Positions 1 to 64,000 are shown, counted from the stretch's first letter. The stretch: 64,000 bases of DNA from Monocercomonoides exilis PA203 (GCA_001643675.2 LSRY02000038.1:372001-436000); one strand, 5' to 3'. Numbers and translations are program-made. Notes: generated from the letters alone by a model not told the origin.

Positions 1-249
1 GAAAGAGACTCTTTCGAATTGGCTTTTATCTTTAAGGCGATAGTCAAACAGAGCAGATGAAAAAAGATGAAACAAGCTAAAAATCTTCAGCCAAATTCCA
101 CATTTTGCATTAAATGCACACACAACATAAATTCAAAAATAGAGTGAAATTTCTTCATCAATGAGAATGCAGCATGTTCATTCATAAGAAAAAAAGAGAG
201 AGAACGAAACACCAAAAGATAAATGAAGTGAATGAAAAATAAAAGTGAA

Positions 250-1712
250 TCAGCAATGAACAAAATAATCTTCAACATATTGAATCAAAACATAACCACC
301 AAATATCCCTTTAAAAAAACAATAACGCAAACTTATAATGCCATCTTCATATCCTTCTTCTTCCAATCTGTCAAACACCTTTCTTTTCATGTCTTTTTGT
401 TTTGCTTTTTCGTTTTCTTTTTTATTCACCTTCTTCAACCTTTCACTAACATTTTCGAAAAATTTCAAACAATCCTCAACTGATGTTTTCATAAAATCAA
501 ATCGGACAATTTCTCCCAAAGCTATATTTACAGCTCCACTTTTCAACAAATCCTCAATTTCCACAGTAGTGTTATAAGATACAGTTTTTAATAATCTAAT
601 GCATTCTTCACAAATTTCTCTGTGATTATCCTTTGCTACTCGATACACCTGAACAATGCTCTCAATAAGAACAGCACGTTCTTCATTCCTTAATTGACAC
701 TTTCCGAAATAAATATTCACTGTTTCGAGCCATCTCTCCAAAAGATTTTTTTCTTCCATTTCCTTCAATTTATCTTCATTTTTCTTCCAATCTACACATT
801 TCATCAACTCTTCCAATTCTCTTGCTGCCTCTCTCGTAAAATGCAGCTCATTCGCAATAACTTCTTCCAGGCTTTTGTCCCAGTAAAATTTGTTCATCAA
901 AAACTGCCAAGCTGACTGATAAGCAACTCGCGTCAAGTTGCGATGCTCCTGATGATATTGGATGATTTCTGTTATCTTATTCAAATACAGTTCTTGTTCA
1001 ACATACTGAAAATAAAAATAATGAAAATAATACAATGATATCAAAAGTGTAACATAAACACTCATACATGATAATCACTGACGTTTCTCAAAGCCATTAA
1101 AGCGATTTCCACCTCTTTTTGTATTTCCTCGTTTTCCTCTTTCTTCAATGCAATCTTCAGAAGACAAGGCACACAAATTGATAGTAATTCGGGTGGGAAA
1201 CCAGATCTTAGAGAAATATAGCATTCGCAAAGATCAATCATCAGCTTTTCATTCTTTTCTTCTTTTTTCTGTTCTTCTTCAACAATCATTTTCTCAAAGC
1301 TTCTATTCAATGAAGACTCTTGAAAACCGGAAAGCCAAATATTTTTTATAACTCTGCAATATCCAGCATGCTTCAACAGTAAAATTGCATTTTTCATGGA
1401 AAGCTTCCTTTCTTCAATCATTTTATCCATTTTATCGAACAACTCTGTTGTGATAATGGATTTGAATTCATTATAATTCATTTCATCAACTATTTCATTC
1501 ATTTCTCCAATTTTCTGCTTCTGTTCAGCTTCAGTGAATTGTTCCAACTGTGAAAGTATCTCTAAAAAAATTGAAAAATCAAAAGGGAAAAAAGAAGCAT
1601 TTATTTTTTAAACCAACAATTTCTTATCACGTTTTGCAAACCGAGAAATATTAGCTTTTTTGAAGGTGGATGTGAAATCGCAAAATGAATTCAAAACAAC
1701 AAATAAATTCAT
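250..1712 (-). CDS. Hypothetical helical protein of a lineage-expanded family (~443 aa, 3 exons)
   Basis: ORFs 1062-1547 and 250-1065 join in frame via intron 1006-1067 (GTATGA...TTTCAG), giving SDYH|YVEQELYL. A second intron at 1562-1630 (GTGATA...TTTTAG) links a first exon with ATG at 1712. The motifs EQKQKIGEMNEI, LCECYISL and HQEHRNLTRVAYQSAWQFL recur, degenerate, at 14.2-15.5 kb. Confidence 0.75.
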
Positions 1713-1919
1713 TTTCGAAATATTCGTTGAATATTCGAATTAAAAGAATTAAAAACACAAAATCAAAATTTTTTAAATAATACAGGATTCGAAGCCTCTT
1801 TTGCCATCAATGATTTTTGCCTCAAAGCAAGAAAATCAATGAAGCAAAATTGTCCTTCTTTTGTCAAAATAAATAAGGGTGGCCAACCTATAATTTTATA
1901 ACTGATTTTTTATTCTTGG

Positions 1920-2560
1920 TGATTTGCATCAGCCTGAGCATGTTTGAGCTGCTTAGGCACACAGCCACAGATGCACCAATGCGAGCTATAGTACTGCATT
2001 AGAAAAGGGATTTTTCTAACAGATGGAGGAGCGAGTGACTGTTTATATCGATTGCTTGCGAAAAGTGAATTGGTGGAGAAAACTAGCATGAAATTTGAAC
2101 TTGGTTATATATAACAAAACATATGGTGCAACGCTGGCTGTTATGTTATGAATGAAAAATAACTCAAACAAGATGCAGAAAAAGCGAGTTGAATTTCAGA
2201 AAGATTGAATTGCACTGCTTGTTCATTTCGAGGGAAATATTGTGTACTTTGCATATCTTATACTCTGTACTTGTTTTGCGTGATTTTTGGTGGAAAGTTT
2301 GTTTCGCGGAAGAGGAAAGGGAATTGGGGGTTGGACAATGGAGGAAGCGAGTTGAACGAAGCACTCAGCAGGCCTCAATTACAATCTCATTTGCATTTTG
2401 CATGAATCCTACTGACATGCTGTCAACAAAGACATGGCGTTGAATAAGTCATTGAAAAGGAGTTCATTACTTTATCATTTGGTGAATATTTATTTTCACT
2501 TGCATCATTATCGGTTTAACAAAAAATACTCTGCTTTCGATGATGTTCTATGCAAGTCTT
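1920..2560 (+). pseudogene. Possible heavily decayed DIRS-like RT/RNase H remnant
   Basis: Broken frames contain, in the expected order, LASA*ACLSCLGTQ, DCLRKVNWWRKLA*N and EEERELGVGQW. These resemble the RT-RNase H connection of DIRS retroelements. Many stops and frameshifts. Confidence 0.3.
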
Positions 2561-5407
2561 TATTGTCCAGTTGTCTGTGTTTTTTATGCGGTGAGAGGCA
2601 ATCTTAGAGAACAAGAAAGCCAGCTAAGTTGATAATTTTCAATCCATTGGAGATGGGAAAATAATTCAAGATCAAAAAAGATGGTTTGTCTTTTTTATTA
2701 TATTCATGTTTCTTAAATGGTGTGTTTTCAATAAATACAGATTGATCATGAACAGGAATGCCATGGAAAAAAATCTTCTTTTCATTTCGCAAAAGAGCAG
2801 AAATTTTGTAATTATTCATGTCTGGATTGCATTCAACGATGACACTCGGGACTTTTATCATCTGTCTTGAATGCTATATCATTTGACTTTGCTCAACATG
2901 GGCTTGAAAGAGAGAAGAAGCAGTTTGTCAGGATCATTTGTTGAGTTAATTTTGCAGAAGCTACTCGTTTATCGGAGCTGATAAGCTAACTGAGTATTCT
3001 CATTCAGAGCGCATCCAACTTTTTTTGTGACTTGTCATTGCTCTTTGTTATTTCAGAAAACTGTTTGATGGAAACAGCCAACTGGAAGATTAAATGGCAA
3101 GACTCGCTATTTCTGGTGAAATATTCAGAATTGAATGAAGTGCGAAAGGAATTAGGAAATTTTCAAAAAGAAATTTGAGTTGGAATTAATAATGGAGTGC
3201 ATCAAAGAGGAGGAGAAGAGAGAGGAGGGAAGATGCAAAGATGGAATGGAAAATAAGGATAAATTGGAATGAAGAAGAAAAGCAGATTTGAAAAAAAGAG
3301 AGAAGAGAGAAAGAACTTAGCAATTTTTTGGGGGAAAGAGAGGATAATGTTTTAGGAGAAAGAGAAAGAGAGAGAGAAATATATTTTTTGGAGGAATTGA
3401 AGCATTAAATTAGACAAACAACTGAAGCTATTGCAGAAGAGGAGGAGGAAGAAGAAGAATTAAAAGGAAGAGGAAGAGAAGGAAGAGGAAGAGGAAGAAG
3501 AGAAAGAATTGTTTCTTTTGAAGATTTCTCCACTTTTCATGAAATGATGACTGAAAAATAAACCAAAAGAGAAGAAGAAGAAATATCAGATGTTGGATTA
3601 AAGAAATGAAGAAGAAGAAAATGATTGAAATAATAATTCCGGCAAACTCCCAAATAGATCTACTGGAACGGGGAATTTGGCATAAAGATACAATATGGTT
3701 ATCACTGAAATAGAAAAAAATTTAAACGGTATGTTTTCATCTATTATATAATTGTTTTTTATGTAAATGATTTTGTACGGAAACGTTTTTTCATGAAATC
3801 AATATAATCAGAAAAATCTTGATTTTCAAATTATTAATGGGATAAGATCAAAAAATGATAATTGTTTTAAAAATCATAAAACCGAGATCCGGTTGTGCAA
3901 AAAGATAAAAAAACGTTTTTAATGATTGAGATGTTTGTTTAGGAGATGGAGATGGAGAAAATTGCTTCGGAAAACATCCTTTTGATGAAATAAGAGTTAT
4001 GAATAAACAAAAATGATTTATTTTTTTATTTTTGTTAATAACACATTTCCGCAAACTTTTATCATACAGCACGTGCTTGAAACAACATATATGATCAGAA
4101 TATGGTGTTATAAGTGAAATTTGCAAAACGCTATATTGCACTATTATGCCGAGAATTATTTCTCCGGATGCTGCTAATTCTCCGGATGTGGTTCAAAAAT
4201 ATTGACATGAGGCATTTTGAGGCTATCAGCAGAAGAAATGTGAAAGACGAAGGAAAATGAGAAAGAAAACACACTTTCTATTTTGATGCATGTGATGAGG
4301 AACAGAATATACAGAGAAAAGAAAGATGGAGAAAAAAGATTGGACTGATTAAGTTGAAGAAAAAAGGAAAAAGATGAATGGAGACGAGAAAAATGGTGAA
4401 AAAAGAATGGAAAGAATGAAAAAGATAAAGAGAAAGAAAGAAAGAAATGGAAAAAGAAATAGAAAAAGAAAAAGAGAAGAACAGAGAAGAGAAGAAAAGA
4501 AAAGAGAAATAAAAATGGAAAAAGAGAAAGAGAAAGATGCACAAAAGATATTTTCATATTTCTATCAACAAAACAACTGAAGTGAAAACTTAAAAAAAAA
4601 TAACATTGAATAGAAATTTTCTTCATCGCTATCATCTTCCTCTTTGTTTTGTTCAAATTCTTTTTCTTCTTCCCCTTCCAAAATTTCACCTTTCTCCCCT
4701 TCTTTCCTATCCGCAGAAGAAGATCCTTTATCTTCGAATTATTCTTTTCCCTCTTCTTCTTCTTCTTCTTCTTCAAATTCTTCTTCTTCTTCTTCTCTGC
4801 CTCTCAGCGATTTCGCAATAGAAAACACACAAATAGAAACTTTTTCAATCAGTTCAGGTGCAAAATCTGTTTCCAGAGAGAAAAAAAGCAAGTGAAAATG
4901 AATAAATAAATGAAAAAAGAAAATTGGATAATGAAATAACAAATAGAGTGAAATGAAACAATCTGTATTTTTCACAAAGTTTTGCTGGAAAAAAAAAAGG
5001 AATTTTGGTTGATAACCGAATATTTGGGATGAAATTATTTGCTTTATGAATTTTGTTCCACCATTTGTTTTTGAATCTTTTTCGTTGCAAAATAATTCTT
5101 CAATAAAATTTTTGATGAAAATGAAAACTGTTATCCAAACATTGTTTTTCAAACAAGTCGATTGATTTTAAAAAGATGAAGGATTTCAAATGAAAAACAA
5201 AAAAATGTGTAATTTTCATATTTTCCGAAATATGAAGGAACAATTGTTGTTTAAACAAAATATTTTAAGTTATCGCATAATATTTGTCTTTATTGAATTA
5301 TTATAATAAAGTTCCGATTGAAATTTCTTTTTTAAAGGATGATCATAAATGACCCTTAATAATAATAATTCAGAGAAGAAAAAAGAAAATTGATTTATCT
5401 CATCAGA

Positions 5408-8400
5408 ATGAATCTAATGATGGTTATTGCTGCAATATTGGTGAACATTATTAATTTGCATTGCTTGTGCAACGATGCCACAAATGACAAAGTTGGAACA
5501 ATTCCAGAATTAAATGTTTTGCAAAAAATTCCTGCAAGTGATTGGACAACTTCAACTGAAGCTGAAAACAATAACAATATAAAGGAAACTTATGTGCAAG
5601 CACAACATTGTGAAACAAGTTCTAAACATGAAGAATCTGAGAAATGGAAAGAAAAATGGAGAATGAATCAAAACAACAGAATTGAATCAGCAAACACAAA
5701 CACAAACAGGAATATCGTCAAAATTGAAGGAGACACATCAAATATTAGCATCCACAATGAAAAGAAGATTGAAGAAGGAATTGAAGAAAGCAAGATGAAA
5801 AGTCACATTATTCTGGATAATTCATCTCTGTTGTGCATGAATTTGGGGATGATGGCAAATGGATTAACAAGTTCATTAGCCTTAAGAACTGAAAGTGTTG
5901 CGATGATAATTGGATGCCATTTTGAGGTCAGAAGCGAAATAAGTCCATTTGATTTGTGTGGGAGTCAAATTCATTTTTCAAACTTGACACTTCGATTTTG
6001 GAATTCACAGCAGACCCACATGCCTCCTCTTTTCTCCACGCAAATGAGTGGGTCGAAAAGTCACTCAGCCAATTGTGTTTCTGTTTGCTCGTCACGTTTT
6101 TCATCATTCCAGATGTCTTCTCCTCCATTTCTGTCTTCTCACTTTATTGAAGGGGTTTCACTCACAAATTTGATTTTCTCCAACATTTCAACAGTTCCAA
6201 CACGCAGAGGAATTCCTTTTGATTTGGGATGTGGATGTTCCACTCTGATGGATGACTGTTCATTTTCATCAGTCTGTGATGTGTATGATGGAGGGATTGT
6301 TCCTTCTCTGAACAGTCCCTTGGCCTCTTTGGCAGCCTCAAACACCTCTTTTGTTGGATGCACACGCACAGGAAATGTTGAATTCATTGGAAGCAAAGAA
6401 AACCCATCGAAGCCAGGGAGACAGAACGAAACAGAAAATGGGCAAAACACATTTATTTGGTGCGAGTGGAACGGATCGAGGACAACAGGAAATGGTGAGA
6501 CATTTGGCGATGGTACTTCGAACGGTGGTGCGATTTTCATAAGTGGTCAATCATCAGCCACTGTTTCAGTTTCGCATTGTGCATTCAAGGAATGTGTTGC
6601 TCACTATGCAGGTGGAGGGATTTCATGCTTTAGCATTAAATCAGTTGAGATTGCGAATAGCACATTTAACGATTGTTCTGCTGAAAATTGGGTTGGAGGA
6701 GGGGCATTTGCTTGCAATATTTCTTCATGCATTCGAATAAGCGGATGTGAATTCCAAAATTGCAAAGCAAATTGTCAAGGGGGAGGCCTTTATCTTGAAG
6801 ATTTTGAACTGTCAGAAACTGGATGCGTTGCGGAAGAAAATGGAGGAGGGGAGAGTGCATGTGTGTATGATTGCAGTTTTGCTTCTTGCTCAATTACAAA
6901 TTCATATGGCGGAGCCATATATTGCACCAACAATCCAATTTCATTCAAGATGAAGAACGTTAGATTTCTTTTTTGCTCTGCTTTTTCATATGGGGGGGCA
7001 TTACGTATATTCACTGATAAAGCAACAAAGCCAGGAGATTTGCATTATTGTTATTTCCTTTTTTTTTGTGAATGCACATGCAAAACAACATCCACTCCAT
7101 TTGGCCATGACGTTGCATATGCAGATTATTACAAACATTTTTTGGATTCTGGAAATCCGTTCCTTGAGTGCTATTCTTCAAATACTGATGACAGAAGATT
7201 ATTTTATGAGCACTTTGATGGTACTAATTTTGTGAACAAGCACACTGAAAAGAAGTGGTGGTTGAAAAATGGAGTTCTCAATCGTCTTGTGGCTGCTGAG
7301 GGAGGCGTTGAAGACGATCTGTGTGGAATTGATGAGTCAAGTGCATGCAAAACCATTGGTATTGCTGTCAATCGAAGCGCAACACAATCGAGCTTAATTG
7401 TCACCCTGATGGAAGGGAATCACAAAAACGAAGAGACAACAATTGAAACAAATTTGAATAAGATGAGAGTTGAAGGGAAAGGAAGAGGAACAAGCATTAT
7501 TGGAACATATTCGCTTTCTTCTCCTTCAACAACGCTGTTCGGCGTGAGGAGTGGGCAGCTGAAGATTCTTCATCTGGGAATTGAACACAACTCTGAAAGA
7601 GATTCTTCACCGAATGTGTTTGTTGTTTCTGGTGGGAGTGGGTCACTCTCATTGGAGGATGTTCTGATCTCGTCAAGTGTTGCTGGAACGAATGTTATAT
7701 CATCATCTGTATTTGTAGTGGAGCTGTCACAGCTGAGGATGATTGATGTGGAGATCAAAGATATGAAAGTGAGTCAATCTCTGTTCTCAGAACCATCATC
7801 AGGAGAAGCTGAATCAGAAGAGAGTTTTCTGTCAAATGTGACAATTCGGAATGTGAATCTGACTGAAGGAGATGGGGTGGTTGTGGCAAAGAATGTGAAT
7901 GGAGATGAGACATTTGTGGTGAGCAACACAACAATTGAGGAATGTGTATGTGAGAATGGGAATGGCGGAGGAATATATGTTTGTTTGCAAGGAAATGGGA
8001 AAGTGGTTGTGAATGGAACAAGTTTGATTGATGGATGTGTTGCAATGGGTATTGAAGGAAATGGAGGGAGAGGAGGAGGATTATATGTGGTGATGGAGAG
8101 TGGGGGATGTGGGTTGACAATTGGAGAGAATGTTGAGTTTTCGAAAGTGAATGTGAATGTTGCAGAATATGGGAAGGATGTGTTTGTTCATTGCAGGACT
8201 GGTGTGTTTTTGGAGTCAAAAGTGAATACAAACACATTTGCATTTTTTGACACTAGTGAAATTCCATTGGATGTGTTGAAGTTGAGTGGGAGTGAAAATG
8301 GGGATGAAAGTGGAGTGATTCCACTGTTTGTGTATTTTCATTCATTAGGAACGAAAATAATTGTTGATGGGAGTGGAGGAAATGGAATGGATCACAATCG

Positions 8401-11400
8401 ATGTGGATTTGATGAATTCAGGTGTTTGACAGTTGATTATTGTGTGAACTCAAGACTGAGCAGTGCAGTGAATGAAATAGAGGTTGTCTCATCTTCATCC
8501 ATCAAGGATGAAATTGAATTTTCTTCATTTGATGTGATAATTTCAGGCAGAATAATATCATCAGAGGAGGAGGAGATGATGCAAGTGGACGTGAGTGATG
8601 AAGGATCAGCCACACAAGACTGGCTTGTTGGATGTTCGAGTTCACTGACAATGAGCCGACTTTCATTTGTTGTGAAAGGTCAGTTGAATTCGAGGAGAAG
8701 TGCATTTATTCATTCAACATCAACACTCAACATGACGAACTGTTCAGTCTCATTTGAGAGTGGGGCATTGACCAATGGAAAGATAGGATATAATGTGATA
8801 AACATTGAGGGAGGAGTGTTGATTGTTGATGGATTTGTGATGGAAAGTTCAGTGACAATGAATGGGAAATCGCTAATAGCGATGTCAAATGGAATGAAAT
8901 TGGAGATTTTGAATAGCAGAGTGAGTGGGGTGGAAGTGGAAGGAGGGAGTGGAGGAGGGGGATGTTTGAATGTGGAGATGAAAGAAGATGGAAGTGCAAA
9001 AGTTGAAGAATGTAATTTGTCATCAACATGCTCAGATGGAAGAGAGATGAAAGGTGGAGGGGTGATGATTTCAGTGGGGAAGGGAGGGAGTTTGGAAATG
9101 AAAAATGTGAACTTATCAGGATGTGTTGTGCCAACAGAGGATGTTGAGGATGGAGGAAGAGGAATGGGAGGAGGGATGTTTGTTGAGCTTCCTGATCAAA
9201 TGGGATCATTTGTTTTAGAAGGAATGGAATTTGAGGGATGCGATGCCTGGAAAGGGAAGAAAATGTTTGTGTCAGGATGGGATCTGAGAGAGATTGTGAA
9301 CAAGGAGCACTTCATATGGGAAATGAATGAAGAGGAGTTGAAGTCATTGGATGAGTTGTGTGGATGGGAGAGGAAGACAACAGGAGAGGAGGGATATGTG
9401 ATTCCATTGGTTGTGTATTTGTGGAGTAATTGGAGCGGAAATGGGTTTGTTTCGAGAGAGAAAGGAGGAGACTTCAGTGGGTGTGGATATTCGGAAGCAC
9501 CATGTTCATCAGTTGATCACTTAATATCGCTGAGATATTCAATACTTGGAGAAGGCGAATCACACATAAAGATTGTGGGAACAGGATTGCTCCAGAAATC
9601 GATTTCATTTTTATCATCATCATCGTCATTATCAATAACTCCAGTTGTGTCAATTGAGGGAGAAAATGAAGGAACAATTTTGAAAGTGAGCGAAGAAGGG
9701 GGAATGATAACATCGAATGTTGTTGTTTCATTCACTAATTTATCATTTTCTCTTCCAAATGAACTTGTTTCTCATTCATCGCTCATTCACTCAGCAACAT
9801 CCTCAGCAACATCACTTTCAATCAAGAGGTGCTCATTTGTTTGTGAGGATTCAACAAAGGAAACGAAATATTGTCTGATAAAAGCAGATGGAGGGAGTGT
9901 GGTGATTGATGATTGCACCCTTTCCCAGTTCAATCTGGCAAAAGGGTTTGTCGAATTCACAGCAGATGTGAAGAGTGCAGATGTGATGAATGTGTCAGTT
10001 TCGAACACAACAATCTCAGGAAGCAGTCTGATATCGCTGAGTCAGCCATCCCCAACAAATGTGTTGATCAACAAAGCAAGAGAAAACACAAAACAAATCG
10101 TGAGGGTGAACAGCTCCTCATTTGTGAACATCACATGTGTGGAGAACAGGGCAAGTGTGATGAGTGTGGGATCGTTCTTGAATGGGATGGAATGTGTGAT
10201 TGAAGGGTGTGTGCTGACGAAGTGCATGAGCGAGAGAAGCTTGGAAGGAGGAGGGATGAAGATGTTGATGAAGAGAGGAGAGTATGAGGTGAAAGTGAGT
10301 GGGTGTTCGTTTGGGATGTGTGTGTGCTCAACAGGGAATGGAAGGGGAGGAGGGATGATGATTGATGCACTTGATCCGAATGGGGAATGCACAAACACGG
10401 AAATGCCACCACTTGGGCTGAGATTGGAGAACATCCGATTCATGATGAATGATGCGTTTGTGAGGAAGGATGTGTTCATCCGATGCGACTCGATTGAGTT
10501 GCAGCTGAATGAAAGGCTGTTTGGATTGGACTTCAGCCAGGAGGCACTGAAGGGGAAGGACTCGATGTGTGGGAGTGACGGAGAAGGGAAAGTTGATGTT
10601 GATCTGATCCCACTGATCACATTCTATTATTCTTCACAGGTGTTTGTGTGTGTGAATGGGAGTGACAACAGGCAGTGTGGAGCACAGAACCATCCGTGTG
10701 AGAGCATTGGAAATGCTGTGCAGCACATTCAACGAAGCATGATGAATGTATTGTGGATTGATGGGGAAGGGATGATGGGAGAGGAATGTGTGATTGGGGA
10801 TGCGAGGATGATGTCGATGGGGAGGGAGAAGGCGACAGCGCATTTTGAAGGGAAGACAGAGGAAAGCGGAGGGGAGAGGAGCATGATGGTGTTTGTGAAT
10901 GAGAGTGTGGTGGAGAGGTGTTTGTTTGTGTTTGGAGAGATGTTTGAGAGCACGCACAAATATGTTGTGAAAGTGAAGGAGGGGCGGATGGTGATGAATG
11001 AATGCTCATTTGAGGGTTCATCCAGTGAGATGGGAAAGAAGCTGAAGAACACACTGGTTGGGGTGGAGGGAGGAGAGATGGAGATGGTGAGATGCACAAT
11101 CAGGCACATCCGTCATTGTGGCAGATTGGTTGTGTTCAGTGGGGAATCATCGAGAGTGATAATGAGTGAGACAAGGATTTGGGATGTGGAATCAGAGGGA
11201 GATGTGGTTGTTGTGGAAGGGGAGGCGAGGGTGAATGTGAAAGAAGTGGGGATGGAGAATATCACAATAATGGGGGAGTGGAGTGTGATGGCTATGAGAG
11301 GGTGTGGAGATGGGAATCTTTCAAACTGCACATTCAGTGGGTGTGAGAGTGGAAGAGAGAAGGGAGGGATTGTTCTGTTGAGCAGTTGTGAGGATGTAAG

Positions 11401-13594
11401 GATTGAGATGTGTGATGTGAGTGGAGGAGTGGACAGGGCAGATGAAGAAAGAAACTTAGAGAAGACGAATGAGAAGGAGGAAAAGGAGGGAAGAGAAAGG
11501 ATATGCAAATGGAATGGATCGATCGTTGGGGTTGAGAAGAGCAGGGTTATGATGAAGGATACGAGGATTCGGGAGAGTGGGAAAGGGGGATTGTCTGTGA
11601 GTGGAGGGAGTGTGACAATTGAGAAAGGAGAGTTTGAGAACAACAATCCATTCATTGAAAAATATCCATCAGTGAGAAGAAATATCCTTTGCTCTGATTC
11701 TGCGTCATTGACCATCTCCAGTTTGAAAGGAGGAGATGGACAAGAGAAGAACACCTCGCTTTGGATTTTGAATGATGGATGCACCCTTGGTGAAATTGCT
11801 GGAGAAAGGTCATCTCCTTTCTTCATTCCCAAATTGGAAGATGTTTCTGTGAATGAAAATGACAGCAATGTTGTTGTGAAATTCAAGGGAACCCTTTTTG
11901 TGCCATGTGATTTGTCATTCAGACTTGTGTATAAAACAGGGGATGTGGAGTTGGTTGAGACATATCAGTTTGAGGAAGACGGTTTTGTTTCAGAAACAGA
12001 AGTGATTGGAAGAATCCCATCAGAAAATATTTCATTGGCTTCAGATGAAACAGAGGTGTCAGTGATGATATTGTTTGGAAAGCAAAGGGTTGCAACTTCT
12101 CCACAGATTCTGAAGAACAAAACAGAATCAAAGACAGGAGATGAAAAAGTGGTTGAAGGAAGGAAAGAAGGGAAATCTTATTGGTTGTTGATTGTGATAA
12201 TTATGGCAGTTATTCTTTTGATTGTTCTTATTGTATCAATAATATTCATTGTTCGATGGAGAAAACAGAAGATAAGAACAGAAGAATTGGAAGTAATTGT
12301 GAATGATAACATTAGAAAAGATCCAAAAGCTTTTGAGATGGTGACGATGGAGATGTCTCCTGAGGAGCAGTGGAGGAGAGCAGAAAGAGAGGCAGAGAAG
12401 AAGAATGAAGAGAAGATCAAGAAGAGGGTATATGCGAAAAGCTTGGGACACTCAGAATCATCGGAGCATCTTCTGTCTGAGAGTGGATCGACTGAATACA
12501 TCCTTGGAAGGGACTCAGATAAGATCCCTGATTGGGCATTAGAAAAGGTTGATGAGAATGGTGAGGAAGAAGAGACAAGAAAGCGAACTCCTTCACCATC
12601 TATCTCATCCACTTCAACAACAGACACTTCAGATACAGATTCAACATTTGTTCGAGGGGAGGATCTGTGTCCGACCACCTCTTCGATGTCGAATCTGGTG
12701 GATGCAATGGCATGTTCATCCCCTCATGAGAAGCTGATTGTGGATTTGAGAGATTCGCTGTTCATGCTGTTGCATGGAAGGAACGAGAAGAAGGAGATGG
12801 CGATTGGCACTCTGCAGGAGAGGGAGCAGACAGCTGCTCAGATCCTGTTCTGGGTTGCGAATGGGGCACTCCACTCATTTGACGAGATGGAAAACCCACT
12901 TCAGTCACTTGCCAATCTGAGTCCTCACATTGTGTTGTTCTCTGAGCACATGGTGATCTGCATTGTGATGCACTCTGACTTATTGTCAGATGATGATTCA
13001 GATTCATCCTCCATCTCCTCATCAACTGTTGTGACATCTGCCAGCGATGATGATGAAGACTCTCTGCCCTCATCTGCGTTTGAAGATGAGGATGACTTCA
13101 AAAAAGAGTGCCTGAGGTGGAAGGCACCTGAGCTGCTGATCAACAAGAAGTTGGGAGCAACAAAGAAGTCAGTTGTGTTTTCGATTGGGATGATGCTGTG
13201 GGAGTGCTTGACTCTGGATATCCCGTTTGGAGAATATGATGCGGAGACAGCAGGGCAGAAGATAACATTTGGAGAAAGGCCATCGCGAAAGATGATTGCA
13301 GGAAGGGGAATAGATGAGGTTGTTGGAAGCTGCTGGGAAGAGGAGGCGAGCAAGAGGATGGGGCTGTTTGAGGTGAAGAAGGAGCTGTTTTCGCACTTTC
13401 CAGCGAATGCGGTTGTTGTGACAGCCTCAGATGCGATTGCATATGCTGAGGGCTCAGAAAGTGAGACAGATGATGAAAAGGAAGGGAAAGATATTCATCA
13501 ATCAACAACAACAACAAACACATCCACCACAACTTCTTTAACAGTTTCTTCAACAGCAACATCAAAAACAAGAGAAAATGAAAAAAGCGGATGA
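5408..13594 (+). CDS. Giant type I membrane protein: signal peptide, Pmp-like/pectin-lyase beta-helix ectodomain, TM helix, degenerate kinase-like tail (copy A)
   Basis: Intronless ORF. First ATG is at 5408 (5390 is TTG). Hydrophobic N-terminus MNLMMVIAAILVNIINLHCLC; many GGAI/GGGL/FxxC repeats; TM segment YWLLIVIIMAVILLIVLIVSIIFIV followed by RWRK; kinase subdomain VIII-IX-like LRWKAPELL...VVFSIGMMLWECLT..IPF. Confidence 0.88.
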   Translation: MNLMMVIAAILVNIINLHCLCNDATNDKVGTIPELNVLQKIPASDWTTSTEAENNNNIKETYVQAQHCETSSKHEESEKWKEKWRMNQNNRIESANTNTNRNIVKIEGDTSNISIHNEKKIEEGIEESKMKSHIILDNSSLLCMNLGMMANGLTSSLALRTESVAMIIGCHFEVRSEISPFDLCGSQIHFSNLTLRFWNSQQTHMPPLFSTQMSGSKSHSANCVSVCSSRFSSFQMSSPPFLSSHFIEGVSLTNLIFSNISTVPTRRGIPFDLGCGCSTLMDDCSFSSVCDVYDGGIVPSLNSPLASLAASNTSFVGCTRTGNVEFIGSKENPSKPGRQNETENGQNTFIWCEWNGSRTTGNGETFGDGTSNGGAIFISGQSSATVSVSHCAFKECVAHYAGGGISCFSIKSVEIANSTFNDCSAENWVGGGAFACNISSCIRISGCEFQNCKANCQGGGLYLEDFELSETGCVAEENGGGESACVYDCSFASCSITNSYGGAIYCTNNPISFKMKNVRFLFCSAFSYGGALRIFTDKATKPGDLHYCYFLFFCECTCKTTSTPFGHDVAYADYYKHFLDSGNPFLECYSSNTDDRRLFYEHFDGTNFVNKHTEKKWWLKNGVLNRLVAAEGGVEDDLCGIDESSACKTIGIAVNRSATQSSLIVTLMEGNHKNEETTIETNLNKMRVEGKGRGTSIIGTYSLSSPSTTLFGVRSGQLKILHLGIEHNSERDSSPNVFVVSGGSGSLSLEDVLISSSVAGTNVISSSVFVVELSQLRMIDVEIKDMKVSQSLFSEPSSGEAESEESFLSNVTIRNVNLTEGDGVVVAKNVNGDETFVVSNTTIEECVCENGNGGGIYVCLQGNGKVVVNGTSLIDGCVAMGIEGNGGRGGGLYVVMESGGCGLTIGENVEFSKVNVNVAEYGKDVFVHCRTGVFLESKVNTNTFAFFDTSEIPLDVLKLSGSENGDESGVIPLFVYFHSLGTKIIVDGSGGNGMDHNRCGFDEFRCLTVDYCVNSRLSSAVNEIEVVSSSSIKDEIEFSSFDVIISGRIISSEEEEMMQVDVSDEGSATQDWLVGCSSSLTMSRLSFVVKGQLNSRRSAFIHSTSTLNMTNCSVSFESGALTNGKIGYNVINIEGGVLIVDGFVMESSVTMNGKSLIAMSNGMKLEILNSRVSGVEVEGGSGGGGCLNVEMKEDGSAKVEECNLSSTCSDGREMKGGGVMISVGKGGSLEMKNVNLSGCVVPTEDVEDGGRGMGGGMFVELPDQMGSFVLEGMEFEGCDAWKGKKMFVSGWDLREIVNKEHFIWEMNEEELKSLDELCGWERKTTGEEGYVIPLVVYLWSNWSGNGFVSREKGGDFSGCGYSEAPCSSVDHLISLRYSILGEGESHIKIVGTGLLQKSISFLSSSSSLSITPVVSIEGENEGTILKVSEEGGMITSNVVVSFTNLSFSLPNELVSHSSLIHSATSSATSLSIKRCSFVCEDSTKETKYCLIKADGGSVVIDDCTLSQFNLAKGFVEFTADVKSADVMNVSVSNTTISGSSLISLSQPSPTNVLINKARENTKQIVRVNSSSFVNITCVENRASVMSVGSFLNGMECVIEGCVLTKCMSERSLEGGGMKMLMKRGEYEVKVSGCSFGMCVCSTGNGRGGGMMIDALDPNGECTNTEMPPLGLRLENIRFMMNDAFVRKDVFIRCDSIELQLNERLFGLDFSQEALKGKDSMCGSDGEGKVDVDLIPLITFYYSSQVFVCVNGSDNRQCGAQNHPCESIGNAVQHIQRSMMNVLWIDGEGMMGEECVIGDARMMSMGREKATAHFEGKTEESGGERSMMVFVNESVVERCLFVFGEMFESTHKYVVKVKEGRMVMNECSFEGSSSEMGKKLKNTLVGVEGGEMEMVRCTIRHIRHCGRLVVFSGESSRVIMSETRIWDVESEGDVVVVEGEARVNVKEVGMENITIMGEWSVMAMRGCGDGNLSNCTFSGCESGREKGGIVLLSSCEDVRIEMCDVSGGVDRADEERNLEKTNEKEEKEGRERICKWNGSIVGVEKSRVMMKDTRIRESGKGGLSVSGGSVTIEKGEFENNNPFIEKYPSVRRNILCSDSASLTISSLKGGDGQEKNTSLWILNDGCTLGEIAGERSSPFFIPKLEDVSVNENDSNVVVKFKGTLFVPCDLSFRLVYKTGDVELVETYQFEEDGFVSETEVIGRIPSENISLASDETEVSVMILFGKQRVATSPQILKNKTESKTGDEKVVEGRKEGKSYWLLIVIIMAVILLIVLIVSIIFIVRWRKQKIRTEELEVIVNDNIRKDPKAFEMVTMEMSPEEQWRRAEREAEKKNEEKIKKRVYAKSLGHSESSEHLLSESGSTEYILGRDSDKIPDWALEKVDENGEEEETRKRTPSPSISSTSTTDTSDTDSTFVRGEDLCPTTSSMSNLVDAMACSSPHEKLIVDLRDSLFMLLHGRNEKKEMAIGTLQEREQTAAQILFWVANGALHSFDEMENPLQSLANLSPHIVLFSEHMVICIVMHSDLLSDDDSDSSSISSSTVVTSASDDDEDSLPSSAFEDEDDFKKECLRWKAPELLINKKLGATKKSVVFSIGMMLWECLTLDIPFGEYDAETAGQKITFGERPSRKMIAGRGIDEVVGSCWEEEASKRMGLFEVKKELFSHFPANAVVVTASDAIAYAEGSESETDDEKEGKDIHQSTTTTNTSTTTSLTVSSTATSKTRENEKSG

Positions 13595-14229
13595 ATTGGT
13601 TGATTGAATGATTTTGAGAGGAGAAAAAGTTTTGTTTTTGCATTGTTTTGAATTGAGTATTCATAAAATTTTTTAAGTCAATTTCGTTTTTTGTTTTTTG
13701 TTTTTTTGTTTTTAATTGTTTTGAAAATTCTCAGTTTCTTTCCTTCTTGTTGTAATTCCAATCTGTTTTGCGTGTCAGCACCTCAGTCTTGTTTTGTGCA
13801 AAAAAAAAATATTTGTTTTCATTTGTTTATAGTCAAATTTTCATCAATATTCGTGTGATAAAATATCTTTGTTTGCTTGTATTTTTTCAGCTGAATGTTT
13901 TTTGTTGCATATGTATGTATTTTTTATGTTTGCATTTATGAATCGTTTTTATTTCAAAAAATACAACACCAACACTTTATTATTTCAGCAAAAATGTTCC
14001 ATTTGATAATTTATTTTGTTTGTTTGTTGGCTTCTGAATATCACACAAACATTGTTCAAAGTGTTCTTTTGGGGGAGAACAAAATTGAAGAAAATATTAC
14101 AAATAATGGACTCATTCAATCGGAATAGATTCAGATGATTTCTTATTAGTCAATGACATTGTTTTTGATAATTTTCCTTTTTGTTGGAAAAGAAAAAATG
14201 ATTGATAAGAAACTCTTTTCCAGCAAAGC

Positions 14230-15520
14230 CGTTTCAATGGAACCAAGCTATAGATGAAAATCAAAGAAGTGTGATAGAATGCTTTTCAAGATGATAGAGA
14301 AAGAAAATTTTTTCATCCTCTGCGAAGATCTTTTCAATGAGTTTTGCAAAACAATGAGAGAAGAGAAAATATCAGTGGAATATTCTGTTCTCCTTTGAGG
14401 GCACATTTGCCATTGCAAATCTCATTAAGAAACTCGGACCGAATGACTCAATAAACACCAGCAAGCAAATTCATCAAAAGAATGATAACAGAAGAAGAGG
14501 AGGGAACAAAAGAGAGGAAAGCAAAAATGGTGATTGGCCTTTGTGAGAGCTCTCTATCTCTATTAAACAAAGGATTTCGCTTTTCAATGTAAGTTCTCTT
14601 CAAGCACATTGCTCGCCTGTTGAAATTTGCATAGAAAAGAATGATGGAAAAAAGAACATAAAAGTTGTTGAAATGGAAAATTAGTTTTGACAGGCGTTGC
14701 TATTGATAAAGTGTGAGAAAGATAGTGTTTTTTTTTCAAAAAAGATAAAAAAATTTGAATGAAAAAATACTTGAAGTTCGATGTGTCAAAAGAGCTGTTC
14801 TTGAATGAGACAACGGAAGAAATAAAGCGTCATCAGGAACACAAGTTCCTAACTAGCCTTGAATATCAACTTATTTGAAAGTTTTCACTTGAAGAAAGTT
14901 CAAGAAAATGTGAATTGTGAAGCACATGTGTGAATGTGCTCCATTTCTAAAAAAAGCAAGAGAACAGGAAGAGCTTAAAAGGAATAGAGCTTGAAAGAAA
15001 AGAGTGAAACAGAAAGATGAAGAAAATTTGGTGGAAATGAAGACAAAAAAGATGTGGTGAACAAAACTTGAGACATTTCATAGGCTTTTCCAGATGAAGA
15101 GCGTAGAAAGCACAAAGCCCCTTTCGAGCATTGTGAAGCTTTGCTGAACAACGATGAAGTGTGGTGGTGAAATATTCCTTGAATATGCTAGTGACCTTTA
15201 CAGGGCGATTTGAACAAGTGCGTTTAAAACAGAGGAATTTCTTTTGAAAAGTGTATTGAATGAATATGTTTTGGATGGATAAATGTGATTGCCACTGAAA
15301 TATGATATGACCTCTCATTTTGTCAGAGGTGATGAGATGCTTTCTGCAAGTTATCCTCATCAACGAGCTCTCAAGACAATGAATGAATTAAAAAAAGATT
15401 GAAGATAAATTGCAGAAAAGAAAGAAAAGGAAAAGGATAAAGATTTTATTGTCTTTTTCTTCAAAGATGAAAACTGTTATTCGTTCTTGCATATGAGTAT
15501 TGTCTTTTGTTTTCCTTCCA
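14230..15520 (+). pseudogene. Pseudogene of the same family as the gene at 250-1712
   Basis: Interrupted frames give RMITEEEEGTKERKAKMVIGLCESSLSL (cf. KMIVEEEQKKEEKNEKLMIDLCECYISL) and KELFLNETTEEIKRHQEHKFLTSLEYQLI* (cf. QELYLNKITEIIQYHQEHRNLTRVAYQSAW). Boundaries approximate. Confidence 0.7.
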
Positions 15521-16258
15521 TTGACGATGAAATATTGACAATTTTTGTTTTTATTTTTCCTTATTTCACAATAAAATTTCTTTTCATTGACTTGTTTTAT
15601 TTGATTTTGAAATTAGTTGTTCACATGTGTGGGACTTGAAGGGAAATCTTTCAAATCATTTGCTTTCTAACCTATTTAAAAATTTTGGAAATCTTGAAAA
15701 TAATTTTTTTGTAAATTAATTGTAAATTGAAATCAAAAAGAACAAGAAATGCAAATTCAACACGAAAGAAAACAAACCAAATGTGAATTGACTTTTTCAA
15801 TAGTGAGCAACAATAATGCTTGCAATCAAACATCAATAGAAATTATCAAAAAAGAATAATGAAATTAGTATATTACTTTGAAGTTGAAGTGGAAGCAGAG
15901 AAACAAACAACTTCATAAATAACAATCTTCCTAAACATATAAAAATAATAATTGACAAAAAATTGGAGTTGAAAACATACAAATAAAAGAAATGTTTAAT
16001 CACACAAATAAAACACAGCACAAGAATCTTGATAGAAAGCATGAAACAAGACAATTTCAAATGAAATCACAACCTGGCTCATTTGTTCCAATAACAAAAA
16101 TAAAAATCTTCAATTCCGATCAAATATTCGTTTATCTTTTTAAAAGCGAATGAAAATGAAATTGCGCACAAAATTGAAGATGAATAAAACTGAAGGATTT
16201 CAAAATATGTCTTTCAACGAAAAAAGCACAAACGAAAAATCTCATATATTTCAAATAT

Positions 16259-16486
16259 GGCTAATTTTTTTTTTTGAAAAGTGACTTTTGAAAAATTAGC
16301 AAATAAAATAAAATATGCATATTTCGATCATATCTCCATTCGAATTAACCATATTTGACTTTCATGAAAACAAATTGTTAAAAAAGTTATTATTTATATT
16401 CAAGTTAAGCTTGGTGAGTGAGAACAAAAATTTGATTGAAAAATGAAATTTTTATCTAATTTAAAAATTCTCAAAAAGTCACTCAA

Positions 16487-16488
<2 letters not shown>
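16259..16488 (-). mobile_element. Diverged MITE family A copy, reverse orientation
   Basis: Starts ATAT|GGCTAATTTTTTTTTTTGAAAAGTGAC, like the termini of the other family A copies. Contains CAAGTTAAGCTTG, the reverse complement of the CAAGCTTAACTT core at ~22905. The right end CAAAAAGTCAC runs into a poly-A tract. Confidence 0.5.
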
Positions 16489-16527
<39 letters not shown>

Positions 16528-17315
16528 GTTCCAAAAAATGTATTAATTCGGTATTTATATAAGACTTTTTTTTTTTGATTTATGCATTTTGTTCTGCATG
16601 ATCTTTTCATAATTATTCCATTTGAGAATGAAAGATTTGGGACAGAATTTGTTCATTTTTGAAAAATTCAAAGATTTGTTCCAAACTTTTTCAGCAATCG
16701 TTTGATTATTATTCTGACATTATCGTGCAATATTAAATATAAAAAATAATAAATCGAAAAAAATCTTTGAAAGAACTGTGTGGAACAAAATTCATAAAAC
16801 GTAAAATTACGTCACATTTTTAATAAGATGTGGTGAAAATGTTAAAAACAAATTATTGCATCTTTTTTTTATTAATTCAAGAATATCGCTCAGCATTTGG
16901 AACTTTTTGAAGAATATTCATATATGTCGTGAGGTTTTTTTTTTTCAATAACTTTTCCTTTTTTGTTCAACACTTACCTTTATGAATTATTTCTCTCTAA
17001 AATTATCAACAATTTCATAAGATATATTCTGTGTGAAATGTTATTCATTTCAAAATGAAAGTGAATTGCAGAACAAACAAAGAAAAAATTCAACAAAAAA
17101 AACAAATTTGATAATCTGAAGGGAAAGATATCATAATCAGAATCAAATGAAGTGAGAGAGTTTAAAATACGACATGAATTGCTCGTTCAATCAAATACAC
17201 CTCTTCTTTTCTTCTCTTTCTTTTGTTCACCTTCTTTCTATTCTCCCCATTTCCTTCCTTCTTTCCTTCTTTCCTTCCTTTCTTCCTCCTCCTTTCTTCT
17301 TCTTCTTCTTCTTTC

Positions 17316-20300
17316 CTACTCATACTCCTCCTCTTCCTGGCTTCCATACTGCAGATTAAGCGACCCCGTTCTCGACGCAATTCTTGATTTCGCTTTTCCT
17401 CTTCCCCTTCCTCCGCCACCTCCTCCTCTTCCTCCTCTTCCCCTTCCTCTTCCACTTTTCCCTCTTCCAATCTTTTCCTCTCCACTTTCATCTTCTCCTT
17501 CTCCTTCACTCTCTTCTCCTCCTTCTCCTTCTCCTTCCTCCTCCTCTTCTTCTCCTTCTCCTCGCCCCGTGACGCTTCTATAGCTTCCATAACTTCCTCC
17601 TCCACTTCCTTTTCTTCCTCCTCCACCTCTTCCTCCTCTTCCTCTTCCACTTCCACTTCCACTTCCACTTCTTTTGCTTCTCGAATTATGAACAGGTTCG
17701 TTTTCTCCTCCGAATATGGATTCTTCTTCATCGTCTAAATAATGACCTAGTTCTCTCAATGCATCGTCCTTCTCAAATTGAGCAAGAGAAGAAGATGAAA
17801 ATAATGAAGAAGAGGAAGAAGAGGAAGAAGAAGATGATGATGATGATGAATTTATTCCCCCGCTCATCAGATTTGCTAACCCCAGCCTATTAGAAGAAGG
17901 AAGAGGAGGCAATTTTGAGATAGGAGGATGAAGCTGTTGATTAATTTCTTTGGCTTCTTTTGAGTCTTTTGAGTCTTCGCTGAGAAGAGGCATGGTGATA
18001 AGCTCTTTGCGATGCTCAGAGCGGATCATAGCTGGAATCTGGGGGTTTTTATTTCAATAATAATAATTATTATTACAATAACAATAATTAATTAATAAAA
18101 TAAATAAATAAATAAATAAATAAATTATTAATAACAAAAAAGGAATTAATTATTAAATTTCAAAATGGTTAAATGTCAAGTTAAATTATTAAAAAAAAAA
18201 TATGGTAATTATTATTTTTCATAAATCATAATAAATTAGTTCGATTCACATCGTAATGTATTGCAATAATAACAAATAAATCAATAAACAAATATATTAA
18301 TAAATTCTTTCATTCGTTAGTCCATCCATCCATCCATCCATTCATTCATTCATCCATCCATCCATTCATTCATTCATTCATTCATTAATATATTACTAAC
18401 CTGATCAATGCTAAACGGGGCATCCACATTCTTGCACATGGGCGTCAGCAGCCGTTGCGTTGCCTTCAGCATCGTGCCAACTGCTGTGTCGATGGCAGAT
18501 TTCTCGTCTTTGTCCACAAATGAAGTGAGGGATTGGATCAGAAGAGCTGGTTGGAGAAGCTCAAGTTCGGGCTGAGAGGGGAAAAAAATAGAGAGATTAG
18601 AGAGATTAGAGAGATTAGAGAGATTAGAAATTGGAGTGAATTAATAAAAAAAAATTTTTTTTAAATAAATAAATAAATAAATAAATAAAAATAAAATTAA
18701 TTAATTAATTAATTAATAAAACAGAATAAAACAGAACAGAATATCACAATAATCACAATTATAGTTAAAAAAGAAAAAAATAACATTCATTTCAAATAAG
18801 ATAAATAATTTTTCTAAAATAATAATAAATAAATTAATTTTTCATTTAATTACAAATTCTTTCTCTCAACCACAACACACCAAATACTGCCCTATTAAAT
18901 CCTCCACCTTCACCTGCTCCTCCATCATCTTCCTCTTCCTCTCGTACTCATCCATCTGCTCTTCATACTCCCTCCTCCTCTCCTCGTCTGTCCCACCCTC
19001 AGCCATCATCTTCATCTGCCTCTTCATATCCTCATCATCCATCCATTCTTCTCTTTCTCCCCCAAACTCTCCTAATTCTCCAAATTCTCCCATCCCTTTC
19101 ACTTTCATATCTTCCTCCATCCACGTTCCATTCAGATAATCCAAATAACTCTTCACTCTCCCTTCTCTCTTCGCGTGGAAGATGAGGAGGTCAGCCGGAT
19201 TTGCCGTGGATTTCGCGAATAAACGCATCACTTGGTGATAATTTGACACCTTCTGCGTCTTGCTGTGCAGAACGTCCACACGCACAATGGGGAGAAGCAA
19301 AGGAGTGGCAAAAGAGGATGAAGCAGAAGAAGAAAGAGAAGGAGAATCGGAGGATGCTGCCAAGGGAGAAGGTGTAACGCTCTCCACATCTTCATCCATT
19401 GCATCATCAGTCATCAGCTTGCTGTTCTCAATTCCATCCATACTCAGCGCGCCTGCTTCCAACTTCACCACATCTCTTCCTCCGCTGCTTCTCCTCTTTC
19501 TCCTCCTCTCCTTCTCTTTCTCTCGTTCCGCCCGCATCTCCCTCCTCTGCATTTCATTCCCTTCCTCCACACAGCGCGCAATTTCCCTCTCAATCGCGTC
19601 CAGAATCGCCTCCTGCGTCGCACACTCACTCACATCCACAGTGCCCATTACAAACGGCCGCGAGTGCGGGATCTTCAGTACCTCCCACTTCCGGTGCCTC
19701 CCGTTGATGTGCAGGATGCCCACCTTCTTTTGCGCTGTCTCCCCGCTCTGCATCATCGTCACCACACTCGAACCCGGCTGCACAACCTCAAACCCTCTCT
19801 CCGTGTTCACCTGCGGGTGGATCTTGCACTCGTGCTCGTGGCCCCACACGACAAAGTTGAGAAAAAAAGGGAGAAAAGACTCTGGCAGCATGTTCTTCAG
19901 CTGGCGAGCATAACGGTTCTGATGCACCACACACAGGTTAAACCAAGGGCACAGGGCAGGCGCTGAGGCAAGAGACGGAGAAGTAGAGGAGGACTTGCTT
20001 GGGTAGGAAAAATCTCTTTTGACAGCATCAGCGCATTCATCGTTATCTTCAATTTCGTCTTCTTCCTTGTTTTTGCCTTCGTTTCCTCTGTGGCTGCCTC
20101 CTTCTCCTTCTTTTGCTTCGGCTTCTACTTCCATTTCTCTGCTTTTGTCGGGCTTTGCTTCTTCTTCACCTGAATCTGGGCGATACCAAGTCACCTTATC
20201 GTCTCGAAACAGCCTGAACAGCCTCTCGTCGCGAATATGCCCAATTCCGTACAGAGCCAATCGAGTCCTGCCTTTCTCAATTAGGATCGGCGCTATTTCA

Positions 20301-20874
20301 AGTGAGTCAATTGCTTCGCACCGACCAAAATAATTGACAAGTCTGCAAGTTGCAAGAAGATCCATTGCGCTCAAAAGACCTTCTCCAGTTGGATCGTCGT
20401 GATTACCGTGTATTGAAAATATTGGTAATTCCACATTAATGTTTGGATCTTCATAATTCGCGCCCTCCAAAGATCCACGAAAAAGTGGCTCATGACTTCC
20501 TAAAATACGAAATCGAACAGGTTTCTCTCCAAGTGTATATTTTCGTAGTATTTCCATTGTTCTGTTCAATGTACGCCTTGAGGGCTTATTGTCGTGGAAA
20601 AGGTCCCCACCCAACAACACAAAATCGACCTTATAAGGTTTCAAAGAATTTTAATGATAGTTAAGTTTTGAAATGCAAATAATCACAGAAATAAGCTGAA
20701 AACAAGAAAAATGTAATATAATTTTCACACATCATGCTCTTTAGCCATGATAAGAATTTGCTCAAATGCTTCAAATGAATCATCAGCTCGAATGGGATCA
20801 CTTTCATTTAATCCAAGATGATTGTCTGATGCAATCATTATTTTTAAGGTGTCTAATTGTGAAAACTCCTCCAT
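17316..20874 (-). CDS. MRE11: Double-strand break repair nuclease Mre11 (~928 aa, 4 exons)
   Basis: Exons 20731-20874, 18881-20629, 18401-18571 and 17316-18038 join in frame through GT-AG introns. Phosphoesterase motifs SDNHLG, GGDLFHDNKPS, IHGNHDDP, VHQN and WGHEH; capping-domain QPGSSV; FVDKDEK; C-terminal RGG/GAR tracts. Confidence 0.97.
18321..18386. repeat. (CCAT/TCAT)n microsatellite in MRE11 intron 3
   Basis: Tandem tetranucleotide run tccatccatccatcc...attcattcattc. A heptamer (AGAGATT)n also lies at ~18592-18630 in intron 2. Confidence 0.85.
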
Positions 20875-22337
20875 TTATGTTGCTATAAAGGGAAGGAAAA
20901 TGGTCGAAAATTGTCACTTTTTTACTCCAAAATCAATGATATAATGAACAAAATTATTTTGTTAAGCCTCAGATCAATTCACTTTTTCTGTTTATCAACT
21001 CACATCTTTGTTCATATATCTCATTAACGCACTAGTTGTGAATTATTTTAAATAACAACTCAATGCACTTTGATATTTCGTTGAATCGCAAATTGTAATT
21101 TATTTTCAGAAAAGAGAACTAAATCATGCATATTCCCTCTATTTCAAGGATAAAATCTTAAAAACAAAAGTAATTATATAAGCAAATACATGTCAAAATT
21201 TGTGTAATGAAAAAATGCCCTGGAAAAAATATATTCACAAGGCTTGAATACAAGAAGTTGACAAATAAATATTCCAACTTTCACGATTTTAAATAGTGTT
21301 TCGTCTTTCAGATGAAGATACATGTAAAAGATAGCTGTTGTTACCTTTATTTTGAATAAAAGGAAATCGAAAAATGCTTCATGAGCTTAGCAGAACTTTT
21401 GAGCTATGCCAAACCTAAATACATTGTTCAAGCCATTTAAATTCATAAAGAAAAAGGTAATTAAAATAATTGAATAAATATTCAAACATGATCAACAGTG
21501 CATGGATTATCCCCGGCAAATAAAACAGAATGCAAAGAATAATGTTCACAACAAAGTGGATGACGAAATTGTACCTATTTAAATAGAAAGTTCATAAACA
21601 ACTTCGAAATGAAATCGTGAAATTCAAACCCAACTTTCATCTGGGGAACTTGAATAAAACAGAGCATTGTTCATAATAAATATGGTCAAAAATAACACAA
21701 ATCAAATTGAAATTGAAAGGAAAAACAAACTAAAATGGAAGCACAGCAAAGCTGCTGGAGGGAAAATAATGGACAAAATTAATCCTAAAATTAAAAATAT
21801 TGTATCCATCAAATTTTGAAAATGTTGTAACTTCTTTGTTGAAATTATGGTTTTTCATTCAATTCCCGAAAAACATTTGTTCGTAATCACTTTCATTTCT
21901 ATTTTCATTATCCAATAAACAATATATAAATGCAGTCATGTGCATTTTTCTTTTTTTGAAATTCTCTAAATCTTTATAAAGCAAATTCAAAAATTGAGTG
22001 AATATCAAATGAGAATATTATAATTATATTCAAGTGAATAAAATAAAAAAAAAAAATAATAAAAATCAGATTAATGAATTTCACAAAGAAACATTTTTCA
22101 TAATTATTTCAGGCAAGGATTTTGGATATGTTTCTGTTGTTGATGATTTAAAACTTCTTAAAGGTTTTCAAATCATCAAAAACATAGCATTTTCAACTTA
22201 ATCAAAGAAAAAAACAAAAAAAAGTTCGAAAATTTCACATAAGAACGTATAAAACAAGAAGCATTGGGGAAATACAGAAAAAAAATAACTCTTTTTTAAA
22301 AGATTCTGTTTGTTTGAAATTGTTTTTCAATTAACAC

Positions 22338-22608
22338 GTAACGTGAAATATAATACCTCAAGCATTTTCATTAAAAAACAATGTGCAATGAATGAACTTT
22401 TTGTGATCAAAATATTAAAATGTGATTGGTCCTTTTTTTTTATAAAACGTATGAGGGTTCAAAACATTTTGTGATCGAATTTTGGTTGTTTGTTTGCGGA
22501 TATAAAAATCCAATATTTTAAGAAATCTTTTTAAATATTATAGAGTTATGAAGGAAATAAATTTTTGTGTTTTGTGCGAAAAAAGCTTGAAAGTCTATAT
22601 TTTCCCCC
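22338..22608 (+). mobile_element. MITE family B copy (left end decayed)
   Basis: Collinear similarity to 55310-55579: TGTGCGAAAAAAGCTTGAAAGTCTATATTTTCCCCCAT vs TGTGCAAAAAAAGCTTGTTAGTTCATATTTTTTCCCAT, and CAAGCATTTTCATTAAAAAAC vs CAGCATTTTTCAATGAAAAAT. Confidence 0.5.
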
Positions 22609-22816
22609 ATACAGTTATCGCACAAAACACCGGACATGACGATTTCACAATATCTGCAAGAAGAAAAATTCTGACAATTTTCCTCAAATTATATCATATC
22701 AATACAAACTCAATTGATAAACGAGAACTTCAAAACAGCTCCTTTTGTGCTCACAGAAAATTATTATTTAATTCTCGGAGAAATAGAATTTTGAGTTTCT
22801 CCGAGTTTTTTTCAAT

Positions 22817-23056
22817 GGGTGATTCTTTTTGAAAAGTCACAAATGTTTAATTTACAAATAAATATTAAATTTCATATTTTGCTAAATATTTTGCTAACAA
22901 ATATCAAGCTTAACTTTAAAGGAATCTATTTCTTGAAAATGCAAATTAAAACATTCTTGAGGAAATTTGTGAGTGAAAGCAGAAATTTGAGCAAAATATG
23001 AAATTTTTGATATATTTGAAAATTAAACATTTGTGACTTTTCAAAAAGAATCACCC
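22817..23056 (+). mobile_element. MITE family A (~240 bp, long TIRs, AT flanks)
   Basis: The left end GGGTGATTCTTTTTGAAAAGTCACAAATGTTTAATTT is the exact reverse complement of the right end AAATTAAACATTTGTGACTTTTCAAAAAGAATCACCC. Flanked by AT on both sides; non-coding. Confidence 0.85.
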
Positions 23057-24449
23057 ATATGTTTATCATAAATAAAAATTATCCGAAACCATTAAAAATG
23101 TTCTGATAACTGTAAAATCCAAATAAAACTTTATTGTTAATTCAGCATCGAAAAAGAAAAGACCAGAACTACTCTTCTCCTTTTTGCGATGAAGATGCAG
23201 AAACAAAAGAATTGAAAGTTAAGGCCGATTCAACTGAAGGAGCATTGTCAAATCCTCATTTTGCCAGTGCGGTTCAACAGCCAGATCAAACAATAAATTC
23301 TGAAGAAAGGCAGCACAAAAAAGAAGAGTCCGTCAGCATTCCCCTTTTTTGAACAGTCAGAGCAATACTCCCGTCAACAGCGAAGCAGATGTTGATTCCT
23401 TTGACAAAACACCACAAACACTGTGCGCAACAGCAGAATGTGCCTTTGAGTTCCATTATTTTTTAGCCAGCATTTTCTTCAATAGCCTGTTTGTCATATT
23501 TGCCTTTCCAAGTGAAGCCAAAAAGATTTCATTGATTTTGTCAGTTTTTGAAATCCATGTTCAATTCCATTCCGAATTGCATTCTTCTTTGAATATGTTT
23601 CTATTTCCATTGCAACTTTATCAGATTTGTCGAAAATTCATTTATTGCTTTTTAACATTGAAAAGTAATATTTTGAACATCACTTGGGTATCAACCACGT
23701 GACATTCATTACGAGGTATTAATCATTAATTCGTAAATTCTATTCAAATGGTTTTCACAATTTTCCATCATCTTTTTAGATATTTTGGCACGAGATATTT
23801 TGAAGTAACATCATTTTTTAAATGAAATACACACAATTTTCTTAGAAAAGTAATGGATTTGGAGAGATTCTGTATTGGAAGGCTTTGTATAGAAAGATAG
23901 GATAACATAATTGAAGCTCAAGGAAGAGAGCGAAGAAAAAGAGGAAAATTGAAAAGAAAGTGAAAAGATGAGGTGCATGAGAAGAAGAAGAAAGAGATGG
24001 AAACAAGGCCAATGCAGAACGGAAAGAGAAGAGCAAGAGATTGTGAATGAAGAAGAGGCAAATGAGGTTGTTCGTTTTTAGCAATGAGAACATATGGTTT
24101 GCAGAGAAATTAAATTGTGCGCTTGCTTGATTGAAGAAAATTTTTGTTTTTTTGAATGATGAAAGATTTGAAGAAATATGAAATATGAGAAACGATAGAA
24201 ATTATTTCTATTCTAATTTTTATTTATTTTGGAAAAGGTGTTTTTGAGTTCAGATATTCACTGTTCTTGTTAATTGTTAATTCTTTTTGTATTATTGAAA
24301 TTAAGAAAAACAAGGATTTGATGAATATTTTGTTTATTTAATCAGTTTTTTTTGAAATGCTCCATGAAAAATGAATGAAAAAAACTCTTTCACATATTAA
24401 TTGTTCACCAAGTGTTGTTAATTGCGGAAGTCCAAAATAAACTGGCATT

Positions 24450-25850
24450 TTATCGATGTTCATTATTCCCCATACCCATCCCTTTGTTTGTCTTGTTTTT
24501 CTTGTACATGAAAGCGGTTATGATTTATTGTCCAATTTCACAATTTCGATCACATTTTTGAAGCTTTCTTAAAAGATCAGAGCTGTTGAAGGAGCTTTAT
24601 GATAATCATCCACAAGTCCACTTTCTTTGAATGCAGAAAAAACGTTGATCGATGAAGAAACTTGTTGAATGGCATTCACTGCAACCCACAAAAGTTGTTC
24701 CACGCTGTCGTGTGTTGAACCCGATCGAACCTGTTGAATTTGAAGCTTCCAGAGAGAGAAAATTGACAAATCCAATGACTGCAGCAAATGTGTGGTATTC
24801 GGAGGAAAAACCAAAAGCAAAATATTTTCTTTAGCAAGACGAGTCAATATGTTGTCCGACAGGTGTATTCGACACCCATCAAGCAACTGCACTGCTTGTG
24901 TATGTTTATCTGGCAATATCATTCTTTTGATGTAGAAATGAGGAATGAAAACTTTCTCAATCCATTTTTCAAACAACTCAGTAGTTAAATAAGATGAATT
25001 TCCGATTTCCACACAACCATGAATTCAAGTTTGATAGCCAAGAGATTGAAGGGATCTTGTGTTGAACGGTTTTTGCACCAGAAAACAAGGAGTAACAAAA
25101 GTTCCATCTAGTGAAATGCAGTGGAGCAATGATATTCTTTTTTCTCCTCTGTCCACAGGCGTGTGACCCATTTCACGATTTTCATTTGTTCTAACTATTA
25201 AGTTCACCTTTCTTGTATCTTCATGGGCATGATAACCTGATTCATCAGCACAAAAGATCATTGAAGAATATTTTCCATTCACACATTGAGTCAAATGATT
25301 TTTCCAGGGAATAATACTTTGTTCCTAAATTTTCATTCTTTTTTCGTCTCTCACGCTTGAAGGAACGATCATCTATTTTTTCGCTATTCCTTTTTATGAA
25401 TGAAGAATAAAAATTGTTAAAAGGCGTTTTAACGCAAACTTTCGCAACAACGGCTCTCAGCGTTTTCGGTGTGATTTGCTTTCTTTTATCTCTCTAATTT
25501 TTCAGTATTTCCATGACTCATTTTTCTTGCTTTCGAGTCATCAACATGTTTTTTTTCTCAATAACCTTTTTCCTTATTTATCCGGTGCTTTCCTGGCAGA
25601 CAAGGCTCGGTGTGCAGTTGAGTGCCTTTGCAATTCGCACGTTTGAAGGTATTTTAACTAAACTAATTTTGCAAGCGTTGAAGAAGGAACGAATTAATGA
25701 AACTTTTGTTTTTGAAGGGTTTCGAGACAAGAATGATGAAATGAAGTGGAGGTCTAATTTTGGAATAAATCCTGTTAAAACTGTTTCAAATGAAGATGTT
25801 ATAAAAGTTGAAATAACGAAAGGCATTTCCAATAAAAAGATAGTCAAATT
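24450..25850 (-). pseudogene. Decayed pogo/Fot-like (DDE_1, DD35D) transposase
   Basis: ORFs 25025-25294 (IFCADESG, ISLLHCISLDG) and 24569-25012 (YLTTELFEKW, LLDGCRIH, FPPNTTHLLQSLD) give a D..D35D triad, separated by a stop codon. The upstream fragment SNVRIAKALNCTPSLV is HTH-like. Boundaries approximate. Confidence 0.85.
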
Positions 25851-26263
25851 TGAATAACTGAAACAACCATAATAATTAAAGAATTATCGTTGGCAACATT
25901 TAACAATTAACATGAACGGTGAGTAACTGTTATAATTATACCTCTGTGACGTGACAAGTTTAAAAAAACATTTCTCTGTCACAGAAAAAATGAGAAGAGA
26001 AGAAAAGAAAAGAAAAAGAAAAGAAAAGAATAAAAGAAATGAAATTGAATTAAATTGAATTAAATTGAATAGAATAAAATTAAACAAAATAATACGAATG
26101 ATTCCGAAAACTTTATAAAACTTCATAAAGATTTAAGGAAAAAAATTTTTTTATTTAATCTGAAATATCTATCTTTTCCTTTTTTGTCAGTGACGGTCGA
26201 TGACAAATTGTGACAAAAATATTCCTCAACTGACATTTCATGTCAAACAAACAAACAAACAAA

Positions 26264-26311
<48 letters not shown>

Positions 26312-26345
26312 AATCCGAAAAAAAATTTTTTATCATTTCAAATAT

Positions 26346-26587
26346 GCGTAATAATTTTTGAAAAGTCGCAAATGTTCAATTTTCAAATAAATCAAAAATT
26401 TTTTATTTAACTCATATTTTTGTTAACATTCACCAAACTTCACTATAATGGAATCTATTTTTTTTGATAATGTTATTTCATGAATTGGTAAGAAAGTTCA
26501 TGAGCGGAAACAGAAATTTGAGCAAAATATGAAATTTTAGAGTCATTTGAAAATTTAGCATTTGCGACTTTTCAAAAAGAATTACCC
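26346..26587 (+). mobile_element. MITE family A copy
   Basis: ATAT|GCGTAATAATTTTTGAAAAGTCGCAAATG ... CATTTGCGACTTTTCAAAAAGAATTACCC|ATAT. The internal CAGAAATTTGAGCAAAATATGAAATTTT is shared with 22817-23056. Confidence 0.82.
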
Positions 26588-26960
26588 ATATGAATAACTT
26601 TTGGCGTATAAAGTTAAAAAAGAGTTTCTTTCTTCTTATTTCTTTCAAAATAGAAGCCCAGTTTCATAAACATAGATGATTATTTGTAACATCTTGATTT
26701 TTGAAATTTTGAAATCATAAAAACTTTTCATAAACTCATTAATAATAAAAGATGAAACCAAAAATTCAAAAAGGTTGTATCAATGCATTCCTCAAAAACA
26801 GAAATGGAGAAAAATACAGCCCATTACTAAAATTTTCTGAATTGCAATTATTTTGAAATTGAAAAAGAAAAAGAAAAAGAAAAAGAAAGAAAGAAAAGAA
26901 AGAAAAGAAAGAAAAGAAAAGAAAAGAAAAGAAAAGAAACAATGCAAAGCAGTTCCTCTT

Positions 26961-29900
26961 TCATAGCAAATTATCTGTCTGCTGATAATCATTAACATCT
27001 GATGCTCTTTCAATTACTGTTGGTTTCTCAACAAATAATATCGAAATGCTTCCACTTCCTCCTTCCCCTTCTTGCGAATCATCATTTAAATCGATTGCAT
27101 CAGATATTGTGAGAACAACGGCTCCAGCTGGAAACCTCTGGATAAACTCCCTCTTCAGTGTGACCACTGTTGGTCGTGCTGTTTCTTGCTCTGAAAAGCA
27201 TCCTTTTATAATGTCATGATATGCTGATGAGCTTATCATCTGAATGCTTGACCTCTCTCCATTTTCTATCTTCTGTCCAGCTGTCTCGGCATCATATTCT
27301 CCAAACGGGATATCCAGAGTCAAGCACTCCCACAACATCATCCCGATCGAAAACACAACTGACTCCTTTGTTGCTCCCATCTTCTTGTTGATCAGTAATT
27401 CAGGTGCCTTCCACCTCAGGCACTCTTTTTTTAAATCATCATCCTCCTCAAATGCTGATGAAGGAGGAGGTGAGTCAGTGAATCTCTCGCTCATCAGTGA
27501 GATATTGGAGGAAGAAGAAACAATGGTCAATGAAGAGCTGGAGGAAGTGTCTGAGTCTGATGAGCAGTCTGAGTGGAGTGCAATGCAGATAACCATGTGC
27601 TCCGAGAAGAGAACAATGTGAGGATTCAGATTCTCGAAAGATGAAAGAGGGTATTCCATTTCATCAAAGGAATGAAGAGCTCCATTCGCTACCCAGAATA
27701 GGATCTGGGCAGCTGTTTGTTCTCTTTCTTTCAATGTGCCAATCGCCATCTCTTTTGTCTTATTCAGCCCATGAAGCAGCATGAACAGCGAATCCCTCAA
27801 ATCCACAATCAGCTTCTCATGTGGAGATGAGCATGCAATTGCATCCACCAAGTTTGACATTGATGAGGTTGTGGGACACAGATCCTCTCTCCGAACAAAT
27901 GTGGAATCAGAATCAGTCGTATCTGTTGTTGAAGTGGATGAGATAGATGGTGAAGGAGTTCTTTTCCTTATTTCTTCTTCCTCATCTTTCTCCAATGCCC
28001 ATTCAGGAATCTTGTCTGAGTCTCTTCCCAGAATGTATTCAGTGGATCCGCTCTCAGAGAGAAGATGCTCTGATGACTCCGAATGAGCCATCTTCTTTGC
28101 GTACACCCTCTTTTTGATCCTCTCTTCATTCTTATTCTCTGCTTCCCTCTCAGCTCTCCTCCACTGCTCTTCAGGTGATATCTCCATCGTTACCATCTCA
28201 AACGCCTTCGGATCCTTTCTGATGTTATCATTCACTATCTCCCTCAAATCTTTGTTCTCGTTCTTCGCCTTCCTCCATCTTATTGCCAATATAATTGATA
28301 CAATGAGAACAATTAATAATACCACAACAAGCACAATCACAATCAACAACCAATAAGATTTCACTTCTTCCCTTCCTTCAACAACTTTTTCATTTCCATT
28401 CTTTGATTCTGTTTTGTTCTTCAGAATCTGTGGAGAAGTCTCTACCGATTGTTTTCCAAACAGAATCATCACTGACACCTCTGTTTCATCTGAAGCCAAT
28501 GAAATGTTCTCTGATGGAACTCTTCCAATCACTTCTGTTTCTGAAACAAACCCATCTTCCTCAAACTGATATGTCTCAACCAACTCCACATCTCCTGTTT
28601 TATACACAACTCTGAATGACAAGTCGCATGGCACAAAAAGGGATCCCTTGAATTTCACAACAATATTGCTGCCATTTTCATTCACTGAAATATCTTCCAG
28701 TCTGGGAACGAAGAAAGGAGATTGCCTTTCTGCTGCAATTCCACCAAGGGAGCATCCATCATTCAAAATCCAAAGAGAAGAATTGGGCATCAACCCATCT
28801 CCTCCTTTCAAACTATTTATGTTCAATATTCCAGAATCTGAGCAAATGATGTTTCTTCTCACTGATGGATATTTTTCAATGAATGGATTGTTGTTCTCAA
28901 ACTTTCCTTCAATTATTGTCACACTCCCTCCACTCACAGACAATCCCCCTTTCCCACTCTCCTGAATCCTCGTATCCTTCATCACAACCCTGCTCTTCTC
29001 AACCCCAACCATTGATCCATTCCACTTGCATATCCTTTCTCTTCCCTCTTTTTCCTCCTTCTCATTCATCTCCATTAAATTTCTTTCTTCATCTTCTTTG
29101 TCCACTCCTCCACACACATCACACATCTCAATCCACACATCTTCACAATTCTCCACCAAAACAATCCCTCCCTTTTCTCTTCCACTCTCACACCCACTGA
29201 ATGTGCAGTTTGACAGATTCCCATCTCCACTCCCTCTCATCCCCATCACACTCCACTCTCCCATTATTGTTATGTTCTCCATCCCCACTTCTTTCACACT
29301 CACTCTCGCCTCCCCTTCCACAACAATCATTTCTCCCTCTGATTCCACATCCCAAATCCTTGTCTCATCCATCACAGCAAGCGATTCCCCACAGAAAACA
29401 ACCAATCTGCCACAATGACAAATGTTCCTTATTGTGCATCTCACCATCTCCATCTCTCCTCCCTCCACCCCAACCAGTGTGTTCTTCAGCATCTTTCCCA
29501 TCCCACTGGCCGAACCCTCAAATGAGCATTCATTCATCACCATCTGCCCCTCCTTCACTTTCACAACATATTTCTGTGTGCTCTCAAACATCTCTCCAAA
29601 CACAAACAAACACCTCTCCACCACACTCTCATTCACAAACACCATCATGCTCCTCTCCTCTCCTCTTTCCTCCATCTTCCCCTCAAAATGCACTGTCGCC
29701 TTCTCCCTCCCCATCGACACCATCCTCACATCCCCAATCACACATTCCTCTCCCATCATCCCTTCTCCATCAATCCACAGCACATTCATCATGCTTCGTT
29801 GAATGTGCTGCACAGCATTTCCAATGCTCTCACACGGATGGTTCTGTGCTCCACACTGCCTGTTGTCACTCCCATTCACACACACAAACACCTGTGAAGA

Positions 29901-32900
29901 ATAATAGAATGTGATCAGTGGGATCAGATCAACATCAACTTTCCCTTCTCCGTCACTCCCACACATCGAGTCCTTCCCCTTCAGTGCCTCCTGGCTGAAG
30001 TCCAATCCAAACAGCCTTTCATTCAGCTGCAAGTCAATCGAGTCACATCGGATGAACACATCCTTCCCCACAAATGCATCATTCATCATGAATCGGATGT
30101 TCTCCAATCTCAGCCCAAGTGGTGGTATTTCCGTGTTGGTGTGCTCCCCATTCGGATCAAGTGCATCAATCATCATCCCTCCTCCCCTTCCATTCCCTGT
30201 TGAGCACACACACATCCCAAATGAGCACCCACTCACTTTCATCTCCGACTCGCCTCTCTTCATCAGCATCTTCATCCCTCCTCCTTCCAAGCTTCTCTCG
30301 CTCATGCACTTCGTCAGCACACACCCTTCAATCTCACATTCCATCCCATTCAAGAACGATCCCACGCTCATCACACATGCCCTGTTCTCTAAACATGTGA
30401 TGTTTGCAAATGAGGAGCTGTTCACCCTCACGATTTGTTTTGTGTTCTCTCTTGCTTTGCTGATCAACACATTTGTTGGGAATGCCCGACTCAGCGATAT
30501 TAGACTACTTCCTGAGATTGTTGTGTTCGAAACTGACACATTCATCACATCAACACTCTTCACATCTGCTGTGAATTCGACAAACCCTTTTGCCAGATTG
30601 AACTGAGAAAGGGTGCAATCCTCAATCACCACACTCCCTCCATCTGCTTTTATCAGGCAATATTTCGTTTCCTTTGCTGAATCCTCACAAACAAATGAGC
30701 ACCTCTTGATTGAAAGTGATGTTGCTGAGGATGTTGCTGAGTGAATGAGCGATGAATGAGAAACAAGTTCATTTGGAAGAGAAAATGATAAATTAGTGAA
30801 TGAAACAACAACATTCGATGTTATCATTCCCCCTTCTTCGCTCACTTTCAAAATTGTTTCTTCATTTTCTCCCTCAATTGACACAACTGGAGTTATTGAT
30901 AATGATAATGATGATAAAAATGAAATCGATTTCTGGAGCAATCCTGATCCAACAATTTTGATGTGTGACTCTCCTTCCCCAAGTGAACCATATCTCAGTG
31001 ATATCAAGTGATCAACTGATGAACATGGTGCTTCTGAATATCCACACCCACTGAAGTCTCCTCCTTTCTCTCTCGAAACAAACCCATTTCCGCTCCAATT
31101 ACTCCACAAATACACAACCAATGGAATCACATATCCCTTCTCTCCTGTTGTCTTCATCTCCCATCCACACAACTCATCCAATGACTTCAACTCCTCTTCA
31201 TTCATCTCCCATTTGAAGTGCTCCTTGTTCACAATCTCTCTCAGATCCCATCCCGAAACAAACACATTCTTCCCTTTCCAGGCATTGCATCCCTCAAATT
31301 CCATTCCTTCCATCACAAATGATCCAATCTCTTCAGGAAGTTCAGCAAACATCCCTCCCCCCATTCCTCTTCCTCTATCCTCTCTATCCTCTGTTTGAAC
31401 TTCACATTCAGATAAATTCACATTTTTCATATTCAAACTTCCTCCACTTCCAACTGAAATCATCATCCCTCCTCCTTTCATTCCACTTCCACCTGAACAT
31501 ATTGAAGACAAATTGCATTCTTCAATTTTTGAACTTCCTCCTTCCTTCATCCCAACATTCAAACATCCTCCTCCAATTCCACCTTCCACTTCCATTCCAC
31601 TCACTCTGCTGTTCAAAATCTCCAATTGAGCTCCACTTGTCATTGATATTGGCGATTTCCCATTCATCTTCAGTGTCACTCCACTTTCCATCAAAAATCC
31701 ATCAACAATCAGATTCCCTCCCTCAACGTTTATCACATTATATCCTATCTTTCCATCTGTCAACGCCTCACCCTCAAATGAAACTGAACAGTTCGTCACA
31801 CTGAGTGTTGATATTGAGTGAATGAATGCACTTCTCCTTGAATTCAACTGATCTTTCACAACAAATGAAAGTCTGCTCATTGTCAGTGAACTCGAACATC
31901 CAACAAGCCAATCTTGTGTGGCTGATCCTCCATCACTCACATTCACTCCCGTCCTCTCTCCATCTGATGACACTATTCTTCCTGAAATTATCGCACCAAA
32001 TGAAAAAAATTCAATTTCATCCTTTATTGACGAAGAAGAGACAACTTCCATTTCATTTGAACTTTCACTCAATCTCGAGTTTGCACAATAATCAACTGTC
32101 AAGCAGCCAAACCCTTCAAATCCACATCGATTGTGATCCATTCCATTTCCTCCACTCCCATCAACAAGCACTTTTGTCCCCATTGTGCACAAATACACAA
32201 ACAGTGGAATAACTCCACTTTCATCCCCATTTTCACTCCCACTCAGCTGAAACACATCTGATGGAATTTCTCTTGTGTCAAAAAATGCAAATGTGTTTGT
32301 ATTCACTTTTGACTCCAAAAACACACCACCTCCACAACTCACAAACACATCCTTCCCATATTCTGCAACATTTTGAATTTCTTTCGAAAACTCAACATTC
32401 TCTCCAATTGTCAACCCAGATCCCCCACTCTCCATCACCACATATAATCCTCCTCCTCTCCCTCCATTTCCTTCAATACCCATTGCAACACATCCATCAA
32501 TCAAACTTGTTCTATTCACAACAACTTCTCCCTTTCCTTGCAAACAAATATGTATTCCTCCACCATTCCCATTCTCGCATACACATCCCTCTATTGTTGC
32601 GTTGCTCACCACAAATGTCTCCTCTCTATTCACACTCTTTGCCACAACCACCCCATCTCCTTCTGTCAGATTCACATTCCGAATTGTCACATTTGACAGA
32701 AAACTCTCTTCTGATTCAGCTTCTCCTGATGATGGCTCTGAGAACAGAGGCTGACTCACTTTCATATCTTTGATCTCCACATCAATCATCCTCAGCTGTG
32801 ACAGCGCCACCACAAATACAGATGACGATATAACATTCGTCCCAACAACACTTGATGAGATCAGAACATCCTCCAATGAGAGAGAACCGCTCCCATCAGA

Positions 32901-35123
32901 AACCACAAACACATTCGGTGAAGAATCTCTTTCAGAGTTGTGATCAATTCCCACATGAAGAATCTCCAGCTGCCCACTCCCCACACTGAACAGCGTTGTT
33001 GAAGGAGAAGAAAGAGAGCTCGTCATGATCACACTCACTTGCTTCCCTTTCCCAATGACCGAAATCTTCTTTGTCCCAATCTCAATTGTTGTTGTTTCGC
33101 TTATGTGATTCCCTTCCAACAGCGTGATCGATGAGCTCAGCTCTTCCAAGCCCGTCTCCATCGCATGTCCAACAGTCTTGCAAGGAACCAACTCATCCAT
33201 TCCACACAGCCCATTTGAGTCGTCTCCATTCACCCCTACAAGCAGAACCTTCTGCCATTCGTTCAGCCAGCCCATCTTTTCGGTGTGCTGATATGTCCAA
33301 TTTTTTGAACTTGAAAAATTGGATGCATAGCACACTCTCTGATTGTTTGAGTTTGTTGTGAAACATTCATGGAACGGAATTCCAGAGTTCACATACAAAT
33401 TGTGATGATCAATAAATTCGACATCATGCCCGTATGGAAGATTGGAAGAACATTCACATTGATGGAAGAAAAGGAAATAGCAATAAATTTTATCATTTGG
33501 CGCTGTTGATTCATTTGGATACAATCTCAATCCTCCTCCATTTGATTTTGCAGAGCAAGAAATATACTGAATGCTCCTCATTTTGAATTCCGTTGGAACT
33601 CTGCAACAAAACATACCTCCACCACAAGTATTAAAAACAGAACAGGAAGAGAAGCTGCAGTCAAACACGCATGCACTTCCACTTCCTCCATTTTCTGTTT
33701 CAATATATTCAGATCCTGAAACTTTAAAATTTTCGAGTTCAAGTCCTCCACCGTAAAAATTTGCTTCACAATTCTGGAATTCGCAACTGCTTATCCGAAC
33801 ATTTGATGAAATAGCAGCAAAACACATTCCTCCTCCCAAATAAGTTTGAGCAGTGCAAGAGTTGAATAAGTTGTTTTCAATTTCAACAGATTTGAGACTT
33901 ACACACATAACTCCTCCTCCATCGTAATGAGCATAGCAGTTGTTGAAAGTGCAGTGAGAAACAAACAGTCCTCCATTAACCAAGTTATTCATAAAAATTG
34001 CCCCACCATTTGAAGCCGCATCAGTGTATGTATTTTTTGTTCCAGTTGTCCTCGATCCGTTCCACTCGCACCAAATGAATGTGTTTTGCCCATTTTCTGT
34101 TTCGTTCTGTCTCCCTGGCTTCGATGGAATTTCTTTGCTTCCAATGAATTCAACATTTCCTGTGCGTGTGCATCCGGCAAAAGAGGTGTTTGAGGCTGTC
34201 AAAGAGGCCAAGGGACTGTTCAGAGAAGGAACAATCCCTCCATCATACACATCACAAACTGATGAAAATGAGCAGTCATTCATCAGAGTGGAACATCCAC
34301 ATCCCAAATCAAAAGGAATCCCTTTGTGTGTTGGAACTGTTGAAATGTTGGTGAAAATCAAATATGTGAGTGAAACGCTCTCAATAAAGTGAGAAGACAG
34401 AAATGAAGGAGAAGACATCTGGAATGAAGAAAAGCCTGACGAGCAAGCAGAAACACAATTGGCTGAGTGACTTTTTGATCCACTCATTTGTGAGGAAAAA
34501 AGAGGAGGTATGTGTGTCTGCTGTGAATTCCAAAATCGAAGTGTCAAGTTTGACAAAGATATTCGACTCCCACACAAATCAAATGGACTTATCCCGCTTC
34601 TGACTTCAAAATTGCATCCAATAATCATCGCAACACTTTCAGTTCTTAAGGTTAATGAACTTGTTAATCCATTTGCCATCATCCCCAAATTCATGCACAA
34701 CAAAGATGAATTATCCAGAATAATGTGACTTTTCATCTTGCTTTCTTCAATTCCTTCTTCAACCTTCTTTCCATTGTAGATGCTAATATATGATGCGTCT
34801 CCTTCAATTATGACGATATTCCTGTTTGTGTTTGTGTTTGCCGATTCAATTCTGTTGTTTTGATTCTTTCTCCATTTTCCTTTCCATCCCTCAGATTCAT
34901 CATGTTCAGAACTCTTTTCACAATGTTGTGCTTGCACATAAGTTTCCTTTATATTGCAATTATTTTCAGCTTCAGTTGAAGTCGTCCAATCACTTGCAGG
35001 AATCATTTGAGAAACATTTAATTCTGGAATTGTTCCAACTTTGTCATTTGTTGCATCGTTGCACAAGCAATGCAAATTAATAATGTTCACCAATATTGCA
35101 GCAATAACCATCATTAGATTCAT
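26961..35123 (-). CDS. Giant type I membrane beta-helix receptor with pseudokinase tail (copy B, inverted paralog of 5408-13594)
   Basis: Intronless ORF, ATG at 35123. Same architecture as copy A and near-identical over long blocks (N-terminus, central ectodomain, DPKAFEMVTME, LRWKAPELLINKK). Confidence 0.88.
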   Translation of the reverse strand: MNLMMVIAAILVNIINLHCLCNDATNDKVGTIPELNVSQMIPASDWTTSTEAENNCNIKETYVQAQHCEKSSEHDESEGWKGKWRKNQNNRIESANTNTNRNIVIIEGDASYISIYNGKKVEEGIEESKMKSHIILDNSSLLCMNLGMMANGLTSSLTLRTESVAMIIGCNFEVRSGISPFDLCGSRISLSNLTLRFWNSQQTHIPPLFSSQMSGSKSHSANCVSACSSGFSSFQMSSPSFLSSHFIESVSLTYLIFTNISTVPTHKGIPFDLGCGCSTLMNDCSFSSVCDVYDGGIVPSLNSPLASLTASNTSFAGCTRTGNVEFIGSKEIPSKPGRQNETENGQNTFIWCEWNGSRTTGTKNTYTDAASNGGAIFMNNLVNGGLFVSHCTFNNCYAHYDGGGVMCVSLKSVEIENNLFNSCTAQTYLGGGMCFAAISSNVRISSCEFQNCEANFYGGGLELENFKVSGSEYIETENGGSGSACVFDCSFSSCSVFNTCGGGMFCCRVPTEFKMRSIQYISCSAKSNGGGLRLYPNESTAPNDKIYCYFLFFHQCECSSNLPYGHDVEFIDHHNLYVNSGIPFHECFTTNSNNQRVCYASNFSSSKNWTYQHTEKMGWLNEWQKVLLVGVNGDDSNGLCGMDELVPCKTVGHAMETGLEELSSSITLLEGNHISETTTIEIGTKKISVIGKGKQVSVIMTSSLSSPSTTLFSVGSGQLEILHVGIDHNSERDSSPNVFVVSDGSGSLSLEDVLISSSVVGTNVISSSVFVVALSQLRMIDVEIKDMKVSQPLFSEPSSGEAESEESFLSNVTIRNVNLTEGDGVVVAKSVNREETFVVSNATIEGCVCENGNGGGIHICLQGKGEVVVNRTSLIDGCVAMGIEGNGGRGGGLYVVMESGGSGLTIGENVEFSKEIQNVAEYGKDVFVSCGGGVFLESKVNTNTFAFFDTREIPSDVFQLSGSENGDESGVIPLFVYLCTMGTKVLVDGSGGNGMDHNRCGFEGFGCLTVDYCANSRLSESSNEMEVVSSSSIKDEIEFFSFGAIISGRIVSSDGERTGVNVSDGGSATQDWLVGCSSSLTMSRLSFVVKDQLNSRRSAFIHSISTLSVTNCSVSFEGEALTDGKIGYNVINVEGGNLIVDGFLMESGVTLKMNGKSPISMTSGAQLEILNSRVSGMEVEGGIGGGCLNVGMKEGGSSKIEECNLSSICSGGSGMKGGGMMISVGSGGSLNMKNVNLSECEVQTEDREDRGRGMGGGMFAELPEEIGSFVMEGMEFEGCNAWKGKNVFVSGWDLREIVNKEHFKWEMNEEELKSLDELCGWEMKTTGEKGYVIPLVVYLWSNWSGNGFVSREKGGDFSGCGYSEAPCSSVDHLISLRYGSLGEGESHIKIVGSGLLQKSISFLSSLSLSITPVVSIEGENEETILKVSEEGGMITSNVVVSFTNLSFSLPNELVSHSSLIHSATSSATSLSIKRCSFVCEDSAKETKYCLIKADGGSVVIEDCTLSQFNLAKGFVEFTADVKSVDVMNVSVSNTTISGSSLISLSRAFPTNVLISKARENTKQIVRVNSSSFANITCLENRACVMSVGSFLNGMECEIEGCVLTKCMSERSLEGGGMKMLMKRGESEMKVSGCSFGMCVCSTGNGRGGGMMIDALDPNGEHTNTEIPPLGLRLENIRFMMNDAFVGKDVFIRCDSIDLQLNERLFGLDFSQEALKGKDSMCGSDGEGKVDVDLIPLITFYYSSQVFVCVNGSDNRQCGAQNHPCESIGNAVQHIQRSMMNVLWIDGEGMMGEECVIGDVRMVSMGREKATVHFEGKMEERGEERSMMVFVNESVVERCLFVFGEMFESTQKYVVKVKEGQMVMNECSFEGSASGMGKMLKNTLVGVEGGEMEMVRCTIRNICHCGRLVVFCGESLAVMDETRIWDVESEGEMIVVEGEARVSVKEVGMENITIMGEWSVMGMRGSGDGNLSNCTFSGCESGREKGGIVLVENCEDVWIEMCDVCGGVDKEDEERNLMEMNEKEEKEGRERICKWNGSMVGVEKSRVVMKDTRIQESGKGGLSVSGGSVTIIEGKFENNNPFIEKYPSVRRNIICSDSGILNINSLKGGDGLMPNSSLWILNDGCSLGGIAAERQSPFFVPRLEDISVNENGSNIVVKFKGSLFVPCDLSFRVVYKTGDVELVETYQFEEDGFVSETEVIGRVPSENISLASDETEVSVMILFGKQSVETSPQILKNKTESKNGNEKVVEGREEVKSYWLLIVIVLVVVLLIVLIVSIILAIRWRKAKNENKDLREIVNDNIRKDPKAFEMVTMEISPEEQWRRAEREAENKNEERIKKRVYAKKMAHSESSEHLLSESGSTEYILGRDSDKIPEWALEKDEEEEIRKRTPSPSISSTSTTDTTDSDSTFVRREDLCPTTSSMSNLVDAIACSSPHEKLIVDLRDSLFMLLHGLNKTKEMAIGTLKEREQTAAQILFWVANGALHSFDEMEYPLSSFENLNPHIVLFSEHMVICIALHSDCSSDSDTSSSSSLTIVSSSSNISLMSERFTDSPPPSSAFEEDDDLKKECLRWKAPELLINKKMGATKESVVFSIGMMLWECLTLDIPFGEYDAETAGQKIENGERSSIQMISSSAYHDIIKGCFSEQETARPTVVTLKREFIQRFPAGAVVLTISDAIDLNDDSQEGEGGSGSISILFVEKPTVIERASDVNDYQQTDNLL

Positions 35124-35649
35124 TCTGATGAGATAAATCAATTTTCTTTTTTCTTCTTTGAATTATTATTATTAAGGGTCATTTATGATCTGGTGTTCAA
35201 AGAAAAAACATTTAAATGAACTTGTTGTTATTCAACTCAATCGTTCTGCAATCGTTGAAAAATCAATGAACCATTCAAACTCTTGTTTATCTTGTTCATT
35301 CGTGTTTGTTTCAGAAATCAGACATGATAAATGAAATCTTTTTCTTTTGATATTTGCTTCATTTTTTATGAACCAAAACAAAAGTTTCTTTATAGCGTAA
35401 CAATAAAATTTTGTGTTTGTTGTTTTCTTTCTTTTGATGAATTAGCTGGCATTTACGTAAATAAAGTCAAACAAGTCATAAGGGACAAAATTCTTGCATT
35501 TATGAAAAAAACAATGATTTGTTCCAAAAGTTTTCGGATATCATATCATTTAAATCTGACATTCTCGTGCTAAATAAATAATAGAAATTAAAAAATAAAT
35601 ATTTTTTGTTATTTTTTTATTTAAAAAATCATTTTTTTAAATAAGTTTT

Positions 35650-38370
35650 TCATTTCATCTTTTTTGTAGAAGACAAAGAAGACAAAGAAGAAAGAGAAGA
35701 AGTTCGTTTCGGAATTGTTCTTTCTATTTGTGATTGTCTGGGTGAAGATGGATTTGAGCGAGGCCTCTCAGAAACATTCTGTGAAGTGGCATTTGATAGA
35801 CGAGGAGACTGGGAAAGAGGGCGGGGTGGGATGATTGCAGAAACAGAAGAAGAGGAAGAGGAAGAAGAAGAAGAAGAAGAAAAGGAAGATGAAGAGGAAG
35901 AGGAAGAGGAAGAAGAAGGTGAATGAGATGAATGAGATGAAGGAGACAAAGGAGAACGTGAAGATTTGTGTGTGCGATTGTGAAGTGGAGCAGAAGATGT
36001 GAAATGCATATTAGCAGATGAAGAAGAAGGAGAGGAGGAGGAAGAGGAGGAAGAAGGAGAAGGCGAGGCAAGTGAAGTGCGTTGTGTTGGTGCAATCGGC
36101 ATCTGAGTTGAAGTGTGCTGTGAAATGGAGCTTTTGTTCTGTGAAAGAGAAGAAGAGGAAGAGTAAGAGTAAGAGGAAGAGGAAGGAGAAAGAGAAGAAG
36201 AAGAAGAAGATCCGAAAGAAGTACGATTCAATGAATTTGCTTGTTTCTTTGCATCAATTCCATCCATCTCCCCACCTCCACTCCATTTCTTCTCCATCTT
36301 CTCCTTCTTCTCCTTCTTCTCCATCTTCTCCTTCTTCTCCTTCTTCTCCTTCTTCTCCTTCTCTTCCTTCCTCTCTATTTTCTCCATCTTCTCCATCTTC
36401 TCTATTTTCTCTATTCTCTCCGCATTCTTCTTCATCCTCACCCCGATTCTACTCCCCTCTTCCCTCACCACCTCCGCCTCTTCATTAAACCTCGCCATCT
36501 CATTCACTTCCCTCGCTGCTTTGCCATATGCCTCTTCCAACAGCCTGCTCATCTTCCTCAGTGCTTCCAGCTCTGCATTCTTCTTCTTCACCACATTTCC
36601 AATCTCTTCGATTTCTTCCTCTTTCTCACTCACTTTCGCATCTGCTTCGTTCAAATCCAGCTCACTTTCTCGCAATTTCTGATGAAGATGGACAATTTCT
36701 GTCTTCAGCCTCATGTTCTCTCTCTCCAACACATCCAAATCGTATCCTCCTCCTCCTCTTCTTCTTCTTCTTGTCTGCTTTTGCTTTTGCTTCTGTTGAT
36801 GTTGTGATTTGGTCTTCTCATCGAAATCGGATGAAGCAAGTGAAGGAGGAGGAGGAGAAGAAGAAGAAGATCTTGCATTAACTTCTTCTTCTTCTTCTTC
36901 TTTTCCATCTTCTCCTTCTCTGCCTCTAAGCAAGCTCTGTGATTCCATAATCAGTTTTTCCTGTTCTTTCAGTGCGGACAGAAGAAAACTGACTTTGCTG
37001 AAGGGCACCATCGCCTCTTCCACATCACCCAATCTCTCACTGATCAACTCTGCTTTCTTCCCTTGCTGCTTTTTATTTCCTAATTTAACCTCATTTTCTT
37101 CTCCATTTTTGCCTTTTTTCTCTTTCTTCTTCTCCTTCATCCTCCTCACCTTCATCAGGATCCATTCCATCGATGCATCGCTCGCCCTTCTCATTTCTGC
37201 TGCTACTTTCACGGCTGCTTCATACCTCCCTTCGCTCATCACAAACTTTGCCTTGTTCATCTGGCTAATTGCTAATGTTTCATTCAATTCTTCATTCAGT
37301 ACATCCATCTGCTCCTGCTGCCATAGAAGCTTCTTCCTCAGAGCGTTGACAAGAGTGAAGGAGGAGGGAATTGGAGGAGGGGAAGAAGAAGAATGAGAAG
37401 AAGAAGAAAAGGAAGAAGGAGAAATAAAAGCAGAAGTTCGGAATGTCCCAGATGTGTTGCTTCGTTCTGCTAAGCTGACTATTTCTTTGACTTGGTTTTT
37501 CTTTTTCTTTTTCTTCCCTCCAAACTTAATTTTTCCTTTCATTCCGTTGCTATCTTCATCATCATCATCACTTTCTTCTTCTTCTTCTTCTTCCTCTTCT
37601 TTCCATCTCCTCCACACTTCCTCACTCACATCTCTTTCTTTCCTCATTCTCTCTGCATCTCTCTTCAATTCTTCATTCAAAAACTCCAAATGAATCATTT
37701 CCGCATTCAAAGAAGCACATTTTCCCTCAAAAAACGCGATTCTTGTCTGCAAAAGGCGAATAAGCTGCTGCTGGGAAGAGAAAAAGAGGAGAAGGCTGTG
37801 GGGAAGAAGAGGTTTTTGAGGGTATTTGTGAATGATGGAGAAGGTGGAATGAGGAGAAGAAGAAAAGGAGGTGGTGGTGGAAGAAGAAGAAGAAGAGGAA
37901 GAAGAAGAAGGATAAGAAGAAAGAGGAGATGGAGAAGAAAGAGAAGAAGAGGAAGAAGAAGAATACAACATCTTTTCATCAGATTGCATTGGAAGCGGAT
38001 CAAATGGATTGACTGCTACGTTTTCATCCATTTCGTCTCGAATCTCATTTTGAGGAATAAATTCAAAAGAATTTGGCTTTTGAATGTAATTATTTTTGTG
38101 ATTGCGAAGATTTTTATTCTCTTTTTCATTTTCTTCTTCTTCTTCTTCTTCTTCTTCATTTTCTTCTCTTTCTCTTTCTTCTCTTTCTTCTCTTTCCTTT
38201 TCGCTTCTAACTTCTTCGCATATTTTGATCGACATTTCGCCAAACAAACCAGAAAAAAGCAGATTTTCAGACACTTTTTGAAGCAATTCCAGTTCTTTTT
38301 GTTCTTTTTCAGTCATTTTTGTGACATCTCTTGAAGGAAAAGTTTTGAATGTGTTGAGAAAAGAAGAGGA

Positions 38371-38406
<36 letters not shown>

Positions 38407-38437
38407 AGAGGAAGATAGAGAAGAAGAAGAAGAAGAA

Positions 38438-38469
<32 letters not shown>

Positions 38470-41400
38470 AGAGGAAGAAGAAGATTGTGAATGAGATGAA
38501 TATTGATGTGGAATAAGATTGAAAGAAGAAGCAAAAGTTGGCTGAAGAACAGAATGAGGAACAGAAAAAGCAGGTTTGTGTTCAGATGGAGAAAGAAAAG
38601 AGGACAAATCAGAAGAAGAAGAAGAAAGAAGAGAAGAAGGAGAAAGAGAAAGAGAAGAAGAAGATGATGATGATGGTGACAATGAAATGGAATGAGAAGA
38701 AGAAGAAGAAGAAGAAGAAATTTTCATCTTTGTTGGATCTTGTTTTTCCTTCTCATTTTGCAAAAGTCTTTTTGTGTTCGTTTTTTTTATTGAATTTGTG
38801 GCGATTTCAGTGAAATCAGATGAAAGACGAAGAAGAAGGAAGTTCAATGGAAGAGAAGGAGAGGAAGAAGAGGAAGAAGAAGAGGAAGAAGGAGAAGGAG
38901 AAGAAGAAGAAGATGATGATGATTGTGAAATGTTTGTTGGTTTTGAATTAGAAGGAGAAGAAGAGGAAGAGGAATAAGAAGAAGAAACATTACAATTTTG
39001 AGGTGTTTGGCAATTTTGAAGAGTAACAACAGCTTTTTTGAAGGCAGAAAGGAAAGAAGAAGGAAGCATAACGAATGGAACAAGATTATCTGATGAAAGA
39101 GAAGGAGAAGGAGAAAGAGAAGAGGAGGAAGAAGAAAGAGAAGATGAAGAAGGCACAAAAAAGGCAGATAAAATGAGAAGAAAATCGGTTTCCTTCAAAA
39201 CATTCAGCAAGCAGAGCTGAAGTTGTCTGTTGGAATCTCTTAAAAACTTGTTTATTTGCTTAAGAGATGAAAGAGAAGAAGAAGAGGAAGAAGAAGAAGA
39301 AGATGATGATGATGAAATTGAAACCTCTTCTTTCTCCTCTTTCTCTTTCTCTCTTCCTTCTTCTCTTCCTTCTCTTCCTCTTTCTTCTCCATCTCTTTCT
39401 CTTCTTCTTCCCCCACAAACATCATCATAAACCCCGTTCTTCTCAAACAAAGCCTCAGCCAATGCATGTTGTGAATATTGATAAAGTCTTCTAAGAGAAA
39501 AGAAAAGATGAGAAGGAACATTCAAAGAAAGAGAAGAAGAAGAAGACACGGAGAAACGGAGAATTTCGCATTCGCATTCGACAAGGCGCTGGAGAAGAGA
39601 AGGGTATGTGGACTTGATAAAGGCATGGAGACGATTGAGACGAGAAGAAAGAATAAAATGCTCGTTTTCATTGTTGTTGTTGTTGTCGGAAGAAGAAGAA
39701 GAAGAAGAAGAAATTGAATTTTTGTGTTTATTATTAACTTTCTTTTCTTCCTCTTTCTCTTCCTCTTTCTCTTCTTCATTCTCTTCTTCCTCCTCCTCCT
39801 CTTCTCCTTCTCCTTCTTCTCTGTCATTCTTCTTCATCTCCTTCATCTTCTTCTTCATCTCCTTCACTTTTTCTCCCTCTCCAACATTCACCCCCTTCTC
39901 CTCCATCTCCTTTAAAATTCCATTCCACACATTTTCAATCGCTTCTTTCTTCTTCCTCTCTTCTTCTGCTTCAACGTTCTTCTCTTCATACTTCTTCATC
40001 AAAGAATTAAACCGGATTACCATCTTCTTCGCGTCCCACACATTTTCTCCTCCGTTTTTCCCTTCTTCCTCCACTGGCAAATCTGCCAATTTTCTCAATT
40101 CTTCCGTCTCTTTCTTCAAATTTTCATATTCTTCCTCCAACTTCTTCATCTTCTTCTCATTTTTCTCTTTCACTTCTTCCAATTTTTCGATTTCTTTCTT
40201 TTGTTTCATTTTTTCTTTCTCATTTTCTATTTTCTCTTTCTTCGTTTCCTTCATCAATTTGCTTATTTCTTCATTCAATTGCTCTTTTGCTGCTTTCAAT
40301 TGTTGTTTGAGCGATCTGTTTGCCATCTGCAGCTTCACAAGCTCTTCTTTCTGACGAATTAATGAAGAAGAGGAAGAAGAAGAGGAAGAAGAAATCTTAA
40401 AATCATCATCATATTCTTCTTCTCTTTCTTCTTCTCTTTCTTCTCTTTCTTCTCCTTCTTTCTTCCCCTTCCTCCCTCTCCTCCTCTTCAACTCCCTCTT
40501 CAACTCCATCTCCACTTCTTCCCTCCTCTTCCTCTCTTTCTCCATTTCCCTCTTCATTTCCCTCTCTTTCTCCTTCATTTCCTCCAACATTTTGTCATTT
40601 TGTGCGGTTATCGCCCTCAACTGCCCCATCAGCTGCATAGATACCTCAAGTTGCTTGCTTGCTCCGCTTTCTGATTGAATTCCTCCTCCTTCTCTTCTTC
40701 TTCCTCCTTCTCTTCTTTCTCCTTCTCTTCCATCATCATCATCTTCTTCTTCTTCATCAGCAAAGTCATAACTTCTTCCTTCTCTTCCTCTTCCTCTTCC
40801 ATTTTCATCAGAAAATGAAGCAAATGAAGAAAACGAATTTGAAGTTGGAGGTGCAATTTGAGGAGGAATACGAGAAGAAGAAGAAGAAGCAGAAGCAGAA
40901 GAAGAAGAAGAAGAAGAAGAATTCAAATAACTTCCTCTTCCTCTGTCTTTATCTCCATCTCCATTTTTATTTCTTTCAGTATTATTATTATGTTTATTAT
41001 TATAACTAGATTTTACACTTCTTCTTCCTTCTCCTCTTCCTTCTCTTCCTCCTTCTCCTTCTCCTTCTTCTTCTCCTTCCTCCACCCTCCTCAGCTCATA
41101 CCCCTCTAATATATCCGCCACTGCCCTCTCCACTTTCTCCACCTTTCCCGCGGGGATATCGCTCTCCACCGCCCTCCCCGCCCTCATCATCGCCTGCACC
41201 CGCATCTGCTGCTTCAGCGAAATTCGCTCTTTTTCCAGCCTTTCTATTTCACTTTCGAGTGTGGAGACATAAGAGCGCAGCTGCTCGCACTCAAGACGGT
41301 GCTTGGACTTCATCTGGGACAGTTCTTTGGCTCGTTGGGTGGAGAAAGAGGAGGAGGAAGAGGAAGAAAAAGAGGAAGAAGAGGAAGAAAAGGAAGAAGA

Positions 41401-43020
41401 GGAAGAAGAAGAAGGAGAAGAAGGATAAGAATAAGGAGAATAAATTGAACCAACAATTGGTGATTGATCCTGGTCAAGGGGAGTGAAAGAATATTTGATA
41501 CCGACTGGGACGTTTGAAGGAGAAAGAGAAGAAGAAGAAGAAGAAGAAGAAGAAGGGGAATAAATAGAATTCTGTGATTTCCGTTGATAAATCCCATCTC
41601 CTTCTCCTTCTCCTTCTCCTCTTCTTCCTCTTTCTCCTTCTCTTCCTCTCTCTTCTTCTCCTTCTCTTTCCCTTTCCCTTTCTCCTTCTCCTTCTTTCTT
41701 CCCAAACACCTTCTCCTGCAGCCACTCCACTTCCTCCAGCACCACATCTTTCTCTTCATTCAGCCTGTCAATCTCCTTCAGCAGCTTCTCAATCTCTTCG
41801 TCTTTCTCTTTCATCATTTCCCTCATCTCCCCTGCTTCCTCCACTGCTTCTTTCAATCCATACACCCCCTTTTCATACTCCCTCATTCTCGCCTTCACAA
41901 ACAGAAGCTCATCTTCATCTACTTTTCGCTCTCTCAAAATGTCTTCGGCTTCTTTCTGCGCTGCCCCGCGCAGTTCCCTCTCTTTCTCGGCTGTTTGGAT
42001 CAGCTGAGACAGCGCTTTTTGGAGAGAACTGATACGCTGCTCGTATTTGAGGGCGGTTTCGGTCTGGAATGAGAGAGAGAGGGAAAGAAAGAGAAAGAAA
42101 ATTAAAGAAAAAAATAAAGAAAAAAAATAAGAAAAAAATAAATATAGAAAAAGAGAGAGAGAGGAAAGAAGAAGAAGAAGAAGAAAATAAATAAATAAAT
42201 AAATAAATAAAAGATATTAATTTTTATATTCACACAAACATCCAATCCGCCTCCAGCGCTATCCAACTGCTGTTGCAATATCTTCTCTCTAATTCTCGCT
42301 TCTTCTGCTTGTTCTTCTTCTCTTCTCTTCTTCAACGCCTTTCTCGTACTTTCATCTTTTCCCTCTTCTCTTTCTCCTTCTCCTCTTCCCTCTTTCTCCT
42401 TCTCCTTCTCCTTCCTCTTCAGCTCCTCCATCAAATCCACAATCTCCTCCTCCTTCGCCTGCAGCATCATCTGCGCATCTTCCACCTGCCTCTGCAGCTC
42501 TTCTATTTGTTGCCCATACCTTTTCTTCTTCTCTTCTTCAATAATCGCACTCAATCTCGCATTCTCCTCAAAAAACCGCTTCGATTCCGCAGCATGGTAC
42601 ATTATCTGCTTGTCCTTCAAATCCACCTGCCTCAGAAGCTCATTCAGATTCTGCTCAATCACAAAATTCAGCTCTTTCTCTTTCTTCCCCGTCTCCTTCA
42701 CATGCTCCTCTAACAAAGTCTGCAGCGATTCGCTGTGTTGTCTCAGCTCGGAGCATTCTTCTTCCAACTCTTCGTTTCTTCTTCGGCTCTCGTCTAATTC
42801 TCTTAACACAGAAGACAGTTGCTCTTTGTCGGCTTTGCCTTGAATGGCGTGCTCTTTCTGCTGTTCTATTTCTTGTGACAGAACAAGATTGTGGTCTGCT
42901 ATCTCGTTGTTCTCAACACGCAGGCGCTGAAAGGAACAGGAAAAATAATTTTTTTTTAATATAAATTTTTATTTATAAAATAAAATGAAAAGAAAGATAA
43001 AAAGAAGAAGAAAAGAAAAA

Positions 43021-43052
<32 letters not shown>

Positions 43053-43917
43053 AAAGATAGAAAAGAAAGAAAAGAAAAGAAAAGAAAGAAAAGTATTTTG
43101 CAATTTGAAGATATTCAGCAAATGGAGGGGAAAAATTAATAAATAAAATACAAACAATTTTCTGAAATAATAAAAAGAAATCCAAACCTCCAACTCTTGA
43201 CGCCTTTTGTCCAATTCAGCTTCGAATTCATTTTTCATCTTTGTCATCCGTTGCTCAATTTCAAAAACTTGCTTCTTCGCTTTTTCTTCTCGTTCTGCAC
43301 TATCTAACTTTTCACGCTTGACTTTTTCTTGCTCCTGTATTAAAGCAATATTTGATCCTCAACTATAAAGAGCTGTATTAATCAATCTCAAAGCACACTC
43401 TTTCTAAATCTTGCTGCAATGCCAAAATTTCTCGTCCCTTAGCGTTCGATTCTTGCCTCAGTCTTTCGATTTCATCTCTCAATTGTCTGTTTTCTTGCTC
43501 TGCTGAACGGTCATTGGCAACTTTTTCAAGACGAAGGTTATCATTTCGTAAATCCTGTGGGGAAAGAGTTAATTTTAAAAAAATTATTAATACTGAAAAA
43601 TCAATTCACACTTCAACAATGTTAATTGCTTCGTTCTTTTGTTTATCCCACAACCTTTAAAAAATTATGATAAATAAATAATAAAATCTACAGAAATTTT
43701 CACACTCAAGCATGCATTGAGTGACAGAAAACAAATGAAAGAGATTCGCTGGAGTTGAATCTGGATCATTTGTATTCACTTTCAAACTCGCAATCAACGA
43801 AAATAACTCAGCTCTTTCAGCTTCATCAGCTCCAACAATAATATCTTCAGAAATTCCTAGAATTGCATCCCAATCAACAGGTGTGACTTTTGGAAGAAAG
43901 TCTACCGACAATGACAT
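35650..43917 (-). CDS. CEP290: Ciliary transition-zone protein CEP290 (~2550 aa, 6 exons)
   Basis: Exons 43706-43917, 43612-43654, 43399-43554, 43188-43334, 42240-42926 and 35650-42063 join in frame via GT-AG introns. The N-terminus VDWDAIL...NLFHLFSVTQCML and the motifs MREYEKGVYGLKEAV and EIERLEKERISLKQQMR match recalled CEP290 hallmarks (INWKEIM...VIHLFRITQSLM; DYESGVYGLEDAV; EIESLEEERLDLK). Long coiled coils. Confidence 0.85.
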
Positions 43918-44374
43918 GCAATATCGCCAAAAGAAGCTGTTTTACAATTTCAAATTTAAATAAAAAAGTTTGGGAAATTTCATAAATGAAGTCTCAATTA
44001 AATCGAACCAGTCTCATTTTCTTTTAAAAAATCAAAAAATAATTTCTTTGGAAATAGAAATTTTCTAACTCTGTTGTTTTCAATTAAACATAACTCTGTG
44101 TTTATTCGAAAATAAAAATTGAAAAGGAAAAGGTAATGTCGTTTTGAAAATAAAATTGCAATAGTTAAATAAACCTTCAAACATAAAAATCAAAATTATC
44201 TCAATTTTAACAAATTACTCAAACAAAAGGATTATTTTACATGTACAAGAACTTTATAAAAATGTACGATTACATATACATCAACTTACAGCTTTGATCT
44301 AATTGCTGCAGTGGTAATCATATACATAAAAAAAAAAATAAAGACGAGATTTTTCTCCTTTTTTCTTTCTCCTT

Positions 44375-46426
44375 TTACTCTGATGGTTCAGGATCTACAA
44401 CATCACTTTTATTCCTCACGATTGAGTAGCTAGCAGCGTCAGTCACATCGCCTCTCCCAGTGAAGCCATACACTGTGCGCTTCACTGTCTTCGTGGCTGG
44501 GTATTGCTCCACCACCACCATTCCTTCCTCAGTCATCCGGTCAAAGAAGCAGGCGTGTGCAGTGGTTGGCGTGCGCTTCACAGTCTTCTTCACCACCTTC
44601 GTCTCCTTCGTGACAGGATCCACTTCTTCATCCTCAACCTCCACGTCGATGCGCTCAGGGAATGTCCCGTTCACAAACGTCGCAATCACAGCGCCTGAGT
44701 CAATCGGGAACGACGTGTTTGTAATCGCCTCTCCTGCCACCCACTCGCTCGTCGCACCCACATCTGAGAAGAGCTGCACCAGCGACACACAATCGCCATC
44801 GTCATACGACTCCACATCCACAATCGCCTCTACTCCTTCTTCCAGCTCAATGTAATGCCCTCCTTCAATCGGCGGGTTCGGCGCTGGATAGGGCTTTGGG
44901 TGTGGGGGCTCTGGACGTGGCTTAGGTGGTTTCGGAGGCTTGGGTGGATTTGGTACAGGCACATCAGGTTCATCTGGCTCGTCTGGCTCATCCGGTTCAT
45001 CAGGTTCATCAGGCTCATCAGGCTCATCAGGATAATCTGGTTCATCAGGCTCATCTGGGTAGTCTGGTTCATCGGGATAGTCTGGCTCTGGCTCTGGCTC
45101 AGGTTCTGGATGAGGCTTTGGTGGTTGCGGAGGTTGTGGCTTCGGCTTTGGTGGTAGGGGCTTTGGAGGATGCGGCTTTGGTGGTTCAGGCTTCGGGGGT
45201 TGTGGACGCTTCGATGGAATTTTGATTTTCTGGCCAACGTATATCTTGTTAGGATTGGCAATATGATTGTATTTTGCCAATTCTGCAACTGTTGTGTGAT
45301 ATATTGCAGCTATCTTTGACAACGTGTCTCCTTTCTTCACAACGTAAACATCCTTCGATGGCTGAGGCTGTGGCTTTGGTTGTGGCTTTGGCTGTGGCTT
45401 TGGTGTTGGCTTTGGTTGTGGCTTGGGAGTTGGCTTGGGAGTTGGCTTGGGAGTTGGCTTGGGAGTTGGCTTGGGAGTTGGCTTGGGAGTTGGCTTGGGA
45501 GTTGGCTTGGGAGTTGGCTTGGGAGTTGGCTTGGGAGTTGGCTTGGGAGTTGGCTTTGGTGTAGGCTTTGGTGTAGGCTTGGGGGTGGGCTTGGGGGTGG
45601 GCTTGGGGGTGGGCTTGGGGGTGGGCTTGGGGGTGGGTTTTGGAGTTGGTTTTGGTTGTGGCTTGGGAGTGGGTTTTGGTGTAGGCTTTGGTTTTGGCTT
45701 GGGAGTTGGCTTTGGTGTAGGCTTTGGTGGTTGGGGCTTTGGTTTAGGAGGCTGTGGTTTAGGCTTGGGTGGTTGAGGCTTTGGTTTTGGTGTGGGTGGT
45801 TGTGGCTTTGGTTTTGGTGTGGGTGGTTGTGGCTTTGGTTTTGGAGAAGGTTTTGGTTTAGGCGTGGGCTTAGGCTTTGGAGTTGGCTTAGGTTTTGGAG
45901 TTGGCTTAGGTTTTGGAGTTGGCTTAGGCTTTGGAGTTGGTTTGGGTTTTGGAGTTGGTTTGGGCTTGGGAGTTGGCTTTGGCTTTGGCTTTGGCTTGGG
46001 AGTTGGCTTGGGTTTTGGTTTTGGAGTGGGCTTTGGTTTCGGCTTTGGTTTAGCTGCCTTTGCACCGTCCAATTCTTCTCCAGAATATTCATCGTCTAAT
46101 TCAAATATTTCATATTCGAACTCCAATTCGCTTTCTTCTTCTTCTCCCTCATCATCGAAGACCTCTTCCGAATCAATATACTCTTCATCTTGATCCTCAA
46201 AAAGTTGAATGATCTCGTCTTCATCTTCCTCCGGAATTGCTTCTATCTCTTCCGTTTCATCCTCCTCATCGTAAACATCCGTTAACTTGTATTCTACGTT
46301 CTGGTATTCATTCCAGATCTTTCCTTTTTCATAGACAGCGCTTGCGTTGAATTCACTTCTTTCTGGCTCAAGCTCCAGAAATGAATTTGCGAAAGCAGCT
46401 GATATCAAAATCAACAGTTTCAGCAT
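44375..46426 (-). CDS. Secreted LysM + Tae2/BPSL0067-family (NlpC/P60-fold) peptidoglycan amidase with Pro-rich stalk
   Basis: Probable start [15 protein letters not shown] at 46426 (signal peptide), then an acidic tract and PKPT repeats. Canonical Lys[45 protein letters not shown] at ~45215-45349. C-terminal domain [44 protein letters not shown]. Confidence 0.85.
45360..46050. repeat. Coding minisatellite of 12-nt units encoding PKPT/PKPQ
   Basis: Eleven perfect GGCTTGGGAGTT units at 45420-45551, a GGCTTGGGGGTG block at ~45576-45635, and 18-nt PKPKPT units further on. Confidence 0.95.
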
Positions 46427-46798
46427 TTTTCCAAAATTCGAAATGATGAAAAAAATTTTTTCCATAAATTTTTATTCCATTATAGAGGAAAATAATAATA
46501 CTCATAATTGGAAGATCAATAAAAATGAAAATTGAACAGAAATAGTGTTTTGTCATTTGTTGTGTCTTTTTAATAAAACATATAACAAAAGACAATCGAA
46601 AAGAAAAAATAGTGCTTCTATTTCTTCTATTATTGAACATATTTTAGGTTTTCAAAAAAATAAAACGCTAATCTGAAAATTTTTTTGAAGATCTGTTGTT
46701 GAATGAAAAGAACATTCAAAATTTAACAAAAAAAGTGTTTTCGTTCTTATTGAGAGAGGATAGGAATATTCAAAATATAACAAAAAAACAAGAAAAAT

Positions 46799-46882
46799 TC
46801 TCCCCAGCCGGGTTCGAACCAGCGACCTCAAGATAACAGCATTTTCTACAGTCTCGCGCTCTTCCAACTGAGCTATGGAGAG
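46799..46882 (-). tRNA. tRNA-Tyr(GUA) with 11-nt intron (46835-46845)
   Basis: CTCTCCATAGCTCAGTTGGAAGAGCGCGAGACTGTAG[aaaatgctgtt]ATCTTGAGGTCGCTGGTTCGAACCCGGCTGGGGAGA. The acceptor stem pairs, the T-loop GTTCGAA is present, the intron is at the canonical 37/38 site, and a T-run follows. Confidence 0.97.
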
Positions 46883-47495
46883 AACTAGAACTAGAGGTTT
46901 TTCGAATCTTGAGCAAAAAATAAATTTGATTTTATAACATAGATGTCAACCTCTTTTTTTGGAATTGATTCAATCAAATTGGAACTTTCTCAATCTCACT
47001 TGGTCCAAAATAGGAATTACGAAATGTTTGAAAAACTGATCTTAATATTTTTTTGTTTCTTCTTTTATTTGATTCCTTCGTTTCGATTATTCTCTATACT
47101 TTGATATTTTATGCATCTTTATAAAATCCATGGTGTTTTGATCTGTTTTCAGCAAATTTTGAGTTTTTTTATAGTTCAAAAGGTTTGCATTTGTTTTTAA
47201 TTCTTTCACATGATATCCTTGCGATTGAGCATTTATATTAATTCTTATGATTATTTTCATATGTTTTAAGCTATTAACAGCTGTGACGTTTTATTTTAAA
47301 TCAGGATCATTAATAATACTTTTTCAACGTTTATTTCATATAAAACTCAAGGGGAAACAACGATTTTTGTTTCATTTCATTATTTTTTATGAATATTTTA
47401 TGACATACATACAATAAGTTATATTTTTTATTCTCTTTTATTTTTTTTTTTAAAAAAGGTGAATGATTGAAAAATAGAAATAATAAAAGAAAAAA

Positions 47496-49046
47496 CTAAT
47501 TTCTTTGTTCCAAAAGAAGCCTTAAAGGGCTTGGCGTAATTCTTTTCGCCTTTTCTGCTTCTGATGAACGTGGAGTTGAAGGAAAAGGAGATGAAGAAGA
47601 TGCAGAAGAATGTTGGATTGATTTCCACTGACCTGGTAAACACCAGGCCATAGAATTATCATCTTCGTCACTATCATTTTCTTCCAAATCAATCCTTTTC
47701 GTTTCATTTCTATCTTTTTCTTCTTTTTCTTCTTTTTCTTCTTTTTCTTCTTTTTCTTCTTTTTCTTCGATTTTTCGCTTTTCTTTCTTTTCTTCTTCAT
47801 ATTTCTTTTTCAGTGCGCCTTCCTTTTCATTCTGTGAAATATCTGAATAAAAAAAAGAGAAAATATAATGGTTGAAAGAGTTATCAAAAAAAATCGAATA
47901 AAAGATAATGAATATAAATATGGGTAAAGTAATGAATAATAAACTGTCTATTTGTGCGTGTAAAGTAGTTATTGTGGGTGTAATTGACAAGCTCGGATTC
48001 AATCTATTTTTCAATTTTATTCGATATCTCTCATTCGCTATTTGTCTTGCTTTTTGTTTTTGTAAATGCTCCGTCCACAAGTTGTCCAAAATACGCTGAT
48101 TTGCTTCCCCATCTGCTCTTGTCAATGGATTTCGTAATATATGAAAATTGGTCAAACAACAAGCCACACAGAAATAATCAGCAACCCTTTCAACTTCAAA
48201 TGGCCACTGTCTTCGAAAAACTGAAAAGAGGGTCTTCAGACGACCGAAAAACCGTTCCACGATAACTCGATGAGTTGCTAGCTCTGGTGTTCCCACTGGT
48301 TTGGTGATAATTGCAGCCAAATCAGGTCTCGCTCCTATGTAAGCCGAATCAGCCAATATTTTTGCCCCTCCCAAACGATCCAAAAATTGAGGATAATGAT
48401 CTTTAAAGACTGTAAAGTCATGAGTAGAGCCAGAATGAATTGCACTGATAGTACTTGCTGTCCCAACTTTGGGATTGATTCCAACCTCAGCTTTCACACA
48501 ATATGTGTGATGTTTCCCGCTAAAAAACTTTTTCCCAAAGTCTAATCGACCTCCAGGTCTGTTGATGGGAATGATTGTGCAGTCCAAAACAATTCCAACC
48601 TCCTTCATCACTTCAATCCTGTCAGGGCGAAATGTCAAAAACAAATCTGCTAATGGAGCTCTGATATGAGAAACAATACTGTGAAGAAGTCTGACAAGAG
48701 CGTTTTGAGTTTCATAGAAAGGTGTGGATAATAAAAGTGTGAGTGTTGTTGAACCGTGATGAAGAAAAGTGAGTAACAAGAATAACTGTTCATCAAAATT
48801 GTTGATTGCTTTCAGTTTCCCTCGACGATGAGGAACTTCCATTTGAAGAATGTGAATGAGAAAATCAAATTCTTCTTTTGTGAATCCAGTAAGTCGAAAA
48901 AAAGAAGAAACAGGATCATCAAAAAAGTCACAAGCTTTTTTGATGATGGAAATTTTTTCTTTCTTTTGAAGTGATTCATTCCGTTGTGGAATAATATTTC
49001 TCCTCTCCACACTCTTCAAAACGTCCAAAAAATTTGAATGTGACAT
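47496..49046 (-). CDS. DDE_Tnp_4 (ISL2EU/PIF-Harbinger/HARBI1-like) transposase, copy 1 (~482 aa spliced)
   Basis: Motifs FFRLTGF, VLDCTIIP..RP, FSGKHH, GSTHD, ILADSAYIG and RVIVERFFGRLK. A 102-nt intron at 47843-47944 happens to be in frame and stop-free. Confidence 0.88.
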   Translation of the reverse strand: MSHSNFLDVLKSVERRNIIPQRNESLQKKEKISIIKKACDFFDDPVSSFFRLTGFTKEEFDFLIHILQMEVPHRRGKLKAINNFDEQLFLLLTFLHHGSTTLTLLLSTPFYETQNALVRLLHSIVSHIRAPLADLFLTFRPDRIEVMKEVGIVLDCTIIPINRPGGRLDFGKKFFSGKHHTYCVKAEVGINPKVGTASTISAIHSGSTHDFTVFKDHYPQFLDRLGGAKILADSAYIGARPDLAAIITKPVGTPELATHRVIVERFFGRLKTLFSVFRRQWPFEVERVADYFCVACCLTNFHILRNPLTRADGEANQRILDNLWTEHLQKQKARQIANERYRIKLKNRLNPSLSITPTITTLHAQIDSLLFITLPIFIFIIFYSIFFDNSFNHYIFSFFYSDISQNEKEGALKKKYEEEKKEKRKIEEKEEKEEKEEKEEKEEKDRNETKRIDLEENDSDEDDNSMAWCLPGQWKSIQHSSASSSSPFPSTPRSSEAEKAKRITPSPLRLLLEQRN

Positions 49047-49859
49047 CAGAAAAAAATAAGAACAACTTTCGTTTGATCAAAACCAAATATTGAAATTTTG
49101 TTATTAATGATCACGAAACCAACATTTGTGAATATGAATGTTATTGAATCAAATCAAATAAGTTTGATTCTATTCGGTTTTCAATCGATATTATTAAGTG
49201 TTTATATATCTTTTGCGGATGCATCAGATAAAACACAAAAGGTTCTAACTTGTTCGAATTTTCCCTGCCGCACCGAATTGATTGAAGAAATTCGAATTAT
49301 TTGTGACTTTTTGAATGTTTCTCGCTCAATTCGGTATTTTCTTAATCTTTTTCCAGGCAACTCGAGGATTTTCAAATTTTTTTTGTTTTGTAACTTGTGA
49401 TCTTAACTTTTTTTGTTTCTTAAATTACTTCACCATTATTTTGAGTTAGGTTTTAACATTTTGTTTGTGTGTTTATTATATGTAATTAAAACTTTTTATG
49501 ATCGGTTTTTTGAGTTTTGTTTATTTTTTGTTTAGTGCATTTATATCATGTTTTTATGCAATTTTAACAAGTATAAATAACTTTTAACCATTTTTAACTA
49601 TATTTTTTATATGTTTAGTATAAATATGATAGTTCTGAATGTTTAAATAATATTTTTTTAACAAATTCACTCATTTCATATTTTAATATTTTGTTTTGAG
49701 TACAAACAAGTCAACAATGATAATTAATGAAAATTTCTTGAATTTTTATTTATGCTTTATATTAATTTATATAAAAAAACATATCAATAATAAAATCATA
49801 TTGTATTTAGATAAAAATGTAACAAAGGTGAATTGAAAAATAAAAAACAATAGAAAAAC

Positions 49860-51380
49860 TCACTGTCTTTGGTTTAACAAGCTCTGCAAAGGAGTTTCGC
49901 TGACTCTCTTTTCTTTTATTGAAGCACTAGAGGAAGAAGCAGAAGGAAAGGAAGACGATGATGAGGGTTGCTGAAAGCGAAGAGACCTCCACTGATTTGG
50001 TAAAAACCAACTTGATAATTCGTCACTGTTTCTTTCTCTTTCTTCATCTTCATCTCTTTCGTTGATTATTATTTCGTCTCTCCTTTCCTTTTCTTCGACA
50101 GTTTTCTTTTCTTTCTTCTCCTTTTCATCTTTTCTTTCTTTTTCTCTTTGATCTTCCCCAGTTCGCTGCTCTTGGGCTTCAGAATTGCCTGAAAAACATA
50201 GTTATGGTAATGGAAATATAAAAACAAGTAAAATAAACATTATAAACATTAATATGGGTAAAAATAAAAAAGTCTAACTATCTTCTGAATAAAATAGAGT
50301 TGTGATTGATGATGGTGTTGGAGCTTCAGGATTCAATCTTTTCTTCATATTGACTCGATAGCGTTCATTAGCGATTCGCTTTGCTTCCACTTTCTTCTCA
50401 TGTGACTGCATCAGATATCCAATGAATCGAGAATTTGCATCTGAGTCGACTGCAGTCAGTGGGTTTTTCAGGATGTGAAAATTCGTCAAACAGCATGCAA
50501 TTGTGAAATACTCCGCCACTCTTTCCACTTCAAATGGCCATGGACGCCTGAAAACGGCAAAAAGAGTCTTCAACCTCCCAAAAAATCGCTCGACAATTAC
50601 TCTTTTGGATGCCAATTCGGGTGTTCCGACAGGTTTTGAGATTATTGCACCCAATTCTGGCCTTGCTCCAATGTATGCTGAGTCAGCAAGTATCTTTGCT
50701 CCTCCCAATTGACTCTCAAATTGAGGTAAATGATCTTTGAAAAGGACAAAATCATGTGTTGACCCAGTTTGGACGTGACTAATTGTACAAGCAGTACCAA
50801 TTCGAGGATTAACACCAACTTCCACCTTCACACAGTAAATATGATGCTTTCCACTATAAAATTTCTTTCCATATTCCAACCTTCCACCTGGACGATTTGT
50901 GGGAATTACCGTACAATCCAAAACAAGACCCACCTCCTTCATTCCTTCTAGACGATCTGGGCGAAAAGTGAGAAATAAATCAGTCAAGGGCACTCTGATG
51001 TCTGCAGCAATTCTGTGAAGAAGTCGAATTGTTGCATTTTGAGTGTCATAAAAAGAAGAAGAAAGCATAAATGTTAGTGTAGTGGATCCATGATGAAGAA
51101 AAGTGAGTAATAAAAAAAGTTGATCAGAAAAATTGTTGATTGCCTTTTCTTTTCCTCGATGAGGAGATATTTCTTTTTGAAGAAGTTGAAGTAACAAATC
51201 GAACTCAAATCGGGCGAAGCCCGTAAAGCGAAAAAAAGCAGTTGGTGTGTTGTCCAAAATATTTAAAGCTCTTTCGATGATTGAAGTGGTTTTTTTTGTT
51301 TCTTTGATAGCAGGAGAAGCAGGCATTTTATTTCTTTCTTCAACTCTCTCTAAGACACTCAAAAGTGAAGATTCAGACAT
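49860..51380 (-). CDS. DDE_Tnp_4 (ISL2EU/PIF-Harbinger/HARBI1-like) transposase, copy 2 (~476 aa spliced)
   Basis: Same motifs as copy 1. Intron 50189-50278 (GTTAGA...TTTCAG) follows an exon 1 of identical length (1102 nt). The last exon encodes SWFLPNQWRSL...PLQSLLNQRQ*, homologous to AWCLPGQWKSI...PLRLLLEQRN* in copy 1. Confidence 0.88.
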
Positions 51381-51589
51381 TGATCGAAACAGTCAAAAAA
51401 TGATAACAACAAACACACCCTTTATATGTAAATATTTTTGTGATCAAAAAGGACCCATGATAAAAAACAATGGATGTGATTAAATCACATTGGAACTTAG
51501 TCGATCTTTTTGGAATGATATCAAACTCATACCAAAAAGAAAAAGTTAATGCGATATAACAAAATAAATTCGAATAAGTTCTACTGTTA

Positions 51590-53271
51590 GTCGGTGAGGA
51601 AACCCGATCCAGGGAGGAAACCCGATCCATTTTTGATCAAAAACTTGGATTAATGTTTTTGATCAAAACTATGGAAAAGAAACCTTCTCTTGTCAGAATT
51701 AAAGCATCGAGTGATATGCGTTCTATTGGAGATGAGTTTATCAAGGCCTTGTATGCCTATGATATTTTGCAATATTCCGGTCGTGAAATCGAGGAAAGCG
51801 GGTTGATTTCGAGAGGATGTTTGGTGAGAGCCTTGAAAGCAAGAAAAGAAGGGAGAGATTTAAGAAAAAACGGTAGACCAACATTGTTTACTAAAGCAGA
51901 AGAAGATGAGTTTGAAGAGAGGATTTTGGAGGACATTAGGATCGGAATTTATCACACGAAACGAAATATTATGCAAATGGTGTGAAAACAAGTCTTTTCA
52001 TCATTTTTTTTAACTTTTTTTGTTTTTCAGGCAAATGAATTATTGTGCAAAAAAAGAAGCGAAGGAGAAGAAATCAAAACTGTGGACAAGCATTGGGTTG
52101 ATCGTTTTTTGTTAAGACATAAAAAAATCAGCTTGCAAAAGCCGAAACCGCTGCCCATTGGAAGGGCTGCACATTCATGCAAAGCTGTATTAATTCCGTT
52201 TTTCGACGCCTACGAAAAATATTTCTTCAAAGTGAAACCTATTCCTCAATTGATGTTCAATATTGATGAAACATCAACAGTTTTTTCAGCTTTGTTTGAA
52301 GAACAGGTAGCTTCATCATCTTCTGTACCATCATCAATCACTCCAGAATCGTCTCTGCCAACCTCCACATCCATCATTGTAATGACTAGCTCCGATGGGT
52401 GCAGATACCTTGCACCAGTTCTCATTCCCTTCAAAACAATTCCAGCTGAATATCTTCTTGCCACAACCTCAACTGAAGTTTTTATTCCAACCACGTCAGG
52501 CCATTTAACATCGTCATTATTTGCTGAATTGTTCAAAAAAATATTTTTGCCAGAAATAAACAAAAAACGGTGCGCCATAGGAAAGCAATATGATCATGCT
52601 ATGCTGGTCATGGATGGAGGTGTGGGTCATTTCAGCGATGAAATGAAAAAAGTTTGCAGAGACAATTTAATAGATTTGATAAAACTTCCTTCTCACACCT
52701 CTCATATTCTACAGCCCAACGACCAATTTGTGTTTGCGAGTTTAAAGAGGAATTTCAGCAAGGCAACGGAAAGCGGGAAGGCTACGACGGTCGCGGAGAG
52801 AAGAGAAGCATTTATTCGAACATTGAAAAATGGACTATCAGCTGCTAGTTACCCCTCAACGATAATTGCTTCGTGGAGGGTTTGCGGCTTATTTCCAATG
52901 GACAAAAATGCAGTTTTGAATCGTTTGCCTGATGCCCCTCCTCAATGGGCTGCCTCACAAATAAATCCTGAAAGAGCACCAGAAGGTGCTTCATTTGGAG
53001 CAGTCTATTATTCATCTGACGATGATCATCAACTTTTTGCTTTAATTAAGACTTTTTCTCAATTTCAGTTAATAATACGTTTATTTGAATTTCTGTTTTT
53101 GAAAATCGTGCTTATTATTTTATTCAGTTTTTTTTTCTGTTAACAGTGCATTTTTCATATATTGAACATATTTTTTTCGTCAAAAAAACATAAAATTTCA
53201 TCAATTTATCTTAAATGTTTTTTTAGATCATTGGGTCGGGTTTCCTCCCTGGATCGGGTTTCCTCCCCGAC
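51590..53271 (+). mobile_element. Full-length pogo/Fot-like DNA transposon (1682 bp)
   Basis: 40-bp TIRs at 51590-51629 and 53232-53271 (GTCGGtGAGGAAACCCGATCCAGGGAGGAAACCCGAtCCA, 2 mismatches). TA on both sides (51588-51589, 53272-53273). Encloses a transposase gene. Confidence 0.93.
51653..53143 (+). CDS. pogo-type DDE_1 transposase (DD35D), ~479 aa, 2 exons
   Basis: Exon 51653-51979 (GRPTLFTKAEE) splices through a 51-nt intron (51980-52030, GTGTGA...TTTCAG) to 52031-53143. HTH_Tnp_Tc5-like HWVDRFLLRH; catalytic FNIDETS, VMDGGVGH and LPSHTSHILQPND, with 35 residues between the 2nd and 3rd Asp. Confidence 0.9.
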
Positions 53272-53589
53272 TAGTTTTATAACTCTTCGCATATTCCCTG
53301 TATCACCAATTAGTTCTGTAAATTGAAAATGATTCTTATTCATCTTTTATTAATAACTCAATCTAACAATTTGATCTCTGCGACTTGATATTTACATATA
53401 GAAACAATGAAAAATGACTGAAAAGGTTTTGTCAACTTGTCAAATTTTGTCATTCTTTAACCATTTCGCAATTTTCGATTTTACAAAATTATTATCAATG
53501 AATCAACAAACAGCAGTTCAAGATATCTAAAATTTTTAAATTATCAATTGACACTATCATGCTCCCACAATTATTTTTTCATTGGCTTG

Positions 53590-53715
53590 AAATATCAGTT
53601 TGCAAAATTATTTTGTCACATTTTTTCACGGACTATCACTGACAAAATTGAAAATAACAAATATTTCAAATGCTATCACCTAATTTTTTTCAAAACGCTT
53701 TTCATAATCTTTGGA

Positions 53716-53758
<43 letters not shown>

Positions 53759-53800
53759 TGACAGATAGATGATTTTATTACCTGTTGTGTCACAGAGGGA
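53590..53800 (+). repeat. Dispersed repeat, inverted homolog of 25940-26245
   Basis: The reverse complement reads CTCTGTGAC..CTGTCAC..(A-tract)..AAAACTTC.AAAGATT..TTTTGTCAGTGA...TGTGACAAAA..AACTGA.ATTTCA, collinear with the sequence upstream of the decayed transposase. Confidence 0.65.
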
Positions 53801-55309
53801 GACGAACAATAAAATTTGTTATCTCTCTTTCGAAATTTTTTATATTCAAGATGATCTCAATATTGAGTGTTGTATCAAACAACTTATTGTAATTATTGAA
53901 AGGAAATGGCAAACAGTTTTTTTGAAAAAGCATTATCGAGTATAATTCCGAGATAACGTTGGTGATGAATTTTGATTTAGTGAATGCTCCGATTCATCAA
54001 TATTAATAGAGTTGGAAATAAATACTTGCAAATGTCACTACGACCAAATCGTTCCGATAAAGTTGAAATTTCGTCAATTCAAAATGAAATTTGGTTATGA
54101 TATGAAAATTTGGTTAATAAAAAAATATTTTCTCAAAAATGATTTTTCAAAATAATAATAATATCGAATGTGAAAGAAATAATTTGATACAATATTTCTA
54201 TTCAGTCATTTTTATTGATAAATTAATCCATGTGGATGGAAATTCATTAATCAAATGAATAACTTTTCATTGAGAATATTTCACGTGAATTTTCACACAC
54301 AATAAATCTTGTTATTATCACGATGTTTTCGAAAAAATGTGAAAACTTGTAATATTTGAGCATTGGAAAAAGAAAGAGAAAATTATATCGGTGATAATGT
54401 TTTATCGCTTGAAGAAAAATAAATAAAAGTTCGTATTATCATCAAAATGTTTTTTTTTTCATAAAAAACCAATTTTTCGAGACTTCTGTGAATATTTTTG
54501 AAATCAATACTTTTTTCGAGGTGTTGATTATTTTTATAATTTATTGAAGTCAGAGGGTCACAACAAACTTTAATTCAAAACAAAAATTTCTCAGAAAACA
54601 CTTTATCCTCATTCTTTTGAAAATACAAATACTTCAAACCTTCAGGTATTTGAGTTATAATTATTTTTTTAATTTTGGGAAAATATCTGCATTTTATGGG
54701 ATGGATCTATTCCAATCGCTTTGACATCTCACCTTCCTGATCGCAATTCAAACATTTATCAAAAAAAAAAAAAACTTAATTCTTCCAAGACAGTGAAGTG
54801 ACTTGGAATAAGATAACGAGGTTTTCACCATTTGCAGAAAACATAAGATGACCAAAGTGCACATTATTTTCCTCCACAGAAGCTTTTGATCGTTTCAGAT
54901 TTTTCATGTGTGGCATGTGCAGAAAACACTGATCATAAGTGGGAATTGCTCCTTTGAAAACAACAAAAATATATATCGTAAAAATAATTAAAAAAAATTT
55001 TTTTTTGAGTTTTTGGATGAACATAGAAATATTTCAGTTCAGCTAACTGGCTGATATTTCTTGACAAAATGCTGGGGTTTTTATTCCATTGAAAGAGCAC
55101 ACATGCCTGTAAATGGTTTAACATTGTTAGAAAAGCTTGGCTGCCCTTGAAAAATAATCGAATTGAATGATGAAATTTTACACGAAAGAAAATTTTGAAA
55201 AGGAAAAAGAAAGAAACATACATGGCTAATTGAAATGATTGAAAGAAAACGCGATTGCATGTTTTGGAAATGTTTGATTGTGAGAATGATTTATAGAAAA
55301 ATGAAATAT

Positions 55310-55579
55310 GGGGGAAAATATTAAACTTCAGCATTTTTCAATGAAAAATTATACACATTTGATGAACATTGCATGATAAAAAAATATGGAAAAAAATAAA
55401 TTATTATTTTGAAAATCATGCAAAGTCGCTCAAGTTTTTTTTATTCAATCAATGAAGAATGTTTACCGATATGAAAATCAAATATATCTTGAAATATGAT
55501 ATTGTTTTATAATGAAATTAGAAAAACAATTTTTTTTGTTCTTTGTGCAAAAAAAGCTTGTTAGTTCATATTTTTTCCC
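55310..55579 (+). mobile_element. MITE family B (~270 bp, imperfect TIRs, AT flanks)
   Basis: AT|GGGGGAAAATATTAAACTTCAGCATTTTT ... AAAAAGCTTGTTAGTTCATATTTTTTCCC|AT. Homolog at ~22338-22608. Confidence 0.55.
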
Positions 55580-56444
55580 ATTTAATTATTAATTATCGAA
55601 AATGAAACAATACCGGGATTTTCTATTAACTCAGATGAATGGAAAGGACATTGCTTTTAATCATCTTAAAGTTATGTCAATCACACAGTTTGCCACAAAT
55701 ACCATTTTGTGGATACAGAAAGTGAAATTTGTTCAAAATTGATAGAAAGCACCTGGTCAAGTTTTCAAAAATCTCTATCGAGAAATGATTTTAAAATGAA
55801 AAATAAATTGATGATTCCTTGACTAACTTTGTTGGAAAAAAATCTTGGACACTTGATTTGGTAGAATTTATTCAAAATATTGAATGTTTAAAAACCCTTG
55901 AATCATTAAAAAGAAATAGATGAAACTGAAAAAGATGATTCTGAAGAATCTGACGAAAGTGATGAACTGGTTTTAAATGAAAAAGATGAAGAAACCGAAG
56001 GAGAATCAGATTCTTTAGGAGCTGGTGATGGAACAGATGCATCCGAGTTTGAATTGTGATAATTTTATTTTTTTCATTCACCTTTTCACAATTTATAACA
56101 TTATCATTAATAAATTGTGTTTATGCTTTTCTAGTAAAACCAAGAGTCTGAAGTCACAGATATTATCATAAAACAACAAACAAAAACTTATAGGATACAA
56201 ATAACATGAATTTGAATTGCGGTGTATTATCACCTTCTACCAAGAGCGTGCATGTTGATTATGCTTGTTTGATCATTTCGATTTTATTAAAATATCATCA
56301 TTGAGTTTGTAATTTTTATTAGAATAATTGAAAAAAAGAAAGGTAATGAAAATCACATTTAGGAATTTAATTTTTGATTTGTCAAATTATTGAACAAAAT
56401 ATAATTATAGTTCTATAAGGTTCTTCTGAATAGAAAAACAAGCA

Positions 56445-59400
56445 TCACATTTGAGAATGTGAAACGGAAGATTGTGGTGATATAACTGTTTTTCTCATCA
56501 ATCCGATTCGCCTGCTGTTTTGTGATGCTGCAGCTGAAAGAAGAATTGAACTTTGCTTCGATGCAAGCTTTTTAACTGAAAGAGATGGAGAAAGAGGAGA
56601 AGAAAGTGAAGGCGATAATAAAGGAGAAGGAGAAAGAGGAGTCGGACAAGGGGAAGCAAAAAGAGAAGGAGATAAAGGGACTTGATTAGGAGAAAGAGGG
56701 GCCGGAGTGGGAGAAAGAGTTGGAGATGGAGACGAAAAAGAAGGGGATAGTGAAGGAGAAGATGGTGAAGATCGTATTGATTTTGAATTCGGGATTGACC
56801 CATTTCTTTCTGAGTTAAGCCCTTCTTTAGGAGAAGCAAATGAATGACGGCTTTCTGAAATCACGGATATTTGCCTTTCCGAACAAGAAAATTTTCGTTT
56901 ATCACTTGGATGTGGAACATCATCAAATTCTTCGCGTCCAGCTTGTCTTCGATTTTTCTCTCTTTCTTTTTCATATTCCTTTTCATATTCCTTTTCCTTT
57001 TCATTTTCACTTTCACTTTCACTTTCATTTTCGCTTTCGCTTTCACTTTGCTGTTCTCTTTCTTCTTCTTCTTCCTTTTGCTGTTCGTTGAGTACATGCT
57101 TCATGAACCTAACTTGTGGTTTTGTAAATCTATTCTCTTTCCGTTTTGTTTTCTCCTCTTCCATTACTCGACTTTCGTTTACATCTGTTGGCTCATTCTT
57201 CACAAAAAGTTCCGAAGAAAATATAAGCGACTGTGCTTGAGATGTTTTCCCTCCATTTTTTAAAGGAACAGAAGGTGGGAAAGCAGGATCTTCATCCCCT
57301 TCTGCTGACGCATTCATTGATTGGCTGCGGATCAATTGAGCTTGTGCAGAACCCTCTGGCAATTCCATTTGAGTGCTAGCAGAAGGTAATGAATCATCAT
57401 TGACGATGCTCTTGCATTTTCTTCCACTTACACTTCTTTCATTTTCATCTTCATCTTTTTCTTCACTTTCATGTTCTCTTGTTCTTTGCTTTCTTTTTTC
57501 TGATTTATCATTTCGATGATGAGTACGATCATCTTTATTCTTCCTCATATTTGAATTTTTTTCTTTTGAGATTTTTTGCTTTTTTCGTTTTGACGTTTTA
57601 TTTTCATAATCACTATTATCATTTTCATAAGTATTGTCGTCTTTGTTCTTTCTTTCCTCTTCCTCTTCTTTTCTTTCAGTCTTTTTTCTTTCAGTTCCTC
57701 TGATAATCGATCGAGTAGTAATTGCCCACAAACGTTGAGCAGGAGTTTTTTCTGCTAAAAGAGAGCTAATTCCGCTTTCTCTTCTTTGATCATAAATACC
57801 TGCCTTCTGAACTATTTTCCCCTGAATTTTGAAATTGCGTGCTCTCAATGGTGGGAAAAGAGTTGGAAAGTCGTTCAAATATGTTAGAATGCTCTTTTGA
57901 AGTTTCCTCATATAAGAACGCCATTTCTTGAATTTTTTGGTTGTGATAGATTGATCATCACTTTCATTTCTGCTTTCTCTTTCACTTTCTTCTTTGTATT
58001 CATTCCTTCTATCAATTGAATCTTCCTTTCTCTCCACTTCCATATGTATATCATATTCACTGACTGCAGTTGTAAATTTTACTACAAGCACTCTCTGAAT
58101 TTTCAGCACATTTCCTCGAAATTGTTCAGCCGAATAAATCAGTAACGGAAACAACCGTGCAACAACTGATGATGTCTCAGTTTCTTTAATTGGTACATTG
58201 CAAAACGAATCAATGTGTTTAAACACATATCGTGAAAATTCACAAATTAAAGTTATTGAAACGAGCCAGATGTCGCATAGCCACTCCTTTGAATTGAATA
58301 TTAAGCTTGTTGATGATTTGCTGCTGAAGGGAGTAAGCCACCGAATGATTGAAATCAATAGGCGGAAAAGAAGAAGTGTGCTGTGGATAACCGGAGCAAT
58401 TGGCTGTGTGTGAAGCGAAACAGTTCTCATGGCAGATGAGAGTGAAGGAAGAAGAGAGATAAGAAGATGGCACATCGATGGAAATGAAGGAAGGAAAGAA
58501 AACTTTTCGGAAGAAGAAGAAAGAGAAGAAAACAATGAAGAATTAAATAATTGATTCAAATTTGAATTACTTGCACCGATTTCAAATTGTAAGTTGTTTG
58601 AGCTAAATTGTTTAATATCATACTGTTTATAAATGTCTGCATTTTTATCAACTTCAGTAAAATATGAAATTGAAGAACCAATAGAAGAAGCAATCACAGC
58701 AGATGGATGCTCCGTCACAAACCTTGAAAATAGTCTTTCCACCTCTTCCATTAGAACATCTAATGCGTGAAACATTAGAGATGCCAAAATAAGTCTATCA
58801 AAATTTGCCATAAGAGAAATACTTGTGGATGGAAGTGTCCATTGCTCCCCTCCAATTAGCCATGTTAGAGAATTTGATAGTTCTTCAGAGTGATTCGAAG
58901 AGGATGCATAGGGAGAATTATCGTTAGAGTAGAACATATTTGTGTTTACGAAATTTCTTTTCGGATATCTGTTCTTCTCATTGAACGAATTTTCAAAAGG
59001 AGAATAATGCAAAGGAGGAAAAGAAAACAAATCAAATTTCAGTAAAGAAGAAAACGAATGCGCATTTTCTGCCACAAACTCCTGTCCAAGTTGAGTTTCT
59101 CGAAGGAGCATCCGAATTAAAACAGAAATTGGCTCAAACTCCCCGCTCCATAAGCAACTCTTTATCCAAAGTTGTAACACAGCACGAGAAGCAACGTTCA
59201 TTCGAACAAGTGGCATTAATTTTTTATTATCTCCTTTTTCAACCGATGCTCTTTCTTCTTCTTCTTCTTCCTCATCCTCTTCTCCATCATCATTCCTTCT
59301 TTTCTTTTCGGCCATCTCTTTCTCAGCTTCTTCCTTGCTCTCCACAACTTTTGCTGCATGCATTGCAATCATCCACAATCTCGGAGCTATATCCTCACAA

Positions 59401-62400
59401 ATAAAGTGTGATCCTTTCAAATAAGGAAGCAAGAATGAAGATGCAATAAACAAGCACAGGCTCACTGCTGCACAATCTCCAATTTTTGCTCTTGCTAATG
59501 CAACGTGGAGAATATGGGATAAAATTATATTGACGGTTTGGTGAAGCAGCTGAATTGACGCTAATGAAATGCAAACTGGACAAGATACAGTGGTATGAAT
59601 TGAATCAATAATTGAAGAGCACGTGAACAAAGAATTCGATGAATTTTTAGCGTTATCGTCACTTTCATCTCCTTCATATTCATTTCTAGAACTTAATCCA
59701 TTGAAGCAATTTTCCCTGTTGATTTGAGTAATAGTGGATCCATCTGCAGATGTTTCAGTTGATGCATTCAAAATGGACTCCATCAGTGAATTTGGTAATG
59801 CTGTTTCCATTGCACTTCCACTGACTTCTTTTCCAATTCTTTTATTTTCTGTTATTTCAACATCATCACTATCATCTGACTGGAGAAGCACTCTCATTTT
59901 GTGCTTTTCAGAATCATTTGTTTTTTCACTAGTTCTTTCTTCACCGACAGATGGACTTCTTGTTCTGCTTCTTCTTCGTTTAAAATTTTTATTTCCAATA
60001 TTTTCTTCAATATCTCCTTCTCCTTCTCTTCCTCTTGGATTTCTGAAGCTTTCTTCATAATCTTTTTCAGAAGTTACTCTTCTTTCTTTGTCTCCTTTCT
60101 TTGTTTCTTTTTTTTCTTTTTCTAAAGTCGTTCTTATTTCTTCAATCATGCTGTCATTCACCTCATTTGAAACTATATTGCTCCTATTTCTTCCTTTTGA
60201 ATTGATATCCTTTTCAATTAATTCATAAAAGTTTCTTTTTTTCATTACATCCATCTTATGTTTTTCAATAAAACTCTCAATTTCCTTATTGCAATTGAAA
60301 ACATATTTCATTCCATTTAGAGCATTCAAATTATCTTTTCCTGAGCGATACTCCATGGAAAGTGCATCAAACCAATCTGCAAACACAATCCGATTAAAAA
60401 GTGGACTGCATCGCTTTGTTGATGAAACAGATGAAAATAAATTTGAAGAAATAAATGCGGAAGATGAAACAGAAGCAGAAGGAGGAGTTGGAAAATGATG
60501 GCAACAACAATTCAAACTAATTTCAGAAGGGCTAACAATGATTGGTGCATATATCAATCTTGAATTCGTTCTGTGAATGATTTGCTCTCTTCCTTGAGTC
60601 AATCCTCCAAAAGGAGTAAAGAAACTTCCTTTTAGAATGAACATTATAATTTGCCTAATTCTTTTGTTTTTTCTATCACTCTGCTTTTTCTTTTCTTCTC
60701 TTTCTTCAATCATATTCTCACCTTCATCATCAAGTCCAAGATCAACAACATCAGAAGGTAGACTACAAAAAGAATTACCATTCTTCTTCTTTGTTTTCTC
60801 TTCTTTTGCTAATGCCGATGTCTTTTTCTTCTTAATTATTCCATGCCTCCTCAAAAATTCCCTGACTTCACAATCCTTTGACGCATTATTCATGCCCTGT
60901 AACCATCCTTTCTCTTCCAATTCCTCCAACATTTTCAACACTTTCATTGCCATATCTGTCTCCCCATTCATTCTCAAAGCACTTTCAACAACGACTCTTC
61001 GGAGTTCTTTTTGCTCCATATTCATCAATACAGAAGAACACATCAGCAATTCTGATGAAGAAGAGAAAGAGAAACCAATATTCGTTGGAGTTGGAGGAAG
61101 TGGAGAAAGATAACGGAAACATACTGAAAAAGAAGCAGAAAGCCATTCCATAGCGATTTGAAGAGCTGTGCACATCTCTGTTTGAACAACGAAAGGAGGA
61201 GAAGAAGGCGAAAACAAAGAAGATGAAAAAGTGAAATCGCTATTAGCTGTTGAATTCGAGTTCATTGGCATTGTCAGATGATGACACATCCCAACACACA
61301 ACACACTCAATGGAAGAGATTTACGTAAAAGCTTCAGAACGGATGATACAGAAGAATACAAAGGATGCTGCTGTCGTTGAATAAGAAGCATATGCCTTGC
61401 TCCGCAAGCAAAGAAATGAGAAAGAAGTCGTTCATTCATCATTGTTTCCGCTTTTTTGTTCTGAAGATCGTTTATTTTTTGTCGTTTAAGTCTTAATTTT
61501 GCTTCAATTTCTCTTTCAAACTGTGAATCTTCTCCTTCATCACTTGCTTCACCAGTTCCATCTCTATCTCTTCTTTCCATTGAATGAATGTTCAATTCTT
61601 CAATTTCACTATCTTCCCATCCTTCTTCTTCCATCTCCAAAATGTCTTCCTTCCAATCTCCATCAAATGAATCACTTTCATTATCATCATCTTTTTCTTT
61701 TGTATTGTCTTTTTCTTTTCTCTCTTCCACAGTATTAGAGGCTGATGCCACAGCTGCAATTGAAACGAGCATAGATGAAAATGACAAAATTGCCTCAAGT
61801 GGCAATGAAGGAACAGAAAATACATCGAACACAAGCGATGTAGATGCTGAAGCATATGAGTTTTTAACATTTCTTCCACCTTTTTGTTCAGAATTTGAAT
61901 GGTTTTTTGAAGAAGATGATTTACGATTGTTCTTTTTGGATTTTTGTTTGCGTTTTCTGGGCTTTTGTCTATCATCGTTTTCATCAAATTCTTCTTCCTC
62001 CTCCTCTTCACCTTCGTCATTTTCATCTGAATTCTCTTCATTATTCTCTTCATCTTCATCTTTCTCTTTCCTCTCATTTCTCTCTCTCTTTCTTTCTCCT
62101 TCTTCATCTCTTCCTCTTTCTCCTTTCATTCTCTTCATTCTCAACAACCAGCTATCTCTCACATCTAACAGTATTTCTAAGCATTGTTCCAACGAAGATA
62201 CTCGAAAATGCGTTTTAGCTACAGATTCAATCATACTTTTCTCCATTTTTCTTTCCATTTCATCAGAATTCGAACTTTTTTGTCCATTTTTTCCAACATT
62301 TTCTTCATCTTCTTCCACACTTCTATATTCTTCTCTAACCATTCCACTTTTTTCTTTCTTCATCTTCCTCTTCCTCTTTATCATTTTCACTATTCGTTTT

Positions 62401-64000
62401 CTTTCTCTCAAACTCTCTTTTTCTCTTGCCATGACCATCACAACATGTCCCATTAGAACATCAGCACATTCAGCAATTAGTGATGCTTTTGCTTTATTCA
62501 GCTCTGAACCTCCTCCATTTCTATTTATTGATTCCTTTTCTTTATTTTTTTCTTTTCCATCGATTTCTTCATTTTCTTCATCATTCGCATCATCATTTCC
62601 TTCTTCATTCTCTTTCTTCATCGCCCTTTCCTTTTCTCTTCCATTACCTCCTTCTTCCACTTCTTCTCTCTCAAAACCTAATTCTTCTTCCGTCGCATGC
62701 GTAAGGAAAGCAGTTGTTTCAGTTAAAAGAGACCAGAGCTGAGATCGGATCAGAGTGAAAATTTGAAGAGGAAAGGAAAGGTCAGATGGAGGAGAAGAAG
62801 GAGAACTAGTCGAAGACAACATTGCAAGCTTCTTTTGCATTGCATTCTGGTCTTTGAAAAGCGCAACGAAAGACCAGTTTTCATCAAATGGATTTAATAA
62901 CAGTTGCTTTGAGGGGTAATTCAAGTTCCATTCACAATTTTGTTGCAAAGATTGATTGATAGATTGTTCAAAACCATCTTCATTGAAATTAAAATCATTA
63001 TCATTTTCTGTCTCTTCTTTATCTTCTTCATTATCCATTTCTTTTCTTCTTCCTGTTTCAATATCCTTCTTTCCATATCCTTCTTCAGCTTTGCCACATT
63101 GAAAGAACCTTTCACCATCAAACAATGGAAAATGAACAAAATAAAATAGCAACAACAGAAAATGATGAAGAGGCTGCTTTAGCATCGCAGAACTCATCAA
63201 ATACATTGAATTTAGGTTAAAAGATGATGTAGAAGAGGCAAACGCTCCTCTCTCCACAAGTTTCCTTTGATCTCTTTCTCTTTTCAGTTTTTCTGTCAAT
63301 TCCTTCATAATGGAAGAAGCAGAAGCAGAAGCAGATGGCGATGAGGATGATGATATATTCGACTCATTCCACAAACACCATTCATTCCACTCGAATTTTT
63401 TTGTTGTTGGAAAAAGAGAAAGAGGAGAAGAGGAATTTATTGAAGAATAGGAAGAAGAAGAAGAAGAGGAAGAAAGCAATGAAGAGGAAGAGAATGCACT
63501 CTTTGTACTTGACACACAATCATCAAAAGAAACATAGATGAGAGAAGAAGAAGGACCAGGTGTGCGGAGGAGAGTAAAATGGAACTGCAGAGGAGAAAGA
63601 AGAAGATGAAGGAAGGAAGAAAAAGTGGTGGTGATGAATGAAGAGAAATGAGAGTATTTGGAATATATGTCTGGATGTTTTAGTGCTATTTGTGAAGTTG
63701 AAAATGAAGAAGAAGAAGTTGATGATGATGATGATGATGATGAAGATGACGAAGAGGAGGAGGAAGAAGAACTTGGACAAGAAGAAGACATTACAGAAGA
63801 AGGAAAATACAATGGAACACTTCCCGCAACGTTTAATAAGAGAGCGGAAAACTGGATCAAATAAAAATACAAGAGCGATTTGGAATGTGGATCTGAAAGC
63901 AAGACTCGATTTAGCCTATTGAGGAGAGAAGAAGACAGAGAAGGAGATTCAGAAATGTGCTGTGAGAGGAGAAGGTGAAGTGTGGAAGAAGAAGAAGAAG
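56445..64000 (-). CDS. Very large low-complexity-rich protein, 5' end outside window; C-terminal region FANCI-like
   Basis: The frame is open from the window edge (63902 is TTG and there is no upstream stop). Helical blocks are separated by Ser/Glu tracts. FPLLIYSAEQF..VLKI and RARNFKIQG resemble the recalled FANCI C-terminal motifs IPNLIFAIEQYEKFLI and TSRDFKIKG. Confident as a CDS, tentative as FANCI. Confidence 0.6.
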   Translation of the reverse strand, partial: SSSSSTLHLLLSQHISESPSLSSSLLNRLNRVLLSDPHSKSLLYFYLIQFSALLLNVAGSVPLYFPSSVMSSSCPSSSSSSSSSSSSSSSSSSTSSSSFSTSQIALKHPDIYSKYSHFSSFITTTFSSFLHLLLSPLQFHFTLLRTPGPSSSLIYVSFDDCVSSTKSAFSSSSLLSSSSSSSSYSSINSSSPLSLFPTTKKFEWNEWCLWNESNISSSSSPSASASASSIMKELTEKLKRERDQRKLVERGAFASSTSSFNLNSMYLMSSAMLKQPLHHFLLLLFYFVHFPLFDGERFFQCGKAEEGYGKKDIETGRRKEMDNEEDKEETENDNDFNFNEDGFEQSINQSLQQNCEWNLNYPSKQLLLNPFDENWSFVALFKDQNAMQKKLAMLSSTSSPSSPPSDLSFPLQIFTLIRSQLWSLLTETTAFLTHATEEELGFEREEVEEGGNGREKERAMKKENEEGNDDANDEENEEIDGKEKNKEKESINRNGGGSELNKAKASLIAECADVLMGHVVMVMAREKESLRERKRIVKMIKRKRKMKKEKSGMVREEYRSVEEDEENVGKNGQKSSNSDEMERKMEKSMIESVAKTHFRVSSLEQCLEILLDVRDSWLLRMKRMKGERGRDEEGERKRERNERKEKDEDEENNEENSDENDEGEEEEEEEFDENDDRQKPRKRKQKSKKNNRKSSSSKNHSNSEQKGGRNVKNSYASASTSLVFDVFSVPSLPLEAILSFSSMLVSIAAVASASNTVEERKEKDNTKEKDDDNESDSFDGDWKEDILEMEEEGWEDSEIEELNIHSMERRDRDGTGEASDEGEDSQFEREIEAKLRLKRQKINDLQNKKAETMMNERLLSHFFACGARHMLLIQRQQHPLYSSVSSVLKLLRKSLPLSVLCVGMCHHLTMPMNSNSTANSDFTFSSSLFSPSSPPFVVQTEMCTALQIAMEWLSASFSVCFRYLSPLPPTPTNIGFSFSSSSELLMCSSVLMNMEQKELRRVVVESALRMNGETDMAMKVLKMLEELEEKGWLQGMNNASKDCEVREFLRRHGIIKKKKTSALAKEEKTKKKNGNSFCSLPSDVVDLGLDDEGENMIEEREEKKKQSDRKNKRIRQIIMFILKGSFFTPFGGLTQGREQIIHRTNSRLIYAPIIVSPSEISLNCCCHHFPTPPSASVSSSAFISSNLFSSVSSTKRCSPLFNRIVFADWFDALSMEYRSGKDNLNALNGMKYVFNCNKEIESFIEKHKMDVMKKRNFYELIEKDINSKGRNRSNIVSNEVNDSMIEEIRTTLEKEKKETKKGDKERRVTSEKDYEESFRNPRGREGEGDIEENIGNKNFKRRRSRTRSPSVGEERTSEKTNDSEKHKMRVLLQSDDSDDVEITENKRIGKEVSGSAMETALPNSLMESILNASTETSADGSTITQINRENCFNGLSSRNEYEGDESDDNAKNSSNSLFTCSSIIDSIHTTVSCPVCISLASIQLLHQTVNIILSHILHVALARAKIGDCAAVSLCLFIASSFLLPYLKGSHFICEDIAPRLWMIAMHAAKVVESKEEAEKEMAEKKRRNDDGEEDEEEEEEERASVEKGDNKKLMPLVRMNVASRAVLQLWIKSCLWSGEFEPISVLIRMLLRETQLGQEFVAENAHSFSSLLKFDLFSFPPLHYSPFENSFNEKNRYPKRNFVNTNMFYSNDNSPYASSSNHSEELSNSLTWLIGGEQWTLPSTSISLMANFDRLILASLMFHALDVLMEEVERLFSRFVTEHPSAVIASSIGSSISYFTEVDKNADIYKQYDIKQFSSNNLQFEIGASNSNLNQLFNSSLFSSLSSSSEKFSFLPSFPSMCHLLISLLPSLSSAMRTVSLHTQPIAPVIHSTLLLFRLLISIIRWLTPFSSKSSTSLIFNSKEWLCDIWLVSITLICEFSRYVFKHIDSFCNVPIKETETSSVVARLFPLLIYSAEQFRGNVLKIQRVLVVKFTTAVSEYDIHMEVERKEDSIDRRNEYKEESERESRNESDDQSITTKKFKKWRSYMRKLQKSILTYLNDFPTLFPPLRARNFKIQGKIVQKAGIYDQRRESGISSLLAEKTPAQRLWAITTRSIIRGTERKKTERKEEEEERKNKDDNTYENDNSDYENKTSKRKKQKISKEKNSNMRKNKDDRTHHRNDKSEKRKQRTREHESEEKDEDENERSVSGRKCKSIVNDDSLPSASTQMELPEGSAQAQLIRSQSMNASAEGDEDPAFPPSVPLKNGGKTSQAQSLIFSSELFVKNEPTDVNESRVMEEEKTKRKENRFTKPQVRFMKHVLNEQQKEEEEEREQQSESESENESESESENEKEKEYEKEYEKEREKNRRQAGREEFDDVPHPSDKRKFSCSERQISVISESRHSFASPKEGLNSERNGSIPNSKSIRSSPSSPSLSPSFSSPSPTLSPTPAPLSPNQVPLSPSLFASPCPTPLSPSPLLSPSLSSPLSPSLSVKKLASKQSSILLSAAASQNSRRIGLMRKTVISPQSSVSHSQM

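Follow-up and report, generated by a model that had tools for sequence, protein, structure and literature searches.

The window analysed here, a 64,000-nucleotide stretch of the Monocercomonoides exilis PA203 genome, carries an open reading frame of 683 codons that encodes a LysM domain and a C-terminal domain of the Tae2/BPSL0067 amidase family in a single polypeptide (Table 1). A preliminary description of this DNA had proposed an intronless gene in which a hydrophobic N-terminus, an acidic tract, a stalk, LysM, a linker and a C-terminal domain follow one another. This order is borne out by a composition scan and Pfam, the frame is open over all 683 amino acids, and its C-terminal part is free of joints in contigs from RNA libraries. 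An in-frame ATG at 46465, upstream of the assigned start, could add 13 amino acids. The signal peptide is predicted on hydropathy alone, with a best 9-residue value of 2.89 within aa 1-13; the M. exilis paralogue MONOS_7044 also begins with a short hydrophobic run. Because the best 19-residue hydropathy window outside the N-terminus is 1.06, the product appears to have no transmembrane segment.

The proposed fusion of LysM to the Tae2-family domain in the same reading frame also holds. The LysM module scores 67 bits against a PF01476 gathering cut-off of 20.9 and covers profile positions 1-43 of 43. It folds alone with a pLDDT of 76-85, and it shares 34 of 45 residues with the LysM of the metagenomic protein P0005, described below. 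The repeat stalk and linker make up two thirds of the protein. When LysM, linker and C-terminal domain are folded together without an alignment, the pLDDT of 45.4 is uninformative on contacts between the domains.

Table 1. Positions in the window of the 683-codon reading frame, its parts and its neighbours
Feature	Position	Strand	Basis or remark
Whole ORF, 683 aa	44375..46426	(-)	ATG 46426 to TAA 44375 open, no intron needed
Predicted signal peptide, aa 1-13	46388..46426	(-)	Hydropathy scan
Acidic tract, aa 16-121	46064..46381	(-)	48 D/E and 4 K/R among 106 aa
Basic Pro/Lys/Thr repeat stalk, aa 122-358	45353..46063	(-)	118 P, 68 K/R, 35 T, no D/E in 237 aa
LysM domain, aa 361-404	45215..45346	(-)	PF01476, E 1.4e-18
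Pro-rich and Asp-Glu-Pro linker, aa 407-522	44861..45208	(-)	Other sequence versions diverge within, near 44929
BPSL0067/Tae2-family amidase domain, aa 523-671	44414..44860	(-)	NF033857, 58.1 bits; 6WIN fold match
Cys546	44789..44791	(-)	Aligned with Tae2 catalytic Cys (6WIN Cys23); Cys in 118/118 relatives
27-aa insertion (33 residues from Pro590 to His624, 6 in relatives)	44558..44656	(-)	Beta-hairpin in model
His624	44555..44557	(-)	Aligned with Tae2 catalytic His (6WIN His73); His in 118/118 relatives
Glu640 of (D/E)Q motif, possible third catalytic residue	44507..44509	(-)	Conserved in relatives
50-nt GT-AG stretch, intron in MONOS_9726	44695..44744	(-)	Likely prediction error
Likely 3' untranslated region	44050..44374	(-)	Contigs of runs X1, X4 and X6 cross stop codon; weak hint
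tRNA-Tyr(GTA), 11-nt intron, upstream neighbour	46798..46883	(-)	
Long spliced coiled-coil gene, downstream neighbour	35650..43917	(-)	GT-AG introns read directly

The setting is eukaryotic, as had been claimed. The gene lies on a 1.04-Mb M. exilis contig at the locus annotated as MONOS_9726. That a Tae-family gene resides in a eukaryotic genome is seen from assembled contigs that join its coding end to the flank, and from the paralogue on a separate 1.06-Mb contig. Of the two neighbours named in the preliminary description, the intron-bearing tRNA-Tyr is present; a reading of it by ARAGORN as tRNA-Ser was a miscall from a run without intron search. The other stands as a spliced coiled-coil gene. 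Its presumed identity as CEP290 is a matter of resemblance, and no Pfam or PDB match confirms the label.

Just upstream of the tRNA are three DDE transposase ORFs (two DDE_Tnp_4 and one DDE_1, 47496-53143), and transposases so close by could have aided gene multiplication. Elsewhere in the window, two convergent receptor-like protein tyrosine kinases of 2.7 kaa (5408-13594, plus strand, and 26961-35123, minus strand) are 80% identical over 2,703 aligned residues and belong to a family reported as expanded in the M. exilis genome. An Mre11-like ORF (18866-20557, minus strand; PF04152, E 6.6e-9) and a low-complexity ORF of 2,448 aa with no Pfam match (56445-63791, minus strand) are also present.

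The gene model and its relatives in M. exilis

The only close protein in the databases is MONOS_9726, a 126-aa M. exilis protein annotated at the same locus of the 1,042,076-bp contig; the 683-aa sequence is absent from the protein collection searched. MONOS_9726 begins in another frame, splices out a 50-nt GT-AG stretch and lacks the Cys and all upstream parts. The 50-nt stretch has a GC content of 0.56; four intron stretches in the coiled-coil neighbour have 0.09-0.33, and the genome-wide figure is 27.6% (PMC8767320). The Trp and Gly that it encodes are present in every one of 118 relatives, and its annotation as an intron is likely a prediction error. A gene model of this kind, 126 aa long and without the Cys, can keep such a gene out of sight when transfers are screened at the protein level.

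Nine runs from three studies contain the stretch, and five of these, from two studies, are RNA-labelled. Four of the nine, three of them RNA, were compared over 44300-44960, which covers the C-terminal 661 bases only. No joint and no indel occurs in any of the four, and the region is unspliced in all three RNA runs examined, as judged on assembled contigs without a silent control stretch. In run X4 a contig continues unbroken from 44412 to 44923, across both the annotated intron and the insertion described below. Contigs carry no strand, level or full-length mRNA, and rare splice forms are dropped from them; the RNA-seq support that the preliminary description had looked for thus consists in the unspliced presence of the C-terminal domain region in RNA libraries.

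The listed sequence variants are also in keeping with the long frame. All six, at five sites, are third-position synonymous changes (chance 4e-4, or 2e-3 by sites), a partial count because differences close to the ends of contigs, at least four in one record of run X9 (record 23) and one in run X6 (record 17), are missing from the variant table. At the 3' side, contigs of X1, X4 and X6 bridge the coding end into an AT-rich flank and end, by extrapolation from record offsets, at about 44058, 44055 and 44048. Downstream of the stop codon lie AAATAA at 44237 and AATAAA at 44106.

Close relatives of the protein are few. Among 1.84 billion representatives, a full HMMER search identified 11 matches at E 0.001, in which the locus itself is followed by P0003, then by MONOS_7044 (P0004) of M. 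exilis and by P0005, a metagenomic LysM-SH3b-Tae2 protein. MONOS_7044 combines its hydrophobic start with half a LysM, a Pro linker and a canonical active-site loop; the truncation of LysM to half length in the public model of this paralogue may stem from a comparable annotation error. Like the 683-aa protein, with which they share a clade and 46% identity over trimmed columns, MONOS_7044 and P0005 carry LysM before the Tae2-like domain. Unlike it, both are short, their loop is canonical, with 6 residues and with Tyr and Gly-Asn-His retained, and P0005 has SH3b added. LysM occurs in the same ORF as the family domain in only two of 232 relatives, both in this clade. In a search for longer proteins, a weak one, none of 984 candidates qualified at E 0.01.

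Branch points of the assembled contigs lie at 44412-44441 and 44929; at the latter, contigs of X4 and X6 have a loose end that carries a different Pro/Glu linker. Contig depth differs across the 44412-44441 branch (181 versus 1383 in X4), a difference used neither as copy number nor as expression. These branches are read as additional, nearly identical versions of the sequence that have the domain and its insertion in common, with no copy number implied. The M. exilis gene is thus a member of a small family in its own genome.

The Tae2-family domain and its active-site loop

From aa 523 onward, the C-terminal part comprises 161 aa. It matches the BPSL0067 profile of NCBIfam (NF033857) with 58.1 bits for the domain alone and 52.1 for the whole protein, against a curated cut-off of 27, and the Tae2 structure PDB 6WIN is matched by sequence at E 4.4e-6. 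Pfam and PHROGs gave no family for this domain. An AlphaFold2 model from 119 sequences (pLDDT 89.3, pTM 0.78) finds 6WIN in Foldseek at E 3.4e-8, with a TM score of 0.73 by target. The two superpose with a Z score of 18.2 and an rmsd of 2.3 over 125 residues. Among 435 aligned chains, 6WIN is the sole one at Z >= 8, and the next, a phage CHAP endolysin, reaches Z 7.6; the model was built from an alignment of family members, which favours the Tae2 fold. The profile, the 6WIN sequence match and Foldseek each place the similarity to the Tae2 family beyond chance. Both comparisons that the preliminary description had named, with the BPSL0067 profile and with the Tae2 structure, therefore turned out in favour of its assignment. 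The motif by which it had recognized the family fared less well, in that it conceals a 27-aa insertion between 'NGTFP' and 'AHACFF'.

The catalytic Cys and His are retained at exactly the codons originally given. They correspond to Cys23 and His73 of 6WIN, which are catalytic (10.1101/2020.04.10.036376), and superposition of the model on 6WIN would place Cys546 and His624 next to each other in space. In the column of Glu640, 107 of 118 relatives have D and 11 have E, and the next residue is Q in 117. We take Glu640 to be a possible third catalytic residue, by analogy with CHAP enzymes.

The loop that leads to the His is rebuilt. The 6-residue spacing is found in 118 of 118 relatives, and the insertion has no parallel among them. 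In the AlphaFold2 model it forms a hairpin with an acidic strand (aa 594-602) and a basic strand (aa 609-618). The hairpin reappears, though with low confidence (pLDDT 54-57), when no alignment is used. Within the insertion is an 18-nt near-copy, with one mismatch, of a later stretch of the domain at 44492. The insertion was considered as an unannotated intron and ruled out, given the absence of a joint in RNA-library contigs and a GC content of 0.56. Three substitutions accompany it: a Tyr present in 118 of 118 relatives is Phe589, a Gly present in 116 is Thr622 and an Asn present in 114 is Ala623. Thus, the domain departs from the Tyr-Pro-x4-Gly-Asn-His loop, which is a trait conserved among the relatives gathered here rather than a published criterion. 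N586-G-T in the active-site loop is also a glycosylation sequon. The insertion and loop substitutions are the main evidence against activity of the domain. In tick Dae2, loop divergence beside the channel accompanied a wider substrate range (Hayes et al., 10.1101/2020.04.10.036376).

Origin, predicted function and known systems

A profile search with a threshold of E 1e-5 gave 955 proteins, and the named proteins among the best 120 of these 955 are bacterial. From these proteins and fetched loci, 251 profile hits yielded 233 domains once partial and duplicate ones were dropped. Trees were built on subsets of 64 and 70 rows with 127-132 columns, and the bootstrap was unsettled in the second run. 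The domain of the 683-aa protein groups with MONOS_7044 and P0005 (95.7/96; 96/93 under a mixture model), and these three join P0003, P0013, P0014, P0015 and P0017 in a clade of eight (99.5/100 and 100/100). Deeper nodes, at 47/0 or lower, are unsupported, and the M. exilis domain is a long branch (1.91 versus a median of 0.34). The five sister proteins are tightly related (81-85% identical to P0003), stand-alone and 124 aa long, have no signal peptide and come from short metagenome contigs. Members of the clade were not found in a scan of 185,579 species genomes (15 loci) or in a metagenome scan (80 loci kept of 141), and annotated phages gave no match to P0003. Because the sister group is known from short metagenome contigs only and was not recovered from the species genomes, it may itself be eukaryotic.

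Members of the family occur in several genetic contexts. Five of the 20 prokaryotic loci sampled have T6SS structural genes next to the family gene, with 55 of 101 flanking ORFs scanned. At one locus (L006, 282-1483 and 2680-3657), the family gene and a putative immunity gene are accompanied by another, incomplete copy that runs on the other strand, with a PAAR protein nearby. In seven other loci (L107, L109, L114, L118, L119, L123 and L124, about 2600-6500), a Tae2/BPSL0067 domain lies inside phage ORFs of about 1,200-1,300 aa. The two of these tested, L118 and L119, match the phage baseplate hub/tail lysozyme family, and such ORFs likely represent a virion-borne wall hydrolase use of the family. 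On a viral contig (L106, 271-3294), a family gene that stands alone has a small ORF behind it and a phage integrase beside it, an arrangement like that of a prophage-borne effector-immunity pair. Several similar loci, within L099-L113, form one clade.

The M. exilis domain is likely of prokaryotic origin. The preliminary description had specified transfer of a Tae2 toxin from a bacterium to a protist. The part that stands is that all named kin outside M. exilis are prokaryotic or phage. Descent from a T6SS effector in particular does not follow, given that the family is also present in phage baseplate proteins and the tree leaves the clade unplaced.

Taken together, we consider it probable that the gene encodes a secreted fusion of LysM with a Cys/His amidase of the Tae2 family, likely acquired from prokaryotes, that cuts peptidoglycan cross-links of prey. 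The N-terminal peptide would route the protein to the ER and then to the food vacuole or the cell surface, taking the place of the type VI needle. LysM would hold it on glycan strands, and the cross-link between stem peptides (mDAP to D-Ala in the case of Tae2) would be cleaved by Cys546 and His624. The hairpin inserted next to the active site likely alters the range of walls accepted, as loop changes do in tick Dae2. More speculatively, and as the weakest step, the basic stalk may bind anionic surfaces of bacteria and so tether the protein there, and the acidic tract may keep the stalk masked before processing. Such a secreted amidase could serve in digestion or selection of prey. M. exilis preys on bacteria and has further enzymes for wall digestion, and the selectivity of its predation is described as unknown (PMC12308965). 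Dae2 fails to kill cells whose outer membrane is intact (10.1101/2020.04.10.036376). Since an enzyme of this type would be unable to cross an intact outer membrane unaided, Gram-positive or vacuole-permeabilized prey are the likely targets.

The rebuilt loop raises the prospect of a wall-binding pseudoenzyme, in which catalysis was lost or much reduced and LysM with a dead domain on a stalk traps bacteria that MONOS_7044 then cuts. The insertion and the changes of Tyr, Gly and Asn adjoin His624, the branch is long, two thirds of the protein are stalk and linker, and the paralogue is canonical. However, Cys, His and the (D/E)Q motif are all retained, the core superposes on 6WIN (rmsd 2.3, 125 residues), and loop divergence in tick Dae2 widened activity (10.1101/2020.04.10.036376). 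A membrane anchor, as a surface trap would need, was not found in the hydropathy scan. We regard loss of catalysis as unlikely. The public gene model, in turn, would make the spliced 126-aa MONOS_9726 without the Cys the functional product, and the long frame a by-product or an assembly chimera. Only the 126-aa form is in the database, and contigs drop rare splice forms. Nevertheless, we hold this account to be very improbable, with no joint in four of four runs, an 'intron' of GC 0.56 encoding the invariant Trp and Gly, listed variants that are synonymous in the long frame, contigs that cross the stop codon into the AT-rich flank, and the same order of LysM and Tae2 domain in P0005.

A difference of ancestry with the same chemistry would arise if the amidase, though active, had as its ancestor a family member that served as a wall hydrolase in phages or in housekeeping, or arrived via another eukaryote. 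The domain is found inside ORFs of about 1,200 aa on viral contigs (baseplate hub/tail lysozyme matches in two of two tested), the commonest phylum of the top Atlas cluster is Uroviricota, and the sister group (100/100) derives from short metagenome contigs and was not recovered in 185,579 species genomes. Yet the 124-aa sister proteins stand alone without a signal peptide, as stand-alone Tae2 proteins do, two phage baseplate sequences in the tree fall outside the clade, and stand-alone members often lie within T6SS clusters or ahead of a small putative immunity gene. Such an ancestry therefore seems distinctly improbable to us. An active, secreted LysM-amidase of likely prokaryotic origin is our preferred reading. 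It can be extended, though in a form that we doubt as a whole. The oxymonad lineage might have independently domesticated a Tae2 toxin, fused it to LysM and amplified it; the charge-paired hairpin and cationic stalk of about 240 residues in a highly represented subfamily might reach walls, possibly including Gram-negative envelopes, beyond those open to unaided Tae2 or Dae2; and the 124-aa sister group might be the donor or belong to further protists.

If the preferred reading is true, domesticated Tae2 toxins serve not only in the immunity of arthropods but also in predation, here by a gut protist that is anaerobic and lacks mitochondria. A canonical paralogue and a version with a remodelled loop in one genome would then offer a built-in comparison for a change in target range.

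Chou et al. reportedly described in 2015 that dae genes had been transferred several times independently, in some cases to protists, and that accessory domains for wall binding are present in some cases. The idea of a LysM fusion may therefore not be new. We came across no oxymonad gene of the Tae2 family in the literature, judged on titles and the starts of abstracts. In a 2025 paper on the metamonad toolkit, Tae has no occurrence (10.1101/2025.04.21.649813), and MONOS_9726, MONOS_7044 and LysM have no matches in two supplementary files of PMC12308965. The domesticated Tae enzyme is a concept already known, and the M. exilis gene is a new variant with a non-canonical loop, not a T6SS effector in place.

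Like Tae2/BPSL0067 proteins (NF033857; 6WIN), the M. exilis protein has a profile score above the cut-off, a predicted papain-like fold and an aligned Cys and His. Unlike them, it has a predicted signal peptide, LysM, 500 aa of extra sequence and a 27-aa insertion ahead of the His, and it is encoded at a eukaryotic locus. T6SS effectors proper form Tae2-Tai2 pairs, whereas this locus has no adjoining immunity or T6SS gene; beside it are the intron-bearing tRNA, the DDE transposases and the spliced coiled-coil gene. Metamonad wall hydrolases (NlpC/P60 with SH3b in Trichomonas; GH19 with SH3b or LysM) similarly combine a bacterial-type catalytic domain, a wall-binding module and a signal peptide. 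GH19 homologues in M. exilis, and LysM on other eukaryotic homologues, are noted in two reports (10.1101/320382, 10.1101/2025.04.21.649813). Trichomonas NlpC nonetheless belongs to a different catalytic family, and its structure matches the M. exilis domain model at Z 6.0 only.

A further parallel is with Dae2 of ticks and mites, a eukaryotic Tae2-family domain with an N-terminal secretion signal, loop changes at the catalytic channel and gene duplications. The secretion signal and the channel-loop changes are described in 10.1101/2020.04.10.036376, and the duplication of dae2 in ticks in 10.64898/2026.03.13.711553. The M. exilis case differs in its host, an anaerobic protist predator, and in the fusion of the putative enzyme to LysM and a long stalk. 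By profile, modelled fold and catalytic residues, the M. exilis protein belongs to the Tae2/BPSL0067 family, and it is predicted to work like Dae2.
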